In this document: piece by piece, positions 1-63,648 of the stretch
How positions within the stretch are numbered: the stretch's first letter is position 1
Layout of the letters: every line of letters begins with the position of its first letter
Assembly (NCBI GenBank): GCA_030066175.1
Contig: JASJCC010000001.1
Location: 1 to 63,648, forward strand
DNA: 63,648 nt
Reading direction: 5' to 3'
Source of the DNA: Paracoccaceae bacterium
GTDB taxonomy: Bacteria > Pseudomonadota > Alphaproteobacteria > Rhodobacterales > Rhodobacteraceae
The notes under the pieces: model-generated
What the model saw: only the letters and a program-made list of their open reading frames with translations
What the model was told of the DNA's origin: nothing
Databases searched by the model: none
Program-made: the position numbers and the translations under genes

Positions 1-1061
1 CCGCGGCGTTTGTAGCGGTCAAAGATAATCAGATCGAAATCCTCGATCTTTTCCAGGAACAGCTCACGCGTCGGGAAGGCGATCAGCGACAATTCGTTGA
101 CCGGCACGCCGTCCTGCTTTTCCGGTGGGCGCAGGATGGTGAAGTGCACCAGATCGACCGAGCTGTCGGATTTCAGAAGGTTGCGCCAGGTGCGCCCGCC
201 GGCATGCGGTTCCCCCGACACCAGCAGCACGCGCAGCCGGTCACGCACGCCGTTGATCTGCACAAGGGCGGTGTTGTTGCGGTCGGTCAGCTCGCCCTCG
301 GCCTCGGGCACGGTGAACTGGATCACGTTCAGCCCGCCATGTGGCAGGGTGACCGGCAGTGTCATGTCCTCGCCGATGGGCACATTGAAACGCTGCGGGT
401 CAGCCCCGTCGACCGAGATGAGCAAGGGCGTTTCGGTGTCCGCAGGGGCAGCGCCATCATCCTCGATCCGAATGGTCAGCTCGACCGGTTCACCAAGGAT
501 GGCAAAGGCCGGCGCGTTGCGGACGGTCAGGCGGCGGTCCCAATCGGTATCGCGCCCGGTCAGCAAGAGGTGCAAAGGTGCCGGCAGGTCGGGCGCGCGT
601 TCCAGATCGTGCAGGCGGCCGTCGGACAACAGCAAGATCCCGGCGATGCGGCCGCGCGGCTCTTCGGCCATGGCAGCCGACAGCGTGGTCATCAACTGTG
701 TGCCGGTGTCGCCTTCGCCGTCGCCGACAGGGATACGGCGGATCTCGGTATTGGGGCGCGCGGCGATCCGGGCCTCAAGCGCGTCAGCCGCCTCGGCCGT
801 GACACCGGCGCGTTCGGCCAGTTGCTGGCTGGCGCTTTCATCGACGACCATCAGCACGATGTCCGACAGCGGCGCACGGTCTTCAATCTGGTAGCTCGGC
901 TGGGTCAAAGCACCGATCAGCACGATCCCGGCCAAGGCGCGTAAAGCCCAACCAGAGAGCCCGCGCCACAGCGCCAGGATCACCCCGGTCAGCGCAATCG
1001 CAGCAAGGCCCCAAATCAGCGGCCAGGGCAGAAGCGGATCAAAGACGATGTTTCCGGTCAT
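1..1061 (-). CDS. Membrane protein, last gene of the MoxR/Bat-like operon. The gene runs off the window edge, so its C-terminal end is missing.
   Basis: Absent from the ORF track because it is open at the window edge. Manual reverse translation from ATG 1061-1059 gives MTGNIVFDPLLPWPLIWGLAAIALTGVILALWRG. The same frame at the window edge reads ...FLEKIEDFDLIIFDRYKRR. There is an ATGA start/stop overlap with the upstream gene (stop 1058-1060). The + strand ORFs 97..894 and 144..944 look like antisense shadows. Confidence 0.7.
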   Translation of the reverse strand, partial: MTGNIVFDPLLPWPLIWGLAAIALTGVILALWRGLSGWALRALAGIVLIGALTQPSYQIEDRAPLSDIVLMVVDESASQQLAERAGVTAEAADALEARIAARPNTEIRRIPVGDGEGDTGTQLMTTLSAAMAEEPRGRIAGILLLSDGRLHDLERAPDLPAPLHLLLTGRDTDWDRRLTVRNAPAFAILGEPVELTIRIEDDGAAPADTETPLLISVDGADPQRFNVPIGEDMTLPVTLPHGGLNVIQFTVPEAEGELTDRNNTALVQINGVRDRLRVLLVSGEPHAGGRTWRNLLKSDSSVDLVHFTILRPPEKQDGVPVNELSLIAFPTRELFLEKIEDFDLIIFDRYKRR

Positions 1062-3811
1062 TGGCCCAACCTGTCGAGAAGTGCGGGCACATGCACCTGA
1101 TCGGATTTGTAGTTGCCGGTCAGCACATGCATCACGAGGTTCACGCCAAAGCGATAGGCGATCTCACGCTGGCGTTCGCCGCTGAAACCTCGGCCCACGG
1201 GCACCAGCGCGTTGCCGCGTTCATCCATCGCCCAGGCCGAGGCCCAGTCATTGCCGCCGATCACCACCGGGGTGACGTTGTCGTTGAGGTTGCGGAACGG
1301 CATACCCTCGATCAGCTCGGCATCGGGTGGGGCGGCTTCGACCCAGACATCGCGACCCAGGTAGCGCCCGGGGAAATCCTGCAGCAGGTAAAAGGTGCGG
1401 GTCAGCACGTGGTCCTGCGGGATCGGCTCCAGCGGCGGGATGTCCAGCGGGCGCGCCAGCGCCTGCAGCTTGCGGCCATTGGTGCTGGCCGACCCAAAGC
1501 CGGCGATATCCGCATCCCGCGTGTCAAACAGGATCATGCCGCCCGACCGCAGATAGGTGTTCAGCTTGGCATAGGCAGCCTCGGACGGGGTCGGCTGATC
1601 TGGGGTGATCGGCCAGTAGAGGAAGGGGAAGAAGGCGAGCTCATCATCTTCCAGATCAACTCCGACAGGGTCGGCGGGCTCAACGGATGTGCGGAAGAAC
1701 AGCATCTCGGACAGTCCGCGCAGGCCGGCCTGGGCCAGCTGGTCGAGCCGTTCATCCCCGGTCAACACATGGGCCAGCACCACTTCCGCCGTAGCGGCCA
1801 AGGCAAAGTCATCCTGCGCTTTGGCCTGTTGTGGCAGCATCGCCGCCGCCAGCACGACCACCGCCGCGGCCTTGGCCGCGCGCAGCCGTCCAGACAGCGC
1901 CAGCGAGGCGAGCACATCCGCCAAGAGCAGCAGGATCGTCAGGCCCAAGAGCCACCCGGCCAAGGGCCGTTCCTGCGGGCGAGTCAGTCCCTGTACCTCG
2001 ATCCTTGCGGGCCAGATCGCAGGCGTCAGCACGGTGTCGGCGCTGATCACGTTGCGCGCAAGGTTGCGATCGGCGCCTTGATAGAGACCGGGCCGCAAGT
2101 CGGGGCTGAGCGGGGCAGCAATCAGGTCTTCGCCAGCGACACCGGGCAGGGTGCCGCCATCGACCAGCGTGCCAAAGCCATCGAGCACCTCGACCGGCTG
2201 CCAGACCGTGCCGACCAGGTCTTCGGGATCGGGCTGCGCGGGGGTCGACGACACCGCTAGCCGCTCCAGCATTTGCACGAAGAGGCCCGACAGAGGCAGC
2301 GACGACCATTCCGCATTCGCGGTCACGTGGAAGAGCACGATCTGCCCTTGGCCGACGCGTTTGCGGGTGACCAACGGTGTGCCGTCAGACAGCTGGGCGA
2401 TGACGCGTTCGGCCAATGTCGGGTCGGGCTGCGCCATGACTTGGGCGGTTACCGTCACGTCCGGGGGCACTTGCAGGCCAAAGAAGGGAGAGTCCTCGTC
2501 GAAGGGCGCCAGCGCCTTCGGTTCGCCCCAGCTCATCGCGCCGCCCACGGTGCGGCCGCCGGCGCGCAGGCGCACCGGCATCAGCGCGTCCTCGGCATCT
2601 CGGCTGACATCGCTGGCCGCCAGACGCGGGCCGGCAAAGCGCAAGAGCATCCCGCCCTTGTCGAGCCATTCGGTCAAAGCGGCCTCTTCTGCCGTGCTGA
2701 GCGTTGCGACGTCAGCGAGGATGATCACATCCGGGTTGGCGGGTAGGATGTCGAGCAAGTTGCCGTCCAACAGGTCGGCTGTTGGAATCAAAGCCTTTTG
2801 CAGGTAGTGCAGGGGCGACAGCAGCTCCAGCCCCTCACGGTCCTGCCGCCCGGCGATCAGGGCAACCTCACGGCGGCGCAGGCTGTCATCAGGTAGGGCC
2901 ACGGCACCGGCACTGCGGGCGCCGTCGATCTCAAACCGGGTGATCCGGGCGCGCAGCTCGGCCGGGACCGAGAGCTCCAAGGTCGTCGTGGTTTCACCGG
3001 CGGTAAAGGTCACGGGATTGCGCAGCAGCACCGCCGGGTTGCCGGCGGGGTCGAGCCCGCGTCCCGCCAAGGACACCTCCGTCTCAGGCCCTTCGCGCAG
3101 GCGGCGCAGGGTCAGAAGCAGGTTGCCATCGGCAAACTGCGCGGGCTCCAGCGCATAAAGCGACCGCGGGCTTTCGAACACCGTCACGTCGCCGCGGTTC
3201 TCAAGTGCTGCCAGCATCGCCTCACGCCCGTCCCGCGCCAGGGCATCCGACAGCCAATAGCTGTCAAACTCGCTTTCCGGCAGCATCGCTTGCGCGCGGG
3301 TGATGGCCTCAATGCTCGGCTCCCACGGTTCGGGCACCAGGCCCGACAGGCGCGACCGAACCACATCGGCGCTGAGAAACTGCACCGGTTCAGGCGCCGA
3401 CAGGCGCATCACACCAACGGGCCGGCCTTCGCGTGCAGCGCGGGCCAAGAGGCCGTCCAACGCCACCTCGCGCGCGCGCCAATCCGAGGCGCTGGCCCAG
3501 CTGGCGTCCATTACGACGAGTAGCGGCCCGGTCCCAGGCGCCTCGTCCTCATCCACAGGGTTCAGGATCGGGCCTGCGAGCCCGATGATCACCGCCGCCA
3601 CCGCCAGCATCCGCAACAAGAGCAGCCACCAAGGCGTGCGATCGCTGACCTGTTCCTCGTCCTTCAGGCCCAGCAGAAGCACCACGCCAGGGAACATTCG
3701 GCGGAGCGGCGCCGGCGGCACCGCGCGCAGGATGATCCACAGGATCGGCAGCGTCAGGAGGCCCAGCAATAGCCAGGGTGTGGTGAATCCGATGGCGCCG
3801 AAAAGGGTCAT
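1058..3811 (-). CDS. Large membrane protein with an N-terminal double-transmembrane (BatA-like) region and a DUF4159-like C-terminus
   Basis: ORF 1058..3844. The likely start is MTLFGAIGFTTPWLLLGLLTLPILW (ATG 3811), which overlaps the DUF58 gene stop as ATGA. The C-terminal GGNDWASAWAMD...NYKSDQVHVPALLDRLGQ is typical of this family. The gene sits in operon context after MoxR and DUF58. Confidence 0.8.
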   Translation of the reverse strand: MTLFGAIGFTTPWLLLGLLTLPILWIILRAVPPAPLRRMFPGVVLLLGLKDEEQVSDRTPWWLLLLRMLAVAAVIIGLAGPILNPVDEDEAPGTGPLLVVMDASWASASDWRAREVALDGLLARAAREGRPVGVMRLSAPEPVQFLSADVVRSRLSGLVPEPWEPSIEAITRAQAMLPESEFDSYWLSDALARDGREAMLAALENRGDVTVFESPRSLYALEPAQFADGNLLLTLRRLREGPETEVSLAGRGLDPAGNPAVLLRNPVTFTAGETTTTLELSVPAELRARITRFEIDGARSAGAVALPDDSLRRREVALIAGRQDREGLELLSPLHYLQKALIPTADLLDGNLLDILPANPDVIILADVATLSTAEEAALTEWLDKGGMLLRFAGPRLAASDVSRDAEDALMPVRLRAGGRTVGGAMSWGEPKALAPFDEDSPFFGLQVPPDVTVTAQVMAQPDPTLAERVIAQLSDGTPLVTRKRVGQGQIVLFHVTANAEWSSLPLSGLFVQMLERLAVSSTPAQPDPEDLVGTVWQPVEVLDGFGTLVDGGTLPGVAGEDLIAAPLSPDLRPGLYQGADRNLARNVISADTVLTPAIWPARIEVQGLTRPQERPLAGWLLGLTILLLLADVLASLALSGRLRAAKAAAVVVLAAAMLPQQAKAQDDFALAATAEVVLAHVLTGDERLDQLAQAGLRGLSEMLFFRTSVEPADPVGVDLEDDELAFFPFLYWPITPDQPTPSEAAYAKLNTYLRSGGMILFDTRDADIAGFGSASTNGRKLQALARPLDIPPLEPIPQDHVLTRTFYLLQDFPGRYLGRDVWVEAAPPDAELIEGMPFRNLNDNVTPVVIGGNDWASAWAMDERGNALVPVGRGFSGERQREIAYRFGVNLVMHVLTGNYKSDQVHVPALLDRLGQ

Positions 3812-4686
3812 CCGTGGCCTCCATCCATCGCGCGATAGACCCACATCAGGGCGTTTTGCGCGCTATCATTGGTGTGGTGGCACTGATATTGCCAGCCTGT
3901 CAAACGGCAGAGCGAATTGAGCCGCGCTTTGCGTTCGGCCAGCCGGTCCAGATACCGCTCGCGCAGCTCACCCGCTTTCAGCGTCTCATGCGCCAGCGTG
4001 CCGCCGACGCTTTCAAAGATCGTGCGGCCCTCGTAGGGGAAGGATTCTTCGCTGGGGTCCAGCACCTGCAACAGCACCCCGCGCACGCCACGGTCAGCGG
4101 CCTTGGTCAGAGCTGCCTCGACCGGGTCGATATCCCCCAGAAAGTCCGACACAAACAAAGCGCGCGAATGCGGCAGCATGCCCCGCGCCTCGGGCTCGGC
4201 ATAGTCGGCGTCATCCTCGCCGCAGAATGCCTCGGCGAGGCGCAGCACTTGGATGTCGCCCCGGCGCGGCGGCAGGGTGGCACCGGTCAGCCCGACGCGC
4301 TCGCCGCCACGGATCAGCAGAATGGCCGCCGACAGCGCCACAAGCCGTGCGCGATCTGCCTTGGTCGGCAGGTTCTTGTCCGAGGCAAAGCGCATCGAGG
4401 CACCGGGATCGACCCACAAGAGAACGCTTTGCGCGATCTGCCATTCATGTTCGCGGACAAACTGTTCGTCACCCTTGGCCGAACGCCGCCAGTCGATGTT
4501 GCGATAGCTGTCACCCGCCCGCAGCGGCCGGTACTGCCAGAACGCGTCGCCCATGCCCGAGCGGCGCCGGCCATGTTCGCCCAGCAGGACGGTGCCTGCC
4601 AGATGCTCGGCCCGCGCCAAAAGCGCTGGGAACCGGCTGGCCTCTTCCTGGGCGCGCCGGCGAAGCTGGGCGACGTTGGAGCTCAA
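3808..4686 (-). CDS. DUF58 domain-containing protein (MoxR-operon partner)
   Basis: 292-aa ORF with the motif YRPLRAGDSYRNIDWRRSAKGDEQFVRE. The TTG start at 4686 overlaps the MoxR stop (4683-4685). Confidence 0.85.
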   Translation of the reverse strand: MSSNVAQLRRRAQEEASRFPALLARAEHLAGTVLLGEHGRRRSGMGDAFWQYRPLRAGDSYRNIDWRRSAKGDEQFVREHEWQIAQSVLLWVDPGASMRFASDKNLPTKADRARLVALSAAILLIRGGERVGLTGATLPPRRGDIQVLRLAEAFCGEDDADYAEPEARGMLPHSRALFVSDFLGDIDPVEAALTKAADRGVRGVLLQVLDPSEESFPYEGRTIFESVGGTLAHETLKAGELRERYLDRLAERKARLNSLCRLTGWQYQCHHTNDSAQNALMWVYRAMDGGHG

Positions 4687-5684
4687 GCCGCGGCCTCGGT
4701 CCGCCGCATCTGGTTTGCGACCTCGTCGATCAGCGCGCCAAGATCATCCCCACGCGCACGCGCCGAGAAGGTCAGCGCCATGCGGTGCACCAGCACCGGA
4801 CGCGCCATGTCGATCACGTCTTCGGGTGAGGGCGCCAGCCGGCCTTGCAAGAGCGCGCGCGCCCGCACCGTCAGCATCAGCGCCTGCGCTGCCCGCGGGC
4901 CGGGGCCCCAGGCCACGGTTTCGCGCACCCGTTCGCTTGCCGCCGGATCGCCGGGGCGGAAGGCGCGCACCAGATCAAGGATCATCTCGACCACCGCGTC
5001 CCCCACGGGCATCCGGCGCAAGAGGTGCTGTGCGGCGATCAGCGCCGGGCCGTCAAACACCTGATGCGCCTCGGCCTCTTCGGTGCCGGTGGTGGCCAGC
5101 AGGATGTCCTTTTCGGTGTCGCGATCCGGATAGGCCACGTCGATCTGCACAAGGAAACGGTCAAGCTGCGCCTCTGGCAGCGGATAGGTGCCCTCTTGTT
5201 CAATCGGGTTCTGCGTTGCCAGCACGTGGAACGGCGCCTCAAGCGTGCGCGTCTCACCCGCGACGGTGACGACCTTTTCCTGCATCGCTTGCAGCAGCGC
5301 CGATTGCGTCCGGGGGGAGGCGCGGTTGATCTCATCCGCCATCAGAAGCTGGCAGAAGATTGGCCCTTCGATGAACTTGAATGCCCGGCTGCCATCGGCG
5401 CCGGTTTCCAAGACTTCCGAGCCCAGAATATCGGCCGGCATCAGGTCCGGTGTGAACTGGATTCGATTGCCGTTGAGGCCCATCACCGTGCTCAGCGTCT
5501 CCACCAGACGGGTCTTGCCCAGCCCCGGCAGGCCGATCAGCAGCCCGTGCCCGCCACACAAAAGCGCCGACAACGTCAGGTCCACCACCCGTTCTTGCCC
5601 GATAAAGCGGCGGGTGATCGCGCGCTTGGCCTCGGCCAGTTTATCTTCCAGTGCCTCAATCTCGGCAACCAGATCCTCGGCCAT
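4683..5684 (-). CDS. MoxR-family AAA+ ATPase
   Basis: ORF 4683..5765. The probable start is MAEDLVAEIEALEDKL (ATG 5684). Walker A is GLPGLGKT, and LLMADEINRASPRTQSALLQAMQE is the MoxR hallmark. Confidence 0.9.
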   Translation of the reverse strand: MAEDLVAEIEALEDKLAEAKRAITRRFIGQERVVDLTLSALLCGGHGLLIGLPGLGKTRLVETLSTVMGLNGNRIQFTPDLMPADILGSEVLETGADGSRAFKFIEGPIFCQLLMADEINRASPRTQSALLQAMQEKVVTVAGETRTLEAPFHVLATQNPIEQEGTYPLPEAQLDRFLVQIDVAYPDRDTEKDILLATTGTEEAEAHQVFDGPALIAAQHLLRRMPVGDAVVEMILDLVRAFRPGDPAASERVRETVAWGPGPRAAQALMLTVRARALLQGRLAPSPEDVIDMARPVLVHRMALTFSARARGDDLGALIDEVANQMRRTEAAA

Positions 5685-5741
5685 GACACGTCTCCCTTGC
5701 AAACTAGGTCTTCGGGTAAGAGTGTATCTCGCGGCAAGGAA

Positions 5742-6332
5742 ATGGCAAAAGCAATGAGCACACAAAATCTCGTGACAACCTCGGCAGAAGGGATTGCCGC
5801 CTCGGCGCGCGCTGTGCAGGGCAGGGGCTTACCCCCTGTGCACAAATGGAATCCGCCGTTCTGCGGTGACCTGGATATGCGGATCGCGCGGGATGGCACC
5901 TGGTTCTATTTGGGCACACCGATTGGGCGGTTTGAGCTGGTGAAGCTGTTTTCGTCGATCCTGCGCAAGGATGGGGATCAGTATTTCCTGGTCACTCCGG
6001 TCGAAAAGGTGGGAATCACCGTCGATGACGCGCCGTTTGTGGCGACGGATTTTGCCATTGCGGGGGAAGGTGCGGATCAGGTTTTGACCTTTGAGACCCA
6101 TGTGGGGGATTTTGCCACCGCCGGGCCCGAGCATCCGATCCGCGTGGACCGCGATCCCGACACCGGCGAACCCGCGCCTTACGTGCTGATCCGCGCCAAC
6201 CTCGAGGCGTTGATCGACCGCAAGAGCTTTTATCGCTTGGTCGAGCTTGGCGCGCATCACGAGGGCTGGTTTGGCGTGTGGTCGTTGGGGCAGTTCTTTC
6301 CGATGATCCCGTCGGATGAGCTGCCGGATTAA
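5742..6332 (+). CDS. DUF1285 domain-containing protein
   Basis: This is the 3' part of ORF 4845..6332. The realistic start is MAKAMSTQ (ATG 5742, alternative 5754). The conserved stretch PPVHKWNPPFCGDLDMRIARDGTWFYLGTPIGR... is typical of DUF1285. Confidence 0.75.
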   Translation: MAKAMSTQNLVTTSAEGIAASARAVQGRGLPPVHKWNPPFCGDLDMRIARDGTWFYLGTPIGRFELVKLFSSILRKDGDQYFLVTPVEKVGITVDDAPFVATDFAIAGEGADQVLTFETHVGDFATAGPEHPIRVDRDPDTGEPAPYVLIRANLEALIDRKSFYRLVELGAHHEGWFGVWSLGQFFPMIPSDELPD

Positions 6333-6334
6333 GC

Positions 6335-7099
6335 GTGATCCGGCTGGCTGCCAACATCACCCTGCTGGACTGGGGGCTGCCCCTGTTGGACCGTGTTTCT
6401 AAGGCGGGGCGAAGAGGCTTTGACGGGGTGGAGTGCCTGTTTCCCTACGCCGAACCTGCGGCGGTGTGGGTGGGGGAGTTGGAGGCGGCTGGGCTGCCCA
6501 TGGCGCTGATCAACACCCCAGCGCCGGATTGGGACGATGGCGACCGCGGCTGTGCGGCGATCCCGGGGCGAGAGGCGGTGTTCGCGGCGCAATTTGCCGA
6601 GGCCTGCGCCTATGCGCGCCAGATGGGGTGTAAGCGCATGCACGTGATGTCGGGGATCACGTCAGACCCGCGCGCCTTTGACCTGCTGGTGGCCAGTCTT
6701 CGCCTGGCCGCCCGCGCCGCGCCCGACCTGACCTTGCTGATCGAGCCGTTGAACCCGAAGGACATGCCGGGCTATGTCCTCAACGATTATGATCTTGCAG
6801 TGGAGGTTCTAAAGGCCGTCGATTGCGCCAATGTAGGCCTGCAATTCGACACATGGCACGCGTTGCACATCCACGGTGATCCGCTGGCGGTTTGGGAAAA
6901 GCACCAAAGCCACGTGCGCCACGTCCAAATCTCAGGCTGGCAGGCCCGTGGCGCCCCCGACCTGACGCGCCCGGAAGAAGCCGGTTTGCTCAGGGCCATC
7001 GGCAGAGGTGTCTATGACGGCTGGGTCAGTGCCGAATACTTCGACGCACCGGATGCACCAACTGACTGGTTAAACCGCGCAAACAAGCTGCTGGCTTAG
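6335..7099 (+). CDS. Hydroxypyruvate isomerase-like / xylose-isomerase-fold TIM-barrel protein
   Basis: 254-aa ORF with a GTG start. It shows the family pattern (LAANITLL..., FDGVECLFPY, HVMSG, LLIEPLN, QFDTWH). Confidence 0.7.
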   Translation: MIRLAANITLLDWGLPLLDRVSKAGRRGFDGVECLFPYAEPAAVWVGELEAAGLPMALINTPAPDWDDGDRGCAAIPGREAVFAAQFAEACAYARQMGCKRMHVMSGITSDPRAFDLLVASLRLAARAAPDLTLLIEPLNPKDMPGYVLNDYDLAVEVLKAVDCANVGLQFDTWHALHIHGDPLAVWEKHQSHVRHVQISGWQARGAPDLTRPEEAGLLRAIGRGVYDGWVSAEYFDAPDAPTDWLNRANKLLA

Positions 7100-7914
7100 T
7101 CGCCCAGCTTAGCGTGCACCTCGTCCAGATCGATCTCGCCGACCGGCATCTTGTTCGACGGATCGTCGAAATCGTATTTGAAGAGCTGGAAGTCGCGCCA
7201 ATAGATCTCGCGGATCAGGTGCATCGACAGATCGTCGAAATAATCCTCGACCGGGTGGGCGCGCTTGGGGCCGTGGCCTTCGGATTCGTTGAAGCGCGGA
7301 ATGCCGGCAAGATCGATCTTGTGCGGGGTTTCGACCGCGTCGAGCACTTGCTGCATGCCGTCGTTGAACTGCTCGGTCCAGAAGATGTGGTTATAGCGCC
7401 CGCCATTCACGATGAAGGTGCTGACATGGCCCGACATGGCCGACCAGTGAATGTCAGGCTCCATCGGGCGGCGCCAGCGGATCGTGTCACGGGCAAAGAG
7501 CAGAAAGCGGCGGAACGACTTGATCTGGTCAAACTCCTGCTTGCCGTCCTCACCGCCAACTTCGACGCCGTATTTTTGGATGAGCAGCGGCACCAGGTTG
7601 CCGCGATAGCGTTTACCGTTGCGCTGGATGCCGCAGATCTTGTCAAAGAACGACGACAGGATGCGCGTGTAGGGGTTGCGCACGCAGGTATAGGCAAAGC
7701 TGGTATGGGTTTTGACGTTGGCCTTGATCGCGTGCTGGCTTTCGTCGCGGGCCCATTTGTGCAGGCCTTTTTCGGCGTCGTGAATGTCGCCGTCAAAGAA
7801 CTCACCATGATCGGAGTAGTACATGATCTGACCAATGGTCGAGCAGGCGCATTTCGGGACCACCCGATACACCATACTTTCACTTTCGGTCATCCACGTG
7901 CCTGGAAAGCCCAT
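7096..7914 (-). CDS. Sulfotransferase family protein (Sulfotransfer_2-like)
   Basis: 272-aa ORF. VYRVVPKCACSTIGQIM resembles the PAPS 5'-phosphosulfate-binding loop. A GGAGG sits 8 nt upstream of ATG 7914. The stop overlaps the convergent gene's stop. Confidence 0.65.
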   Translation of the reverse strand: MGFPGTWMTESESMVYRVVPKCACSTIGQIMYYSDHGEFFDGDIHDAEKGLHKWARDESQHAIKANVKTHTSFAYTCVRNPYTRILSSFFDKICGIQRNGKRYRGNLVPLLIQKYGVEVGGEDGKQEFDQIKSFRRFLLFARDTIRWRRPMEPDIHWSAMSGHVSTFIVNGGRYNHIFWTEQFNDGMQQVLDAVETPHKIDLAGIPRFNESEGHGPKRAHPVEDYFDDLSMHLIREIYWRDFQLFKYDFDDPSNKMPVGEIDLDEVHAKLGD

Positions 7915-8057
7915 GCCTGCCGCCTCCGGAACCGCCCGTTTGTTGTTTTCTAGCGTCGCTGTTGTAGCAAAAAAGCAAAGAAAGCTGGTTTATTCAACGC
8001 CTGTTCAGCACTATCAACATAAACAATCGGGCGAAACTAGGGCAGATCGTTTCTTGA

Positions 8058-9635
8058 ATGGCAAAAATCGCCTTCATATTGCTGTGTCACAAAGACCCTG
8101 ACGCCATCATCAAACAGGCGCAGAGTCTGACGGCTGTGGGCGACTATATGTCGATCCATTTCGATGCCCGTGCCAAGCCCGAACACTATCAGAAAATCCG
8201 TAACGCGCTGAAAGACAACCCAAACGTCACCTACGCCAAGAAACGCATCAAGTGCGGCTGGGGCGAGTGGAGCCTGGTGCAGGCAACGCTGCATGCGCTT
8301 GAGGCGGCGGTGGAGGCGTTTCCGCGGGCGACGCATTTCTACATGCTGTCGGGCGACTGCATGGCGATCAAGTCGGCGGAATACGCGCATGAGTTTCTCG
8401 ACCGGCGCGATTGCGACTATGTCGAAAGCTTTGACTATTTTCAGTCCGACTGGATCAAGACCGGCTGGAAGGAAGAGCGGCTGATCTACCGCCACTGGTT
8501 CAACGAACGCACCCAGAAACGCCGGTTTTATGCGATGTTCGAGCTGCAGAAGCGGCTCGGCCTGACGCGCGACATCCCCGAAGACATCGAGGTGATGATC
8601 GGATCACAATGGTGGTGCCTGCGGCGCCGTACGGTGGAGTGGATCCTCGATTTCGCCCGCCGCCGTCCGGATGTGATGCGGTTCTTCCGGACCACCTGGA
8701 TTCCGGACGAGACGTTTTTTCAGACGCTGGTGCGGCATCTGGTGCCGGAGCACGAAATCCAGAGCCGGTCGCTGACTTTTCTGATGTTCACCGATTACGG
8801 CATGCCGGTGGTGTTCTACAACGACCACTACGATCTGCTGCTGAGCCAGGATTTCCTGTTCGCCCGCAAGATCAGCCCGGAAGCGAAAGAGCTGAAACGG
8901 CGTTTGGGGGTGCTTTATGCCTCGGAAGGAGCAAAGTTCCAGATCTCGAACGAGGGGCGGTCTCTGTTCAAGTTCCTGACCGGCAAGGGCCGGATCGGGC
9001 GGCGGTTTGCGCCGCGGTTCTGGGAGACCGAAAGCTCACTCGGCCGTGAACGTGAGCTATTGATCGTCGTCTGCAAGAAGTGGCACGTGGCGAAGCGGCT
9101 GTTGGAGCGCATCCGGCAGATGACCAACATCCCCTGCATCGAGTATCTCTTTAACGAAGACAGCTGCCCGCTGCCGGATCTGGGGGGCATTCAATCGACG
9201 ATGGGCAAGCGGCACCGGCACCGGCGGGCGCTGATGCGGATGCTGTTTGATTACTATGAGACGGACCGCCTGATCGTTTGTATGGACCCGGCGAACCTGG
9301 ACCTGCTGGAGGATTTTGGGCGGGACCGGTCGATCACGCGGATGCTGGAAATCGAGTGCCAGTTCTCTGACGAGTACCTGATTGGCCACGCGATGCGGGT
9401 GGGCCTCGCTGGCGATCGAACACCGACCGAGACGATCGAGCGGTTGTTGCCCACCGTGCGCAACGACATGGTGCATGAAAGCGACCGGATCCGGGACGCG
9501 AATTTCGACAATCATGTGCGATTGCGTGAACTGGATCCGCCAGAGCTTAATGCCAAGGCACTTTCGGATTTCCTGACGGTGAACCATGACCAGGCGCTGG
9601 AAATCGCCAAGACCGATCATCTCTACGCTGATTAA
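8058..9635 (+). CDS. Glycosyltransferase family 14 (core-2/I-branching type) with a long C-terminal extension (DUF5928-like)
   Basis: 525-aa ORF. The N-terminal IAFILLCHKDPDAIIKQAQSL...YMLSGDCMAIKS...GSQWWCLRRRTVEWI pattern matches the Branch/GT14 fold. Confidence 0.65.
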   Translation: MAKIAFILLCHKDPDAIIKQAQSLTAVGDYMSIHFDARAKPEHYQKIRNALKDNPNVTYAKKRIKCGWGEWSLVQATLHALEAAVEAFPRATHFYMLSGDCMAIKSAEYAHEFLDRRDCDYVESFDYFQSDWIKTGWKEERLIYRHWFNERTQKRRFYAMFELQKRLGLTRDIPEDIEVMIGSQWWCLRRRTVEWILDFARRRPDVMRFFRTTWIPDETFFQTLVRHLVPEHEIQSRSLTFLMFTDYGMPVVFYNDHYDLLLSQDFLFARKISPEAKELKRRLGVLYASEGAKFQISNEGRSLFKFLTGKGRIGRRFAPRFWETESSLGRERELLIVVCKKWHVAKRLLERIRQMTNIPCIEYLFNEDSCPLPDLGGIQSTMGKRHRHRRALMRMLFDYYETDRLIVCMDPANLDLLEDFGRDRSITRMLEIECQFSDEYLIGHAMRVGLAGDRTPTETIERLLPTVRNDMVHESDRIRDANFDNHVRLRELDPPELNAKALSDFLTVNHDQALEIAKTDHLYAD

Positions 9636-9670
9636 AGCGTTGATGCAGTCCTATCCGTGAAAGGCCCCAC

Positions 9671-10039
9671 ATGCCCTACAGCTATGATGATCAGAATATC
9701 TTTGCCAAGATCCTGCGGGGTGAGATCCCCAATGACACCGTGCTGGAGACCGAGCACAGCCTGGCGTTCCGGGATATCCGTCCGCAGGCGCCGGTGCATG
9801 TGCTGGTGATCCCGAAAGGGCCTTACGTGACCTATGATCATTTTGCGCAAGAGGCGTCGGATGCCGAGATCGTCGATTTCAACCGGGCGGTCGGCACGGT
9901 CTGTAAAATGGAAGGTGTCGAGGCGGGCGGGTTCCGTCTGATCTCGAACGCCGGTGAGGCCGGGGTGCAAGAGGTGCCGCATCTGCATGTGCACATTTTG
10001 GCCGGGCGTCCCCTGGGACGGATGTTGGCGCGGGCCTGA
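9671..10039 (+). CDS. HIT (histidine triad) family protein
   Basis: 122 aa. NIFAKILRGEIP at the N-terminus and the histidine triad HLHVHIL. Confidence 0.9.
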   Translation: MPYSYDDQNIFAKILRGEIPNDTVLETEHSLAFRDIRPQAPVHVLVIPKGPYVTYDHFAQEASDAEIVDFNRAVGTVCKMEGVEAGGFRLISNAGEAGVQEVPHLHVHILAGRPLGRMLARA

Positions 10040-10146
10040 GCTGGTGTGATCCAAAGGAGCGCGCCTGCGGCGCGCGCAGGGTATCTCGTCGTCCGCCTTT
10101 GGCGTCCTCCTCGGGCCGCGCTTGGCTATTGTTGCGTGTTAATCGG

Positions 10147-11067
10147 TCAGGTGGCGCGGCTGGTGAGGGACAGGAACACCTCTTCGAGATCGGCCTGTTC
10201 GGTCCGCACGTCGCGGATGCGGATACCGGCGGCGCGGATCGCTTCGAGCACCTGTTCGGCGGAGGTTTGTGAGGTGCGGTAGTTTACCGTCAATGTGCCG
10301 TCCTCGCGCCGGTCGATGCTGAGGCCGGGGGCATCGGGCAGGGTGTCGGGCGGTGTTTCGGGGTGGATGACCATACATTTGGCGTCGAGCTGGCCCAGCA
10401 GGTTGGTCGTACTGTCCTGGGTCACCAGGCTGCCGTGGTTGATGATGGCGATCTCGTCACACATCTCTTCGGCCTCTTCGAGGTAATGTGTGGTGAGGAT
10501 GATGGTCATGCCACGGTCGCGGTTGAGCTTGCGCACATTGTCCCAGAGCATTTGCCGCAGCTCGATATCGACCCCGGCGGTGGGTTCATCCAGAACCAGC
10601 ACGCGCGGGTGATGCACCAGCGCCTTGCCCAGCAAGAGCCGCCGGCGCATGCCGCCCGAAAGCGTGCGGGCATAGGCGGTGGCCTTGTCCGTGAGGCCCA
10701 CCATCGCAAGGATCTCATCGCTGCGGCGCTGCGCCTTGGGCACGCCGTAAAGCCCGGCCTGTACCTCAAGCGCGCCGCGCGGGGTGAAGAACGGATCGAG
10801 GTTCAGCTCTTGCGGCATCACCCCGATCGAGGCGCGGGACTGGCGCGGATTGCGGTCTTGGTCCCAGCCCCAGATCTCGACCTTTCCCGCGGATTTAGTG
10901 ACCAAACCGGCGAGGATGTTGATCAGCGTGGATTTGCCCGCACCGTTGGGGCCCAAGAGGCCAAAGATCGACCCGGCCGGAATTGCCAGATCGACGCCTT
11001 TCAGCGCCTCTTTGCCGCCCTGATAGGTCTTTCTCAGCCCGCTGATCCGGATTGCATCCTGTGTCAT
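10147..11067 (-). CDS. ABC transporter ATP-binding protein (ABC-2/CcmA-like). No permease gene is adjacent.
   Basis: ORF 10147..11094, with the likely start MTQDAIRISGLRKTY. Walker A is GPNGAGKST, the signature is LSGGMRRR, and Walker B is VLVLDEP. Confidence 0.9.
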   Translation of the reverse strand: MTQDAIRISGLRKTYQGGKEALKGVDLAIPAGSIFGLLGPNGAGKSTLINILAGLVTKSAGKVEIWGWDQDRNPRQSRASIGVMPQELNLDPFFTPRGALEVQAGLYGVPKAQRRSDEILAMVGLTDKATAYARTLSGGMRRRLLLGKALVHHPRVLVLDEPTAGVDIELRQMLWDNVRKLNRDRGMTIILTTHYLEEAEEMCDEIAIINHGSLVTQDSTTNLLGQLDAKCMVIHPETPPDTLPDAPGLSIDRREDGTLTVNYRTSQTSAEQVLEAIRAAGIRIRDVRTEQADLEEVFLSLTSRAT

Positions 11068-11142
11068 GGCATCCCTTGCCCCTGCCTGCCGCATTGGTCA
11101 TAACGCAGGTAGTGCAAGCGCAGCCGAAAGGGAACCAAGCCG

Positions 11143-11322
11143 ATGAGCATCGAGGCGCCCGAGACCAAGATCGTGGACCGCTACCGCATTGCCTGCGACG
11201 GCGGCGAAGGGGCTTTGGGGCATCCGCGTGTCTGGCTGCAGATCCCGACGGATACCGGCTGGGTCGAATGCCCCTATTGCGATGCGAAATACGTGCATCG
11301 CGATTTTGAGGGCAAAGTTTAG
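11143..11322 (+). CDS. Zinc-finger (zf-CHCC type) small protein, 59 aa
   Basis: It falls below the ORF-track length cut-off and was translated by hand: [59 protein letters not shown]. The C-D-G-G...GHPRV...CPYC pattern is the family hallmark. Confidence 0.75.
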
Positions 11323-11390
11323 GCGCTTAGGCGTCTTCGCTCCCGTCGCGTCACCCTTGCCATATGCGTGTTTTGGCATAAGTTATTCTT

Positions 11391-12086
11391 ATGGCTAAGA
11401 CGCGGGACCTTCAATCATTGCCGGCTGGGGCCGAACGGCGCGCATATAGCAGTGCAGAGCGGGCCAGTGATTTCTATGTGCATATCGCAGCGCTTGTCAT
11501 CGCCATGGGCGCGGTGCCGGTGCTGATTGCCATGACCGCGATCTGGCGCGACGACTCCTACAGCGTTCTGGGCGTGTCGATCTATGGCATTGCGCTGATT
11601 GCGATGTTGACCGCGTCGCTGCTTTATAACCACGCCGGGCGGCCGCACCTGACCGGGCTGCTGCGCCGGATCGACATGTCGGCCATTCACCTCAAGATTG
11701 CCGGCACCTACACGCCCTTTGCGTTGCTGACCGGCGCCGGGTCGGGCCTGCTGACTGCCGTGTGGAGCGCGGCGGCGGCCGCGATGGCGGTGTCGTTGTT
11801 CCTGCGCAACGTGCCCTCGGGCCTGTCGGTGGCGATGTGTCTGGCGACCGGCTGGGCGGTGGTCATGGGGGGATCGGACCTCTTGGGGACCATCCCGCAA
11901 CACGTGGCGATCCTGATGCTGGTCGGTGGGGTACTTTATTCGGTTGGCACGCTCTTTCTGCTGTCCTGGCGGCTGAAGTTCCACAACACCATCTGGCATG
12001 GCTTTGTCGCCGTTGCCTCCATCGTGTTTTTTGTTGCCGTCTTCCTTTGCGCCGCCGCCCCGGGCGTCGTCATCGCGCAGGGCTGA
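11391..12086 (+). CDS. Hemolysin III / PAQR family membrane protein
   Basis: 231 aa with about 7 hydrophobic segments. The N-terminal ERASDFYVHIAA and the internal motifs LLYNHAGRP and IWHGFV are typical of the family. Confidence 0.75.
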   Translation: MAKTRDLQSLPAGAERRAYSSAERASDFYVHIAALVIAMGAVPVLIAMTAIWRDDSYSVLGVSIYGIALIAMLTASLLYNHAGRPHLTGLLRRIDMSAIHLKIAGTYTPFALLTGAGSGLLTAVWSAAAAAMAVSLFLRNVPSGLSVAMCLATGWAVVMGGSDLLGTIPQHVAILMLVGGVLYSVGTLFLLSWRLKFHNTIWHGFVAVASIVFFVAVFLCAAAPGVVIAQG

Positions 12087-12169
12087 ACGCTTACCTCTGA
12101 AACGACTGCTGGCACTGCCGCGTTCTTCATGTCAGAACCGGTGCGCGCGGCAATGAAGAGGGCAAAGGG

Positions 12170-14977
12170 ATGGGCGGAAGCTTTGGCAAAGGGTGTCATC
12201 TGCATCTGATCGACGGATCGGCCTATATCTTTCGGGCCTATCACGCACTGCCGCCGCTGACGCGCAAGTCTGACGGGTTGCCGATCGGGGCGGTGAGCGG
12301 GTTCTGCAACATGTTGCAGCGTTATGTCGAAGGGAATGCCGGTGGCGACGTCACACATGTGGCGGTGGTCTTTGACAAGGGCAGCCACACTTTCCGCAAC
12401 GACCTATTTGATCAGTACAAGGCCAACCGCGAGGCGATGCCCGAGGATCTGCGCCCTCAGATCCCTCTGACCCGACGCGCGACCGAGGCCTTCAACATCG
12501 CCTGCAAAGAGATCGAGGGGTTCGAGGCCGACGACATCATGGCGACATTGGCCTGTCAGGCGCGCGAGGCCGGTGGGCGGGTCACGATCCTGTCGTCGGA
12601 CAAGGACCTGATGCAGTTGGTGGGCGACGGGGTCGAGATGCTCGACCCGATGAAGAACCGGCGCATTGATCGCGAAGGGGTCGAAGAGAAATTCGGCGTT
12701 GGCCCGGAGCGGGTGGTCGATGTGCAGGCTTTGGCGGGGGATTCGGTCGACAACGTGCCCGGGGCGCCTGGGATCGGGGTGAAGACCGCGGCGCTCTTGA
12801 TAAACGAATACGGATCGCTCGAAGACCTGCTGGACCGTGCCGAAGAGATCAAGCAGCCCAAGCGCCGCCAGACTCTGATCGACAACCGTGCGCAGATTGA
12901 GCTGTCGAAAAAGCTGGTGCAGCTGGATTGCGACATGGCGCTGGACTTCACACTCGACGATCTGGAGGTGCGCGAGGCTGAGCCGGATGCCCTGCTGCAG
13001 TTCCTGGTCGAGATGGAGTTCCGCACCCTGACGCGGCGGATATCCGAGGCGCTGGGCGTCGAGGCGCCCGCCATCCCCGACACCACGCCCGAAGGCGCCA
13101 ACCCGCCGGATGCCAACGTGCCCGAGGCGCCGCCGATTGACCCGTCGAAATACGAATGTGTGCGCGACGCCGCCGCGCTGGAACGCTGGATCGCCAAGGC
13201 GCATGACCGCGGCTGGGTGGCGGTTGACACTGAAACAACGGGCCTGAATGAAATGGCCTGTGACCTCGTGGGCATCTCGCTCTGCGTTGAGGCGGGCGAG
13301 GCCTGTTACATCCCACTCACCCATCGCGCGGCGGCGGATGACGATCTCTTTGGCTCAGACGCGCTGGCTGAGGGCCAGATGGGCCTGCAAGAGGCGCTCG
13401 ATCTCTTGAAACCGCTGCTCGAGGATCCGGCGGTGATGAAGATCGGGCAGAACATGAAATACGACGCCAAGATCTTTGCCCGCTACGGCGTACAGGTGGC
13501 GCCGATCGACGACACCATGCTGATGTCCTACGCGATGAATGCGGGCCTGCATGGGCACGGGATGGACACGCTGTCGGAACTTTATCTCAGCCACACGCCG
13601 ATACCGATCAAGGAACTGCTCGGCAGCGGCAAGAGCATGATCACCTTTGACAAGGTGCCGATCGACGATGCGGTGAATTACGCCGCCGAGGATGCCGATG
13701 TCACCCTGAGGCTCTGGCAGCTATTCAAGCCGCAGCTTCACCTGGCACATGTCACCCGCGTCTACGAAGGGTTGGAACGCCCGCTGGTGCCAGTGCTGGC
13801 GCAGATGGAGATGCACGGCGTAAAGGTGGACCGCGACACGCTCAGCCGGATGTCAAACGCCTTTGCGCAGAAGATGGCGGGTCTTGAGGCAGAGATTCAC
13901 GAACTGGCGGGCGAGAGCTTTAACGTCGGTTCCCCCAAGCAGCTGGGCGAAATCCTGTTCGACAAGATGGGGCTGGAGGGCGGCAAAAAAGGCAAGACCG
14001 GCGCCTATGCCACCGGAGCAGACGTGCTCGAAGACCTCGCCACCGAACACGAACTGCCCCGCCGCGTGCTGGACTGGCGGCAACTGTCGAAGCTGAAGTC
14101 AACTTATACCGACGCTTTGCAAGAACACATCAACGCGGACACGGGCCGTGTGCACACGTCGTACTCAATCGCCGGCGCCAATACAGGGCGGCTCGCCTCA
14201 ACCGATCCGAACCTGCAGAACATTCCCATCCGCAGCGAAGAGGGCCGCCGCATCCGCGAGGCCTTTGTCGCCGAAGAGGGCAATGTGCTGGTGGCACTCG
14301 ACTACAGCCAGATTGAGCTGCGCATCCTTGCGCATATGGCGGATATCGACGCGCTGAAGCAGGCCTTCCGCGACGGCGAGGACATCCACGCCATGACCGC
14401 GTCCGAGATGTTCAACGTGCCTTTGGATGAGATGACACCCGATGTGCGCCGTCAGGCCAAGGCGATCAATTTCGGCGTGATCTACGGCATCTCTGGCTTT
14501 GGCCTCGCGCGCAATCTGCGCATCCCACGGGCCGAAGCGCAGGGCTTTATCGACCGCTATTTCGAACGCTTCCCCGGCATCAAGACCTACATGGACGACA
14601 CGGTGGCCTTTGCCAAAGAACACAAACGGGTGGAGACGCTGTTCGGCCGCGTGATCCACACACCCGAGATTGCCGCCAAGGGCCCGCGCGCCGGCTTTGC
14701 CAAACGCGCCGCGATCAACGCGCCGATCCAGGGCACCGCCGCCGACATCATCCGCCGCGCGATGATCCGCATGCCGGACGCCATCGCCGGCATGCCCGCC
14801 AAGATGCTGTTGCAGGTGCATGACGAATTGCTGTTCGAGGTCGACAAATCCGCCGTCGACGACCTGATCGGCGCGGCCCGCGGCGTCATGGAAGGCGCGG
14901 CGGAGTCGGTAGTAAAACTCGACGTGCCCTTGGTCGTCGATGCCGGGCAGGGGGGCAGCTGGGCCGAGGCACATTAA
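12170..14977 (+). CDS. polA: DNA polymerase I
   Basis: 935 aa. It has a 5'-3' exonuclease N-terminus (LIDGSAYIFRAYHALP), a 3'-5' exonuclease domain (VAVDTETTGL), and polymerase motifs (DYSQIELRILAH, RRQAKAINFGVIYG, QVHDELLFE). Confidence 0.98.
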   Translation: MGGSFGKGCHLHLIDGSAYIFRAYHALPPLTRKSDGLPIGAVSGFCNMLQRYVEGNAGGDVTHVAVVFDKGSHTFRNDLFDQYKANREAMPEDLRPQIPLTRRATEAFNIACKEIEGFEADDIMATLACQAREAGGRVTILSSDKDLMQLVGDGVEMLDPMKNRRIDREGVEEKFGVGPERVVDVQALAGDSVDNVPGAPGIGVKTAALLINEYGSLEDLLDRAEEIKQPKRRQTLIDNRAQIELSKKLVQLDCDMALDFTLDDLEVREAEPDALLQFLVEMEFRTLTRRISEALGVEAPAIPDTTPEGANPPDANVPEAPPIDPSKYECVRDAAALERWIAKAHDRGWVAVDTETTGLNEMACDLVGISLCVEAGEACYIPLTHRAAADDDLFGSDALAEGQMGLQEALDLLKPLLEDPAVMKIGQNMKYDAKIFARYGVQVAPIDDTMLMSYAMNAGLHGHGMDTLSELYLSHTPIPIKELLGSGKSMITFDKVPIDDAVNYAAEDADVTLRLWQLFKPQLHLAHVTRVYEGLERPLVPVLAQMEMHGVKVDRDTLSRMSNAFAQKMAGLEAEIHELAGESFNVGSPKQLGEILFDKMGLEGGKKGKTGAYATGADVLEDLATEHELPRRVLDWRQLSKLKSTYTDALQEHINADTGRVHTSYSIAGANTGRLASTDPNLQNIPIRSEEGRRIREAFVAEEGNVLVALDYSQIELRILAHMADIDALKQAFRDGEDIHAMTASEMFNVPLDEMTPDVRRQAKAINFGVIYGISGFGLARNLRIPRAEAQGFIDRYFERFPGIKTYMDDTVAFAKEHKRVETLFGRVIHTPEIAAKGPRAGFAKRAAINAPIQGTAADIIRRAMIRMPDAIAGMPAKMLLQVHDELLFEVDKSAVDDLIGAARGVMEGAAESVVKLDVPLVVDAGQGGSWAEAH

Positions 14978-14980
14978 CCG

Positions 14981-15334
14981 ATGATCCGCAGCTATGAGGA
15001 ACTCAAGGCGCTGGCCCTCTCGCTCGACCTGCCCAACGTGGTCGAAGCGACAAGCTGGGGCAAGCCCTGCCTCAAGGCGCATGGCAAGCTTTGGGTCTGG
15101 TGGAGCCCGTATATCGACGCGGCCGTCTTCAAGGCGTCAAAGGACGAACGTGAAATGCTGCGCGCGGCGGATCCGGAGACCTTTCTGTTCCACAAACACT
15201 ATGAGGCGCATAACCTGATCCTCGTTGCCGCCGGCCGGATTGACGAAGGCTGGGCCAAGGCGCGGCTGTTGCAGACCTGGAAGGATATGGCGCCGAAACG
15301 GGTGTTGCGCGCGTGGGAAGAGTCGCAGCTTTGA
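14981..15334 (+). CDS. MmcQ/YjbR family DNA-binding protein
   Basis: 117 aa with family-like sequence (LPNVVEATSWGKPCLKAHGKLWVWW). Confidence 0.55.
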   Translation: MIRSYEELKALALSLDLPNVVEATSWGKPCLKAHGKLWVWWSPYIDAAVFKASKDEREMLRAADPETFLFHKHYEAHNLILVAAGRIDEGWAKARLLQTWKDMAPKRVLRAWEESQL

Positions 15335-15912
15335 CCAAAGGCCCCGAGCAGACGCTGGACCGGGTTGAGGTTCGGTCGCTGGATGATCTGCACAACTGGC
15401 TGCGCGCGCATCATACGCGCGGCAGCGGTGTATGGCTGGTTATCTGGAAAAAGCACACCGCCTTTTACCTGACCTATGACGAAATCGTCGAAGAACTGCT
15501 CTGTTGGGGCTGGGTCGACAGCCGTACAATGCGCGTCGATGCGGATCGCTCCGGCCTGCTGATCGCGCCGCGAAACCCCAAATCCGCCTGGTCTGCCCCC
15601 AACAAGGCACGCGTGGCCAAACTCCGCGCCGAAGGCCGCATGCAGCCATCCGGCGAGGCGCTGATCGCCGCGGCGCAGGCCAACGGCATGTGGAACTTCC
15701 TCGATGATGTCGAACGGCTAGAGGTCCCTGACGACCTGGCGCAGGCCTTGGGAGACCTGCGCCCGGTTTGGGAAGACTACCCGAGATCGGTGAAACGCGG
15801 CACGCTGGAATGGATCAAGACGGCCAAGACATCGCCGACCCGCGCAAAACGGATCGCCGATGTCGTGACCTCAGCGCAACAAGGCCAGCGCCCCAGCCCG
15901 TTTCGCCGTTAG
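15313..15912 (+). CDS. YdeI/OmpD-associated (bacteriocin-protection-like) family protein
   Basis: 199 aa. The C-terminal WIKTAKTSPTRAKRIADVV is typical of the YdeI/OmdA family. The start is uncertain because it overlaps the previous gene by 22 nt. Confidence 0.55.
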   Translation: MGRVAALTKGPEQTLDRVEVRSLDDLHNWLRAHHTRGSGVWLVIWKKHTAFYLTYDEIVEELLCWGWVDSRTMRVDADRSGLLIAPRNPKSAWSAPNKARVAKLRAEGRMQPSGEALIAAAQANGMWNFLDDVERLEVPDDLAQALGDLRPVWEDYPRSVKRGTLEWIKTAKTSPTRAKRIADVVTSAQQGQRPSPFRR

Positions 15913-15951
15913 GACCTCTGCGCGCTGCTGATCAACAGCCGCCATCTGCGG

Positions 15952-16944
15952 TCAGAGCAACCCTTCCGCCTCAAAAAGCGTGCGCAGCGGCTGTTCCGGG
16001 CGGGGGCCCAGGTGGCTGATCACTTCGGCGGCGGCGACGCAGCCCATGCGACCGGCGGTTTCGACGTCGCGGCCTGTGGCCAACCCGTAGAGGAACCCGG
16101 CGGCGAACTGGTCCCCGGCGCCGGTTGCGTCGACCGGGGTCACCTTGGTGACTGGAATGTCGGTGCGCTGGCCGTTCTGCATCACGGTCACGCCGTCGCC
16201 CGACCGGGTGCAGACCACCAGCGGGCAGATTGCTGCTACGGCTTTGAGGTCGGCCTCGAGATCACCGTTCTGGTAGAGTGAGCGGATCTCGTCTTCGTTG
16301 CCGATGACATAGTCCATCTCGTGCTCGATCAGGGTCAGGAAATCTGTACGGTGACGTTCGACACAGAACGGATCGGAGATCGCAATACCGGTCTTGCCCC
16401 CCGCAGCGCGGCAGCTGCGGGCGGTGCGGATGAACGCCTCTTTGCCCTTGTCCTTGTCAAAGAGGTAGCCTTCAAGAAACACGATCTCGGCCTGCGATGC
16501 GACATCGTCCGACACATCCTCGGGCCCAAGCTCGGCCGAGATGCCCAGGTAGGTGTTCATCGACCGCTCACCATCCGGCGAGACAAAGATCATCGAGCGT
16601 GAGGTTGGCAGCTCACCCCCCGACACAGGAGCGTTGACAAAATCGATGCCGTCATTGGTCATCGCCTCGGCATAGAACTGTCCCAGATCGTCGTCATGCA
16701 CCCGCCCGATAAAGGCGCTGCGCAGGCCCAGATTGCCGATCCCGGCGATGGTGTTGGCGACCGACCCGCCCGGTGTCTGCACCCGGTTGCCCATCGCGTG
16801 ATAAAGCTCTTCGCCGCGGTCGCGTTCCACCAGCTGCATGATGCCCTTCTGGATGCCCATTTGCTCCAGAAAAGCGTCGTCGCTGCGGGAAATCACGTCG
16901 ACCACGGCGTTGCCGATGCCGACCACCTGGTAGGTCTTGCTCAT
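15952..16944 (-). CDS. PfkB-family carbohydrate/adenosine kinase
   Basis: 330 aa. It has the GIGNAVVDV N-terminus and the PfkB signature DATGAGDQFAAGFLYG. Confidence 0.85.
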   Translation of the reverse strand: MSKTYQVVGIGNAVVDVISRSDDAFLEQMGIQKGIMQLVERDRGEELYHAMGNRVQTPGGSVANTIAGIGNLGLRSAFIGRVHDDDLGQFYAEAMTNDGIDFVNAPVSGGELPTSRSMIFVSPDGERSMNTYLGISAELGPEDVSDDVASQAEIVFLEGYLFDKDKGKEAFIRTARSCRAAGGKTGIAISDPFCVERHRTDFLTLIEHEMDYVIGNEDEIRSLYQNGDLEADLKAVAAICPLVVCTRSGDGVTVMQNGQRTDIPVTKVTPVDATGAGDQFAAGFLYGLATGRDVETAGRMGCVAAAEVISHLGPRPEQPLRTLFEAEGLL

Positions 16945-17339
16945 TGCGTGTCCTCAAAAATGATTGCGTCAAGTTCGGTTTCGACCAGCCAGTCGGGATC
17001 GATGAACCCGCTGACTTCGACAAAGGTGCAGGCGGGCCGGATATCGGCGAAGACTTCGCCATGCACCCGGGCGGCCTCTTCCCACTGGCGGATATCGGTC
17101 AACATGATCCGGCTGCGGATCACGTCGCTGGCCGAGGAGCCGGCCGCCTCTAGCGCTGTGATCCCGATCTCCAGACAGCGGCGCGTTTGCGCGGCGACGT
17201 CCCCCACTCCGGCTGTCCCGCCACCTTCGGCAATCGGTGCCGTGCCGGCGACAGCGACATGCGGCCCGATGCGCACCGCGCGGCTGAAGCCGATCTGTGG
17301 CTCCAAAGGCGACCCGGAAGGCACGTTGCGGCGGGTCAT
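16941..17339 (-). CDS. RidA/YjgF family protein
   Basis: 132 aa with 4-nt overlaps on both sides. The family pattern is present (GFSRAVRIGPHVAVAGT...). Confidence 0.75.
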   Translation of the reverse strand: MTRRNVPSGSPLEPQIGFSRAVRIGPHVAVAGTAPIAEGGGTAGVGDVAAQTRRCLEIGITALEAAGSSASDVIRSRIMLTDIRQWEEAARVHGEVFADIRPACTFVEVSGFIDPDWLVETELDAIIFEDTQ

Positions 17340-17980
17340 TCCGGTTTGTCCTCAAACGGGCAGAGGTCGCGGATCAGGCAGGCTTTGCATTTGGGTTTTC
17401 GCGCCACGCAGGTGTAGCGGCCGTGCAGGATCAACCAGTGATGCGCGTGCTGCTGGTAATCCACCGGGATGTGATCCTCGATGGCGCGTTCGACGGCCAC
17501 CACGTCTTTTCCCGGGCAGATACCTGTGCGGTTGCCAACGCGAAAGATATGGGTGTCGACCGCCTGCGCCGGATAGCGCCACCACATGTTCAACACCACG
17601 TTCGCCGTCTTGCGCCCGACACCTGGCAGGGCCTGCAACGCGGCACGGGAATTGGGCACCTCGCCGCCATGCTCCTCTACCAGGATCTTCGACAGCTTGA
17701 TGACGTTCTTGGCCTTGTTGCGGTAAAGCCCGATGGTCTTGATGTGCTCGATCACACCCTCGTCCCCGAGGGCGAGCATCTTTTCCGGTGTATCGGCAAC
17801 GGCAAACAGGCCTCGTGTCGCCTTGTTCACACCGGCATCGGTCGCCTGTGCAGACAGGGCCACGGCCACCACCAGTGTGTAGGCGTTCACATGCTCCAGC
17901 TCACCCTTCGGCTCGGGCTCGGCCTTGTGAAAGCGGTCAAAGATCTCTCGGATCGTGTGATAGTCGAGCTGTTTTGCCAT
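17336..17980 (-). CDS. nth: Endonuclease III
   Basis: This is the 3' part of ORF 17336..18424, with the realistic start MAKQLDYHTIREIF (ATG 17980). It has the HhH-GPD motif LPGVGRKTANVVL and the C-terminal Fe-S cluster cysteines C-x6-C-x2-C-x5-C. Confidence 0.92.
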   Translation of the reverse strand: MAKQLDYHTIREIFDRFHKAEPEPKGELEHVNAYTLVVAVALSAQATDAGVNKATRGLFAVADTPEKMLALGDEGVIEHIKTIGLYRNKAKNVIKLSKILVEEHGGEVPNSRAALQALPGVGRKTANVVLNMWWRYPAQAVDTHIFRVGNRTGICPGKDVVAVERAIEDHIPVDYQQHAHHWLILHGRYTCVARKPKCKACLIRDLCPFEDKPE

Positions 17981-18053
17981 GGCCGCGCTTTTGCACCAGT
18001 GGCTCGGTCGGTGCAAGCGGGCGGATGGGTTGGGGTAAGTAAGGCTCTGATAC

Positions 18054-18479
18054 TCAGTGGGGTGGGTTCCGGCTCGCCTGCACCGCTTTGATCCGCTCCG
18101 GCCATGTCGAGCGGATAAAGCCAAGGATATCCCATATGTCATCATCGCTGAGCGTGTCGGCAAAGCCCGGCATGCCGGAGGTGAAATTCGTGACACCGCG
18201 CCGTGCCAGCGCGCCTTGCCCACCCAGCTTGGTGTAGTCAAAGAGCAGCAGGTTGTCGTGGTGCCAGGTGTGTCCGGTCTCATCATGCGGCGGTGCGGGC
18301 AAGGTGCCATCGGCGTTTGGCACCCGCCAGTTGGGCTGGCCTTCCAGATCGGCGCCATGGCAAGCCGCGCAGTGTTCGGCATAGAGCACCTCACCCCGGC
18401 CGGTATCGCGATCCTCCAGCTCATGGCTCGCCAAAGCCGGCGATGCGGTCAGAAGAATGGCCAAAGCCAGCCCCCTCAT
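18054..18479 (-). CDS. Secreted c-type cytochrome, last gene of the copper operon
   Basis: 141 aa with a signal peptide (MRGLALAILLTASPALA) and the heme-binding motif CAACH. The start overlaps the multicopper oxidase stop. Confidence 0.85.
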   Translation of the reverse strand: MRGLALAILLTASPALASHELEDRDTGRGEVLYAEHCAACHGADLEGQPNWRVPNADGTLPAPPHDETGHTWHHDNLLLFDYTKLGGQGALARRGVTNFTSGMPGFADTLSDDDIWDILGFIRSTWPERIKAVQASRNPPH

Positions 18480-19786
18480 GCCACCTCCACCCAGGTTGTC
18501 ATGCCGCCCACGTGATGGCTAAGCATGTGGCAATGCATCATCCAACGCCCGGGATTGTCGAAGACGCAGAGGATGTCTTGCGTCTGACCCGGGTTCACCA
18601 GCGACGTATCGCGGAAATCCCCCAGGCTGCCATCGACGGCAAGCTCATAGAAATGATGCCCGTGCAGGTGAATGCCATGCGGCCAGCGCGTGCCATTCAC
18701 CAGGCGGATCCGGGCCGTTTCGCCCCGTTCGAAACGGGCAAAGGGCTCGGGCTGCATGTCCGAGATATCGTTCAGCGCCCAGATATTGTCGCCACCATGC
18801 GCGCCGCCCATGGCCCCGCCCATCATCGTCATGGTCAGGTCCTGGCTGACCTCTTCGGGTATCGGCAGGTCATTGGCAGGCAGCGCTTGGATCGCGGCGC
18901 TGCGCGGGGTCACAGAGCCAGACACCGGCAGACCACCCAAGGGATAAGCACCCATGCGGTGGTCCATCTCAAGCTCAACCGGGCCGGTCACGTCGGCGAT
19001 GATGTCCACCCGCTGCGCCGGGGCGAGGACGGGCAGATCATAGTCGCGCGGTGCTGCAATGGGCATCCCGTCCAAGGCGACGATCTTGCCCTGCAACCCT
19101 TTCAGGATCACCGGAAACACCCGATCGACCGCGGCATTGATCAGACGCAGGCGGACACGTTCACCCACTTGCAGCGTCACGTCCGGCAGAAACACCTTGG
19201 CATAGTTCCCCATCCGCCCGGCATGGGCGATGTCATGCCTGTTGCCGAAATCCTCGGTCAGCTGGCCATCCTCGGCCAGCCGCCAATCGGCCAGCACGGC
19301 AAAGAGGTCATGGTCCACATCCGGCGGGATGCTTTCCTCAATGATCAGCGGCCCCATTAGGCCGCGCGCGACCTGTTCATGCGACAGGTAATGTGAGTGA
19401 TACCAATAGGTTCCCGCATCTTTGGCGACAAAGCTGTAGTCAAAGCTGTCCCCCGGCGGCACCAGGTCCTGCGTCATCATCGGCACGCCGTCCATCGCGT
19501 TGTTCAGCCGGATGCCGTGCCAATGCACCGTCGCGCCCTGATCCAGGTTGTTCTGCAAACGCAAGTTCAGCGTGCCCCCTTGCCGCACGCGCAGTTCCGG
19601 CCCGGGGACCCCACCGTTAAAGCCCAATACCCGCGTTGGCCCGGCGTAGTCCTCGGGCAGGATCTGCTGCGTCAGCGCCTCGGCGGTCAGGATCGTCTGC
19701 GCCCCGGTCGCCAGGCCGGCCTTTGGAAGGGCGGCCATCGCGGCAGATGTCATCAGAAAGTCGCGTCGGTTCATCAGAGGCCTCAT
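18476..19786 (-). CDS. Multicopper oxidase (CopA/PcoA-like) with a Tat signal
   Basis: ORF 18476..19852. The start MRPLMNRRDFLMTSAAMAAL (ATG 19786) overlaps the copD stop as ATGA. Copper-site motifs are HWHG, WYHSH and HCHMLSH. Confidence 0.9.
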   Translation of the reverse strand: MRPLMNRRDFLMTSAAMAALPKAGLATGAQTILTAEALTQQILPEDYAGPTRVLGFNGGVPGPELRVRQGGTLNLRLQNNLDQGATVHWHGIRLNNAMDGVPMMTQDLVPPGDSFDYSFVAKDAGTYWYHSHYLSHEQVARGLMGPLIIEESIPPDVDHDLFAVLADWRLAEDGQLTEDFGNRHDIAHAGRMGNYAKVFLPDVTLQVGERVRLRLINAAVDRVFPVILKGLQGKIVALDGMPIAAPRDYDLPVLAPAQRVDIIADVTGPVELEMDHRMGAYPLGGLPVSGSVTPRSAAIQALPANDLPIPEEVSQDLTMTMMGGAMGGAHGGDNIWALNDISDMQPEPFARFERGETARIRLVNGTRWPHGIHLHGHHFYELAVDGSLGDFRDTSLVNPGQTQDILCVFDNPGRWMMHCHMLSHHVGGMTTWVEVA

Positions 19787-20631
19787 GTCGGCAGGGGGAG
19801 CGTGGTGGTCAAGATAGCGGTGGCGGCAAGGATCACCAGTATGGCGACCCATTCAAGGGTGATGCTGCGGGTCAGATGGCGGGCCGCGGTGGCGTCACCC
19901 GCCTGCAGGCCTGGCACAAAGCGCAGCTTGTTCGCGGCCGCCAATCCTAGCAGCAGGGCGACCACGGCGATCTTGAAAAGCAGCGTCTGGCCATAGGCCG
20001 TGCTGATCATCGCGGTGACGGAGCCCGCTAGGGCATAGGTCATGATACCCCCGGCCAACAGAAGTAGCGGCACCATCACAAGCGCGGCTTGCCCAAAACG
20101 GTGGCCCAACTCGGCGGCTTCTGTCAAAGCGTCTATGTCGCTGGCCAAACGTCGCAGCGGCGTCAGGATACCGATCCAGAACGCGATGCCCGTCAGGTGC
20201 ACCAGCAGCACCGCCACCAGCCCCCAACTGCCGCGGTCCTGCACATGGCCCAGCACGGCAAAAGACGCCAGCGCCAGCACCCCGCCTAGGGCCGACAGAA
20301 CAAGACCCACGCGCCCCAACCCCAGCCCAAGAATCACCACAGCCAAGCCTGTGACTTGCAGCATCAGGGACGTCCCGCTTTGCGTTTGCCAAAGCAGCCC
20401 CAGCATCTCCGGGTCGGTCATGCCCGAGGAGTTGCCGGTCAGCGCCACACCCTTCAAAGCAAAAGTCAGGCCCGCGCCGACAAGGCCAACCAAAGCCCAT
20501 CCCACCGCCAGCCGCCGGACTCGCGCAAGGTTGAATATCAACGCGCAAAACACGGTGCCCGACGCCCCGAGGACCCCCAGATAGAGCAGCCATTTCGCAC
20601 CGATCGTGGCGATCCCCCAGGCGTCCGGCAT
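19783..20631 (-). CDS. copD: Copper resistance protein CopD (membrane)
   Basis: ORF 19783..20679. The probable start MPDAWGIATIGAKWLLYLG lies 1 nt after the copC stop. The protein is polytopic and hydrophobic. Confidence 0.8.
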   Translation of the reverse strand: MPDAWGIATIGAKWLLYLGVLGASGTVFCALIFNLARVRRLAVGWALVGLVGAGLTFALKGVALTGNSSGMTDPEMLGLLWQTQSGTSLMLQVTGLAVVILGLGLGRVGLVLSALGGVLALASFAVLGHVQDRGSWGLVAVLLVHLTGIAFWIGILTPLRRLASDIDALTEAAELGHRFGQAALVMVPLLLLAGGIMTYALAGSVTAMISTAYGQTLLFKIAVVALLLGLAAANKLRFVPGLQAGDATAARHLTRSITLEWVAILVILAATAILTTTLPLPT

Positions 20632-20632
20632 C

Positions 20633-20974
20633 TCACTCGACAACGAAGGTAAAGCTGCCGTTCTGCGGGTGGCCGTCATCCCCGAGCCCGCGCCATTCGA
20701 TCACATAACGGCCCGGCCCAACCCCGTCGAAGGGCAGGGCAAATTCCGTGGTGAACGCCGTCTGTCCCGCCAGATCGAACTGGCCAGAGCCGCCTTCCGC
20801 ATGGCTCCAGCTGACCCGCGTCAGCCGGATATTGCGGCCAAAGGTCAGGCTGACCTCGGCCGGCGCCGCCGCCACAACAGCGCCATCCGCCGGCGACGTC
20901 CCCTGCAATGGCGAATGCGCAAACACCCCGGTTGCAAGCACGGCAAAGGCAGCGGCGAAAACGGCTCTGAGCAT
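20633..20974 (-). CDS. copC: Periplasmic copper-binding protein CopC
   Basis: ORF 20633..21097, with the realistic start MLRAVFAAAFAVLATGVFA (signal peptide). The mature N-terminus HSPLQGTSPADGA is typical of CopC. Confidence 0.85.
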   Translation of the reverse strand: MLRAVFAAAFAVLATGVFAHSPLQGTSPADGAVVAAAPAEVSLTFGRNIRLTRVSWSHAEGGSGQFDLAGQTAFTTEFALPFDGVGPGRYVIEWRGLGDDGHPQNGSFTFVVE

Positions 20975-21037
20975 GATCGGTCTTCTTTTCTCATTCTTTG
21001 CGCGAGGCGTGGCATTGCGGCTTCTACCCTCGCTCAA

Positions 21038-21068
21038 GACGTTAAAGTTTCCCGCCAGTGGAAGGTCA
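21038..21068 (-). promoter_or_regulatory. MerR/CueR-type promoter for the copC-copD-MCO-cytochrome c operon
   Basis: The minus strand reads TTGACC-TTCCACTGGCGGGAAACTT-TAACGT. This gives a -35 and a -10 separated by a 19-bp spacer that contains the dyad CCTTCC-N7-GGAAAC. It closely resembles the E. coli copA promoter architecture as I recall it. Confidence 0.5.
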
Positions 21069-21179
21069 ACGGCTTTTGACCTGCAAGCGGTCGCCACCCC
21101 TCGCCGGTAAACGAAACATGGACAGGCGCGCCCCGATCCTCACAATGGGGGCACCCTGATATCGCTTGAGGCCCGCCTC

Positions 21180-22925
21180 ATGTCCTTGGAAATCGCCTTT
21201 CTGCTTGCGCTCTTCGTCGTCGCGGCCGTGCTGCTGGCGACCGAGCGTGTCGCGCCTGAGATTACCGCGCTGTGCCTCGTGGTGATCCTGGCGGGCACCG
21301 GGATCATGTCGCCTGAGGACGCCTTTGCCGGCTTTGCCAGCGAGGCGATTGTCGTCTTGGCCAGCATCATGATCCTGTCGCGGCGGCTGTCGGACTCGGG
21401 CGCGATGAGCGGCCTGTCGGCGCGTCTGGCCGGTGACCGAGGCACCTCGCCAGGCATGATCAACGCACGGCTGATGGCCAGCAGCGCCGGCCTGTCGATG
21501 GTGTTCAGCAACACCACCACCACGGCGGTGATGATGCCCATTGCGATTGGCGCCGCGCGCCGGGTCAAGGCCGATCCGGGGCGGTTTCTGATGCCAATGG
21601 CCTTTGCCTCAATCATGGGCGGGTCGGCCACGCTGATCGGAACGTCGACCAACCTGGCTGCCAACGGCGCCATCACCCGGATGGGGCTGGAGCCGTTTTC
21701 GCTCTTTGAGTTCTTCGTGATCGGCGTTGCGGTGACGGCCGCTGGGGTCGCCACCGTGGTGGTGCTGGGCAATCGCTTTGCCGGCTCCAGCGCGGCGTCC
21801 AAATCTGCCGAGGAGGAGGAAGACCCGTTCCTTGCCGGCTTGATCGTCGCGCCCGGGTCCGCGGCAGCGGAGATGGCGCTGAGCGAATTGGCGCTGACCG
21901 ATCAGGGCGCCGAACCGCTTGCCGTGGAAACCGACGAAGGCCGCGTTGCGCCGCATCCAAGGCGCAAGCTGCATGAGGGCGACCAGATCATCGTCAGCGC
22001 CACCGGCACGGCGCTCGCCAAGCTGGTCAGCGACCCGCGGTTTGAGGTCGATGGCCTGCCCCAGGATGGCCCGGTGCGTGAAACCGCGGATGCGATCCTG
22101 CTACCGGGGTCGCGCTGGATCGGGCTGTCGGTGGCCAGCATGCGGCGCACGCTGGCGCCCGATGTCACTGTCATCGGCCTGCGCCGCGCCGGCTATGAAC
22201 GCCCAGCCCGCATCGGCTTGATGCGCCTGCGCGCGGGTGACATCCTGCTGCTGGCGGGCACACCCGAAGGGCTGGCCCGGGTCGATGCAGATGTCGACCT
22301 CTACATGCTGCGCTCGGCCGAAGCCCTGGCGCCCAGCCGACGCGAGGGCTGGGTTACGCTGGGCGTCACCTTGGCGGCGATCACTGTTGCGGCCCTGGGT
22401 TTGCTGCCGCTTAGCGTCTCGCTGCTGGCGGCGGTCCTTGGCCTGATCCTGGCGGGGCGCCTCGACGTGCGCGACGCCTTTGCGATGGTGTCGTGGCGTA
22501 TCCTCATCCTGATCGGCGGCATGTCGAGCTTCGGCCTCGCAATGCTACAAACCGGCGCCGCCGATCTGATCGCCGAGGGCCTGTTGGTATTCATCGCGCC
22601 GATGGGGATAACAGCCGTCCTGATCGCGTTGTCATTGCTGACGGTTGTCTTGACCCAACCACTGTCCAACGCCGCCGCGGCGCTGACCATGTTGCCGATT
22701 GCGGTGGCCACGGCAGCGGGCCTGGGGGTCGACCCACGCCCCTTGGCGGTGATTGTGACCCTTTCAGCATCGTTGTCCTTCATCGCCCCGCTCGAACCCG
22801 CATTGTTGCTGGTCTACGGCAAGGGGCACTACCGCCTGCGAGACTTCATCCTTGCCGGGGCGCCGCTGACGATGGTCTCTCTGGCGCTGGTGCTGTTCCT
22901 GGTGCCGCTGATCTGGCCACTCTGA
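21180..22925 (+). CDS. SLC13/DASS-type permease with central TrkA-C (RCK C-terminal) domains
   Basis: 581 aa. Hydrophobic N- and C-terminal halves flank a soluble middle region with two RCK_C-like repeats (LAPGSAAAEMALSEL..., LLPGSRWIGLSVASM...). Confidence 0.75.
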   Translation: MSLEIAFLLALFVVAAVLLATERVAPEITALCLVVILAGTGIMSPEDAFAGFASEAIVVLASIMILSRRLSDSGAMSGLSARLAGDRGTSPGMINARLMASSAGLSMVFSNTTTTAVMMPIAIGAARRVKADPGRFLMPMAFASIMGGSATLIGTSTNLAANGAITRMGLEPFSLFEFFVIGVAVTAAGVATVVVLGNRFAGSSAASKSAEEEEDPFLAGLIVAPGSAAAEMALSELALTDQGAEPLAVETDEGRVAPHPRRKLHEGDQIIVSATGTALAKLVSDPRFEVDGLPQDGPVRETADAILLPGSRWIGLSVASMRRTLAPDVTVIGLRRAGYERPARIGLMRLRAGDILLLAGTPEGLARVDADVDLYMLRSAEALAPSRREGWVTLGVTLAAITVAALGLLPLSVSLLAAVLGLILAGRLDVRDAFAMVSWRILILIGGMSSFGLAMLQTGAADLIAEGLLVFIAPMGITAVLIALSLLTVVLTQPLSNAAAALTMLPIAVATAAGLGVDPRPLAVIVTLSASLSFIAPLEPALLLVYGKGHYRLRDFILAGAPLTMVSLALVLFLVPLIWPL

Positions 22926-22987
22926 GGGCGCCAATCGAAAGTCTCGGCCGCAGACACTCAAACCGTGATTGACTCGAATCGCATACC

Positions 22988-23012
22988 GTTTGTACACAAT
23001 AAGTATACAAAC
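22988..23012. promoter_or_regulatory. Putative GntR-family operator (inverted repeat)
   Basis: GTTTGTACAC-aataa-GTATACAAAC. Nine of 10 positions pair, and the repeat contains the GT-N-AC cores of FadR-type sites. It lies 10 nt upstream of the GntR gene's ATG. Confidence 0.5.
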
Positions 23013-23022
23013 CGGACATGCC

Positions 23023-23727
23023 ATGGCCCAATCAAAGAAATCCACCTGCCGCCAGGCCCTGCGCGACCGCATCCTGCGGCTCGACCTCGCACCGGGGGCC
23101 GAGCTGGATGAAACTCAGATCGCCGCCGAATACGGCCTGTCCCGCACCCCCTTGCGCGAGGTGTTTCAGACGCTGGCGGGCGAAGGCTATCTGCGGATCG
23201 AACAGAACCGCGGCGCGCGCGTGGCGTCGATGGACCTGCATGTCATGCGGATGTTCTTTCAGACTGCACCCCTGGTCTACTCCACCATCGCCCGGTTGGC
23301 GGCCGAAAACCGGCGCGACGATCAGCTGCCACCGCTCAAGGCCACGCAACAGGCCTTTCTCGCCGCCACGAGGGCTGGTGACGCGGGCGAGGCCGCGATG
23401 TGCAACCACCGCTTTCACGCACAGATCGGCGAGATGGCGCAGAACCCTTATCTGCAGCCCAGCCTCAACCGTATGCTGATCGACCACACAAGGCTCAGCC
23501 AGACCTTCTACCGCCCCGGCAACCCGGATGAACGCAAACTGGTGGAGACGGCCGGGCAACAGCATGACGCGATGATCGCAGCGATTGAAAACCGCGAACC
23601 GGCCGCGGCGGTCGAGCTGACCTTGCAGCACTGGGATCTCTCCCGCGACCGGATGGAGCGGTTCGTCCGCCCCGATCCGCTGCCTTTGGACGTCGCCAGC
23701 CAATCGGATACCCGCCATGCAGTTTGA
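23023..23727 (+). CDS. GntR-family transcriptional regulator (FadR/FCD subfamily)
   Basis: ORF 22969..23727, with the likely start MAQSKKSTCRQALRDRIL. The winged-HTH reads LDETQIAAEYGLSRTPLREVFQTLAGEGYLRI. Confidence 0.85.
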   Translation: MAQSKKSTCRQALRDRILRLDLAPGAELDETQIAAEYGLSRTPLREVFQTLAGEGYLRIEQNRGARVASMDLHVMRMFFQTAPLVYSTIARLAAENRRDDQLPPLKATQQAFLAATRAGDAGEAAMCNHRFHAQIGEMAQNPYLQPSLNRMLIDHTRLSQTFYRPGNPDERKLVETAGQQHDAMIAAIENREPAAAVELTLQHWDLSRDRMERFVRPDPLPLDVASQSDTRHAV

Positions 23728-24625
23728 AGGCATCTACACCCCGCTCGTCACGCCCTATCATGCGGACTTTTCGCTGAACGAAGCAGTGTTGGCACAGGTT
23801 GTCGAGCACCTGATCGCCGCTGGCGTGCACGGGATCATCGTCGCTGGCACCACCGGCGAATACTACGCGCAAACGCCCGAGGAACGCATCGACATGATGG
23901 GCCGGGTCAATGTGTTGATCGCCGGCCGGGTGCCCCTGATCGTTGGCGTCGGCTCCATCCGCACCGAAGAGGCGGTGGGTTACGCCACAGCCGCGCGTGA
24001 CCTTGGCGCCGACGCGATCCTCGTCGCCACCCCGCCCTACGCCTATCCCACGGGGCGCGAGATTGCGCTGCACGCGCTGGCCATCGACCGGGCGGCGAAC
24101 CTGCCGGTGATGCTCTACAACTACCCCGGTCGGATGTCGGTCAACATGGATGAAGAGACGTTGGATCGTCTCGGCCGCTCACCCAACTTCCGCGCCATCA
24201 AGGAAAGCTCCGGTGATATCAACCGTTTGCACATGCTGGCGCGGGATTATCCGCATATTGCGCTCTCCTGCGGGATGGACGACCAGGCGCTGGAATTCTT
24301 CGCCTGGGGTGCGCGCAGCTGGGTCTGTGCAGGCTCGAACTTTGCCCCCGAGGCGCATATCGCGCTCTACCGCGCCTGCGCCGTCGAGGGGGATTTCACC
24401 AAAGGCCGCGCCATCATGTCGGCGATGCTGCCACTGATGCGGGTGCTCGAACAGGGCGGCAAGTTCATCCAGTGCATCAAGTTCGGCCTCACCCTGCGCG
24501 GCATCGACGCCGGCCCGCCGCGTAAACCACTGCAACCGCTCAACAAAGACGACAAGCGCGAGCTGGAACAGGTGATCCGCACCATGGACCGCACCATCGC
24601 CGCCATCGAAGGGGGATCGTCATGA
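23717..24625 (+). CDS. Dihydrodipicolinate synthase (DapA/NAL) family lyase
   Basis: 302 aa. It has GIYTPLVTPY, the GTTGEY motif, and family-wide conservation along its length. Confidence 0.85.
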   Translation: MQFEGIYTPLVTPYHADFSLNEAVLAQVVEHLIAAGVHGIIVAGTTGEYYAQTPEERIDMMGRVNVLIAGRVPLIVGVGSIRTEEAVGYATAARDLGADAILVATPPYAYPTGREIALHALAIDRAANLPVMLYNYPGRMSVNMDEETLDRLGRSPNFRAIKESSGDINRLHMLARDYPHIALSCGMDDQALEFFAWGARSWVCAGSNFAPEAHIALYRACAVEGDFTKGRAIMSAMLPLMRVLEQGGKFIQCIKFGLTLRGIDAGPPRKPLQPLNKDDKRELEQVIRTMDRTIAAIEGGSS

Positions 24626-24724
24626 CAAGGGAAAACCAACTCCCGCTTCATTTTGCCAAAAAAACTCCCGCCGGAGGCATCCGACAGTTCCGCCTTGCAG
24701 CGTCTTCCGACAGGAGCACCTGAC

Positions 24725-26215
24725 ATGACCGATCTTCTGACCCGCGCCGAATACGCCGCCATCGCTGCCGATCTGTCCTTTCCGGCGACGCCCTTTATCG
24801 ACGGCAAGTATCGCCGCGGCACCGGCCCGGACATGCCAACGACCAACCCCGCCACCGGCGAGACCTTGGCCACAATCAGCACCGCCGGCGCCGAGGATGT
24901 GGACCTCGCCGTCGTGAAGGCGCGTGAGGCGTTCGAACAGGGGCATTGGTCACGCCTGCACCCGTCCGAGCGCAAGGACGTACTGATCCGCCTCGCCAAG
25001 CTGATGACCCGTAACCGCCGAGAATTGGCGGTGATGGAGAGCCTCGAGTCCGGCAAGCCGATCCGCGATTGCGAAACCGTCGACATCCCCGAAACCATCG
25101 CCTGCCTCAAGTGGCACGCGGAAGCCATCGACAAGATCTATGACCAAACCGGTCCGTCCGGCGATGACGCCATCAGCCTGATTGTCCGCGAACCCATTGG
25201 TGTGGTGGCGGTCATCCTGCCGTGGAACTTCCCACTCTTGATGCTGGCGTGGAAGATCGGCCCGGCGTTGGCGGCGGGCTGTTCGGTGATCGTGAAACCG
25301 GCCGAGCAGACCTCGTTGACGGCCCTGCGCGTCGCCGAACTGGCGGCGGAGGCCGGCCTGCCGCGCGGTGTGCTGCAGGTGCTGCCGGGCGATGGCCCCT
25401 CGGTCGGCGAACCGCTAGGCCGGCACATGGATGTGGACATGGTCAGCTTCACCGGATCGACCGACACGGGTCGGCGGTTTCTACACTATGCCGCCGACAG
25501 CAACCTGAAAAAGGTCGTTCTGGAATGCGGCGGCAAGAACCCGGCGGTGGTGCTGGAGGATGCCGAAAACCTCGATCTGGTGGCCGAGCACATCGCCAAC
25601 GCGGCGTTCTGGAACATGGGGGAGAACTGTTCCGCCGCGTCGCGGCTGATCGTGCACAAGGCGGTCAAGGCACCGCTGATGGGGCGTCTGCTGGCCCGCT
25701 TGCGCGACTGGAAGACCGGCGATCCCCTGGACCCGGCCAATCATCTTGGCGCTTTGATCGACGCGGATCATTGCGCCAAGGTTGCCGGCTATCTGGGTGG
25801 CAAGGCGCTCGCTGGCGGCACGGCGGAAGGCGCCTATGTGCCCCCAACGATCTACGAGGTCACCCGCGACGATCCCAAGGCGCGCGAAGAAATCTTCGGC
25901 CCGATCCTGTCGGTGATTGAGGTCGCCTCGACCGACGAGGCGATCGCGCTGGCCAATGACACCGATTACGGCCTCGCCGCGTCGGTCTTCACCGCCAATG
26001 GCCGCACCGCCCTGCGCGCCGCACGAGCGATCCGGGCGGGCACCGTGACGGTGAATTGCTATGGCGAGGGTGACCTGACCACGCCCTTCGGCGGCTACAA
26101 GCAATCCGGCTTTGGCGGGCGCGACAACGGGGTGCACGCCCATGACCAGTATACCGAGTTGAAAACCATCTGGATCGACCTCAGCGATCCCGCAGCGGGG
26201 GACAATGTCGGATGA
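24725..26215 (+). CDS. NAD(P)-dependent aldehyde dehydrogenase
   Basis: ORF 24653..26215, with the likely start MTDLLTRAEY. ALDH motifs are present: VLECGGKNP (catalytic Cys region), FTGSTDTGR and EEIFGPI. Confidence 0.9.
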   Translation: MTDLLTRAEYAAIAADLSFPATPFIDGKYRRGTGPDMPTTNPATGETLATISTAGAEDVDLAVVKAREAFEQGHWSRLHPSERKDVLIRLAKLMTRNRRELAVMESLESGKPIRDCETVDIPETIACLKWHAEAIDKIYDQTGPSGDDAISLIVREPIGVVAVILPWNFPLLMLAWKIGPALAAGCSVIVKPAEQTSLTALRVAELAAEAGLPRGVLQVLPGDGPSVGEPLGRHMDVDMVSFTGSTDTGRRFLHYAADSNLKKVVLECGGKNPAVVLEDAENLDLVAEHIANAAFWNMGENCSAASRLIVHKAVKAPLMGRLLARLRDWKTGDPLDPANHLGALIDADHCAKVAGYLGGKALAGGTAEGAYVPPTIYEVTRDDPKAREEIFGPILSVIEVASTDEAIALANDTDYGLAASVFTANGRTALRAARAIRAGTVTVNCYGEGDLTTPFGGYKQSGFGGRDNGVHAHDQYTELKTIWIDLSDPAAGDNVG

Positions 26216-26739
26216 TCCATTTTGAACAGACTTCGAAGTTAGACCTTGTTGTCTTGGCGGGCCACTATGCCACGTATGGAAGGTATGTGCCGCTCAACGG
26301 TGACTCGGCTGAGACGGTTCTGGTTGCTACATTGATGCCCTATCTTGCGGCATATACCGAGTGCGAGCGTCATCCCGACTGGGATGTCACGTTCCGTTCT
26401 TGTGGTTTCTCGCTTCAGGATGAAAACGGCCAAGAAGTGTTTCAGTCACTTGTCGGCGACCCTTTGACACAAATGTTTTTCGATGCTGTCAATGATGGCA
26501 CGCTGACGCCGAACGACATTGCCATACTTTGCGCCCGTTCCCCGGTTTTCAGCCGCCTGAATGAACGTGTTGATGAGGCCGATTGGAATGCCCCTTTCGA
26601 TCTGAATGTACGGGTCAAGTCCGTCCGTTTGGAGGCCGGACGACTGGTCAGTTTGTTGGATCATCCCGATCCCATGGAAGAAGTACAGAAACCTCGGCGC
26701 AAATCTCTTGTTGAACTGATTATGGCGAGGTTCGGATGA
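26212..26739 (+). CDS. Hypothetical protein encoded by a lower-GC ORF wedged into the operon
   Basis: 175-aa ORF. Its ATG overlaps the ALDH stop as ATGA, and its stop overlaps the next ATG as ATGA. I recognised no motif. GC by spot count is 28/60 (26461-26520) and 34/60 (26281-26340), against 38/60 in the flanking line 26101-26160. Confidence 0.6.
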   Translation: MIHFEQTSKLDLVVLAGHYATYGRYVPLNGDSAETVLVATLMPYLAAYTECERHPDWDVTFRSCGFSLQDENGQEVFQSLVGDPLTQMFFDAVNDGTLTPNDIAILCARSPVFSRLNERVDEADWNAPFDLNVRVKSVRLEAGRLVSLLDHPDPMEEVQKPRRKSLVELIMARFG

Positions 26740-28286
26740 CAGTTCTTGCCGACAAAACCCAACGCCGCGGACGTGGCGCGCGCAAGGCGGTGCGGCAGAC
26801 GCGGGATATCACCATGCTGCCGGCGCTGAAGCGCGGCCTGCCGCTGACCGAGCCGATGGATAGTGACCAGATCGCGCGGATCGATGCGGCGTCGATGCAG
26901 ATCCTGGAGAACGTCGGCGTGGTGTTCCGCGATGAGATCGCATTGGCCGATTGGCGGCGGGCCGGGGCCAAGGTGGAGGGGGAGACAGTCTATCTGGACC
27001 GGCACCTCGTACGCGACCTGATCGCCACGATCCCGGAGACCTTCACCTACACCGCGCGCAACCCAGCCAACAACCTGCCGTTTGGCCGCGATCACGCGAT
27101 CTTTGTACCGATGACCGGCGCGCCCTACCTGCGCGATCTGGAGGACGTGCGGCGCAACCCGACGCTCGACGACCTCGCCAATTTCCACAAGCTTTGCCAC
27201 ATGCTGCCGGCGATGCATTCGACGGCGCATCACATCGTCGAGCCGTTTGACCACCCCATCAGCCACCGGCACCTGCGCATCACCTATTCGTCGATGAAGC
27301 ATTCGGACAAGACCTTCATGGGTATGACGACGAGCCCGAAGAACGCCGAAGACGTGATGGAGATGTGCGCGATCCTCTTTGGTGACGCGTATATGGAGAC
27401 GCACCCGGTGGTGACCGGCAATTGCAACGGCAATTCGCCGCTGGTGTGGGACGAAACCATGCTGGGCGCGATGCGGGCGTTTTGCCGGCGCAACCAGCCG
27501 GTCTTGTGCTCGCCCTTTGTGCTCGGCGGGGCCAATACGCCCGCCTCGGTCGCGCCGACGGTGGCGCAGCTCAATGCCGAGGCGCTGTCCGCGCTGGCCT
27601 ATACGCAAGTCATCCGCCGCGGCTGCCCGGCGATCTATGGTCACTACTTGTCGACCGTGTCGATGAAGTCCGGTGCGCCGATGGCGGGCACACCCGAGAT
27701 CAGCCTGATGAACCTGATGATCGGCCAGATGGCGCGGTTTTATGGTGTGCCATGGCGCACCTCGAACACGTTGGGCGGGGCCAAGACGTTTGACGCGCAG
27801 GCAGGGTACGAATCCGCCACAACGCAGATGGCGGTGCATATGGCGGGGGCCAATTACATGTGGCACTCGGCGGGCTGGAACGAGGCCGGGATGCACTGTT
27901 CGATGGCCAAGTTCATTGTCGATGCCGAACAATGCGCCATGGCCTACCGCATGGCCGAGGGTATCCGCTGGGATGATTTCGACGCGGCGGTCGCAGCGGT
28001 GGCCGATATTGGCCCGGGCGGGCATTACCTTGGCCATCCGCACACGCTCGAAAATTTCCAGCGCGCGTTTTTCATGCCCGAGATGTTCGACAACAACTCG
28101 ATCGAGCAATGGCAGGCCGAAGGGTCGGTCGAGATCACCGAACGGGCGCTGATCCGGGCGCGGGCCTTGCTGTCCGAGTATGAAGAGCCGCGTTTGGATG
28201 CGGGCGTGGACGAGGCGCTGCGGGATTACATCGCCCGGCGGGAACGGGAGATCCCGGCGGCGGAGGCGTTGAACCAGGATCACTGA
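26736..28286 (+). CDS. Trimethylamine methyltransferase (MttB) superfamily protein, non-pyrrolysine type
   Basis: 516 aa. The N-terminal RRGRGARKAVRQ plus ...QILENVGVVFRD... and the overall length are typical of the MttB family. There is no in-frame amber codon. Confidence 0.8.
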   Translation: MTVLADKTQRRGRGARKAVRQTRDITMLPALKRGLPLTEPMDSDQIARIDAASMQILENVGVVFRDEIALADWRRAGAKVEGETVYLDRHLVRDLIATIPETFTYTARNPANNLPFGRDHAIFVPMTGAPYLRDLEDVRRNPTLDDLANFHKLCHMLPAMHSTAHHIVEPFDHPISHRHLRITYSSMKHSDKTFMGMTTSPKNAEDVMEMCAILFGDAYMETHPVVTGNCNGNSPLVWDETMLGAMRAFCRRNQPVLCSPFVLGGANTPASVAPTVAQLNAEALSALAYTQVIRRGCPAIYGHYLSTVSMKSGAPMAGTPEISLMNLMIGQMARFYGVPWRTSNTLGGAKTFDAQAGYESATTQMAVHMAGANYMWHSAGWNEAGMHCSMAKFIVDAEQCAMAYRMAEGIRWDDFDAAVAAVADIGPGGHYLGHPHTLENFQRAFFMPEMFDNNSIEQWQAEGSVEITERALIRARALLSEYEEPRLDAGVDEALRDYIARREREIPAAEALNQDH

Positions 28287-28358
28287 GCGGCGGCGCTTTC
28301 GGCAGCCGGTGGGACGCTCCGCGGGGAGTTTATTGGGCAAGATGAAGAGGACGGGTCT

Positions 28359-29699
28359 GTGACGTCGATCGAGGTCAAGAAACTGCCGGTGGATCCGGGG
28401 CCTGCGGCCTGGAACGCGCTTTTGCCCGAACCGGGGGCCGCGCGGCCCTTGGAGGGCGCGGTGACGGCGGATTGGCTGGTGATTGGGGCGGGTTTTGCCG
28501 GGCTCGCGGCGGCGCGGCGGTTGTCTTTGCTGCATCCCGGGGATCGGATCGTGCTCTTGGAGGCGCGGCGGGTGGCGGAGGGGCCGGCAGGGCGTAATTC
28601 GGGGTTTATGGTCGATCTTCCGCATGATCTGACCAGTGACGATTATGGCGGGGCGCTGGAGCATGATCTGGCGCAGACCAAGGCGAACCGGGCCGGCATT
28701 GGTTTTGCACGGGAGACGGCTGAAGCGTTTGGGTTGGTGGGTGAGGCTTTTGCCCCCATCGGCAAGACCAACGCGGCGGCGACCGAGAAGGGACATCAAC
28801 ACAATCTCGACTACGCGCAGCACCTGACCAGTATGGGTGAGACGCATGAGATGCTGGACGCGCAGCAGATGTTTGAGATGACCGGGACGCGCTATTACCG
28901 CAGCGGGCTTTACACCCCCGGCGCGGTGATCCTGCAGCCGGCGCTGTTTGTCCGCGGTGTGGCGCAGGGGATCGTGTCGAACCGGGTGTCTGTGCATGAG
29001 ACGTCGCCTGTGACGTGGCTCGATTGGGCCGGGGATTGGGTCGCGACGACGCCCAATGGCCAGGTGACGGCACCCAAGGTGATCCTGGCGGTGAACGGGC
29101 ATGCGGAGAGCTTTGGCTTTTTCACCGGGCAGTTGATGCATGTCTTTACCTATGCGTCGATGACCCGGGTGTTGACCTCGGAGGAACAGGCGCGGCTGGG
29201 TGGGCAGCGGCAATGGGGGGTGACGCCGGCGGATCCTCTGGGCTCGACCGTGCGGCGGGTTTCGGGCACTGGTGGCGACCGGATCGTGGTGCGCAACCGC
29301 TTTACCTATGATCCGTCGATGGAGGTGTCGGAGGCGCGGATACGGGACGTCGCGCGCAGCCATGACCGCGCCTTTGCCGCGCGTTTTCCGATGCTGGGCG
29401 GCGTGTCGATGGCGTATCGCTGGGGCGGACGGCTGTGCCTGTCGCGCAATTCGGTGCCGGCCTTTGGGGAGGTGGCGCCGGGGCTCTATGCGGCCTGCTG
29501 TCAGAACGGTTTGGGCACGGCCAAGGGCACGTTGGCGGGTATGCTGGCGGCGGATTTGGCCTCAGGGGAGTCGTCGGAGCTGCTCGACTGGATGCTGGCC
29601 GAAGCGCCGCCGCAGAAGCTCCCGCCGCGGCTGATTGCGCAGTTGGGGGCGACGGCGGTGCTGCGTTGGGGCGAGTTTCGGGCGGGACGGGAGCTTTAG
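28359..29699 (+). CDS. FAD-dependent oxidoreductase (DAO family)
   Basis: 446 aa with a GTG start. The dinucleotide-binding motif is DWLVIGAGFAGLAAARRL. Confidence 0.85.
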   Translation: MTSIEVKKLPVDPGPAAWNALLPEPGAARPLEGAVTADWLVIGAGFAGLAAARRLSLLHPGDRIVLLEARRVAEGPAGRNSGFMVDLPHDLTSDDYGGALEHDLAQTKANRAGIGFARETAEAFGLVGEAFAPIGKTNAAATEKGHQHNLDYAQHLTSMGETHEMLDAQQMFEMTGTRYYRSGLYTPGAVILQPALFVRGVAQGIVSNRVSVHETSPVTWLDWAGDWVATTPNGQVTAPKVILAVNGHAESFGFFTGQLMHVFTYASMTRVLTSEEQARLGGQRQWGVTPADPLGSTVRRVSGTGGDRIVVRNRFTYDPSMEVSEARIRDVARSHDRAFAARFPMLGGVSMAYRWGGRLCLSRNSVPAFGEVAPGLYAACCQNGLGTAKGTLAGMLAADLASGESSELLDWMLAEAPPQKLPPRLIAQLGATAVLRWGEFRAGREL

Positions 29700-30562
29700 G
29701 CGAACTCTGACTTGGTGTAGCCTTGCAGGTAGAGCAGGGAGGTCAGGTCGCCGTGGTTCACACGGAGCTCACATTGCGCCTGCACCGACGGTTTGGCGTG
29801 CAGCGCCACACCCGCGCCGGCGCGGTCCAACATACCCAGATCATTGGCGCCGTCGCCCACCGCTAACACCTGCGCCTCTGCCAGATTCAGGCGCGCGGCG
29901 ATCTCCTCCAATGCCTGCACCTTGGCGGCGCGGCCGAGGATCGGCGGCACCACACGGCCGGTCAGATGGCCATCAGAAATCTCCAGAGTGTTGGCGCGGT
30001 TTTCGTCGAACCCAAGCCGAGCCGAGACCGCTTGCGTAAACGCCGTGAAGCCACCGGAGACCAGCACGCAATAGGCGCCATGGGCTTTCATCGTCGCCAG
30101 CAGGTTGGTCCCGCCGGGCATCAGGGTGATGCGGGTGTCGAGCACGTCTTGGATCACCGTCTCGGGCAGCCCTTCCAGTAAGGCAACCCGTTCGGTCAAC
30201 GCGCCCTCGAAATCCAGCTCACCATTCATCGCGCGGGCGGTGATGGCTTTGACATGGGCGCCGACACCCGCCACCTCGGCCAGCTCATCGATGCATTCCT
30301 GCTGGATCATGGTGCTGTCCATATCCGCCAGCAGCATCGCCTTGCGCCGGCCCTCGGCGGGCTGGAGGTTCAGGTCGACGCCCTGATCGCTCAGCGTCGC
30401 GCGGGTGTGGGAAAAGGTGTCGGGCGCGGAGGGCAGGGGGAATTCCGCCGCCTCGTCGGGCGACAGCCATGACGCCGTACCGCCGCCCCACGCATTGCGC
30501 AGCGCTTCGACAAGGGCAGGGTCCAGCGAACCGGGTTTGGCGATCAGCGTGGCGACGAGCAT
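29696..30562 (-). CDS. serB: Phosphoserine phosphatase
   Basis: 288 aa. HAD motifs are LLADMDSTMI (DxDxT), VSGGF and AVGDGANDLGML. Confidence 0.88.
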   Translation of the reverse strand: MLVATLIAKPGSLDPALVEALRNAWGGGTASWLSPDEAAEFPLPSAPDTFSHTRATLSDQGVDLNLQPAEGRRKAMLLADMDSTMIQQECIDELAEVAGVGAHVKAITARAMNGELDFEGALTERVALLEGLPETVIQDVLDTRITLMPGGTNLLATMKAHGAYCVLVSGGFTAFTQAVSARLGFDENRANTLEISDGHLTGRVVPPILGRAAKVQALEEIAARLNLAEAQVLAVGDGANDLGMLDRAGAGVALHAKPSVQAQCELRVNHGDLTSLLYLQGYTKSEFA

Positions 30563-30649
30563 GCGGGGTCTCCTGTTGCGCTGGACGCCTCTTAGCGGGC
30601 GCGTGGGAAAGGTGCCAGAGGCCAGCCTGTCGCGTCTCCGGGGCGCCTG

Positions 30650-32308
30650 TCAGGCAAACGCGCCCTGGCAGAACCAGCCTGATCCCAGCGCCGCGCCATG
30701 GGCGTAGAAGAGCCACAGCCGGTCACCGCGGTCGGTCTCCACCCGCCAGTAATCGCGCTGGCCGCTGCGCCAGTCGGGATCGTCCAGCCACCATTCGGGC
30801 GCGATGCGTTCCGGCCCGGTGGCGCCCACCGGCGCGAAATCACGCCCGCGCCAGCGGAACCGGGCAGGCAGGCGCGGCGTGTCGGGGGCCATCACCGGTT
30901 CGGGGCGCCAGAGCGTCAGCGGCCGGGCGACCGGGGGTTGTGGCCAGTCGGTGGCAGGCTCGGACCAGGCCGCCGCCAGCGTCTGGGCGCCTTTTTCGGG
31001 GATATGGCTTTGGCCTGGATGCCGGCGGGTGATCGCCTCCATCCCGATGCGGGCGCCCAGCCGGCCGATCAGGTCCTCCATCGCCGCACCCTGGCTGCGC
31101 CGGGCCTGACCGCGGCGTGCGGCCTCAAGGTGTCCGGCGGTGGCGCGGTCATGCAGCGGTTCGTGCCGCACCGCCTCAAGCCGCAGCATGTCGATCCCGG
31201 GGCCGGCGTCGATCTCGGGCAGCTTCATCCGGATCAAAGGCTCCAGCCGGTGCGGATCATACGTGGCGCTGGCGGCGATCACCGTCAGCCATTGCATGCT
31301 GTGATCCGAGCGATGCGCCTCGAGCCGCAGGCTGCGCGCCCCCCGGCCCTTGGTGCGCAACTTGTCACAGAGCGGCTCGAGCATCCGGGCCACCCCGGCG
31401 GCGACATCCGCCTCGAGCCCGATGGGCTCGGGCAGGGTGAGGCGCATGGCAAAGCGGTCGGGTGGGGTGGCCGGCGCAATGGGTTCCGGGGCGCTGCCCA
31501 TGGCCTGGTCCAGCCGGTCCACCAGCCCGCGTCCGAACCGGCGCGCCAGCCCGGCGCGGGGCTGGCCGATCAGATCGCCGATGCTGCGCAGGCCCAGCCG
31601 GGCCAGTTGCTGCTGCACATGGCTGTCGATGCGCAGCGCGGCGACGGGCAGCGGCGCCAGCGCGCTATAGCTTTGCCCCGGGGCGGCGATCCGGCTGCTG
31701 TCTTGTGCCGGGGCCATGGCGGTCGCGGGTGCCGCCCCGCCGCGTTCCCAATGCCGCCGCTTGCCGGCGCGGGCGCGGGTTGCATAAGCCTCCTGATCAA
31801 TGGCATCGCCCGACCGATGTGGGCTGGCGGATTGCGCGCTGAACCGCGCCAGCGCCCAGGCCGCACCCAACGTGTCGGCAATGCCCAGCCGCACCGACAG
31901 GCCCAGATCGGTGCAATCCTGTGCCACCTGAAGGGCCAACGCCTCCTCCCCGCCGAAGAGATGCGCGCAGCCGGTGAGGTCGATCACCAGCGCATCGGGC
32001 GCCTCCTGCGCAACCCAGGGCGAAAAGCGCCCGGCCCAGCGGTGCAACGCGCCCAGAAAGGCGGCCTCGCGCTGGGGGACCTGCGCACGGGTGATCAGAC
32101 CGGCACACATGGCATGGGCATCGCGCAAGGGTTGCCCCTTGTGTAACCCGGCCTCCGAGGCCGCTTGCGACAGCGACGACAGCACCTGCATCTGCCCGGT
32201 ATCTTCGACCACGGCAAAGGGCTGATCGGCCAGCCATGGCGACTGGCGGATCAGCCGTTCGGCGCCAAGGCGCGGAAACCAGAGCGATAGGACACGGCGA
32301 TGTGGCAT
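30650..32308 (-). CDS. imuB: Y-family DNA polymerase-like protein ImuB
   Basis: ORF 30650..32413, with the realistic start MPHRRVLSLWFPRLGAERL (ATG 32308). The N-terminus and the C-terminal ...DYWRVETDRGDRLWLFY are typical of ImuB. An SOS box lies 16 nt upstream. Confidence 0.85.
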   Translation of the reverse strand: MPHRRVLSLWFPRLGAERLIRQSPWLADQPFAVVEDTGQMQVLSSLSQAASEAGLHKGQPLRDAHAMCAGLITRAQVPQREAAFLGALHRWAGRFSPWVAQEAPDALVIDLTGCAHLFGGEEALALQVAQDCTDLGLSVRLGIADTLGAAWALARFSAQSASPHRSGDAIDQEAYATRARAGKRRHWERGGAAPATAMAPAQDSSRIAAPGQSYSALAPLPVAALRIDSHVQQQLARLGLRSIGDLIGQPRAGLARRFGRGLVDRLDQAMGSAPEPIAPATPPDRFAMRLTLPEPIGLEADVAAGVARMLEPLCDKLRTKGRGARSLRLEAHRSDHSMQWLTVIAASATYDPHRLEPLIRMKLPEIDAGPGIDMLRLEAVRHEPLHDRATAGHLEAARRGQARRSQGAAMEDLIGRLGARIGMEAITRRHPGQSHIPEKGAQTLAAAWSEPATDWPQPPVARPLTLWRPEPVMAPDTPRLPARFRWRGRDFAPVGATGPERIAPEWWLDDPDWRSGQRDYWRVETDRGDRLWLFYAHGAALGSGWFCQGAFA

Positions 32309-32323
32309 GGCAGCAATTAATTT

Positions 32324-32338
32324 GTTCACATTTTGTTC
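32324..32338. promoter_or_regulatory. Alphaproteobacterial LexA (SOS) box, GTTC-N7-GTTC
   Basis: GTTCacattttGTTC is an exact match to the direct-repeat consensus. It sits immediately upstream of imuB, in the 177-bp region shared with the divergent desaturase gene. Confidence 0.75.
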
Positions 32339-32485
32339 TAGTGTGAATCGGCATCCGAGTCGAGGCCCTGGCGCGCCGCACACCTGCCTTTTCGACCGTC
32401 TTTGCCCGGGCATAGCGACGGGGCGTCAGTGTTGACAGGGGCAGGCCTGCGGGCGGATCATCAACCCTGTGAGGGAGGAAGCGCC

Positions 32486-33427
32486 ATGACACCCGGCAAG
32501 GCCTATCTGACATCCGACGAGATTCGCAGCCTGTCTGCCCGGTCCGATCTCTGGGGCACCTGGCTGATCCTGCATTGCTGGGGGCTGATCCTGGGGGCGG
32601 TGGCGTTGTTTGCGCTTTGGCCCAACCCGTTGACCTTTCTGTTGGCGGTGATCGTGATCGGATCACGGCAACTGGGCCTCGCGATCCTGATGCATGAGGC
32701 TGCGCATAACGCGATGTTCCGCACGCCTTGGCTGAACAATTGGGTCGGCGAATGGCTTTGCGGCCGGCCGATCCTGGCCGATCTGGCCGAATACCGGCAT
32801 TACCACCTGACCCACCACCGCCACACCCAGACCGAAAAAGACCCCGACCTGCGGCTGTCCAAACCCTTTCCCACCACCCGCGCCTCGCTGCGGCGCAAGC
32901 TGATCCGCGACCTCACCGGCCAGACCGGGATCAAGCAGCGCGCCCAGCAGATCATGTTTGCCTTCAAGATGGCGGGCGAGGTCGAGGGCCAGCCCACCGC
33001 GCAGGACCTCGCCCAGGCCTTTTCCGGCCCGGTCCTCGGCCGCGCGCTGATCGCCAATGCGGTGATCTTTGCCGTCTTCTGGGCTTTGGGCGCCTGGTGG
33101 TACTGGCTGGCCTTCTGGCTCTTGCCAATGCTGACATGGTTCCAACTGGCCCTGCGGGTGCGCAGCATTGCCGAACACGGCGCGGTCGAGTTCAGCGACG
33201 ATCCGTTCCGCAATACCCGCACCACGTTGGCCAACCCTCTGGAACGTCTGCTCTTTGCGCCTTATTGGGTGAATTACCATCTGGAGCATCACCTGATCAT
33301 GCACATCCCCGCCCACAACCTGCCGCGCCTGCATGCGATGTTGCTGGGCAAGGGCCTTGGCCCCAAAATGACCACGGCGCCGGGCTATCTGGATGTGTTG
33401 CGGCAGGCCACCTCCCGCCCGGCATGA
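32486..33427 (+). CDS. Membrane fatty acid desaturase family protein
   Basis: ORF 32402..33427, with the likely start MTPGKAYLTSDEI. Three histidine boxes are present: HEAAHN, HLTHHRH and HLEHHLIMH. Confidence 0.85.
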   Translation: MTPGKAYLTSDEIRSLSARSDLWGTWLILHCWGLILGAVALFALWPNPLTFLLAVIVIGSRQLGLAILMHEAAHNAMFRTPWLNNWVGEWLCGRPILADLAEYRHYHLTHHRHTQTEKDPDLRLSKPFPTTRASLRRKLIRDLTGQTGIKQRAQQIMFAFKMAGEVEGQPTAQDLAQAFSGPVLGRALIANAVIFAVFWALGAWWYWLAFWLLPMLTWFQLALRVRSIAEHGAVEFSDDPFRNTRTTLANPLERLLFAPYWVNYHLEHHLIMHIPAHNLPRLHAMLLGKGLGPKMTTAPGYLDVLRQATSRPA

Positions 33428-34314
33428 GCTATGCCCCCCACGACACCCTGATCGCCCCGGCCCGCCCCTCGGCACAGCTTTGGCGTCTGGGTCTTGGGAT
33501 TGTCGTGGCCATTGTGGTGATGTTCGGGCTGACCCGGGCGCTCTTTGGCGCGGTGCATTTCATCCTGGGCGAAGACGCGTATTGGAGCCTTCTCACCCTG
33601 CTTCAAACCGCCTCTACGCCCTTTGGCCTGCTGATCCTGCTTTTTAGCATGGGGTTCATGGCGATCGGCGTGCTGGTGGCGATGCAGATGGTGCATCGGC
33701 GCGGGGTGCTGCAGCTGATCGGGCCATTGGCCCTTGCCTGGCGGCAATTCCGGCGCGTGACCGTGGCGCTGGTATTGCTCTACGCGCTTGTGATGCTGTT
33801 GCCACCCTGGTCATACGCGGGCGAGACGCAGCCGGGTCTGGCGTTCGGCACCTGGCTGTCGCTGCTGCCGTTGACCGTGCTTGGGCTGCTCATTCAGACC
33901 GGCAGCGAAGAGCTGCTCTTTCGCGGTTATATCCAGTCGCAACTGGCCGCCCGTCTGCGGCATCCGCTGGTCTGGCTAACGCTGCCCTCGGCGCTTTTTG
34001 CGCTGGGCCATTATGCGCCGGGGGTTTACGGGCCCAACGCCCCGCTGATTGCGCTTTGGGCCTTTGTCTTCGGCGTTCTGGCGGCGGACCTCACGGCGCG
34101 CTCGGGCACGCTTGGCCCCGCGCTGGCGCTGCATTTCGTCAACAACTTCGTCGCCATTGCCATCACCTCGATGCAAGGCGACATGTCGGGCCTTGCGCTG
34201 TCGAAACTGCCCTTTGGTTCCGACGATATCGAGGCGGTCCGCGCGCTGCTGCCCCTCGACCTTGCGATGCTGATTGTCTCTTGGCTGGCCGCCCGGGTCG
34301 CCCTGCGCCTGTGA
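33424..34314 (+). CDS. CPBP (CAAX/Abi) family intramembrane metalloprotease
   Basis: This is the 3' part of ORF 32728..34314. The start MSYAPHDTLI (ATG 33424) overlaps the desaturase stop as ATGA. Family motifs are SEELLFRGY, FALGH and HFVNN. Confidence 0.8.
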   Translation: MSYAPHDTLIAPARPSAQLWRLGLGIVVAIVVMFGLTRALFGAVHFILGEDAYWSLLTLLQTASTPFGLLILLFSMGFMAIGVLVAMQMVHRRGVLQLIGPLALAWRQFRRVTVALVLLYALVMLLPPWSYAGETQPGLAFGTWLSLLPLTVLGLLIQTGSEELLFRGYIQSQLAARLRHPLVWLTLPSALFALGHYAPGVYGPNAPLIALWAFVFGVLAADLTARSGTLGPALALHFVNNFVAIAITSMQGDMSGLALSKLPFGSDDIEAVRALLPLDLAMLIVSWLAARVALRL

Positions 34315-34372
34315 TTGCAATTCGCGGGGCACAGGCTTAAGTCAGAGCCAGCCAACAGCAAGAGCCGCTGAC

Positions 34373-35305
34373 ATGAACTGGATCTCCAACTACGTCCGCC
34401 CGCGGATCAACTCGATCTTTTCGCGCCGCGAAGTGCCCGAAAACCTCTGGTCCAAGTGTGATGGCTGCGGCACCATGCTGTTTCACCGCGAAATCAGCGA
34501 CAACCTGAATGTCTGCACCAATTGCGGCCACCACATGTATATCTCGCCGCGCGACCGGTTTCACGCGCTGTTCGACGGGGGTGTGTTCAACGAGGTCTCG
34601 GTGCCCGAACCGCTGGCCGATCCGCTGCAATTCCGTGACCAGAAACGCTATCCCGACCGCATGAAGGCGGCACAAAAGCAGACCCAGGAAAAAGAGTCGA
34701 TGCTGGTCGCCACTGGCGAGATTGGCCGCACCCCCATCGTGGCCGCTGCGCAGGATTTCTCGTTCATGGGCGGGTCGATGGGCATGTATGTCGGCAACGC
34801 CATCATCGCCGCCGCCGAAGAGGCCGTGCGCCTGGGCCGTCCGCTGGTCCTGTTCTCCGCCGCCGGCGGTGCCCGGATGCAAGAGGGCATCCTCAGCTTG
34901 ATGCAGATGCCGCGCACGACGGTGGCTGTGCAGATGCTGAAAGAGGCGGGCTTGCCCTATATCGTCGTGCTGACCCATCCCACCACCGGGGGCGTCACTG
35001 CGTCATACGCGATGCTGGGGGACGTGCAGATCGCTGAACCCAATGCGCTGATCTGCTTTGCCGGGCCGCGGGTGATCGAACAGACGATCCGCGAAAAGCT
35101 GCCCGAGGGTTTTCAGCGCGCCGAGTATCTGCTCGACCACGGTATGCTCGACCGCGTCACCGACCGGCGTGAAATGCGCAATGAACTGACTGTGATCTGC
35201 CGCATGCTGATGAAGATGCCGCCGCCCACCTGGGGGGACCTGCCGCCGCCCGGACCGGAGGATACCACGGCACCCGCCCCGGCCGAAGCGCAGCCCACCG
35301 AATGA
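34373..35305 (+). CDS. accD: Acetyl-CoA carboxylase carboxyltransferase beta subunit
   Basis: ORF 34274..35305, with the start MNWISNYVRPRI. It has the zinc ribbon CDGCGTMLF...CTNCGHH followed by a carboxyltransferase domain. Confidence 0.95.
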   Translation: MNWISNYVRPRINSIFSRREVPENLWSKCDGCGTMLFHREISDNLNVCTNCGHHMYISPRDRFHALFDGGVFNEVSVPEPLADPLQFRDQKRYPDRMKAAQKQTQEKESMLVATGEIGRTPIVAAAQDFSFMGGSMGMYVGNAIIAAAEEAVRLGRPLVLFSAAGGARMQEGILSLMQMPRTTVAVQMLKEAGLPYIVVLTHPTTGGVTASYAMLGDVQIAEPNALICFAGPRVIEQTIREKLPEGFQRAEYLLDHGMLDRVTDRREMRNELTVICRMLMKMPPPTWGDLPPPGPEDTTAPAPAEAQPTE

Positions 35306-36576
35306 CGGCGCAAAGCTCGGACGTCATCCTCGAACGGATGATGGCGCTGCACCCCAAGATCATCGACCTGACCCTGGATCGCGTCTGGACGCTTCTGGAT
35401 GCGTTGGGTAGTCCGCAGAACGACCTGCCGCCGGTCATCCACATCGCCGGCACCAATGGCAAAGGCTCCACCCAGGCGATGCTGCGCGCCGGGCTCGAAG
35501 GCGCGGGCAAGACCGTGCATGCCTATACCTCGCCGCATCTGGCGCGGTTTCACGAACGGATCCGGCTGGCCGGGGAGCTGATTTCCGAGGACGCGCTGAC
35601 CGCGGTGCTGGACGAATGCTACGCCGCCAATGGCGATGCGCCGATCACCTATTTTGAGATCACCACCTGCGCCGCCCTTCTGGCCATGGCGCGGACCCCG
35701 GCGGATTACACTTTGCTGGAGGTTGGGCTGGGCGGTCGTCTTGACGCCACCAATGTCATCGCCAAACCGGCGCTGACGATCATCACGCCGGTGTCGATGG
35801 ATCACGAACAGTTCCTTGGCGACACGCTGACCAAGATCGCTGGCGAAAAGGCGGGGATCCTCAAGCGCGGCGTGCCCTGCATCGTCGGCCCACAAGCAGA
35901 GGAGGCCGAAACCGCGATCGAGGCCCGCGCCCAGGCGGTTGGCGCTCCACTGCTCAGCCACGGCCAGCACTGGCATGTGCACAGCGAACACGGGTGGCTG
36001 GTCTATCAGGACGACACCGGCCTTCTCGACCTGCCGCTGCCCAACCTGCCCGGCGCGCATCAATTGCAGAACGCCGGCGCCGCCTTGGCCGCCTTGCGCC
36101 ATCTGGGCTTTGGCGAAGACGCGATTGAGGCCGCCGTCACCCGCGCCGAATGGCCCGCGCGGATGCAGCGCCTGCGCCATGGCCCGCTGGTCGAGGCCGC
36201 ACCGCAGGTCGAACTCTGGCTCGATGGCGGTCACAATCCCGCGGCCGGGCAGGCGCTGGCGGCGCATCTGGCCACTCTGCCGGCACGGCCCACGCATCTG
36301 ATCTGCGGCATGCTCAAGACCAAGGATGCCAGCGGCTACATGGCGCCGCTCGCCACGGTGACCGACAGCCTCACCGCCGTCTCCATCCCCGGTGAAGCCG
36401 CCACTTTGCCCGCCGAAGACACCGCTGCGATGGCCGAGAAGGTCGGCATCACCGCCCGCACGGCCGACAGCGTAGGCGCCGCATTGGACGATATTGCTCA
36501 AAAAGATCCGCAGGCCCGCGTGCTGATCTGCGGCTCGCTCTACCTCGCAGGCGCGGTCCTGCGCGAAAACGGCTGA
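35302..36576 (+). CDS. folC: Bifunctional folylpolyglutamate synthase / dihydrofolate synthase
   Basis: 424 aa with an ATGA overlap with accD. The P-loop is HIAGTNGKGST. The conserved accD-folC synteny supports the call. Confidence 0.92.
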   Translation: MTAQSSDVILERMMALHPKIIDLTLDRVWTLLDALGSPQNDLPPVIHIAGTNGKGSTQAMLRAGLEGAGKTVHAYTSPHLARFHERIRLAGELISEDALTAVLDECYAANGDAPITYFEITTCAALLAMARTPADYTLLEVGLGGRLDATNVIAKPALTIITPVSMDHEQFLGDTLTKIAGEKAGILKRGVPCIVGPQAEEAETAIEARAQAVGAPLLSHGQHWHVHSEHGWLVYQDDTGLLDLPLPNLPGAHQLQNAGAALAALRHLGFGEDAIEAAVTRAEWPARMQRLRHGPLVEAAPQVELWLDGGHNPAAGQALAAHLATLPARPTHLICGMLKTKDASGYMAPLATVTDSLTAVSIPGEAATLPAEDTAAMAEKVGITARTADSVGAALDDIAQKDPQARVLICGSLYLAGAVLRENG

Positions 36577-36615
36577 AACCCAGTTCACATCTCCCACACG
36601 CAAAGCGACAGCATA

Positions 36616-36645
36616 TTGACTGATTCGCGCCCGATACCCTATATT
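36616..36645 (+). promoter_or_regulatory. Candidate sigma-70-like promoter (TTGACT-N18-TATATT) upstream of the rhodanese gene
   Basis: This is a sequence match only. It lies in a 123-bp AT-richer intergenic region, 55 nt upstream of ATG 36700. Confidence 0.3.
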
Positions 36646-36699
36646 TTGCGGCAACGCATAGCAAAACAGGCGCGCTAACCGCCGGCAAAGGACGAGCAG

Positions 36700-37272
36700 A
36701 TGTCGCAAGGTCTCTACCTGGCCGCTTTTGTCGTGAGTCTCACGGCCCTGCCCGCTATTGCCCAACAAACCCGGATCAGCGAGGGCCGCGCGACGCTGGA
36801 CGTCACGCTCAGCGGCCAGATGGTGACCGTCTCGCGCAACGGCGCGGCCTGTCCGCCGGCCTGTATTCAGCCGATGATGGCCGCCCCCGGGGTCGCCACG
36901 ATTGGCGAGCTTGAGGTGCTGGATTTCCTCGATCTCTTCGTGGCGGATGGCCGCGGCCTGCTGATCGACGCCCGTCTGCCAGCGGGCTACGGAGTGGGTA
37001 CTCTGCCGGGCGCGGTCAACGTGCCCTCGGCCACGCTGGCCCCCGACAACCCCTATCGCGCCGATCTGCTGAGCGCTTTGGGTGTGCGGGATGGGGATTT
37101 CTCAGGCGCCTACGATCTGGTGCTCTTTGCCGATGGGCCGGCCGCGCCTGAGGTGCCTGTCGCGCTGCGCAGCCTGCTCGAGGCCGGGTACCCGGCGGAG
37201 AAATTAAAGTACTACCGGGGGGGATATCAGACCTGGACGGCGCTGGGGCTCAGCACCGCGGCCGGGCAATGA
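36700..37272 (+). CDS. Secreted rhodanese-like domain protein
   Basis: 190 aa with a signal peptide (LAAFVVSLTALPAIAQQ). The rhodanese-like core reads LIDARLPAGYGVGTLPGAVNVP ... KYYRGGYQTWTALG. Confidence 0.7.
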   Translation: MSQGLYLAAFVVSLTALPAIAQQTRISEGRATLDVTLSGQMVTVSRNGAACPPACIQPMMAAPGVATIGELEVLDFLDLFVADGRGLLIDARLPAGYGVGTLPGAVNVPSATLAPDNPYRADLLSALGVRDGDFSGAYDLVLFADGPAAPEVPVALRSLLEAGYPAEKLKYYRGGYQTWTALGLSTAAGQ

Positions 37273-37297
37273 GTGTACGTGAACCCAAGAGAGTGCC

Positions 37298-37861
37298 ATG
37301 ATCCGTATGTTCCTGTTTGCCGCCGGATTTGTCGCCATCACGCTGGTGTTGGTGATCTATCAGCCTGGGTCATCGCGCCCGTCCCGCGATGTACCCGAGC
37401 CGGTGACCCGCGCCGAACCGGCGCCTTTGGCCCCCACCGCTCCGGCGCAGATCGCCGCCCCCGCGACGCAAGCTTTGGCCCAGCCCGCCCCGGCGCCGCG
37501 CATGGCTGCGCCAACCGCCTCCGGCACGATGGATGACCAGGCGCTGCGCAAGATGACGTGGGACACGCTGTCGAACCTCAACACCGCCACGGGCCGTGAA
37601 AGCGCGCCGGGCCAGCCGGGCAGCCTTTTGCACACCATCGTGCGCCGGTCGCTCGAAGACGGCAACGCCGCGCCCGCCCCTCAGCCGCCGGTCGTGCCGG
37701 ATACCTATGTCGTACAGGCGGGCGACAGCCTGATCTCAATTGCCGAGAAGGTTTACGGCGACGTCAACATGACCGGGCCGCTTTTTGCGGCCAATCAGGC
37801 CTTCCTCACCCGGCCCGATGACCTGCGCCCGGGCCAGCGCCTGGTTCTGCCCGCGCCCTAA
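37298..37861 (+). CDS. LysM domain protein (N-terminal TM anchor, Pro/Ala-rich linker, C-terminal LysM)
   Basis: 187 aa. The LysM domain is YVVQAGDSLISIAEKVYGD...LRPGQRLVLP. Confidence 0.85.
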   Translation: MIRMFLFAAGFVAITLVLVIYQPGSSRPSRDVPEPVTRAEPAPLAPTAPAQIAAPATQALAQPAPAPRMAAPTASGTMDDQALRKMTWDTLSNLNTATGRESAPGQPGSLLHTIVRRSLEDGNAAPAPQPPVVPDTYVVQAGDSLISIAEKVYGDVNMTGPLFAANQAFLTRPDDLRPGQRLVLPAP

Positions 37862-38072
37862 TCCACCCATAGTGGTCAAGAAAAGCCCTAATCATACAGG
37901 TTGAAGGCACAACCATATGTTGACGTATAGCGCGGCTATCGACTATGCATGAGGCGTCGGACGGTGCTGTCTGCCACTGTTGGTGCCGGGACGACGATGG
38001 GGGACAGGTCATGGCACGTCATCATGTCGGACTGGCAATACGCGGTGCCGCAGGCGCCTGCCGGGGGTGCCG

Positions 38073-38669
38073 ATGATCCGGCTGGCCCTGATGTCCGTCG
38101 CATTTGTCGTGGTGACCGCTGGTTTGTTGTGGATGTCGGGTGACCGGCCGCAAGCCATCATTGTCGAGGATCAGGTCACCCGCGCGGCCCCTGCGCCGCT
38201 TGATCTGACACCCGCTTTGCCGCAGCCCGCAGCCGTGCCAGCCCCCGCGCCGCAGCCCGTCACGCCCACACCTGCGCCGACCCAAACGGCGTCGGTCCCG
38301 TCCGTCCGCCCCCCCGCCGGCCGAAATGACAACGACGACGTGATGGAAGCCTTGCGCACCATGAGCTATGGCATCGTCAGCGAATTCAACAAGCCCGACA
38401 CCCCCGCGGCGCCGACCCCTCAGGCGGCAACCACCCCCGACCCCGCCGCGATGCAGGCCGCGCTCAGCCAGCGTCTGAAAGACGCTACACCAACCCCGGC
38501 CCCTACCCGCACCTACACCGTGCAAGAGGGCGACAGCCTGCCGGGGATCGCGTTCAAATTCTACGGCAGCACGGTCAGCTACCTGTCGATCCTGCAGGCC
38601 AACCCAGACCAGATGTCCGACCCCGGTGATATCCGGGCGGGCATGGTTCTGATCATCCCGGAGTTATGA
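38073..38669 (+). CDS. LysM domain protein, tandem paralog with the same architecture
   Basis: ORF 37980..38669, with the likely start MIRLALMSVAFVVVTAGLLW. The LysM domain is YTVQEGDSLPGIAFKFYGS...IRAGMVLIIP. Confidence 0.85.
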   Translation: MIRLALMSVAFVVVTAGLLWMSGDRPQAIIVEDQVTRAAPAPLDLTPALPQPAAVPAPAPQPVTPTPAPTQTASVPSVRPPAGRNDNDDVMEALRTMSYGIVSEFNKPDTPAAPTPQAATTPDPAAMQAALSQRLKDATPTPAPTRTYTVQEGDSLPGIAFKFYGSTVSYLSILQANPDQMSDPGDIRAGMVLIIPEL

Positions 38670-38702
38670 CATTCAGGCAGAAGACCCGAAGTGAGCAGTC
38701 TT

Positions 38703-38729
38703 GAGGGTCCTTCGGGACCCTCCTTTTTT
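38703..38729. terminator. Rho-independent terminator hairpin between convergent genes
   Basis: GAGGGTCC-TTCG-GGACCCTC followed by CTTTTTTG. It lies 34 nt after the LysM gene stop and 6 nt before the zapE stop. Confidence 0.8.
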
Positions 38730-38734
38730 GCCTG

Positions 38735-39790
38735 TTAAACAGCCCAATCCGCCGCTTGCATTTCGCGTAACCTGCTGGCCGTGCGTTCAAATTCGAAACT
38801 GCCGGTGCCTTCGACATAGAGCATTTCGGGCACAGCCGCGGCCGAGGCGATCACCTTGACCCGCGCCTCGTAGAGCGCGTCGATCAGGGTGACAAAGCGC
38901 TTGGCCTCGTTGAAATTCTGCCGGCTGAGCTGCGGGATATCCTCGATCACCAGCACGCGCACGGCCTCGGCCAGGGCGAGGTAATCCGCCGGCCCCAGCG
39001 CCCGCCCGCAAAGATCAAAGAACGACGCCCGCGCCACCCCGTTGTGATAGCGCGGCAAGGTCACTTCGCGGCCTTTCACGCGCAGGGTCAGAGTGTCTTC
39101 GTTGTCATGCGTGAGCTCTGACCACAGCGCATCGATCTGCCCTCGCGCCTCGCGGCCATAAGGCGTGAAATAGACCTGCGCGCCGGCCAGCCGATCCTGC
39201 CGGTGATCGCGGTCCGACACCAGCTCTTTGACCACCATCCGCTCTTTCAGCAAAGCGATAAATGGCAGGAACAGCTGCCGGTTCAACCCGTCTTTATAGA
39301 GGTCATCCGGCACCCGGTTCGACGTGGTCACCACGACGCAGCCGGCATCGAACAGCTGCTGGAACAGCCGCCCGACAATCATCGCGTCAGTGATGTCGGT
39401 GATCTGCATTTCGTCGAACGCCAGCAGGCGCACCGCGTCGCTGACCGCCTTGGCCACCGGCTTGATCGGATCCTCGACGCCATCGCTGCGCAAGCGATGA
39501 ATCTCGGCCTGGATCTCTTGCATGAAGGCGTGGAAATGCACCCGCCGGGCGGTCACGCCCAGCGTATCAACAAAGAGATCCATCAACATGGATTTGCCGC
39601 GCCCGACCCCACCCCAAAGGTAAAGCCCCTTGGGCGGTTCCGGCGCCTTGCGAAAGAGCCCCTTTTTCACCGGCTGCGCGAGTGCGGCACGGATGCGCTC
39701 CAGCTCGGGCAGGGCCGCGATCTGGGCGTCATCGGGGATCAGCTTTCCTTCGGCCACGCGGGCCTCATAGGTGTCGGCAACGCTTTGCAT
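38735..39790 (-). CDS. zapE: Cell division protein ZapE (AFG1-like ATPase)
   Basis: This is the 3' part of ORF 38735..40174, with the start MQSVADTYEARV (ATG 39790). Walker A is LWGGVGRGKSMLMD and Walker B is LLAFDEMQITD. Confidence 0.9.
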   Translation of the reverse strand: MQSVADTYEARVAEGKLIPDDAQIAALPELERIRAALAQPVKKGLFRKAPEPPKGLYLWGGVGRGKSMLMDLFVDTLGVTARRVHFHAFMQEIQAEIHRLRSDGVEDPIKPVAKAVSDAVRLLAFDEMQITDITDAMIVGRLFQQLFDAGCVVVTTSNRVPDDLYKDGLNRQLFLPFIALLKERMVVKELVSDRDHRQDRLAGAQVYFTPYGREARGQIDALWSELTHDNEDTLTLRVKGREVTLPRYHNGVARASFFDLCGRALGPADYLALAEAVRVLVIEDIPQLSRQNFNEAKRFVTLIDALYEARVKVIASAAAVPEMLYVEGTGSFEFERTASRLREMQAADWAV

Positions 39791-39941
39791 ACTTCCGCAT
39801 ACCGTGCTGCGCGGCGCTTGTGTAGGGGGCGTTTTGGCCCGCCCGCGCGTCACATCAAATTTCCTGATGTGAACCGTCAATTCTTTGCAATTGACCGCCT
39901 CACCATTCCCGGCAATATCCGCCAACGCCAAGGAGGCACCC

Positions 39942-41186
39942 ATGACCACCCGAACCCCGCTCTTCACCCCCGTCCTGATCGTGGGCTGCGTGATCATGCT
40001 GATCTCCTTTGCCATCCGGGCAAGCTTTGGCGTCTTCCAGATCCCGATTGCCGAAGAGTTCGGCTGGCTGCGCGCCGAGTTCAGCCTTGCCATCGCGATC
40101 CAGAACCTTGCCTGGGGCATCGGCCAGCCGATCTTTGGCGCCATCGCCGAAAAGATCGGCGACAAGCGCGCCATCGTGCTGGGCGCTTTGACCTATGCAG
40201 CCGGCCTCGTGCTGTCGAGCTTTGCCGTCACCCCCACCGCCCACCAGTTCTACGAAATCCTTGTGGGCTTCGGCATTGCGGGTACCGGGTTCGGCGTCAT
40301 CCTCGCCGTTGTCGGCCGCGCCTCGAGTGACGAGAACCGCTCGATGAGCCTCGCCATCGCCACCGCGGCGGGCAGTGCCGGCCAGGTCTTTGGCGCGCCG
40401 GTGGCCGAGTTCCTGCTGACCCAGATGCCGTGGCAATCGGTCTTCCTGGTCTTTGCCGCGACCATTCTGCTGGTGCTGCTGACACTGCCGCTGATGCGGG
40501 TGCCTTCGCCGCCCGCGACAAAGACCGAGCTTGAGGAAAGCCTGGGCCAGATCCTGCTGCGTGCCGGGCGCGACCCGTCTTTTGCGCTGATCTTCATCGG
40601 GTTTTTCAGCTGCGGTTACCAGCTCGCCTTTGTCACCGCGCATTTCCCGGCCTTCGTGACCGAGATGTGCGGCCCGATCCTGCCCGGTGGCGTGCTGCAC
40701 AGCGTCGGGATCACCACGACCTCGGCGCTGGGCGCGGTGTCAATCTCGCTCATCGGTCTGGCCAATATCGCCGGCACGCTGGCCGCCGGCTGGGCCGGGC
40801 GGCGCTGGTCCAAGAAATACCTGCTGGCGGGCATCTATACCGGGCGGACCATCGTGGCGGCGCTCTTTATCCTGCTGCCGATCACGCCTTTGTCGGTGAT
40901 CCTGTTCTCGGTCGCCATGGGCGCGTTGTGGCTCGCCACGGTGCCACTGACCTCGGGCCTGATCGCGCATATCTACGGGCTGCGCTACATGGGCACGCTT
41001 TATGGGATCGTGTTCTTCAGCCACCAGCTGGGCAGCTTCCTCGGCGTTTGGCTGGGCGGGCGCATGTATGACATGACGGGCGACTACACCATGGTCTGGT
41101 GGATCGGTGTCGGTGTCGGCGCGCTCAGCGCCATCGTTCACCTGCCCGTTCGTGAACGGCCCGCAACGGCGGTAGCAGCGGCCTAG
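39942..41186 (+). CDS. MFS transporter
   Basis: ORF 39885..41186. The start MTTRTPLF is preceded by AAGGAGG. About 12 hydrophobic segments are present. Confidence 0.85.
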   Translation: MTTRTPLFTPVLIVGCVIMLISFAIRASFGVFQIPIAEEFGWLRAEFSLAIAIQNLAWGIGQPIFGAIAEKIGDKRAIVLGALTYAAGLVLSSFAVTPTAHQFYEILVGFGIAGTGFGVILAVVGRASSDENRSMSLAIATAAGSAGQVFGAPVAEFLLTQMPWQSVFLVFAATILLVLLTLPLMRVPSPPATKTELEESLGQILLRAGRDPSFALIFIGFFSCGYQLAFVTAHFPAFVTEMCGPILPGGVLHSVGITTTSALGAVSISLIGLANIAGTLAAGWAGRRWSKKYLLAGIYTGRTIVAALFILLPITPLSVILFSVAMGALWLATVPLTSGLIAHIYGLRYMGTLYGIVFFSHQLGSFLGVWLGGRMYDMTGDYTMVWWIGVGVGALSAIVHLPVRERPATAVAAA

Positions 41187-42106
41187 TCGTTGCGCGCCAG
41201 CGCCGGTTGCAGCAACGCCACCAGAGCGTCGGTATGGCTATAGACCAGCGCGTGCCCGGCCCCTTCGATCACCTCGTGTCTGGCTTGGCGGTTCCATTCG
41301 GTCAACCGGCCCATGGCGCGGATCGGGATGACGGTATCGGCGTCGCCCCAGATCGCCAGCACCGGCAGGCCTTGCTGTGCGATCTTGCGATGCGCGTCCT
41401 CCAACGGATGCCTAAGCGCCCCGCGCAAAGACGACAGGACCGAGGGCACAAAGCCGCGCCGGTCCAGCTCGGCCAGTTGCACGTCGGCAATGTCCGGCAC
41501 GGTGGTCGGCAACCCGCGTTCGGCCTCGACATAGCCGCGGTGCTGCCCGGGCCAGACCATGTGAAACAGCCAGTCGCCGATGAATGGCCAATCCAACACC
41601 CGTTTCGCCAGCGATCCCAGATCGTGGCCCATCCCACCGGGCGCGATCAGGATCAGGTGGCGCAGGCGATGATCCTCCTCCGCGGTAAAGGTCGAGGCAA
41701 CGATGCCGCCCATCGAATAACCCATCAACGTGACATCCTCCTGCAGCCCTTCATGGGTCAGCAGCTCGCTGAGTTGCCGGGCAAAGAAACCCGGGGTCTG
41801 CGGCCCCCGCGGCACATCCGAATAGCCGCGCCCGTAAAGGTCATAGGTCAGCACGCGATAGCCTTTCTCGACCAACCGCTGCCGCAGCCCGTCCCACACC
41901 GGCGAGGGCGTCGTCAGCCCGTGCACGCAGACAATGACCGGTCCGCTCTCTGGCCCGAACCAGCGATAATGCGTGCGCCCGCCGGACAGCCCGGCAAACC
42001 GTCCCGGCGCGTCCCTTTGCAGATCGACCACCTTGCGCCGCTGCCATTCCCGCAGCCCTGGCAGCAGCGCCACGACCAGCAGGAGAAGGAGCAGCACAAA
42101 CTCCAT
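41183..42106 (-). CDS. Alpha/beta hydrolase
   Basis: 307 aa with an N-terminal TM segment. It has HGLTT (oxyanion region) and the nucleophile elbow GYSMGG. Confidence 0.8.
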   Translation of the reverse strand: MEFVLLLLLLVVALLPGLREWQRRKVVDLQRDAPGRFAGLSGGRTHYRWFGPESGPVIVCVHGLTTPSPVWDGLRQRLVEKGYRVLTYDLYGRGYSDVPRGPQTPGFFARQLSELLTHEGLQEDVTLMGYSMGGIVASTFTAEEDHRLRHLILIAPGGMGHDLGSLAKRVLDWPFIGDWLFHMVWPGQHRGYVEAERGLPTTVPDIADVQLAELDRRGFVPSVLSSLRGALRHPLEDAHRKIAQQGLPVLAIWGDADTVIPIRAMGRLTEWNRQARHEVIEGAGHALVYSHTDALVALLQPALARND

Positions 42107-42109
42107 CGA

Positions 42110-43015
42110 TCAACCCTGCCAGCGGTCGAGGATATAGCGGCTGGTCATCAGATCCAGATGCGCCCCGCCGCCGTTTTTGAAGAGCGTGATTTCCTCCGCG
42201 TCCTGCCGCGTGAACGCTGCCATGTCGTAGTAATCGGCTACAATGTCCTCGGGTGTGATGACACCCGCCTCCAACGGGATCTTCAACTCACCGATATGGT
42301 GCAGCGTGGTGTCCCGGCTGTCGACAAAGATCCGCGCGCGGCGCAAGGCGGTGTCGTCAGCCTCCCGCATGTCGGGCTTGAAGGCGCCAATGAGGTCCAG
42401 ATGCGTGCCCGGACGCAGCCATTCACCTTGGATAAACGGCGCGCCCGACATGGTGGCCGAACTGACGATATCCGCCGCCCCCACGGCGCTTGCCAGATCG
42501 TCGGTCCAGCCGATGCCCATCTCGTCGGCCATCGCTTGGGCGGAGGCAGTGGTGCGGTTCCAGACAGTAAAGCGCGCGTCGGGGAACAAGGCGCCATAGG
42601 CCTGCACCAAAGACCGCCCCACCGTCCCCGCGCCCACAATCAGGATATCGCGGCTGTCCGGGCGCGCCAGCTTGCGCGCCGCCAGCAGGCTGTCTCCGGC
42701 GGTCTTCCACTTGGTCACAAGGTGGAAGTCCAGCACCGCCGCCAGATCACCACTGGCATCGTCAAAGAGGTTCACCGCGCCGTGGATCATCGGCACGCCG
42801 CGCGCCGGGTTGCCCGGAAACACCGTCGCCGCCTTGACCAAGAGCCCCAGCCCGTCGATCCAGGCCGTCCGGTTCAGCAGCGTGTCGTCACCGCGATAGA
42901 GGAACGTGTCCTCGATCTCTGCCTTGGGCAGGCGGTGCCCGACCTCCAGCGCGTCGGTCAGGCCCAGCCAATCCAGCCGCGCCTCACCTTCCGCGAACGG
43001 GATGAAGGTGGTCAT
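42110..43015 (-). CDS. Ornithine cyclodeaminase / mu-crystallin family protein
   Basis: 301 aa. The Rossmann motif is ILIVGAGTVGRS, and the overall family pattern is present. Confidence 0.75.
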   Translation of the reverse strand: MTTFIPFAEGEARLDWLGLTDALEVGHRLPKAEIEDTFLYRGDDTLLNRTAWIDGLGLLVKAATVFPGNPARGVPMIHGAVNLFDDASGDLAAVLDFHLVTKWKTAGDSLLAARKLARPDSRDILIVGAGTVGRSLVQAYGALFPDARFTVWNRTTASAQAMADEMGIGWTDDLASAVGAADIVSSATMSGAPFIQGEWLRPGTHLDLIGAFKPDMREADDTALRRARIFVDSRDTTLHHIGELKIPLEAGVITPEDIVADYYDMAAFTRQDAEEITLFKNGGGAHLDLMTSRYILDRWQG

Positions 43016-43632
43016 CTCGCCTCCTCCTCTGTCAGCAATCCATGGCGGACCAGGCAGTCCGCCCAGCCTTGTGAACCGTCAAACAGATGCCCCTGCCAGC
43101 CGCGCGCCGTGGCCGCAGCGATATTCTCGGCCCGGTCATCGGTGAAGAGCAAGCCATCCGGCGGCACGCCACTATCCGCTTCGACCATCTCATAGATCCG
43201 CGCCTCGGGCTTGATGACGCCCATATGCCCCGAGATGTAACGCCGGTCGAATTCGCGCAGGAACGGGTAGGCGGGCTCGGCCACCGCAAAGGTCCCGATG
43301 CCGAAATTCGTCAGGGCAAAGACCGGCACACCTTTGTCGCGCAAAGCGCGCAAAAGCCGAACGGAATGCGGGATCTCCGGCGTTGCCAGCTCCAGCCAAT
43401 TGTCATGCCACATGCCGATCTCGGCGCGCCAATGCGGGTACTTTTCCGCCCACGCCTGCACGGTTTCAAAGAAATCCCCACCCCGGTCGATCACGTCGTT
43501 CATACCGTGCAGGTCGACCTCGGCAAACATCGCGCGGCGCTGCTCGGGGCCGATCACCCGGTCATAGAACCGCTCGGGCACCCATTCGATCAGCACATTG
43601 CCGATGTCAAAGACCACCGCCTGCACGCTCAT
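43012..43632 (-). CDS. HAD-IA family hydrolase
   Basis: 206 aa. The motif I sequence [10 protein letters not shown] (DxG variant) is followed by downstream HAD motifs. There are 4-nt overlaps on both sides. Confidence 0.7.
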
Positions 43633-44096
43633 GCCGCGCCCTCACGCAGGGCGGCGCGCATCTCACGCTCCAGAGCGTCGAGAAACCGCGCCCGGTCGGC
43701 TTTCGAAAACGCCCGCCCGCCGCCTTGGCGAAACGGGTCCGCCGCGCGCAGATCGGCCATCAGATCACGCGTCGCCAGCTGCGCGCCGATATTGGCTTGA
43801 GTCAGCGCCTCGCCATTATGGCGCAGCACCCGCGCGCCGTTTTCCACGCAGCGCGCCGCCAGCGGCATGTCCGAGGTGACCACCACGTCGCCGCGCCCGG
43901 CCCGGTCGGCAATCCACATATCGGCCACGTCCGGACCTTCGGGCACAATCACCACCTCGACCAGCGGGTTGCGCGACAACCGCAGCCCGCCATTGGCGAC
44001 CAGCTTCATAGGCACCCTGTGGCGGGTGGCGACGCGCTCGGCCTCGTCTTTGACCGGGCAGGCATCGGCGTCGACGTAAAGGGTCGTCACGCCCAC
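43629..44096 (-). CDS. YaiI/YqxD (DUF188, UPF0178) family protein
   Basis: 155 aa. [11 protein letters not shown]... and [10 protein letters not shown] are typical of the family. Confidence 0.75.
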
Positions 44097-44917
44097 AGCG
44101 CCTCGGCGTGAAAGGCGACGTGATCCTCCATGAAACTGGCGACAAAGAAATACGAATGGTCATAGCCGCGCTGCATGCGGAACGTGCCCTCTTGCCGCCG
44201 CTCCATCATCGCCTGGGCCAGCGCCTCGGGTTTCAACAGGTCGAGGAACTGGTCCTCACTGCCCTGATCCACCAGCACCGGCCCGTTGAACCCCGTCTCG
44301 CGCATCATCAGCGTGCTGTCATGCGGCGCCCAGGTGCTCTGATCCGCGCCCAGATAAGCGCCCAGCTGCTTGCGCCCCCAGTCGCTGGTGCTGGGATGCG
44401 CGATGGGGGAAAAGGCCGATACCGACCGGAACCGCCCGGGCAGGTTCATCGCCAAAGTCAAGGCGCCATGTCCCCCCATGGAATGACCGGTGATCCCTTG
44501 GCGGTCGGGGTCGATATGGCCGGCATCAGCCAGCAAGTCGGGCAGTTCAGTAGACACGTAATCCCACATCCGGAAATGCGGCGCCCAGGGTGCTTGCGTG
44601 GCGTTGACGTAGAACCCCGCCCCCTGGCCCAAATCATAAGCCTCGTCATCCGCCACATCGTCCCCACGCGGCGAGGTGTCGGGAAAGACCAAAGAGATGC
44701 CATGCTCAGCCGCCCAGGCCTGGGCCCCCGCCTTGATCATCGCGTTTTCATGGGTGCAGGTCAGGCCCGACAGGTACCACAGCACCGGCACCGGGCCGTC
44801 CTGCGCCTCTTCCGGCCGGAATAGTCCAAAGGTCATGTCGCAGCCACAGGCCGCCGAGGCGTGCCGATACACGCCTTGAACCCCGCCAAAACACCGGTTT
44901 TCCGAAACGATTTCCAT
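44087..44917 (-). CDS. fghA: S-formylglutathione hydrolase (esterase D)
   Basis: This is the 3' part of ORF 44087..45379, with the start [12 protein letters not shown] (ATG 44917) preceded by GGAGGG. It has [11 protein letters not shown], the nucleophile [10 protein letters not shown], and the C-terminal GYDHSYFF. Confidence 0.92.
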
Positions 44918-44961
44918 GCCGCCCTCCTGCCGTGGCCTTTCGGCCCGGTCAGCAGGGCCGC

Positions 44962-45579
44962 TTATGTGCCGTACCGTGCCATGAAGGTGTCGACAGCGCC
45001 ATCCACAATCCGGGTGATCTCGGCATCGGAAAAGCTGTCTTTCAGGCCAAAGATCAGCTTGGGCCAGAGGTCGGCCTTGCAAAGCTCGGCAAACTGGTCG
45101 GCGGCGAGGTCCATATCGTCGATCTGCACTTCGCCGCGCAGCATCGCGGCTTGCAAATAGGTCACCAGCGCCTGCCGCATCCGCATCGGGCCGCTTTGAT
45201 AGAATTGCCGCCCCAGATCGGGAAAGCGATCGGCCTCGGCCACACAAATGCGAAAGATGCGCTGGCCCATGTCGGAAAAGATAAAGCCCAGAAAGGTGCG
45301 CGCGACCTCTTTCAGCACCACGCGGGGTGGCTGGGTCAGGTCCATCGTCATCAGCGCGCCGTCCGCCTGGCGCTGACACTGCACCGAGGCCACCTCCATA
45401 AAGAGCAGGCGTTTGTCCGGGAAGTAGCTGTAAAGCGTGGCTTTTGAGACGCCGGCCGCCCGGGCGATGTCATCGACGCTGGCGCCTTCGAACCCGTCGC
45501 GCAAAAACACCTCGCGCGCGCCATCCAGCACCTGATCGAACTTACGCCCCTTGCGGACAGTGGTTGCCTCTGCCGTCAT
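44962..45579 (-). CDS. TetR/AcrR family transcriptional regulator
   Basis: 205 aa. The N-terminal HTH is FEGASVDDIARAAGVSKATLYSYF. Confidence 0.88.
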   Translation of the reverse strand: MTAEATTVRKGRKFDQVLDGAREVFLRDGFEGASVDDIARAAGVSKATLYSYFPDKRLLFMEVASVQCQRQADGALMTMDLTQPPRVVLKEVARTFLGFIFSDMGQRIFRICVAEADRFPDLGRQFYQSGPMRMRQALVTYLQAAMLRGEVQIDDMDLAADQFAELCKADLWPKLIFGLKDSFSDAEITRIVDGAVDTFMARYGT

Positions 45580-45610
45580 TCATACGCTCCTCATAACCCC
45601 TCTGTACCTA

Positions 45611-45626
45611 TAAACCAGACAGTTCA
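45611..45626. promoter_or_regulatory. T(G/A)AAC-N6-GTT(C/T)A palindrome, copy 1 (TAAACcagacaGTTCA)
   Basis: It lies 32 nt upstream of the TetR gene's ATG. It shares its motif with three copies at 45824-45893. Confidence 0.45.
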
Positions 45627-45647
45627 GTTTGGGCAAGTTACATCGCC

Positions 45648-45809
45648 TCACTGGCATACGATCTGGCCGGTCGCCGGGGCGCTGCAGCCTTGCGTCGTGG
45701 CGTCGGGCGCCGGGAAGGTCAGGATAGGCAGGCTCATCGGTGCCGAGTTGGCCAAAGCGGCCCCGCCAGCAGACAGCGAGAGGAGGATGGCGAGGGTGAA
45801 GGCTTTCAT
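45648..45809 (-). CDS. Small secreted peptide (53 aa, signal peptide plus a 2-Cys mature part)
   Basis: It is below the ORF-track cut-off and was translated by hand: MKAFTLAILLSLSAGGAALANSAPMSLPILTFPAPDATTQGCSAPATGQIVCQ. AAAGGA lies upstream of the ATG. The coding status has not been verified. Confidence 0.45.
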   Translation of the reverse strand: MKAFTLAILLSLSAGGAALANSAPMSLPILTFPAPDATTQGCSAPATGQIVCQ

Positions 45810-45823
45810 GTCAGGGTCCTTTC

Positions 45824-45893
45824 TGAACTGGTCTGTTCACTTAAGTAAACTACTTGGTTTAGTTGTCAATATAAATCTGAACCACTCGGTTCA
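45824..45893. promoter_or_regulatory. Array of three phased palindromes, candidate TetR-type operators
   Basis: The copies are TGAACtggtctGTTCA (45824-45839), TAAACtacttgGTTTA (45846-45861) and TGAACcactcgGTTCA (45878-45893). Starts are spaced 22 and 32 bp apart. The array lies in the divergent region between the small ORF and mbfA. Confidence 0.5.
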
Positions 45894-45928
45894 CTTTTTG
45901 CACTTGCAGCATGCCATTGCCGCGTTAC

Positions 45929-45945
45929 ATTAGAACCGTTCTAAA
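45929..45945. promoter_or_regulatory. Irr iron control element (ICE box)
   Basis: ATTAGAA-ccg-TTCTAAA matches the consensus TTTAGAA-N3-TTCTAAA at 13 of 14 positions. It lies 14 nt upstream of the mbfA ATG. Confidence 0.7.
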
Positions 45946-45958
45946 AAGAGAGGCGGGC

Positions 45959-46933
45959 ATGCGTTTTTTCACCCAACGCCGGCATTTTGACGATCTGAGT
46001 GAGCAAGAGGTTCTGGCTCTGGCAATTTCCTCGGAAGAGGACGATGCCCGGATCTACCGGTCTTATGCCGAACAATTGCGAGAGGAATTCCCGGATACGG
46101 CCGCGGTCTTTGACGGCATGGCGGTCGAGGAGGACGGCCACCGCAAGGCGCTGATCGACCTGCATGCAACCCGCTTTGGCAATGTCATCCCGCTGGTCCG
46201 CCGCGAACATGTCGCCGGCTTTTATGCCCGCCGGCCGGTCTGGCTGGTGCAGAACCTTGGGCTTGAGCGTATCCGCGATGAGGCCGAGGCGATGGAGCGT
46301 GAGGCCGAACGCTTTTACCTGATGGCCGCCAAACGCACTTCGGATGCAGGCACCCGCAAACTGCTGGGTGATCTCGCCTCGGCCGAGGCCGGGCACCAGA
46401 GCCGCGCGGGCGAGTTAAAAGACGAACACTTGGATGAAGAGGCTCGCGATGCCGAGGATCGTTCGGCCAAACGCCAGTTCATCCTGACCTGGGTGCAGCC
46501 CGGTCTGGCGGGGCTGATGGACGGCTCGGTCTCGACCCTCGCGCCGATCTTTGCCACCGCCTTTGCCACGCAGGACACCTGGACCACCTTCCTTGTGGGT
46601 CTTGCCGCGTCGGTCGGTGCCGGCATCTCTATGGGCTTTACCGAGGCCGCATCGGATGACGGCCAGCTGTCGGGCCGCGGATCGCCGGTGAAACGCGGCA
46701 TCGCCTCGGGGGTGATGACCACCATCGGCGGTCTTGGCCACGCGCTGCCTTACCTCATCCCGGATTTCTGGACCGCCACGATCACCGCGATCATCGTCGT
46801 CTTCATCGAGCTGTGGGCCATCGCCTGGATCCAGAACAAATACATGGAAACCCCGTTCTTCCGTGCGGCGTTCCAGGTGGTGCTCGGTGGCGCGCTGGTC
46901 TTTGCCGCCGGGGTGCTGATCGGCAGCGGCTAG
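45959..46933 (+). CDS. mbfA: Membrane-bound ferritin-like / VIT1 (CCC1) fusion iron exporter
   Basis: ORF 45911..46933, with the likely start MRFFTQRRHF preceded by AGAGAGG. An N-terminal erythrin/ferritin-like domain (EEDDARIY...EEDGHR...EAGH) is joined to a C-terminal VIT1-type TM domain. Confidence 0.85.
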   Translation: MRFFTQRRHFDDLSEQEVLALAISSEEDDARIYRSYAEQLREEFPDTAAVFDGMAVEEDGHRKALIDLHATRFGNVIPLVRREHVAGFYARRPVWLVQNLGLERIRDEAEAMEREAERFYLMAAKRTSDAGTRKLLGDLASAEAGHQSRAGELKDEHLDEEARDAEDRSAKRQFILTWVQPGLAGLMDGSVSTLAPIFATAFATQDTWTTFLVGLAASVGAGISMGFTEAASDDGQLSGRGSPVKRGIASGVMTTIGGLGHALPYLIPDFWTATITAIIVVFIELWAIAWIQNKYMETPFFRAAFQVVLGGALVFAAGVLIGSG

Positions 46934-47022
46934 GGGCGGCGCAAAACGCTTGGGTTCCGCGCCCGCGCGATGCTATCCTGACGGGGTATTTCCAGTACCC
47001 GTTCAATTTTCAGGAGAGCCCC

Positions 47023-48219
47023 GTGAAACGCATCGTCATCCTGTGCGACGGCACATGGAACCGGACCGACACCCCAACCCCCACCAACGTGGTGAAAACC
47101 GCGCAGGCGCTGAAACCGATCGACGCAGTCGGGGTGGTGCAGATCCCGCTTTACATCCCTGGCGTCGGCACCGGTGAAGGCATCACCAAGCTCAGCCGCT
47201 TTGCCGACAAGGTGCTCGGCGGTGCGCTGGGCTGGGGGCTGATGGAGAATGTGGCCGACGCCTATCGCCACCTCGTCTTCATCTACGAGCCGGGGGATGA
47301 GATCTATGTCTTTGGCTTTTCCCGCGGCGCCTATACCGCGCGGTCGCTGACCGGGTTTCTGCGCTCCAGCGGGATCATCGCCCGCGACGACATCCACATG
47401 ATCCCCAAAGCGGTGAAACGCTATCGCACGCTGGGCGACGACAACCTGCACCCCAACACGGACGACAGCCACCGCTTTCGCGCCGACACGCTAAAATCCC
47501 GCGTCGCCACCAGCCAAAAAGAGATCGACTGGCGCGCCGCCAACGGCCGGGAAACGGTGCCGCTCTTGAAAGTGGTGTATCTGGGTGTCTGGGATTCCGT
47601 CGGCGCGCTGGGTGTACCGGCGCATATCCCGCTGCTGGGATCCCTGACCGCCCGCAAATACCGGTTCCACGATGCGAACCTGTCCAGCATGGTGAAATCC
47701 GCCCGCCACGCGATTGCCATCGATGAGCACCGCAAGTCGTTTCTGCCCACCAAGTGGGAAAACGTCGATCCTTTGAACGCGGAGAGCGGCAGCGCCGACC
47801 GGCCTTACCGCGAAGAGTATTTCCTCGGCGATCACGGATCGGTCGGGGGCGGGGGCGACATCACCGACCTGTCGGACATCGCGTTGGAATGGATGCTCGA
47901 CGGCGCGATGGAATGCGGCCTGCAATTCAGCGCCCAGCATCTCAGCGCCGTCACCCAAGGTTGCGACCCGATGGGGCCCTTGCGCAACACCAAAGAGGCG
48001 CCGACGGGGGGGATGAACTGGCTGATGCGCCGCAATCCCATCGACCGCCCCGGCCCGGACAGCCTGACCGAGGTGCATCCCAGCGTGATGAAGCGTTGGA
48101 CAGCCGAGGCAAAGTCTCCGGATTTTGAACCCTACCGGCCAAAAACCCTGCGCAATGTCGAACCCGAAATCGTCGCCTGGTACATAGATCAGACCGGCGA
48201 CACGACGCGCTTTGCCTGA
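47023..48219 (+). CDS. DUF2235 (Tle1-like alpha/beta hydrolase) domain protein
   Basis: This is the 3' part of ORF 46813..48219. The GTG start at 47023 follows CAGGAGAG. It has KRIVILCDGTWN and the GxSxG motif FGFSRGAY. Confidence 0.8.
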   Translation: MKRIVILCDGTWNRTDTPTPTNVVKTAQALKPIDAVGVVQIPLYIPGVGTGEGITKLSRFADKVLGGALGWGLMENVADAYRHLVFIYEPGDEIYVFGFSRGAYTARSLTGFLRSSGIIARDDIHMIPKAVKRYRTLGDDNLHPNTDDSHRFRADTLKSRVATSQKEIDWRAANGRETVPLLKVVYLGVWDSVGALGVPAHIPLLGSLTARKYRFHDANLSSMVKSARHAIAIDEHRKSFLPTKWENVDPLNAESGSADRPYREEYFLGDHGSVGGGGDITDLSDIALEWMLDGAMECGLQFSAQHLSAVTQGCDPMGPLRNTKEAPTGGMNWLMRRNPIDRPGPDSLTEVHPSVMKRWTAEAKSPDFEPYRPKTLRNVEPEIVAWYIDQTGDTTRFA

Positions 48220-48453
48220 GAGGCGGCATGCAGCTCCAGACCGCTCCGCAAAACCTGATCTGGATATACCGTTCTAGAGAATTGCGTTCTTGGGACGGTT
48301 CCGTTTCCGCATGTGCGGTCCGTCGCGTTTAGAGTCGAAATCCTGCGCTCAGTCCCTGACCTTTCTACGCAGCAGAAAATGGCAGTTATGAGCCTGGTTG
48401 AGCCACAACTGCCGAACAAACGGTAGCTGGACCGTGCACGCAAGACTTGCGCA

Positions 48454-49074
48454 TTGACAGCTAAGGCGCGGGCTTGTCACACTGGCATTGAAAACACGCT
48501 GGTTGTCGATTACGAGCGAGAGGTAGGGTATTTGAAACCATTCTCGATAAAAGACGGCTCTTTCAGTTTCCTTCCGCAGATATTCGTTTACGTCTTCGCG
48601 GCGGTTTTCATTCCGATTGGCAGTATCTACAAGATCGATGAACTAATTTTCGCTCTGATCGCTTTGTATCTATTCTACGATATTGCCTTTTTGCGCACAG
48701 CCGAGCGCTTCAAAGGAAGAGATATCGACTCCATTCTCGAAGACCTGAGGGCGGCTTGCGGGTACATGGCCTACTACCTGCCAATCGCTGCCCTGCTGAT
48801 TGCGATATCAAACGTGGAAAACGTCCAGAAAATTCTGGAAAAGGATAATCATATCTTTCACTACTTATTGATTGGAGTGGTCGCTGCTGCGGTCTCAACG
48901 CTCTTCATTCCAGTCCAATATGCTGTCGACACTTCCAAGCAACCGTCGTCTGCTTTGCGGCTGTGTTTTGTCTTTGTTTTGTTTTTGCAGAAAGTGTCGG
49001 TCACAGTGGTTGTCTGCGCCCTGATCCGCGCGGGTCATGTCGTCTGGCAATTGAGCCAACAGTCCGCTTCATAG
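48454..49074 (+). CDS. Hypothetical polytopic membrane protein in a low-GC islet
   Basis: 206-aa ORF with 4-5 hydrophobic segments. The start is uncertain: TTG at 48454, or TTG at 48532 after GAGAGGTAGGG. GC is 25/60 in 48601-48660. I recognised no family. Confidence 0.5.
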   Translation: MTAKARACHTGIENTLVVDYEREVGYLKPFSIKDGSFSFLPQIFVYVFAAVFIPIGSIYKIDELIFALIALYLFYDIAFLRTAERFKGRDIDSILEDLRAACGYMAYYLPIAALLIAISNVENVQKILEKDNHIFHYLLIGVVAAAVSTLFIPVQYAVDTSKQPSSALRLCFVFVLFLQKVSVTVVVCALIRAGHVVWQLSQQSAS

Positions 49075-49310
49075 GTGATTGTACCTTTCGTCGCCGACTT
49101 ACGTACAGGCTCTCTATGTCCGCACACTTGACCCCTGAGCGCCGCAGTTGAACTGCCGTCTGTAATGATCGGATTGGCGCTCGTGCCGGTCAAATGGTTA
49201 GAGGTTGATTTTTTTGCGAGCTTGTTTGCTACAGGCGCCGGAGATTACCTTGGCGCGGGGTTCGCCCCAATCCGCAACGGCCCCCAGCCTCAACGTTTTC
49301 GCCGAACGCT

Positions 49311-50213
49311 CTACCGCGCGGCGCGTTTTGTTTTCCAGCGGCGGTGGATCCAGAACCACTGCTCCATATTCTCGCGGATCAGCGCCTCGAGCCCGTCATT
49401 GACCGCCTGCGCCATGGTTTCGGGGTCGGTATGCGGAATGGGCTCTTGCACCACAATTTCGAAACTTAGCCCATCGGCTTTGCGTCGCGCATAGACCGGG
49501 ATCAGCGCAGCATTGAACTTCAGCGCCAGCTCAGCCGTCACGGTCGAGGTCCGCGCCGGTTTGCCAAAGAATTGCAGCCTCGGCTGTCCGGGGGCATGTA
49601 GATCCGTCAGGATGCCCAGCACACCGCCGCGTTTGACGTGGCGGACCATCTCCATCATGCCCTTGCGCCCCTGCTCGAACATCGGCGTGCCGATGGTCGA
49701 GATCGCCTGCACATAGTGTTCGTTGAAATAGGGGTTCGACAGCCGCCGATAGAGCGCGCCCATATCATGCCCACGCGCAATCAGCGCCGCCCGCGCGGCA
49801 TCGTAATTGCCGAAATGCCCGGTATTGAGGATCACCGGGCGCTGCTCTTCCCGCGCCGCCTCCAGTGCCTGCAATCCTGGCCCGGTAAAGCTCGCCTCCT
49901 GCGCGTGGCGCACAAAATCCGCGCCCGAGTAGATCTCGATCATCGTGCGGCCAAAGTTGTTGGGCACTTTGTGGCAGAGCCGCCGCACCTCGGCCTCGGG
50001 CAGATCGGGCATCACGTAGCGCAGATTGCCCCGAATGCGCCGTCGCCAACCGGCCAGCGGGCCAATCACGTGCTCGGCGATCCAGCCCATCAGCGGCACC
50101 CGCCAGCGGTAGGGCAGCACCCGGCTCAGCGCGATCAGCCCACGCAGGATGGCATCGGTCAGCCGGTCCCGCCACGTGCCGTCAAGCACCGTCTCTTGCT
50201 CTGCTGTGGCCAA
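49311..50213 (-). CDS. Lysophospholipid / lipid A lauroyl acyltransferase (LpxL/HtrB) family protein
   Basis: 300 aa. The family pattern is present, including the NTGHFGNYD (HX4D-type) acyltransferase motif. Confidence 0.8.
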   Translation of the reverse strand: MATAEQETVLDGTWRDRLTDAILRGLIALSRVLPYRWRVPLMGWIAEHVIGPLAGWRRRIRGNLRYVMPDLPEAEVRRLCHKVPNNFGRTMIEIYSGADFVRHAQEASFTGPGLQALEAAREEQRPVILNTGHFGNYDAARAALIARGHDMGALYRRLSNPYFNEHYVQAISTIGTPMFEQGRKGMMEMVRHVKRGGVLGILTDLHAPGQPRLQFFGKPARTSTVTAELALKFNAALIPVYARRKADGLSFEIVVQEPIPHTDPETMAQAVNDGLEALIRENMEQWFWIHRRWKTKRAAR

Positions 50214-50375
50214 GCCCTGCGCCTTTTGCTACACCGATGCCTCAGCCATAAGCGCCGCTTGCCCCCGGCGCAACAGCGTCGCACGTGCCGGGGTGGGTCA
50301 AGGACTGCCCCCGTGCCCGCGCGCCCGCCCGCCGCCCTGATTGACGCCACGCCACCCCCGTGCCACCTAGACCCC

Positions 50376-51299
50376 ATGCTCGAGGTCTTTCTGAAAACCG
50401 TGCCGTTCTTTGCGCTGATTGGCCTTGGCTATGGCGCTGCCCGCGCGCGGTTTTTCCCCGAAGAGGCGACCGCCTATCTAACCAAGTTTGTCTTTTACTT
50501 CGCCCTCTCGGCGATGCTGTTCCGCTTCTCGGCTAACCTGTCATTGGACGAAATCTTCGACGCCAATGTCGCCGCCGCCTACCTTTGGGGCACCGCCTTT
50601 GTCTATGCGGTGGCGATGGGTGTGGCGTTCCTGCGTGGGCTCGACACGCCCACCGCGGCGATCGAGGCACAGTGTGCCGCCATCGGCAATACCGGCTTTC
50701 TCGGCGTGCCGATGCTGGCGCTCTTGCTGGGGCAGGCGGCGATTGGCCCGATCATCCTGGTACTGGCGATCGACCTGATCGTGTTCTCCTCGCTTTTGGT
50801 GATCCTTGTCACCGGGTCGCGGGACGGGCGGATGTCACTTGCGATGCTGAAAACAGTGGGCCTTGGCCTGCTGCAAAACCCGATGATCGTGGCGATTGTG
50901 CTGGGCCTTGCCGTGTCGGCCAGTGGCCTGACGGTGCCTGCGGTGGCCAATGAGTTCCTGACCATCCTCGGCAACGCCGCCACCCCCGGCGCGCTCTTTG
51001 CCATCGGTGCGTCGCTGGCCACCAAATCCGCCGAACGCCTGGTGATCGCCGGCTGGCTCAGCGTCTGCAAACTGCTCTTGCACCCGCTCTTTGTCGCCGG
51101 GGCGGCGTTCTGGTTATTCCCCGTTACAAGCTTTCAGGCGGCGGTGATCATCTCGGCGGCGGCGCTGCCGGTGGCGGGCAATGTGTTTATCCTCGCCCAG
51201 CATTACGGCATCGCACCGCAAAGGGTCTCGGCCGCGATCCTGCTGTCGACCACGGCCAGCATCGTCACGGTCAGCGCGGTGATCGCGAGCGTCAGTTAG
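50376..51299 (+). CDS. AEC (auxin efflux carrier) family transporter
   Basis: This is the 3' part of ORF 49638..51299, with the start MLEVFLKTVPFFALIGLGY. The protein is polytopic. Confidence 0.85.
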   Translation: MLEVFLKTVPFFALIGLGYGAARARFFPEEATAYLTKFVFYFALSAMLFRFSANLSLDEIFDANVAAAYLWGTAFVYAVAMGVAFLRGLDTPTAAIEAQCAAIGNTGFLGVPMLALLLGQAAIGPIILVLAIDLIVFSSLLVILVTGSRDGRMSLAMLKTVGLGLLQNPMIVAIVLGLAVSASGLTVPAVANEFLTILGNAATPGALFAIGASLATKSAERLVIAGWLSVCKLLLHPLFVAGAAFWLFPVTSFQAAVIISAAALPVAGNVFILAQHYGIAPQRVSAAILLSTTASIVTVSAVIASVS

Positions 51300-52122
51300 G
51301 CCGCAGGATCGAGGGCAGCAATTCGTGCAGGCGGTTCATTTCCTGCCGGCAGCGATGCATTTCCCATGCCGCGCCATCGGCGCCGACCCGCACCGCGATG
51401 TCCGGCTCCAGCCGCGCGATATTGCCGCCGACAAAGATCAGGATCTTGGGCGCGGCCAGCCGCAGCTCCACCACCACCCGCGCCAAGGCCCGCAGCCGGT
51501 CTGGTGTTGCCGCCGACAACCCGACGATCGGATAGCCGCCCTTGCGCACCATGTCGCTCAGCTGCACCTCGGTGCTGTTCAGCCGCAAGTCGACATCCCA
51601 GCCATCCTTGCGAAAGATGTCCGCGGCCATGGTGATGCCCAGCACATGCTTTTCGCCCGGCACCGTGGCAAAGAGCGCGCATTGATCGCCGCGCGGCGCA
51701 AAGGCTGGCGCCAGTTCCCGGATATCGCGCAAGAGGTGCAGCATACGCCCCGCTGCCACCGCCATGTCACGAAAGGTGATGCGATCCTCATCCCACATCT
51801 CGCCCAGATGGCGCGCCGCGGCACCGATGTGCCAGAGGCACAGCTCTTCATGTGAGGCGCCCTGCGCATGGGCATCGAGGATCATCTGCTTGGGGATCAT
51901 CGGGTCTTCGCCGATCAGCGCGGCGCACAGCACCTCAAGATCGGGCGGCACCACCGGCGGGCGTTCGGCGGCCCGTTCGGCGGTCGTGTCCCGCGCCCAA
52001 CGCGCCAACCTGACAATCACCTCTTGGGCCAGAACCATGAGCGCGGCATCCGACAGCCCGGCGCGCGCCTGGCCTGTCGCGTCGCCCTCAATCGCCCGGA
52101 CGGGGATTGGCATGTCGATCAT
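51292..52122 (-). CDS. Cobalamin (B12)-binding domain protein with no recognisable DNA-binding or catalytic domain
   Basis: 276 aa. The C-terminal Rossmann-like domain carries an ExHxxG variant of the DxHxxG B12 motif (GEKHVLGITMAADIF) and ...IVGLSA... Confidence 0.65.
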   Translation of the reverse strand: MIDMPIPVRAIEGDATGQARAGLSDAALMVLAQEVIVRLARWARDTTAERAAERPPVVPPDLEVLCAALIGEDPMIPKQMILDAHAQGASHEELCLWHIGAAARHLGEMWDEDRITFRDMAVAAGRMLHLLRDIRELAPAFAPRGDQCALFATVPGEKHVLGITMAADIFRKDGWDVDLRLNSTEVQLSDMVRKGGYPIVGLSAATPDRLRALARVVVELRLAAPKILIFVGGNIARLEPDIAVRVGADGAAWEMHRCRQEMNRLHELLPSILRPN

Positions 52123-52601
52123 TCTGGCCCCTCATACAGACCAGCCGCCCAGTCTTTGACTGCGCGGCATCACTACCCCTCGATTTCCACGATGGCAAAA
52201 CGTGCGGGACCACTCAATGAGACCAAAGGCCACTCTTGACACGTGCAGCGGCCCGGCCGAAGCGCTCGACCGGGCCGCGATTCACGCCGCCGCAAAAGTC
52301 ACGATCTCCTCCAGGTCCCCGCCTCCGGTGCGGTGCCGGTCCCTCACCCCGAAAGGTGCGGGGGCTCTCACTCCGGTGCTCTGGCAGGGTGATCATGACG
52401 GCAAGCATGAATCCCCCCCTGCAGCTTCATAAGACCACAGCGAATCGGTTTGCGCCATGCGCTGGATCAAATTCGTTAACAATTGGGCGCGCCGCGACAT
52501 CAGTGGCCGCCCGCAAGATAGAGAGGCTGTCGGGTGTGCGGGTGATAGGGACTTGAGCAAAAGACACATGGGTCCTGACCGATCAGATGGGCCCACGCGG
52601 C

Positions 52602-52925
52602 CTAAAGCGCGTTTTGTGCGCGCGCGTGGAGCAGGTGAAGCCATGCATTGTCCACTTCCCCGGGCGCGGACCTTGGAAGCGGGGTTGGCGAGGTTTCGAT
52701 CAGGTGCACCAACGTCCAGGCCAGTCCAAAGCAATCATCCGCGCCAAAACAGTCCAACAAGGCCTCAGCTTCGGCATCCGTCACCGGTTGCGAGATCGCA
52801 TGCAACGCGGTTTCAGCCCGTGCAATCGCGTCCTGCCCGCTGTCAATGGAAGGCAGCGGGCCCAATTCCACAAACGATTTGACCTCCGGTCGCATGTCGC
52901 CTCTCCACCCGGCCTTCTGGTTCAT
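52602..52925 (-). CDS. Hypothetical small acidic protein (immunity-protein-like)
   Basis: 107-aa ORF. An alternative start at MRPEVKSF (52895) follows GGAGAGG. The sequence looks protein-like (DAEAEALLDCFGADDCFGLAWTLVHLIE). I could not name a family. Confidence 0.5.
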   Translation of the reverse strand: MNQKAGWRGDMRPEVKSFVELGPLPSIDSGQDAIARAETALHAISQPVTDAEAEALLDCFGADDCFGLAWTLVHLIETSPTPLPRSAPGEVDNAWLHLLHARAQNAL

Positions 52926-53158
52926 GAACGCCCAATCTTTGCCAACAGGTTACCAGATTTGGAGCGTGTGATTAGGACCACGCTGGTATGAGAGCAATGC
53001 GGTCAAGCCGTTGCCCGAGCATTCAGAAGGGATTCGGGCATGCGTTTCGCAGACCGCTCAAGGCAACAGGGTCCTATGAGAAAGTGGATTACCTATACGC
53101 TTGCCTTCCCGAAAAACCCAAGTATCCCTTCTTTTGCCTTTTCACCGGAGACATCCAG

Positions 53159-53761
53159 ATGCCCCCATTGTTGGCTCCTGCCGATACAACCCTACGGCGC
53201 AATCCGCAAGAACCACTTAGCTATCAGCTCTACGATACCTTCGAAGACTACCTGTCACCGCCCATTGAAGAACGCTTGAGAGAGATGAACCAAGCGTATC
53301 CCATCAAGGGGCTTTCCGCCTTTGTCTCAAACGGCGAAATCACCAAGGGCCAGTGGGTACTCTATACGCAGACCTGCCTTGTCGGACAAATCACCAATGG
53401 CGGCGTCGCGCAATTCATTGATAACTGCCCCGGCCTTATTCTGGATGCAGAGAAACTGTTATCCGAATTCGGCCCCAAAGAAATGCAGGATGCTTATTCG
53501 CTTGCTGCGCAACGCTTCCTCGATGTCATTGGCCAGCATGCCCGTCTCAATCCCGAGGCAACCGGGGATGATCTGGATCCTTTCTGGGCGGACCTTGAGG
53601 CCGCATGGCGTGATGATGACGAGGAACGCTTTCAGGCGCTTGAGGACGCTTGTTACGCGCCTGATCGGAACGATGACGCATCCAATTGGTTCACGCAGTT
53701 GGAAAAACACGTCTTGGATTGGGTCTTGGAAAATCCAGGTGACTTTGTCGCGGCCAGCTAG
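53159..53761 (+). CDS. DUF4375 / DMP19-like protein (tentative)
   Basis: This is the 3' part of ORF 52988..53761. The start MPPLLAP follows GGAGA. VGQITNGGVAQFIDN resembles the NGGF-Q-F-N core of DUF4375. Confidence 0.55.
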   Translation: MPPLLAPADTTLRRNPQEPLSYQLYDTFEDYLSPPIEERLREMNQAYPIKGLSAFVSNGEITKGQWVLYTQTCLVGQITNGGVAQFIDNCPGLILDAEKLLSEFGPKEMQDAYSLAAQRFLDVIGQHARLNPEATGDDLDPFWADLEAAWRDDDEERFQALEDACYAPDRNDDASNWFTQLEKHVLDWVLENPGDFVAAS

Positions 53762-53927
53762 GTGTCTGACAGCGATCTTACCCTGGTTTAGGATCGCAAA
53801 TGAAGCCGCATACCAGATTGGGCCGCGCTTTACGAAATCGGTACTGTTCGAGCGTGGATCTGCCAGGACTTATCAAGGCCGAGTGCAAACTGTTGGACAA
53901 CGTGCTGTGTTTTGCTAGCCTTCCGAA

Positions 53928-54248
53928 ATGAATAGAAAAACCCGCGGCATCGATGTCCAAGCCGAATTGCTTCCCGACGGAAGCTTTTCTCCAAAGCTCA
54001 TAGCCTTTCTGAAACAAGCACAGTCGGAAATGAACGCGCAAGCCGTTGATTTCAAGCAGCCCCCCTGGCGCGCGGTTCCGGACTACGAAAGGCATTCGAT
54101 GGGCTGGAGGATGGGCCCTGGAGAAGACTATTCTTTGGCTTTCGACTCCTGGCTGAAAGGCCTCAGCCCCGCGGAGTTTCAAGAATTTGTGTCGCAGCAC
54201 CCCGAGCCGGAGGGGTGGGAAGGCTTTTACAAAAGCATTCGTGTCTAA
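53928..54248 (+). CDS. Hypothetical small protein
   Basis: 106-aa ORF with protein-like sequence (PWRAVPDYERHSMGWRMGPGEDYSLAFDSWLKGLSPAEFQEF). The RBS is weak. Confidence 0.5.
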   Translation: MNRKTRGIDVQAELLPDGSFSPKLIAFLKQAQSEMNAQAVDFKQPPWRAVPDYERHSMGWRMGPGEDYSLAFDSWLKGLSPAEFQEFVSQHPEPEGWEGFYKSIRV

Positions 54249-54282
54249 TCCCGTGAAGACCGGAGTGTCCTGATCCGGCTGA

Positions 54283-54666
54283 TTTGTTGTCGGCAGCTTC
54301 ATCAGCACCGACCCGCTCGACCCTGACGCCCTGCCGCAGGACATCATCGCCAACGTGGTGCTGCTCAAAGACTGGATCGCCGCGCTGCTACAAACCCTCG
54401 CCGGCCATCCCCTCGAAGGTGACGCGCTGCGCGACCTGCGGGACATCCAGCTTGGCTAAATGGATGGCGAGGTCTCGAACTTGCTCAACGGCCGCGTCCT
54501 CCCTGGCGAAGACCCGGCGGAACGCGTGCTGCGGAACCTCGAAAAGCTGTATGTCCTGCTCGTCACCCAAACCGGCAAGGCCGAGGCCTGGGCAACCCAA
54601 CCCCAAGCCGCCTACCCAACATTCGAGATTGTCAAACTGCCCCTGGAAGGCAAAGCCAAACCCTAG
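54283..54666 (+). pseudogene. Reading frame with no start codon at its head and one in-frame TAA: a possible gene remnant, or two tiny coupled ORFs
   Basis: The frame opens after TGA 54280. It reads ...FISTDPLDPDALPQDIIANVVLLKDWIAALLQTLAGHPLEGDALRDLRDIQLG, then TAA (54457-54459), then in the same frame ATG 54460 MDGEVSNLLNGRVLPGEDPAERVLRNLEKLYVLL... through to 54666. Confidence 0.3.
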
Positions 54667-54741
54667 TGCGGTTTCCGCGCCCCGTCCGCGTGCATGTCCA
54701 CGGATGGCCCTGCCGCAGGCCCCATCATCAGAGTGGCCAAA

Positions 54742-55743
54742 TCAAAACCCCGACACCACGCCCGCGCCAATGGGCATGCCCTCTTCCACAATCACAAACC
54801 GTTGGAATTGTCCGATAGAGAGCGGCGCATCGAGTGTGATGGTCACCCAAGGGTTGTCCCCCGGATTCACTATTTCCGTTCCCTCCGACAATCTGATGGT
54901 CCCAACCACCGCACCGGATGAGAATTGAAAGGTCGCGCGGTGCTCACGGAAAAACGGCCTGCGTCGCCCGCCTTCGCCCGTGGTGAGCATATAGAGCTCT
55001 GAGTCAAAAGTGGTCTTGGGCGTGCCATCAGAACCCGTATCGGCAGCGGGTGCCTGCAAGATTTCCTTCTGCACGGCCGTCAGCAATTCGTTGATCTTCG
55101 CTTGCCCGTTCTCAGGGTCTCTGCCTTCCAGGGCGTCCAGAGCCGACCCGGCGATGATCGTCGTTTCCTCACCCGGATAGCCGTACGCGGAAAGCAGCTC
55201 TCGAATGTGCCTCTCGACGCTTTCCATAAACCCGACACTGCCCCCCGGGTAGTCATCGTTCACCATGTCTGTCTTGTTCAGAAAAACGACGAGGTTTTGA
55301 ATGCCGACCCTATTCCCAATTTCAAGATGATGTCCTGTCTGAGGCATAGGGCCGTCCGTGACGTTCACGACAAGAATGGCACCTTTTGGGCGCACATTTC
55401 CAAAGATCATCGACTTGATGATGTCCGCATGGCCTGGAAAGTCGAGCAAAGACACACTTGCGCCGTCCCAGCTGTACCCGACCTTTTGCCTAGAGTACTC
55501 GGTCAGCGGAGAGTCCGCCAGCGAGGCTTCGTTGATCTCAGGATAAGACAGATCCGCGCCATACGCAGACGATATCGCCGCAGCCAAGGTCGTCTTGCCA
55601 TGGTCCACATGCCCAATGATGAACACATCCGGCTCTGGCATCACTGCCGATGATTGCGCGCTTCCCCTCGCGCCAAGGGATACCCCCACCAACGCCGCCA
55701 CCCCCGACAAAAGCGCATCGCGTCGTTTCATGGTAAATGACAT
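54742..55743 (-). CDS. EF-Tu-derived GTPase paralog: G domain plus domain III, no domain II, with an N-terminal twin-arginine-like signal or anchor
   Basis: ORF 54742..55788. The start MSFTMKRRDALLSGVAALVGVSLGARGSAQS (ATG 55743) lies 7 nt after AAGGAG. G motifs are GHVDHGKTT, DFPGHADIIKSMI, GAILVVNVTDGPMPQT, NKTD and SAL. Domain III is recognisable from GEGGRRRPFF...NPGDN...IGAGVV. Confidence 0.8.
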   Translation of the reverse strand: MSFTMKRRDALLSGVAALVGVSLGARGSAQSSAVMPEPDVFIIGHVDHGKTTLAAAISSAYGADLSYPEINEASLADSPLTEYSRQKVGYSWDGASVSLLDFPGHADIIKSMIFGNVRPKGAILVVNVTDGPMPQTGHHLEIGNRVGIQNLVVFLNKTDMVNDDYPGGSVGFMESVERHIRELLSAYGYPGEETTIIAGSALDALEGRDPENGQAKINELLTAVQKEILQAPAADTGSDGTPKTTFDSELYMLTTGEGGRRRPFFREHRATFQFSSGAVVGTIRLSEGTEIVNPGDNPWVTITLDAPLSIGQFQRFVIVEEGMPIGAGVVSGF

Positions 55744-55903
55744 TCCCAATCTCCTTAGCTCAGCGAAACCGACGGCACCGCTGTTCAATCAGGGATAGAA
55801 TACAAAAGCTGGCACTGCCTGACGAGCCACCTCATCGCAGCCCGCCCCGCCCTCCGGCACGCCGGACAATCGGCACATGGTTGCGGCCAGCAAAAACGTC
55901 CCA

Positions 55904-55952
55904 CTGACGCGTCAGAACGTCGGACAGAATGGACCATACACGCGAATCGCGT
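55904..55952. promoter_or_regulatory. Two perfect palindromes in the divergent promoter region of the EF-Tu-like / TIR pair
   Basis: CTGACGCGTCAG lies at 55904-55915 and is flanked by direct AACGTC repeats. ACGCGAaTCGCGT lies at 55940-55952. Both are 33-81 nt upstream of the TIR gene's ATG. Confidence 0.35.
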
Positions 55953-55984
55953 TTAAGCTGCATCGGCAAACCCAAGTGATTGGT

Positions 55985-57532
55985 ATGACCAGCAAGATTG
56001 ACGTCTTCATCAGCTACAAACGTGAGGAGCGCGCTCTGTCCGAGCGCGTCAAACGCGCGTTGATCGATGCGGGCTACACGGCGGTCACCGATCTCAATAT
56101 CGGTAAGAATGACGAATTCGGCGACGCAATCGACACGATGATCCGCACGGCGTCGCTGACCCTGGTGCTCTGGACGCGCGAAGCGGCAGGGTCGGACTGG
56201 GTCCGCAAAGAGGCACGCCTGGCGCGCGATCTGCAAAAGGCCGGCAAGGGCAACCACTACCTCGGTGTGATGGTCGAAGATGTCGACCTCGACCTGCCGC
56301 CCGATCTGCGCGGCCTGCAGATGGTCGATATCCACGGGGGCGGGCTCGACGACGACGGGTTGGCGCAGGTGCTGGACGACGTCCGCGAGATCCTCGGCGC
56401 CGAGGCACGTCAAACCGCGCAAACCGCCGAGGCCGATAATGCGGCCCTGACCGAGGAATGGCAACTCTACATCCTCGCCCGGTCCATCAACGTCGCCGCC
56501 GCTTATGAACGGTATCTGCGCAAATACCCGCAGGGCGAGTTTGCCCAAGACGCCATTCTACAATTACAAAAATTAAGACCTTTAGCCTCGTTTCGACGTG
56601 GAGTAGGCAGTTTTTTGGCCAAATTGATGGATGCGCCCAGCGCCAAAACAGATTTGAATCAGCAAATCCAGGATAGTACATCAAATAAAAAAGTCGATGC
56701 CAAAAGCAATCGTAAGAGTAATTCGAAAAAGATATCAATAGCATCCAAGGTTACTCAGGACAGAGAAATTCTCAAAATCCGTGAAATTGATGGGCTCCTT
56801 ACTCACCAAGAAACTTCCATAGAAATAGATCCTCAATATTTGAAGTTTGCTCAACTTGCCTTGGAAAACCTAAAGCTAGATGAAAATACTTACGGTCTAT
56901 TGAGGGAGGTTTCTTTTTGCTTGGAGCTATCAATTTATAATGCATCAGATGAGACTTTTTTGCTTGAGTCCTTGCAGCTGCTAAGAGAGCAAATCTTGCA
57001 TCAGGGCAACGTTGACCAAGAACTGCGCCCGGACAAAAATCCCACCATACGGATTTCACTCAATTATATATCAAAGTCATTGCAATGCCTGGCGGATCGT
57101 TCGACACAAGATGTAGGTAACCAAACAGGAGAAAAGGAGTATGGAGAAATTATAATTCAAAACGAAGAAACGTTCACTGCAGTTTTAAATGCAAGCGAGG
57201 AATTGGAGGTTGTCTCTGATGATGCACTCAAAAGAGAAATACAAACGCTTAGAGAGATTTCAAGGAATAGCCAATCACCCTTGTCTGCACGAGCTCTGGC
57301 CGCCGGCAGGATCACAGCGCTTATCGCTAATGCATGGATTATTGCTACCGTTTCTCGCGTTAGTCAGACAGCAGAAAGGATAGACAACATAACTGAAAAG
57401 TCAGCGCGAATAATCAAAAATACTACAATAATTGTAGGCGGTAGTAGTGCCGCAGTCGCAACGGTAGCGTACCTCTCAAAAGCTGAAAACCTGAAAAAGG
57501 CCCTCTCTCTTTTGGAGAACCTCTTAAGGTGA
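55985..57532 (+). CDS. TIR-domain protein with a helical, low-GC C-terminal region ending in two hydrophobic segments
   Basis: ORF 55877..57532, with the likely start MTSKIDVFISYKREE (ATG 55985). TIR hallmarks are DVFISY and SDWVRKEA (W-x-x-x-E). A YbgF/TPR-like YERYLRKYPQGEFAQDA follows. From about 56555 onward the sequence is AT-rich and its domain is unknown. Confidence 0.8.
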   Translation: MTSKIDVFISYKREERALSERVKRALIDAGYTAVTDLNIGKNDEFGDAIDTMIRTASLTLVLWTREAAGSDWVRKEARLARDLQKAGKGNHYLGVMVEDVDLDLPPDLRGLQMVDIHGGGLDDDGLAQVLDDVREILGAEARQTAQTAEADNAALTEEWQLYILARSINVAAAYERYLRKYPQGEFAQDAILQLQKLRPLASFRRGVGSFLAKLMDAPSAKTDLNQQIQDSTSNKKVDAKSNRKSNSKKISIASKVTQDREILKIREIDGLLTHQETSIEIDPQYLKFAQLALENLKLDENTYGLLREVSFCLELSIYNASDETFLLESLQLLREQILHQGNVDQELRPDKNPTIRISLNYISKSLQCLADRSTQDVGNQTGEKEYGEIIIQNEETFTAVLNASEELEVVSDDALKREIQTLREISRNSQSPLSARALAAGRITALIANAWIIATVSRVSQTAERIDNITEKSARIIKNTTIIVGGSSAAVATVAYLSKAENLKKALSLLENLLR

Positions 57533-57644
57533 AACTGCCAGTGTCACTTGGCCCAAAGACACGAAAGCAACCAAAAATTGCTAGCAATGCCGTGGTTGAA
57601 AGAATGCGCATTAAGGGACTTCGTGCAATTCCGCCGGCGTGCTG

Positions 57645-58139
57645 CTACAACCGCCGATACATCACCAGCGCGTCCACCTCACCTTCGACTGGATGCCGGA
57701 AGGCCCCCGGCAACCGCCCGACCACGTCAAAGCCGGCGCGTTGCCAGGTCTCTATGGCGCGGGTGTTGGTGGCGATGACGAAGTTGTATTGCATGGCGGT
57801 GAAGCCAAACCCTGGCGCCACCTCCAAAGAATGCGCCAACATCGCCCGCGCAACGCCGCGGCCTTGGGCGGCAGGCGCAGTGATGTAGCCGCAATTGCAG
57901 ACATGTGACCCGCCGCCTTTCTGGTTGCGCACCATGTAGTAGGTGCCCAAGGCGACCCCGTCCTCTTCGGCGACAAAGACCCGCCGCTCCGGCCCGGTCC
58001 AATAGGCCAGGGCGTCGGCCTCTGAGATATCCGGGTCGATCGCATAGGTGTCGCCAGCGCGGAATACCGGCATCAGCATCGCCGTCACGACCTCGGCATC
58101 CTCGCGCCGATAGGGGCGGAGCGTGATCCCCTGCTTCAT
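57645..58139 (-). CDS. GNAT family N-acetyltransferase
   Basis: 164 aa. The acetyl-CoA binding motif is QGRGVARAML. Confidence 0.85.
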   Translation of the reverse strand: MKQGITLRPYRREDAEVVTAMLMPVFRAGDTYAIDPDISEADALAYWTGPERRVFVAEEDGVALGTYYMVRNQKGGGSHVCNCGYITAPAAQGRGVARAMLAHSLEVAPGFGFTAMQYNFVIATNTRAIETWQRAGFDVVGRLPGAFRHPVEGEVDALVMYRRL

Positions 58140-58196
58140 CTTGCCAGAAAAACTCCCGCCGGAGGCTCCCGCAGTCTCAACCTGCGCAACGCCCGG

Positions 58197-59315
<1,119 letters not shown>

Positions 59316-59450
59316 ATCCCTCCCGTGGAAATCCGTTTTGCACAGCCTTGCGCGAAACCGGCATACATCGCAAGAGCCGCCTTCTTTCTTGTGCCGCCCG
59401 CGCCCCTTGGCTATTCCGGGTCAAACAGCGTTTCAGGGGAGGAGCGTACA

Positions 59451-61214
59451 ATGCTCAAGCGTCCGTTCGACAAAGCCAAATTGCCCAGCCGCCATGTCAC
59501 CGAAGGGCCCGAGCGCGCGCCGCATCGGTCTTATTACTACGCCATGGGCATGACCGAGGAAGAGATCCACCAGCCCCTCGTTGGCGTCGCCACCTGCTGG
59601 AACGAAGCGGCGCCCTGCAACATCGCGCTGAACCGTCAGGCGCAGGCGGTCAAGATGGGGGTCAAGCAGGCCTTCGGCACCCCGCGTGAGTTTACCACCA
59701 TCACCGTGACCGACGGCATCGCCATGGGGCATGAGGGCATGCGCTCTTCCCTGGCCTCGCGCGAGGCGATTGCCGACACGGTGGAACTCACGATGCGCGG
59801 CCATTCCTATGACGCGCTGGTTGGCCTTGCCGGTTGTGACAAATCCCTGCCGGGGATGATGATGGCGATGGTCCGGCTCAACGTGCCGTCGGTGTTCATA
59901 TACGGCGGCTCGATCCTGCCGGGCAAGGCGCCGGCCGTGCCGGGCATGCCGGCCGATTTCGCCGAGCGTGACCTGACCGTGCAGGACATGTTCGAGGCGG
60001 TTGGCCGCCACCAGAACAACGAGCTCTCAGACGAGGCGCTTGACGTGCTGGAACGCGTGGCCTGCCCCTCGGCCGGGGCCTGCGGCGGCCAGTTCACCGC
60101 CAACACCATGGCCTGCGTGTCCGAGGCAGTGGGCCTCGCGCTCTTCAACTCATCCGGCATGCCTGCACCGTATGAATCTCGCGACCAGTATGGTGAGGCC
60201 TCGGGCCGCGCCGTCATGGACCTCATTGAAAACGGTATCCGCGCGCGCGACATCGTCACGCTGAAATCGCTGGAAAACGCCGCCCGCGTCGTGGCCTGCA
60301 CCGGTGGGTCGACCAATGCCGGTCTGCACCTGCCAGCCATCGCGCATGAGGCCGGCATCGACTTTTTCCTCGACGATGTCTGTGAGATTTTCCGCGACAC
60401 GCCCTATTTCGTCGACCTCAAGCCCGGCGGGCAATACGTCGCCAAAGACCTCTACGAGGCCGGCGGCCTGCCCGTGGTGATGAAGGAACTGCGCAAGGCG
60501 GGTCTCATCCACGAGGATTGCATGACGGCCAGCGGCTACAGCGTCGGAGAAGAGCTCGACAAGGTCACGCGTGAGGCCGATGGCAAGGTGATCTACCCGA
60601 TCGACAACCCGCTGACCAAGACCGGCGGTGTCGTCGGCCTCAAGGGCAACCTCGCCCCGCAAGGCGCCATCGTGAAGGTGGCGGGGATCGACACCCAGCA
60701 CCAGCGCTTTGTCGGCCCGGCGCGGATCTTTGAAAGCGAGGAAGACGCCTTTGCCGCCGTCAAGGCGCGCGAATACAAAGAGGGTGAGGTCATCGTCATC
60801 CGCAACGAAGGCCCCGCTGGCGGCCCCGGCATGCGTGAAATGCTCGCCACCACGGCCGCCCTCAGCGGTCAGGGTATGGGCAAGAAGGTGGCCCTGATCA
60901 CCGATGGCCGCTTTTCCGGCGCCACCCGCGGCTTCTGCATCGGCCATGTCGGCCCCGAGGCGGCGCATGGCGGCCCGATTGCCCTGATCCAAAACGGCGA
61001 CACCATCACCATCGACGCCACCACCGGAGAATTGTCGGTGGACCTCAGCGACGATGAACTGGCCGCGCGCAAAGAAAACTGGTCCGGCCCGCGTGACACG
61101 ATCTATGCCTCGGGCGCGCTGTGGAAATTCGCCCAGCTGGTGGGCGAAACCTACAAGGGCGCGGTGACCCACCCAGGCGGCAAGGCGGAAAAGCACATTT
61201 ACGCCGATATCTGA
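59451..61214 (+). CDS. ilvD: Dihydroxy-acid dehydratase
   Basis: This is the 3' part of ORF 59061..61214. The start [19 protein letters not shown] follows GGGGAGGAG. IlvD signatures are [11 protein letters not shown] and [14 protein letters not shown]. Confidence 0.95.
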
Positions 61215-61915
61215 TGCGCTGGGCGGTCCTCGCGCTGACCGGTGTCCTGCTGGCGGGCTGTGATACCAGCGCGCCGGTGTCCAACCCCGATGGCAACACG
61301 CGGCAGGGCGGCTTTCTGGCCGGCTTGCTGCGGCCCCCGGGCGGCAGCGACTTGGCCAAACCTTTCGCCCAGGTGCCGCTGGCCGGTGGCAAGGTGATCG
61401 TCGCGGGCCCCGACGGCTATTGCATCGACCCCGAAACGCTCGACTCGCGCCCCGCCCGCGGTTTTGCCGTCATCGCCTCGTGCCACATCCTCACCGCTGG
61501 TGAGACCAACAGCCCGGTCATCCCGTCGCTTGTCACCGTCACGGTCGGAAGCAAACAGGAAGGCGAAACCCTGCCCGACCCCAATGCCCTCGCTGCCTTG
61601 GCCGAGGCGCCCTTGCTCGAAGGCGATCAGACCGACGACATGGTTGCCGCGCTCCTGGCGCAGGGCGGCGACGCATTGCTCGAAGGCGGCGATCCGCGCC
61701 ACTGGCGCGCGGCCTTTCTGCAGGGGGATTACCTTGTCGGCCTCGCCCTCTATGCGCCGGAAAACAGCGCCAAAATCGGCCCCGCCGGGCTCGACTTCCT
61801 GCGCCGGGTCAAGGCACGCATCCAGGAACTCAGCCCACCCGCCGCAGCCCCTGTCACAACCGCGGACAGGCCTGTCCGGGAACCGGGCCTTCTCAGGCGT
61901 TTATTCAATCGTTAA
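61214..61915 (+). CDS. Lipoprotein of unknown function
   Basis: ORF 61121..61915. The start [16 protein letters not shown] carries a lipobox (LAGC). Its ATG overlaps the ilvD stop (TGATG). Confidence 0.7.
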   Translation: MRWAVLALTGVLLAGCDTSAPVSNPDGNTRQGGFLAGLLRPPGGSDLAKPFAQVPLAGGKVIVAGPDGYCIDPETLDSRPARGFAVIASCHILTAGETNSPVIPSLVTVTVGSKQEGETLPDPNALAALAEAPLLEGDQTDDMVAALLAQGGDALLEGGDPRHWRAAFLQGDYLVGLALYAPENSAKIGPAGLDFLRRVKARIQELSPPAAAPVTTADRPVREPGLLRRLFNR

Positions 61916-61984
61916 GTAATGTCATACTAGGAAAGAGGCGCAGAACCGCCCCGACCAGAGCAGACCAAGGTAACAGAGGCCCCC

Positions 61985-62758
61985 ATGGCAGGCGAAAAGC
62001 AGGGATGGATCGACCGCACGCTGCACCAGGGTGTGCTGCGCCGCTGGTCCCGTGCCGCCGATGCTGCGCGCGACACCGACATTCCCGAACTGCGCCGCCA
62101 ACGCGCCAATGCCCGCCGCCTGAAACAGCATCTAGACAAGCTCATTCACGTCGCCGAAAGCCGCCTGGCCCTGCCGATGCTGGGCAACCAGTCCTTTCCG
62201 CGCCCCGTCGATGCCGACTGGGCCTGGCGGCCCGAGCTTTGGTGCGGCCCGCTGCCAGTGCCGGGCTATTCGACCGTGCAGTCGAAAACCATGCTGGGGC
62301 GCGAGGCGACGCTGTTTCACGATTGCCATCATTCCGAGATCACCCTGCGCCAGCTGCGCAACATGCGTGAGGCCGACCTTGCCGCCTATGGCCTGCGGCT
62401 CGACGTCTTCAAATTCGACGGCTCGTACCTGTCGCTCGCCATCGACCTGCCCGAGGTTGCCCACCAGAACCTGCGCCGCAAGCATCTGATACGGCTGGAA
62501 ACCATCGTCGAGATGGAAAAGCGGATCGAAATCTTTGCCCGGCTCAACATCAAACACGGCCCCAACACCGAACAGATTGTCCGCGAACTGCCCCTGCACC
62601 AAGAGGAAGTGCGCGTCGAATTTGACCTCGCCTACACCAAGCTCAATGAAAAGCGGGTCGAACGCATGTGGCTGGACCTGATCTTTGAAGGCCCGCAAAT
62701 GAACCAGATCATCCTGCGCGACCTGACCTTCAGCCGCCGCAAACGGGCCGAACTCTGA
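61985..62758 (+). CDS. Conserved-looking hypothetical protein
   Basis: 257-aa ORF with normal composition for this genome. I could not confidently name a family. Confidence 0.6.
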   Translation: MAGEKQGWIDRTLHQGVLRRWSRAADAARDTDIPELRRQRANARRLKQHLDKLIHVAESRLALPMLGNQSFPRPVDADWAWRPELWCGPLPVPGYSTVQSKTMLGREATLFHDCHHSEITLRQLRNMREADLAAYGLRLDVFKFDGSYLSLAIDLPEVAHQNLRRKHLIRLETIVEMEKRIEIFARLNIKHGPNTEQIVRELPLHQEEVRVEFDLAYTKLNEKRVERMWLDLIFEGPQMNQIILRDLTFSRRKRAEL

Positions 62759-62760
62759 TT

Positions 62761-63153
62761 ATGAAAGACCGGGGTATGAGCGCTTATTCTCTGACCAAGA
62801 CACGCTTCAAGGAAGGCATGTGGGAGGGGCTGCTGGTCGCCCAGCAAGGCACCGTCGCGCCGCCGGAAATCATGGTCACCCTGCGCGACCAATCGGTGCG
62901 TGGCGTCACCGTCGCCGAAACCGCCGAGGCCGGCCGCTGGGTCGTCGAAGTGCCCGTCCCGATCGAGGCCGTGGGCGACGGTGTGCAGACCTTCCTGATC
63001 ATCGACGCCCATGCCGACGCGGTGCTCGAAAGCTTCACCATGATTGCCGGCGAAGTGCTCGGCGACGACATCCGCGCCGAGGTCGAGCTCCTCCGCGCCG
63101 AACTCGACATGCTAAAACGCGCCTTCCGCCGCCACTGCCTGGAAACCATGTGA
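62761..63153 (+). CDS. Hypothetical protein
   Basis: 130-aa ORF beginning 3 nt after the previous stop, with a coiled-coil-like C-terminus. An internal start at MSAYSL is also possible. Confidence 0.55.
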   Translation: MKDRGMSAYSLTKTRFKEGMWEGLLVAQQGTVAPPEIMVTLRDQSVRGVTVAETAEAGRWVVEVPVPIEAVGDGVQTFLIIDAHADAVLESFTMIAGEVLGDDIRAEVELLRAELDMLKRAFRRHCLETM

Positions 63154-63424
63154 CGCGACAGCGCGCGCTGCTTTCGGCAGGCAACGGAAGACTCGGCGCC
63201 AAATCTGGTGCATTTCTCACCTGCGATTAACCGTAACACCGATTACCCTTAACGCCCGCACAGCGGAAATCGCGCCAACGGTCCTGCCTTCTCTGGTTCA
63301 AAAATACCTCGGAGTCTGGGGCAGAGCCCCAGTCCGCCCTTGGAGGCCGGTGCCCCTGGCGGGGTCTGATTGACCTTCCGCACGAGTCCGATCACTTTGC
63401 CACCACCCCGGAAAGGACCACCCC

Positions 63425-63648
63425 ATGTCCCCGATGCGCGGCATTGCGCTGAAACTGACCTCTGTCCTGCTCTTCACGATCATGGCCTCGCTTATCAAGG
63501 CGACCTCGGCGGATGTTCCCCCGGGCGAGGCGGTGTTCTTCCGGTCGTTCTTTGCCATGCCGGTGATCCTAGGCTGGCTCGCCTGGCAGGGCACACTCAG
63601 CACTGGGCTCAAGGCGCAGCGCCCGATGGGGCATGTCTGGCGCGGGCT
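63425..63648 (+). CDS. DMT (EamA/RhaT-like) family transporter, 3'-truncated by the window edge
   Basis: Manual translation from ATG 63425 gives MSPMRGIALKLTSVLLFTIMASLIKATSADVPPGEAVFFRSFFAMPVILGWLAW. This matches the typical EamA N-terminus. Confidence 0.7.
   Translation, partial: MSPMRGIALKLTSVLLFTIMASLIKATSADVPPGEAVFFRSFFAMPVILGWLAWQGTLSTGLKAQRPMGHVWRG

Follow-up and report, generated by a model that had tools for sequence, protein, structure and literature searches.

What is a protein that resembles elongation factor Tu (EF-Tu), lacks the second of its three domains and begins with what looks like an export signal? This question is raised by a gene on the minus strand (54742..55743) of the window, that is, the whole stretch of 63,648 nucleotides from a Paracoccaceae bacterium that was analysed here. 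EF-Tu ranks with the most conserved and most thoroughly studied of all proteins. Its paralogs are thought to be three-domain, cytoplasmic and translational, and a family that is devoid of domain II and crosses the membrane would break this pattern. The duplicated and diverged EF-Tu-family genes with specialised roles, such as actinomycete EF-Tu3 (actEF-Tu), SelB and nematode mitochondrial EF-Tu1/2 (PMC4342817), resemble the window gene in being such paralogs, but they keep domain II, are cytoplasmic or organellar, and act in translation.

The window gene starts with an ATG at 55741-55743 and ends with a stop codon at 54742-54744. A Shine-Dalgarno sequence, AAGGAG (55751..55756, minus strand), lies 7 nt 5' of the ATG. 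The frame of 333 codons is uninterrupted and its product shows about 45% identity to EF-Tu. The original prediction, made from the letters of the DNA, had stressed both this strong ribosome-binding site and the intact frame, and both were confirmed.

We then analyzed the domain layout of the protein. As assigned by Pfam, by phmmer against the PDB and by an AlphaFold model, residues 36-229 (55057..55638, minus strand) form the G domain, which corresponds to domain I of EF-Tu, and residues 242-333 (54745..55020, minus strand) form the beta-barrel of domain III. In the Pfam search of the full 333 residues, GTP_EFTU matched residues 40-226 (E=1e-28) and GTP_EFTU_D3 matched residues 241-331 (E=1e-14), and there was no match to GTP_EFTU_D2. 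The phmmer alignment (E=7e-64) paired residues 35-228 with EF-Tu 9-199 and residues 220-331 with EF-Tu 277-389. That is, the alignment passes directly from residue 199 of EF-Tu to residue 277, and the approximately 90 residues of domain II are absent. The alignment and the model place a 12-residue linker at the expected site of domain II (residues 230-241; 55021..55056, minus strand), and these residues, QAPAADTGSDGTP, are the sole joint between the two domains. The absence of domain II had been predicted, and the HMMER alignment of the domain boundaries, together with the linker and the two-domain model, showed a clean deletion rather than a diverged domain.

The motifs of the nucleotide pocket are all present on the minus strand: the P-loop GHVDHGKT (G1; residues 44-51, 55591..55614), the switch II motif DFPGH (G3; residues 101-105, 55429..55443), NKTD (G4; residues 156-159, 55267..55278) and SAL (G5; residues 200-202, 55138..55146). 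These are the motifs that the earlier reading had listed as retained. It had also described switch I as replaced, and this held as well. In the alignment, the effector region (residues 61-83, equivalent to residues 40-62 of E. coli EF-Tu; 55495..55563, minus strand) carries SPLTEY in place of RGITI. The G2 element was not found, in that a Glu aligns to the Mg-coordinating Thr61 of the E. coli protein and a Thr sits one residue earlier. Compared with pseudo-GTPases, which bind nucleotide but do not cycle and in which the fold is kept and catalytic or switch elements are lost, the window protein gives a mixed picture: switch I and Thr61 are lost, but the glycine of DxxG and His84 are still there.

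The AlphaFold (AF2) model consisted of two domains only and was predicted with a pLDDT of 88.5 and a pTM of 0.84. Its best matches in the PDB were open or GDP forms of EF-Tu (1EFC, 1D8T, 6MIJ and 1TUI; TM 0.80-0.83), whereas the ribosome-bound GTP state of EF-Tu gave a TM of only 0.54.

Compared with canonical EF-Tu, the window protein has a homologous G domain and domain III with about 45-49% identity to the EF-Tu of Rhodobacterales, and it carries alphaproteobacterial signatures such as EGRDPExG. In contrast, it has neither domain II, nor Thr61, nor the contact residues for tRNA and the aminoacyl group, and a signal peptide takes the place of the N-terminal tail. It lacks the core of translational GTPases, in which the G domain is followed by the beta-barrel of domain II. 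It also fell far below the curated EF-Tu cut-offs of the equivalog model TIGR00485 and the subfamily model NF000766, with 223 bits against 522.4, that is, less than half, and 233 bits against 449. The window protein cannot be a translation factor, and we regard it as almost certain that the gene product is a non-translational, two-domain derivative of EF-Tu.

The N-terminus was examined with a home-made, TATFIND-like rule (Z-R-R-x-Phi-Phi in the n-region, then 13 or more uncharged residues, then a c-region that is short and polar). The N-terminus MSFTMKRRDALLSGVAALVGVSLGARGSAQS passed this rule, with KRRDAL at residue 6 followed by an uncharged stretch of 16 residues. The twin-arginine-type signal peptide occupies residues 1-31 (55651..55743, minus strand) and consists of KRRDAL, the h-region LLSGVAALVGVSLGA and a c-region, ARGSAQS, with one basic residue, an arginine; its pLDDT in the model was below 50. 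Cleavage is likely after GSA or LGA, and the predicted mature N-terminus would lie about 9 residues ahead of the first strand, as in EF-Tu. Of the 204 six-frame ORFs in the window with a length of 100 residues or more, only two satisfied the rule, and the second encodes a multicopper-oxidase-like protein with the classic Tat signal MNRRDFL. All seven RR-bearing relatives satisfied it. The Tat-like N-terminus of the original prediction was therefore upheld, behind a strong ribosome-binding site, and on these sequence features the window protein is probably exported.

To our knowledge there is no Tat substrate with a P-loop GTPase fold, and our literature search for one found none. The NADP-containing glucose-fructose oxidoreductase is a Tat substrate that is exported with its nucleotide cofactor bound. 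The window protein resembles this type in that a twin-arginine signal precedes a nucleotide-binding domain, so that folding and loading of the ligand would be needed in the cytoplasm. The known nucleotide-cofactor Tat substrates, however, are redox enzymes, whereas the window protein has the fold of a P-loop GTPase.

An exhaustive HMMER search, of which the best 150 matches define the size of the family as known here, gave about 20 small clusters (at 50% identity) that share the deletion of domain II, and their members align over the whole protein as one stretch. No relative above 44% identity to the window protein was found among the matches listed. RR signals occur in seven clusters (WIN, which is the window protein, P0271, P0122, P0123, P0129, P0151 and P0205). 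A signal of the Sec or lipoprotein type is present in two others and an N-terminal membrane anchor in four, and some members are cytoplasmic. Targeting of the family across the membrane would be mostly by way of Tat, the route for folded proteins.

Other searches returned little beyond canonical EF-Tu. A word-indexed protein search with the whole window protein found itself and canonical EF-Tu only; three shorter matches in it, P0031, P0057 and P0120, were rejected as relatives, being ordinary EF-Tu in which domain II is partly gapped. Likewise, tblastn against plasmids and phages found canonical tuf only, with no domain-II-less relative. Searches with the family alignment after masking of the 5-mers shared with EF-Tu gave almost nothing, one of them being swamped by low-complexity N-rich words. 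A gapped DNA pattern for the domain-II-less spacing, whose third anchor was weak, was run on genome contigs, and the 120 listed loci comprised 112 with canonical tuf and 8 with a frameshifted or truncated tuf. A stricter pattern on metagenome contigs gave one true match, L139, a gut relative of P0145. Two surveys of translational GTPases describe no domain-II-less or exported subfamily, and this set of domain-II-less, extracytoplasmic EF-Tu-like proteins is rare and, it appears, has not been described before. Trimming of signals by gene callers and homology-guided annotation, as happened to the window gene and to the Ruegeria homolog WP_353011073, and the generic product names used for the family ('GTP-binding protein' or 'elongation factor Tu') have made it invisible in databases.

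Next, residue conservation was compared across 17 family members. The guanine pocket is kept, with G1, the Asp of G4 and the Ser-Ala of G5 each found in 15 of the 17. The switch residue T61 is kept in one of 17, the glycine of DxxG in 7 and His84 in 10. Most of the contacts with aminoacyl-tRNA are lost, R58 being kept in 3 of the 17, N90 at the K89/N90 site in 2, and H66 and R333 in one each. One member, P0163, has no G motif at all. When the family was searched for conserved residues of its own, neither a derived residue nor a surface patch proved to be common to its members, which argues against one common ligand.

The dN/dS among homologs, which the original prediction had proposed to estimate, was obtained from two close pairs among the relatives of the window gene. 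In the first pair it was 0.13-0.14, with 15.5 synonymous and 6.5 non-synonymous changes (binomial p=4e-6), and in the second it was 0.29 (p=0.015). Purifying selection acts on relatives that share this architecture.

As for the origin of the family, a neighbour-joining tree was star-like with long branches and by itself left one origin or several undecided; a test of lineage-specific sites is better evidence on this point. At sites where the tuf of Rhodobacterales differs from another alphaproteobacterial tuf, the window protein has the Rhodobacterales state by 25 to 2. The origins look recurrent, because the lineage-specific states found in the members are those of differing local tuf genes. 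That is, judged from these residues, a domain-II-less EF-Tu looks to have arisen repeatedly.

We also examined the genomic context. The window gene lies in an island of low GC content that also carries TIR_2 and DMP19-like genes, and its divergently transcribed neighbour encodes a TIR_2-domain protein (55877..57532, plus strand; likely start ATG at 55985). Scans for promoters, terminators, tRNAs and repeats around the island gave nothing informative. The distant relative P0163 also directly adjoins a TIR_2 protein, and for this reason the window protein may be functionally linked to its TIR neighbour. At the P0163 locus the TIR_2 gene lies 63 nt downstream and its product combines a membrane helix with a large extracytoplasmic region; an nSTAND1 NTPase is encoded upstream and a toxin-antitoxin pair downstream. 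A TIR gene is directly adjacent in two of about 11 family loci, for which the chance is roughly estimated at 1e-4. The two TIR proteins resemble each other in the TIR domain only (31% identity over 65 residues). That of the window is mostly cytoplasmic, with weakly hydrophobic C-terminal helices, so that a contact with it in the periplasm is not obvious, and tblastn with it against plasmids and phages gave no match. In PADLOC-DB 2.0 the neighbouring TIR proteins matched generic TIR models only, and weakly, and the EF-Tu-like proteins of the window and of locus L140 had no match.

As regards other members, the Ruegeria homolog lies inside a Tn7-like element, and the Streptomyces homolog adjoins a Tn3 transposase and an integrase. 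No neighbour was conserved family-wide among the approximately 11 loci. A GcvH-like exported protein adjoins the two closest relatives (L001 and L002) and was considered as a partner, but it was rejected, the window having no homolog of it.

From these findings we tentatively propose, with somewhat less than even confidence, that the window protein is a Tat-exported, non-cycling, EF-Tu-shaped binding protein, whose role, inferred as it is, is probably conflict-related. The protein would fold around a guanine nucleotide while still in the cytoplasm, and the Tat pathway would move it, already folded, across the membrane. Since the periplasm has no GTP, ribosome or EF-Ts, the protein would then be fixed in an open, GDP-like shape and would not cycle; on this proposal it is therefore a static EF-Tu-shaped binding protein. 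It would serve as a bait, a decoy or an adaptor in a conflict system, possibly together with the adjacent TIR protein.

Judged from the residues kept, the chances seem to us evenly balanced that guanine nucleotide is held as a fixed cofactor. The original prediction had called an export signal on a GTPase paradoxical, there being no GTP in the periplasm. This paradox is softened, because Tat carries folded proteins with cofactors bound, and the family pattern fits a fixed nucleotide better than a GTPase cycle; it is not removed. Some members, as in Streptomyces, have no signal and are cytoplasmic. A Sec-type lipoprotein member keeps its G motifs, so that the link between Tat export and bound nucleotide is imperfect. 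If the proposal is true, the window protein would represent a new kind of Tat cargo, that is, a G domain that takes its nucleotide across the membrane.

That the role is one of conflict-related bait or adaptor we consider possible but rather doubtful; the suggestion comes from the genomic company of the family and from EF-Tu being so often targeted by phage proteins and by interbacterial toxins. EF-Tu is a recurrent hub of conflict, involving Avs7, Lit, type IV Thoeris, CDI toxins, Tse6 and Rhs2 (PMC13581612, PMC7690452, bioRxiv 10.1101/2024.10.24.620036). It is bound by CDI and T6SS toxins (PMC7690452; bioRxiv 10.64898/2026.05.10.723254), Avs7 incorporates it in the open form, and it is cleaved by Lit and by type IV Thoeris (PMC13581612). 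Avs7 specifically uses the open, GDP-type conformation that is predicted for the window protein, and Thoeris involves TIR proteins. These systems differ from the present one in that the EF-Tu which they use or attack is that of the cell itself, full-length and cytoplasmic, often through domain II, and none of them encodes an EF-Tu-like protein of its own or is extracytoplasmic. A point against a conflict role is that domain II, which is bound by the CDI toxin of strain NC101 (PMC5737660) and belongs to the surface of domains II-III contacted by Avs7 (PMC13581612), is missing here. If the link with TIR proteins and defence islands holds, a dedicated, host-encoded EF-Tu mimic would be connected with the growing number of immune systems and of toxins by which EF-Tu is exploited. 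We speculate further that tuf may have been repeatedly duplicated, stripped of domain II and exported as EF-Tu-shaped baits for phage or toxin proteins that grip EF-Tu, with the nucleotide as a fixed cofactor in what would be the first Tat cargo of the P-loop GTPase fold, and that some loci may signal to an immune response through a partner TIR protein (membrane-spanning in L140); taken as a whole, this scenario is unlikely.

An export of the protein for purposes unrelated to defence has also to be considered, namely as a dedicated 'moonlighting' EF-Tu that acts as an ATP-independent holdase of the envelope or as a surface or periplasmic adhesin. Several kinds of export signal recur in the family, the Firmicute members, which include a pair of proteins with the layouts [TM-I-III] and [TM-II-III], are membrane-anchored with their domains predicted outside the cell by the positive-inside rule, and the model resembles the open GDP form of EF-Tu, for which chaperone activity was reportedly described by Caldas et al. 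in 1998. Surface EF-Tu is a documented multifunctional adhesin (PMC6822514, PMC5593925), and it shares with the window protein an EF-Tu fold outside the cytoplasm (predicted for the latter); it is, however, a full-length translation factor with no signal, whereas the window gene is a separate, truncated gene with a dedicated one. For a housekeeping chaperone of the envelope one would expect a wide distribution and synteny, but the family is rare and patchy in its occurrence, evolves fast and rides on mobile and defence islands. Moreover, it shows no conserved surface patch, and its neighbourhoods contain no genes for adhesion or envelope biogenesis except for YfhO in one Firmicute locus. We therefore judge this explanation to be unlikely, while still giving it some weight.

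It is less probable that the protein starts at Met35 and stays in the cytoplasm as a soluble EF-Tu mimic, for example a bait for, or a regulator of, proteins that bind EF-Tu, the hydrophobic N-terminus being an artefact. The automatic gene call does begin there (database entry P0001, 299 residues, with the signal cut away), and the Ruegeria homolog is likewise annotated from an internal start. Signal-less members exist, such as Streptomyces P0132, which has stop codons just upstream and GAGGAGG before its GTG start, and the known defence mechanisms related to EF-Tu are all cytoplasmic (PMC13581612). However, no Shine-Dalgarno sequence precedes Met35, in contrast to the ATG at 55743, for which AAGGAG is ideally spaced, and the extension satisfies a Tat rule that hardly any ORF of the window does and would leave an EF-Tu-like mature N-terminus. 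In addition, each of the four closest relatives has an in-frame RR signal, as do three more clusters, and the annotation of the Ruegeria homolog cuts off an in-frame upstream RR extension. The possibility that the extension is a matter of start-codon choice, which the original prediction had itself raised, did not hold against this recurrence, and we retain the reading of an exported protein.

A decaying tuf duplicate, that is, a drifting relic with no function whose domain II was lost by deletion, is very improbable. The window gene is a singleton with no close ortholog, its GC3 is atypical (0.66 against about 0.80 in core genes), and it keeps just 55 of 91 canonically invariant EF-Tu positions. 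On the other hand, the frame is open, the ribosome-binding site and all four nucleotide motifs are intact, the fold is predicted with confidence, and both the clean domain boundary and the export signals recur in many independent clusters. The homologs are not decayed by frameshifts or stops, and the dN/dS of close pairs is well under 1. The earlier statement that the gene is not a dead pseudogene is thus strengthened by the approximately 20 clusters of the same architecture with open frames among the best 150 matches, by dN/dS values of 0.13-0.29, and by the fold prediction.

The binding site of kirromycin and enacyloxin is the interface of EF-Tu domains I and III, and kirromycin sensitivity is dominant, so that an exported protein of domains I and III that soaks up elfamycins and keeps ribosomes from being jammed would be useful. 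Precisely these two domains are preserved, and some members occur in Streptomyces beside a Tn3 transposase, but no biosynthetic cluster was seen in the contexts inspected. We rejected this idea as scarcely credible on the kirromycin-site residues: at four of the seven positions to which E. coli resistance mutations map, the window protein has a residue of the resistant type or a non-conserved one (E120, R124, T329 and V375), and these positions also vary family-wide.

The target open reading frame (54742-55743, minus strand) starts with ATG and stays open for 333 codons, and a Shine-Dalgarno sequence AAGGAG (55751-55756, minus strand) lies 7 nt upstream of the ATG; the intact frame and strong ribosome-binding site of the original prediction were thus found. 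In Pfam, residues 40-226 matched the EF-Tu GTP-binding domain (E=1e-28) and residues 241-331 matched EF-Tu domain III (E=1e-14), and no Pfam match to EF-Tu domain II was obtained. When the protein was aligned by phmmer to PDB sequences (E=7e-64), residues 35-228 corresponded to EF-Tu residues 9-199 and residues 220-331 to EF-Tu residues 277-389, and the linker between the G domain and domain III was only about 12 residues. These results indicate that domain II is absent from the target, not merely diverged, as had been read by eye. The motifs GHVDHGKT, DFPGH, NKTD and SAL were all intact, again as predicted, and the guanine pocket is intact. Switch I, which had been described as rewritten, carried SPLTEY in place of RGITI, with Glu aligned to Thr61. 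The NCBIfam EF-Tu models matched the target in two separate stretches, at less than half of their curated cut-offs. Because domain II is missing, switch I and Thr61 are not those of EF-Tu, the tRNA contacts are lost and the scores fall short of the curated cut-offs, the target should not be filed as EF-Tu or, in functional terms, as a translational GTPase. That is, the target is homologous to EF-Tu but lacks its defining features, and we consider it almost certainly a non-translational two-domain EF-Tu derivative.

A Tat-like N-terminus had also been proposed, and residues 1-31 (MSFTMKRRDALLSGVAALVGVSLGARGSAQS) do satisfy a TATFIND-like rule, with KRRDAL followed by 16 uncharged residues. Of the 204 six-frame open reading frames in the window that are 100 aa or longer, only 2 passed this rule. 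As judged from its sequence, the target qualifies as a Tat substrate, and it is probably exported. The second frame passing the rule (18476-19774, minus strand) encodes a protein of about 432 aa that resembles multicopper oxidases, and its twin-arginine signal (MNRRDFLMTSAAMAALPKAGLATGA) begins with MNRRDFL. A multicopper oxidase with such a signal is a classic type of Tat substrate.

The database gene call of the target locus (P0001, 299 aa) takes Met35 as its start and therefore misses the hydrophobic N-terminus. No Shine-Dalgarno sequence precedes Met35; an ideal one lies ahead of the ATG at 55743. The NCBI entry WP_353011073 (Ruegeria; L002 10001-10903) starts at an internal TTG that hides its signal, and the in-frame upstream ATG gives MKIELSRRHVIVSGLASSLSLTAPHSLA. 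Automatic annotation strips the signal peptide from both proteins.

An exhaustive HMMER search covered 1.84 billion representatives. Among the matches listed, proteins of 300-345 aa aligned to the whole target in one stretch, and these relatives therefore carry the same deletion. Their clusters are tiny (1-12 members), and NCBI names them "GTP-binding protein". Word-indexed searches returned only the target, the query family members, canonical or unrelated GTPases, and P0276, a further relative recovered with the family alignment; a DNA pattern scan of metagenome_contigs gave one true match, L139. We found no mention of a domain-II-less EF-Tu subfamily in two surveys of translational GTPases and no description of one in the literature searched. 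The architecture and location of the target are apparently new and undescribed while its fold is familiar, and its role is probably new.

Twin-arginine signals occurred in at least seven clusters, and all seven passed the Tat rule: the target (KRRDAL), P0271 of Ruegeria sp., which is WP_353011073 (SRRHVI), P0122 (TRREFL), P0123 (TRRHFM), P0129 (TRRELL), P0151 (ARRSLL) and P0205 (DRRAVV, with a lipobox as well). P0163 had a Sec-type signal and P0166 a lipoprotein-like one, P0140, P0148, P0193 and P0276 had an N-terminal membrane helix, and P0209 of a Planctomycetota bacterium had a multi-pass N-terminus. P0132 and P0196 of Streptomyces had no signal; in P0132, stop codons and GAGGAGG lie immediately upstream of the GTG start. 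Among the matches listed, the twin-arginine type made up 7 of the 9 cleavable signals, far above the usual share of Tat substrates, which suggests that folding in the cytoplasm matters for the family. Signal-less, domain-II-less proteins with decayed motifs were also seen, namely P0145 and its relative in L139 (10-618), from gut Firmicute-like metagenomes, and P0131, from a gammaproteobacterium-like source and most similar to the EF-Tu of E. coli. Domain II has therefore been lost in unexported proteins as well.

We then tallied key residues in 17 family members. The P-loop (G1), the G4 Asp and the G5 Ser-Ala were each kept in 15, His84 in 10 and the DxxG glycine in 7, and Arg58 was kept in 3, Asn90 in 2, and Thr61, His66 and Arg333 in 1 each. 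By this tally, the family conserves the guanine pocket but not GTP-driven switching, catalysis or the aminoacyl-tRNA machinery. The target is among the best-preserved members, keeping DFPGH and 55 of 91 canonically invariant EF-Tu positions. No family-conserved residue differing from canonical EF-Tu was found, and there is therefore nothing to suggest that the members share a new active site.

The AlphaFold2 model of the target, built with the family alignment (pLDDT 88.5, pTM 0.84), had residues 1-32 disordered and the remainder in two domains. Its best PDB matches by Foldseek were open, GDP-form EF-Tu structures (1EFC, 1D8T, 6MIJ and 1TUI; TM 0.80-0.83, rmsd 2.4-2.9 Å), whereas the ribosome-bound GTP state gave a TM of only 0.54 and no closed GTP-form crystal structure was among the best 50 matches. 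The model may reflect training bias, but it is consistent with a target fixed in the "off" shape.

Two close pairs of relatives sharing the target architecture showed purifying selection in their coding sequences. P0274 and P0151 differed by 15.5 synonymous and 6.5 non-synonymous changes (dN/dS 0.13-0.14; binomial p=4e-6), and P0273 and P0129 by 8 of each (dN/dS 0.29; p=0.015). Over shared columns, every member resembled canonical EF-Tu (47-56%) more closely than it did other members (37-42%). The P0123 gene (L003 7311-8324) lies directly downstream of canonical tuf (5885-7060) and is followed by a bacterial globin gene and then secE-nusG-rplK-rplA. At sites where this tuf and a Rhodobacterales tuf differ, P0123 sided with the tuf next to it 24 to 7 (p=0.003), the target sided with the Rhodobacterales tuf 25 to 2 (p=6e-6), and P0131 was of the E. 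coli type. From these matches, local tuf genes appear to have given rise to the architecture on more than one occasion, or else the copies were converted by local tuf. The lineage-specific residues that P0123 shares with the adjoining tuf suggest that its gene arose there, in the str/tuf region, by tandem duplication.

No neighbour gene was conserved throughout the family, and the neighbourhoods are those of mobile and conflict genes. P0163 (L140 591-1586; also L141 and L142), an exported-type EF-Tu-like protein by its sequence with all G motifs lost, has 63 nt downstream of it, in the same orientation, an 801-aa TIR_2 protein (L140 1649-4054). This protein is predicted to have a cytoplasmic TIR, one membrane helix (aa ~229-250) and an extracytoplasmic C-terminal region of about 550 residues. 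The locus also has an nSTAND1 NTPase on its upstream side and a ParE/Phd toxin-antitoxin pair on its downstream side, and it resembles a trans-membrane TIR module of a kind not yet characterised. The Ruegeria locus L002 is a Tn7-like element, also with lysozyme-like and M15 peptidase genes; the Streptomyces loci L007 and L008 contain a Tn3 transposase, an integrase, an AAA_15/21 fragment and a VMAP-M2 protein; and L004 has toxin-antitoxin modules within 6 kb.

The target itself (GC3 0.66, against ~0.80 in core genes) lies in a low-GC island at about 52000-58000 (GC 0.52-0.58, against ~0.64 elsewhere), bordered by a B12-binding-domain gene and a GNAT/class III alcohol dehydrogenase pair; the flanking genes assign the window to the roseobacter group of Rhodobacterales. 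The island holds a DMP19-like protein gene near the target (52988-53761) and small unannotatable frames (53928-54248 and 54460-54666); searches there for a tRNA gene, an integrase and flanking repeats found none. A TIR_2 protein gene (55877-57532, plus strand), with translation probably starting at the ATG at 55985, diverges from the target at a distance of 133 bp. An immediately adjacent TIR gene at 2 of 11 loci has a chance of about 1e-4, a crude and only indicative value based on an assumed frequency of about 3 TIR genes in 4000. The window TIR_2 gene is compositionally chimeric, with a host-like TIR part (GC 0.64, GC3 0.81) and a C-terminal half of GC 0.42 and GC3 0.40, and at the C-terminal end of its protein lie two helices of weak hydrophobicity (aa ~484-501 and 517-535). 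There is no PADLOC model for the target protein.

We propose that the target would take up a guanine nucleotide as it folds in the cytoplasm, be carried across the membrane by Tat already folded, be unable to cycle in the periplasm, and serve as a fixed, EF-Tu-shaped binding module. Its role may tentatively be that of a bait, decoy or adaptor in conflicts with phages or between bacteria, which we favour because of the genomic company and because EF-Tu is a well-documented hub. EF-Tu is bound by CDI toxins, Tse6 and Rhs2 (PMC7690452; bioRxiv 10.64898/2026.05.10.723254), the Avs7 sensor complex incorporates open-form EF-Tu, and EF-Tu is a cleavage target of Lit and type IV Thoeris (PMC13581612; bioRxiv 10.1101/2024.10.24.620036). 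However, domain II is the binding site for several known EF-Tu binders (PMC5737660, PMC13581612), and a target without it is a weak point of this role. Another is that the window TIR protein appears mostly cytoplasmic. Moreover, to our knowledge, the EF-Tu conflict cases are all cytoplasmic, whereas the target would be exported.

An envelope holdase or adhesin, that is, a specialised moonlighting EF-Tu, is an unlikely reading. A cytoplasmic EF-Tu mimic translated from Met35, where the database call begins, is improbable, since of the two starts only the upstream ATG has a Shine-Dalgarno sequence. It is very improbable that the target is a decaying relic; its frame is open and relatives of the same architecture are under purifying selection. 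An elfamycin sponge is hardly credible, since resistant-type residues at 4 of 7 kirromycin-site positions of the target contradict it.

Two further arrangements were observed beside relatives. Small GcvH-like proteins (PF01597; L001 3207-3662 and L002 9373-9849) adjoin P0122 and the Ruegeria P0121/P0271, the two closest relatives of the target among the matches listed; each has its own signal peptide and keeps the lipoyl-lysine motif E-[ST]-x-K-A-A-T-E, and no homolog occurs in the window. On a 26%-GC Firmicute-like gut contig (L014 7001-8149 and 8165-9004; also L015 and L016), membrane-anchored P0140 is followed after 15 nt by a 279-aa paralog that has EF-Tu domains II and III without the G domain and shares the N-terminal tail and membrane helix of P0140. 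These two proteins are a "split" EF-Tu pair anchored in the membrane, TM-I-III plus TM-II-III, and the positive-inside rule suggests that their domains face outward. Next to the pair in L014 are a 501-aa signal-anchored protein and then YfhO.

Follow-up and report, generated by a model that had tools for sequence, protein, structure and literature searches.

The window analysed here, a 63,648-nt stretch of DNA from a Paracoccaceae bacterium, contains a gene with a GC-rich first part, encoding a TIR domain and a helical hairpin, and an AT-rich second part almost without relatives (Table 1). The frame of this gene, referred to here as the mosaic gene, is single and uninterrupted in the list of open reading frames. 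A longer version starts at an ATG at 55877, but the homologues begin at the Met encoded at 55985, in favour of a start at this position. No Shine-Dalgarno-like site was detected upstream of the start and no terminator-like site after the stop codon. The neighbouring genes encode EF-Tu-like, DMP19-like, GNAT and ADH proteins. A comparison of 80 loci and of different taxa revealed no conserved partner gene, and the EF-Tu-like gene was rejected as a functional partner because it is absent from all other family loci. The first-pass annotation had regarded the gene as typical of fast-evolving defence genes. This role was not upheld, as PADLOC returned a weak match to the TIR part and no system match at the locus, which also has no defence-island context.

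Table 1. Features of the mosaic gene and its surroundings (positions in the window).
Feature	Position	Strand	Remarks
5' synteny anchor, gene for a B12-binding-domain protein	51292..52122	-	68% identity to the immediate upstream neighbour of the L005 TIR gene
Complete mosaic ORF	55985..57532	+	515 codons plus stop; TIR N-module fused to orphan AT-rich C-part
Resident N-module DNA, codons 1-190	55985..56554	+	GC 0.632, GC3 0.82, resident codon usage
TIR domain, residues 7-129	56003..56371	+	Pfam TIR_2 E 6.3e-19, 69.1 bits (cutoff 28)
Glu76 codon, motif S70-x-W72-x3-E76	56210..56212	+	Position of the TIR NADase catalytic glutamate
Conserved helical hairpin and juxtamembrane motif, junction inside	56453..56602	+	Alignments A1 and A2
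Probable 5' recombination junction, GCC / ATT CTA (Ala190 / Ile191 Leu192)	56552..56560	+	Change point 56555
Low-GC block, probably acquired	56555..57615	+	1,061 bp, GC 0.418; codons 191-515, stop, ~83 nt 3' untranslated
C-terminal sub-module, residues ~390-507	57152..57505	+	Sole region with a relative (P0036); alignment A3
Hydrophobic stretch 1, residues 438-456, LAAGRITALIANAWIIATV	57296..57352	+	KD19 1.57, Hessa sum +3.6
Hydrophobic stretch 2, residues 480-498, TTIIVGGSSAAVATVAYLS	57422..57478	+	Small-residue-rich; KD19 1.37, Hessa sum +4.0
3' anchor: resident DNA resumes, then GNAT gene (57645-58139)	57616..58139	-	Orthologous in L005 and L009

Within the frame, GC content falls from 0.63 to 0.42 and GC3 from 0.82 to 0.40 at nt 56553-56555 (codon 190/191), a break that gave z = 8.2 in a two-proportion test. 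Maximum-likelihood change points in GC at 56555 and 57615 delimit segments with values of 0.632, 0.417 and 0.628, so that the return to 0.63 occurs ~83 nt beyond the stop codon. The GC3 change point was placed after codon 172 (2-lnL support: codons 170-191), with values of 0.82 before and 0.40 after it. Across the 63.6-kb window, GC in 900-bp segments averages 0.632 (sd 0.042); the lowest value, 0.410, is reached at 56551, and the next lowest elsewhere is 0.499. The within-contig null was based on total GC in the other open frames of at least 300 codons (n = 51), for which the best-split difference is 0.055 ± 0.022 (maximum 0.118), as compared to 0.213 in the mosaic gene. It replaced a GC3-split null over stop-to-stop frames, in which other frames reached splits of 0.31-0.38, because these were frame artefacts with flat total GC. 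Among 66 complete homologous genes, the difference in GC3 between the N- and C-terminal parts is 0.046 ± 0.068 (maximum 0.175); the value of 0.42 observed for the mosaic gene is thus 2.4 times the largest in the family. A comparable break is absent both from the other long frames of the contig and from the 66 homologous genes. The initial proposal of a sharp change at about 56555 within one uninterrupted ORF, derived from spot counts of 41/60 G+C for 56281-56340 and 21/60 for 56701-56760, is therefore borne out: both counts are exact, the change point coincides and both nulls, contig-wide and family-wide, are exceeded. Synonymous codon usage follows the same division, with a log-likelihood of -0.92 for the N-module, close to that of the resident genes (-0.95), and of -1.75, far outside, for the C-terminal half.

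Residues 1 to ~206 comprise the TIR domain, with its catalytic-Glu motif intact, and the helical hairpin. AF2 models this part with a pLDDT of ~90 (residues 1-200) and predicts helices at residues 145-168, 171-180 and 187-216. The modelled domain has the flavodoxin-like TIR fold, and its top Foldseek matches in the PDB are all TIR domains, with matches to those of SPARTA TIR-APAZ, RUN1, AbTir and SARM1. Glu76 is invariant (20/20 sequences in the alignment, 65/65 family members) and aligns with the Glu of 'DWVHKE' in C. elegans TIR-1, 'SWCLDE' in RPP1 and 'VLKE' in SPARTA TIR-APAZ, a position that we take to be the catalytic residue, as in SARM1 and plant TIRs. Residues 1-206 share 71-76% protein identity with the closest family members (P0002-P0013), and the hairpin and juxtamembrane motif of the family, EEWQLY..ARSINVAAAYERYL..YP.GEFA.DA...QL......FRRG, is recognizable in the mosaic protein by its signature Y..YL..YP.G and FRRG.

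This conservation ends with the N-module. All non-self homologues (34/34) match only the N-terminal ~40% of the mosaic protein, with up to 76% identity, and their C-termini differ, carrying LRR, PDZ, PG_binding, Sel1, TPR, MFS or no domains. The first-pass annotation had named full-length homologues of uniform composition as a finding that would speak against a chimeric gene; since there is no full-length architecture match among the searched homologues, its proposal withstands this comparison. The N-TIR / hairpin / TM / variable-ectodomain family was defined from homologues P0002-P0028 and L007-L086. After FRRG, the relatives possess a TM helix, then a coiled coil and finally a binding domain that varies and is mostly extracytoplasmic (LRR, PDZ, PG_binding, OmpA, FGE-sulfatase or Sel1), an arrangement that gives them the appearance of single-pass receptors whose TIR domain lies in the cytoplasm. 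A TM helix, scored as KD19 of at least 1.6 within residues 140-300, is present in 49 of 65 members; the mosaic protein reaches a maximum of 0.51 in this region and does not show the coiled coil and extracytoplasmic-type C-terminal domain either. The family also includes low-GC copies in high-GC hosts (L015, L010 and L014). As side observations, the family gene of L046 carries an internal stop, and GC3 of the L005 gene falls from 0.70 to 0.40 in its LRR part.

In two other genomes, at the loci L005 and L009, a TIR gene occupies the same position as in the window, in the order Mem_trans/B12-binding - TIR - GNAT - ADH. The identities to L005 are 68% for the B12-binding protein, 71% for the N-module and 79% for GNAT, and those to L009 are 65% for Mem_trans, 52% for the N-module, 54% for GNAT and 88% for ADH. 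The flanks are thus about as similar as the N-module, and the C-parts are different. The N-module is very probably the resident, vertically inherited part of a member of a stand-alone TIR family centred on Alphaproteobacteria. The earlier suggestion that a resident-like TIR module was joined to a foreign one is supported by the homology confined to the N-module, the differing C-termini, the resident codon usage of the N-module, the syntenic loci and the recovery of the 5' junction in an independent assembly.

The C-part is a real coding sequence, yet a near-orphan. Its 325 open codons exceed the maximum of 204 seen in 2,000 shuffles (P(no stop) 1.5e-9), the other five frames carry 11-22 stops each, and frame 0 has an RNY-type signature, with a purine fraction of 0.64 at position 1. 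The half is, as first noted, rich in Lys, Asn, Ser and Glu (K 6.8, N 6.1, S 10.0, E 8.4 and I 9.0%), and AF2 predicts it to be all-helical, albeit at low confidence, with a pLDDT of 30-75 in the full-length model and 38.9 when modelled alone. The only relative, P0036, is marginal (phmmer E 6.6e-4 in an exhaustive search of 1.84 billion representatives), with 30% identity over 124 aa and a pairwise BLASTP E of 1e-11. A profile built with P0036 recovered no further relatives, and none were found in a word search of 5.8 billion proteins, by tblastn against phages and plasmids, in JGI metagenome and IMG/VR scans or by blastp against all family ORFs; residues 205-515 have no match in Pfam, NCBIfam, PADLOC, PHROGs or the PDB. 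Two hydrophobic stretches, initially proposed as a possible membrane hairpin, are indeed present near the C-terminus, but the hairpin was not sustained, with the hydrophobicity being marginal and the counterparts in P0036 weaker still (KD 1.27 for stretch 1 and 0.74 for stretch 2).

The 5' junction can be located almost to the nucleotide. DNA homology to L005 and L001 runs through ...GAC GCC, breaks off at ~56553 and is not seen again until close to the stop codon of the GNAT gene. TTA, AGA and CTA codons appear right after the junction, and the switch is accomplished within about 3 nt. The FRRG motif lies beyond it and is specified by TTT CGA CGT GGA (56591-56602), as opposed to TTC CGG CGC GGC in L005; it is thus encoded by foreign DNA with AT-rich synonymous codons, and the chance of finding it at the expected place is ~1e-5. 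The junctions show no signs of mobile elements, in that there are no notable flanking direct or inverted repeats, tRNA genes or Rfam matches. Searches of the whole window with blastn and tblastn revealed no silent cassettes or second copies of either half. A tblastn match of the N-module at 3407-3697 (- strand) lies inside a BatA/DUF4159 gene and was discarded as noise.

Collectively, these findings indicate that the gene is very probably a mosaic, generated when a foreign AT-rich fragment replaced its 3' part in situ. A 1.06-kb fragment from a donor of about 40% GC would have replaced the ancestral 3' part from ~56553 to ~57615, with the 5' crossover lying inside the conserved hairpin motif, and would have brought 325 new codons, a stop codon and a short 3' tail. 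The protein would thereby have lost its TM helix and ectodomain in exchange for an orphan module that is predicted to be all-helical and has two weakly hydrophobic segments at its end. The donor sequence was not found in our searches, so that we infer the origin of the block from its composition alone. The likeliest source appears to be another member of this family, divergent and low in GC, because the foreign DNA still encodes the juxtamembrane motif QL......FRRG; however, this proposal is weakened by the lack of a TM helix and of any likeness to family C-parts after FRRG, and we consider it evenly balanced.

The most serious alternative accepts the mosaic as real but views it as non-functional, with an accidental in-frame fusion having wrecked a membrane receptor and left a gene heading to decay. 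The TM helix typical of the family is missing, and a donor module that normally resides outside the cytoplasm could no longer be exported. Moreover, the block has yet to approach the composition of its host, implying a recent event, the allele was found in one genome only, and one other family gene, that of L046, carries an internal stop. Nevertheless, the ORF has remained intact over 515 codons with its catalytic motif preserved, the C-terminal ~125 aa represent a genuine protein module because they are conserved with P0036, and homologous exchange involving two functional genes accounts better than a random accident for an in-frame join with FRRG in register. We therefore regard loss of function as unlikely, albeit as an outcome that deserves consideration.

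An assembly chimera, in which an AT-rich kilobase from another organism in the sample was spliced in by the assembler, is by comparison very improbable. The window does look like a metagenome-type contig, and its 3' junction is seen in this assembly only, because the independent Logan contig L087 (run SRR11343826) stops within the block, at 57448, and exact-protein look-ups of GNAT, ADH and both versions of the mosaic protein returned no second source. However, the Logan contig matches the window with 0 mismatches in 8,521 bp and extends ~900 bp past the 5' junction, which speaks against the artefact named at the outset as a possible undoing of the proposal. Since both flanks are syntenic with L005 and L009, a chimera would also need two joins only 1.06 kb apart, and it would have to keep the frame and carry the family motif on in register.

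It is similarly hard to attribute the break to a native C-half that owes its low GC to an abundance of Lys, Asn, Ser and Ile or to local mutational bias in a fast-evolving region. The half is enriched in residues with AT-rich codons, and some relatives, such as L005, show milder drops in their C-parts, but the decrease is equally large at synonymous sites, and TTA, CTA, AGA and ATA, which account for 0-0.3% in resident genes and are thus nearly unused, reach 1.5-3.7% in the C-half. In addition, the low GC persists 83 nt into non-coding DNA, the switch is too abrupt, the C-parts of the orthologues are unrelated and the break far exceeds the family maximum, leaving this explanation with hardly any weight. 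The same holds for the notion that the AT-rich part is an independent gene abutting the TIR gene, with an internal start or promoter. Although AT-rich DNA resembles promoters and residue 216 is encoded by an in-frame ATG, no stop separates the two parts and the family motif runs across the junction. Promoter-like sites are not enriched (4 vs 2.1 ± 1.5 expected), with a single one on the + strand, at 57012, and Met216 lacks a ribosome-binding-like sequence in front of it. Finally, a polymorphic-toxin-like locus, with a C-terminal toxin tip, silent cassettes and an immunity gene, or a DGR target is suggested by the resemblance of the GC-rich conserved N-part, motif and AT-rich variable C-tip to Rhs/CDI loci (PMC3482391) but is scarcely credible, given a cytoplasmic-type TIR as N-part without secretion or trafficking domain, a conserved GNAT orthologue downstream in place of a cassette-linked immunity gene, a window devoid of silent cassettes, second copies and long or template repeats, and no reverse transcriptase nearby.

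The replacement of the 3' part by foreign DNA thus remains the preferred reading, and the resulting gene can be compared with several known systems. Single-gene TIR systems (TIR, TIR+TM, TIR+TPR) have been shown to defend E. coli (PMC11350192), and bacterial TIR groups are known to mix domain architectures (PMC7075850). Like the mosaic gene, stand-alone systems of this kind possess a TIR_2-type domain with a conserved catalytic Glu, and like its family they have variable accessory domains and no conserved partner; the characterised ones are related to the mosaic protein in sequence only by the TIR fold. Unlike in these systems, the N-module of the family (TIR, hairpin and FRRG) is highly conserved and found at syntenic chromosomal loci. 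Furthermore, whereas the combination of a TM helix with LRRs seems to be absent from bacterial TIR systems (PMC11350192), relatives of the mosaic protein pair a TM helix with LRR, PG-binding or OmpA ectodomains. The closest solved structure, SPARTA TIR-APAZ (8qlo; best match of the TIR domain by sequence profile, E 2.3e-6, and by Foldseek, E 2.2e-5), has its catalytic Glu aligned, but the identity is only ~21%, and the mosaic gene has neither an APAZ domain nor an Argonaute partner. The matches to Thoeris profiles are below threshold (ThsB_TIR, 17.2 bits vs a cutoff of 21.2; ThcB4 of Thoeris III, 19.3 bits vs 220), and no ThsA-like effector gene (SIR2, Macro or SLOG) lies next to the mosaic gene.

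Two further resemblances are architectural. Rhs/CdiA proteins consist of a conserved N-part up to a conserved motif and, beyond it, a hypervariable AT-rich C-part, whose diversity arises from recombination (PMC3482391), and the mosaic gene likewise has a conserved N-part ending at a motif and a compositionally deviant C-part. However, its variable part is no known toxin, and an immunity gene and a secretion domain are lacking, as are silent cassettes; the conserved part is the presumed catalytic effector, reversing the toxin logic. Toll-like receptors share with P0012 and similar relatives the combination of an LRR domain, one TM helix and a TIR domain. In these relatives, though, the order is inverted, with an N-terminal TIR and a C-terminal LRR, and the TIR is of the enzymatic, Glu-bearing type, whereas the allele in the window has neither TM helix nor LRR. 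The resemblance is architectural only and does not imply common descent of the whole protein.

As judged from sequence features, a function of the mosaic allele in NAD+ cleavage or defence is conceivable, although we would stop slightly short of favouring it. Here, the C-terminal module may control the self-association of the TIR domain, and the clustered TIR would cleave NAD+, causing growth arrest or abortive infection. In view of the lack of a conserved partner gene, the role of effector would fall to the TIR domain itself. A swap of the C-module would then change the trigger and, for this allele, the localisation of the protein. More tentatively still, it is tempting to speculate that the N-module marks undescribed, envelope-sensing single-pass receptors whose sensor halves are exchanged as cassettes between lineages that differ strongly in GC content. 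Such receptors would consist of TLR-like parts in inverted order, namely a cytoplasmic NADase-type TIR, a TM helix and, on the periplasmic side, an LRR, PG-binding, OmpA, PDZ or FGE-sulfatase domain, and the recombination that swaps the sensor halves would take place in the conserved juxtamembrane motif. In this scenario, the allele in the window would be the product of a fresh exchange, with a low-GC member of the family as the source of a module not known from elsewhere.

Immune-type genes are assumed to diversify by the shuffling of modules, a view that mostly relies on domain catalogues. In the present case, the two breakpoints can be seen to the nucleotide, two orthologous loci have kept the ancestral state and the incoming piece has yet to approach the composition of its host. 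Billions of sequences contain practically no relative of the 325-residue module, and the analysis of its gene brings to light a stand-alone TIR-TM-ectodomain family centred on Alphaproteobacteria, for which we found no experimental characterisation in the literature. With its TIR module occurring with and without a membrane anchor and joined to various sensor halves, this family may provide a test of how the C-terminal part controls a TIR enzyme.

The TIR gene is a mosaic, in which a resident N-module (residues 1-~206, comprising the TIR domain and a helical hairpin) with an intact catalytic motif is joined to a C-part (codons 191-515) of foreign composition. It forms an uninterrupted open reading frame (ORF) of 515 residues at 55985-57532 (+); a longer ORF could start at ATG 55877, and nearly all homologues begin at the methionine encoded at 55985. 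The first-pass annotation had reported an abrupt GC drop within this ORF, with spot counts of 41/60 and 21/60 G+C. Recounting gave the same values, and the drop is real, situated at about 56555 as described and far beyond chance relative to both the contig and the gene family. In 150-nt sliding windows, the GC content stays at 0.63-0.70 until ~56450, amounts to 0.36-0.47 for ~56600-~57570 and lies at 0.60-0.65 thereafter, and a likelihood fit with two change points sets the boundaries at 56555 and 57615, separating segments with GC contents of 0.632, 0.417 and 0.628. GC3 falls from 0.82 to 0.40 at a change point following codon 172 (support range codons 170-191). At 0.410 in a 900-bp window, the AT-rich block represents the contig-wide minimum, followed by a next-lowest value of 0.499 (mean 0.632, sd 0.042). 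The best-split GC difference of the ORF is 0.213, compared to 0.055 +/- 0.022 (maximum 0.118) for 51 other long open frames of the contig, and its N-minus-C difference in GC3 is 0.42, compared to 0.046 +/- 0.068 (maximum 0.175) for 66 complete homologues of the gene in reference genomes. A within-contig null based on GC3 only was discarded, because it is contaminated by out-of-frame stretches. Four stop-to-stop frames with a GC3 split (see table) were also rejected as mosaics, since their low-GC3 parts are Arg/Pro-rich nonsense and thus frame or 5'-extension artefacts.

The AT-rich part is genuinely protein-coding. Its reading frame comprises 325 open codons (probability of no stop 1.5e-9; at most 204 open codons in shuffled sequence), with 11-22 stops in each of the other five frames, and position 1 is a purine in 0.64 and G in 0.30 of its codons. 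Its synonymous codon usage (mean ln P -1.75) lies outside the range of all genes tested (-0.83 to -1.37), with TTA, CTA, AGA and ATA at 1.5-3.7% versus 0-0.3% in resident genes. The encoded region is enriched in Ser, Ile, Glu, Lys and Asn and predicted to be all-helical, at low AlphaFold confidence. Apart from one marginal match, no relatives were detected by word-indexed, exhaustive phmmer or profile searches, nor in phage and plasmid records, JGI metagenomes, IMG/VR, PHROGs or PDB sequences. The exception, P0036 (L006:20-658; library-wide E 6.6e-4, 30% identity over 124 aa), aligns with the last ~125 residues of the mosaic protein, including both of its C-terminal hydrophobic stretches. Its gene, whose GC content of 0.57 is lower than that of its neighbours, is located at the edge of a JGI metagenome contig with 67% GC, and its reading frame is open up to the contig end, so that P0036 may represent part of a longer protein, its gene probably being truncated at the 5' end. 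The membrane hairpin initially proposed for the two stretches found no positive support: their hydrophobicity scores are marginal (KD 1.57 and 1.37, about equal to the ~1.5 of the presumed transmembrane helix of close relatives; Hessa sums positive), and their P0036 counterparts are weaker still (KD 1.27 and 0.74).

The N-module, by contrast in codon usage, matches resident genes (mean ln P -0.92 vs -0.95). Residues 7-129 correspond to Pfam TIR_2 (69.1 bits; cutoff 28), and AlphaFold, run with an alignment of homologues, yields a pLDDT of ~90 over residues 1-200. All significant Foldseek matches are enzymatic TIR domains (SPARTA TIR-APAZ, RUN1, AbTir, SARM1 and B. cereus TIR). Glu76, within S70-x-W72-x3-E76, is conserved without exception (65/65 family members) and aligns with the Glu of 'DWVHKE' (TIR-1), 'SWCLDE' (RPP1) and 'VLKE' (SPARTA); by comparison with SARM1 and plant TIR domains, we take it to be the catalytic glutamate position. 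Beyond the TIR domain, a helical linker leads to the conserved hairpin motif EEWQLY..ARSINVAA.YERYL..YP.GEFA.DA.

No homologue with the same full-length architecture, the counter-evidence considered in the first-pass annotation, was found among 5.8 billion proteins: all 34 non-self matches to the full-length mosaic protein are N-terminal only (14-51% of the query), 13 of them with 71-76% identity across residues 1-~206, and they continue into LRR, PDZ, PG_binding_1, Sel1, TPR, MFS transporter or no recognisable domains. Scanning 185,579 species genomes yielded 120 relatives, most of them in Alphaproteobacteria, including Paracoccaceae, Sulfitobacter, Hoeflea, Hyphomonadaceae, Caulobacterales and Sphingopyxis. 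Among the domains at the C-termini of 65 complete family ORFs are FGE-sulfatase (13), OmpA (6), Sel1 (3), LRR (3), WD40 (2), MORN (2) and PG_binding_1 (2). Past the hairpin, the family alignment shows 'WYLHPFRRGN' and a hydrophobic segment (KD at least 1.6 within residues 140-300 in 49/65 members), followed by a coiled coil and, lastly, the variable domain. The Arg-Arg preceding the helix and the distal peptidoglycan-binding, PDZ or LRR domains suggest a single-pass, N-in/C-out topology with a cytoplasmic TIR domain. The family (e.g. L005:8001-9812 and L009:6001-7674) has parts resembling those of Toll-like receptors, but in inverted order. Across taxa, the family loci have no conserved neighbouring gene, so that the family is stand-alone; 17 loci of the Sphingopyxis group are mutually syntenic. 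At L003 (1-3611, 11919-17101), the family member P0013 from a Sulfitobacter MAG is flanked by Tn7-like TniQ/TniB genes on one side and by a type I restriction-modification operon on the other, in surroundings of mobile or defence-island type, whereas the window, L001, L005 and L009 provide housekeeping contexts. The family ORF L046:5986-7074 (Sphingomonadaceae bacterium 3R27C6) is interrupted by a stop codon and may be a pseudogene or have a misassigned start.

Two orthologous loci reveal the ancestral state. L005 (GCA_020630695.1) shares the gene order and orientation of the window, Mem_trans(+), B12-binding(-), TIR(+), GNAT(-), with 68% identity for the B12-binding and 79% for the GNAT protein. 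Its TIR protein shares 71% identity across residues 1-207 and then continues into an unrelated coiled coil and LRRs. At L009 (Mem_trans 65%, GNAT 54%, ADH 88% identity), the N-module is 52% identical and the C-part of yet a third kind. The N-module and its housekeeping flanks diverge at about equal rates, indicating that the N-module is resident; together with the foreign composition of the C-part and the differing C-parts of the orthologues, this bears out the earlier suggestion of a resident-like TIR module fused to a foreign one. DNA homology with L005 and L001 extends to ...GAC GCC (56553/4) and collapses at the subsequent ATT CTA CAA TTA CAA AAA TTA AGA. On the 3' side, alignable sequence resumes only close to the GNAT stop (57645), in agreement with the ~57615 boundary seen in base composition. 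As judged by comparison with the relatives, the replacement has eliminated the predicted ancestral transmembrane helix, coiled coil and ectodomain. Neither junction shows repeats, tRNA genes, transposase genes or RNA families, and silent cassettes are absent from the entire window.

Coordinates of features at the mosaic TIR locus and elsewhere in the window
Feature	Position	Strand	Remarks
Replaced segment	codon 191 to ~83 nt past stop		1,061 bp; homology and composition boundaries
DMP19-like gene	52988-53761	+	PF14300, E 2.8e-10
Orphan ORF, 106 aa	53928-54248	+	
EF-Tu paralogue	54742-55788	-	GTPase domain and domain 3, without domain 2
T6SS Tle1-like phospholipase gene	46813-48219	+	PF09994, E 7.6e-75
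Low-GC3 ORF after Tle1-like gene	48454-49074	+	GC3 0.58; without Pfam match
Stop-to-stop frame	44090-45469	-	GC3 split 0.31-0.38; total GC flat
Stop-to-stop frame	32710-34311	+	GC3 split 0.31-0.38; total GC flat
Stop-to-stop frame	46660-48216	+	GC3 split 0.31-0.38; total GC flat
Stop-to-stop frame	16603-17697	+	GC3 split 0.31-0.38; total GC flat

Between the B12-binding and TIR genes, the window contains a stretch of ~3.8 kb (52123-55984; GC 0.52-0.60) that is missing from L005 and contains the DMP19-like gene, the orphan ORF and the EF-Tu paralogue of the table, so that the locus looks like an insertion hotspot. Its EF-Tu paralogue, an oddity as a truncated and predicted exported protein, has an N-terminal twin-arginine-like signal (MKRRDALLSGVAALVGVSLGARGSAQ) and scores well under the EF-Tu equivalog cutoffs; the gene is oriented divergently to the TIR gene and missing at the other family loci. 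The gene pair at 46813-49074, also missing from L005, may be an effector/immunity insertion.

The first 16 codons of the foreign DNA encode the juxtamembrane pattern of the family (ILQLQKLRPLASFRRG versus the consensus RRQLGMFTWYLHPFRRG), resembling that of the family locus L015 (LKRLKTVSYRIRKG), with FRRG specified by AT-rich synonymous codons (probability of FRRG at this position by chance ~1e-5). Moreover, the family genes L015:6001-7359 (GC 0.46/0.42 vs 0.59 in the flanks), L010:5992-7641 of Hoeflea alexandrii (0.49/0.47 vs 0.63) and L014:5989-6708 (0.46 vs 0.65) indicate that entire low-GC family copies also move into high-GC hosts. On these grounds, we give roughly even chances to a donor that was a divergent low-GC family member, with the 5' crossover in the conserved hairpin motif; against it, the new part lacks a transmembrane helix after FRRG and resembles no C-part of the family.

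By analogy with what is established for SARM1, plant TIR domains, AbTir, SPARTA and the single-gene TIR systems of E. coli (PMC11350192), the C-terminal half would govern TIR self-association, and the TIR domain, once clustered, would hydrolyse NAD+. Exchanging the C-terminal half would retarget or relocalise the TIR enzyme. That the mosaic allele is instead a non-functional fusion, dead on arrival, appears rather unlikely to us.

A 10,954-bp contig (L087) from the Logan assembly of run SRR11343826, generated by a different assembler from not necessarily different reads, matches window positions 48928-57448 with 0 mismatches and extends ~900 bp beyond the 5' junction. It ends within the AT-rich block, 84 nt upstream of the stop codon, so that the 3' junction is supported by the window assembly alone, and further look-ups found no second support for it. 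An assembly chimera is very unlikely, since it would require a double join 1 kb apart, in frame and with the family motif kept in register, between flanks that are both syntenic.

The kind of event is known: bacterial TIR groups mix domain architectures (PMC7075850), and C-terminal replacement by AT-rich tips is classic in polymorphic toxins (PMC3482391). A survey found combinations of a transmembrane helix with LRRs apparently absent from bacterial TIR systems (PMC11350192), and the literature searched contained no description of a family with an N-terminal TIR domain, a transmembrane helix and a periplasmic-type domain. What is new is the in situ replacement of the sensor half of a TIR gene at nucleotide resolution, by a near-orphan module whose acquisition removed the predicted membrane anchor, while two orthologous loci still show the ancestral state.
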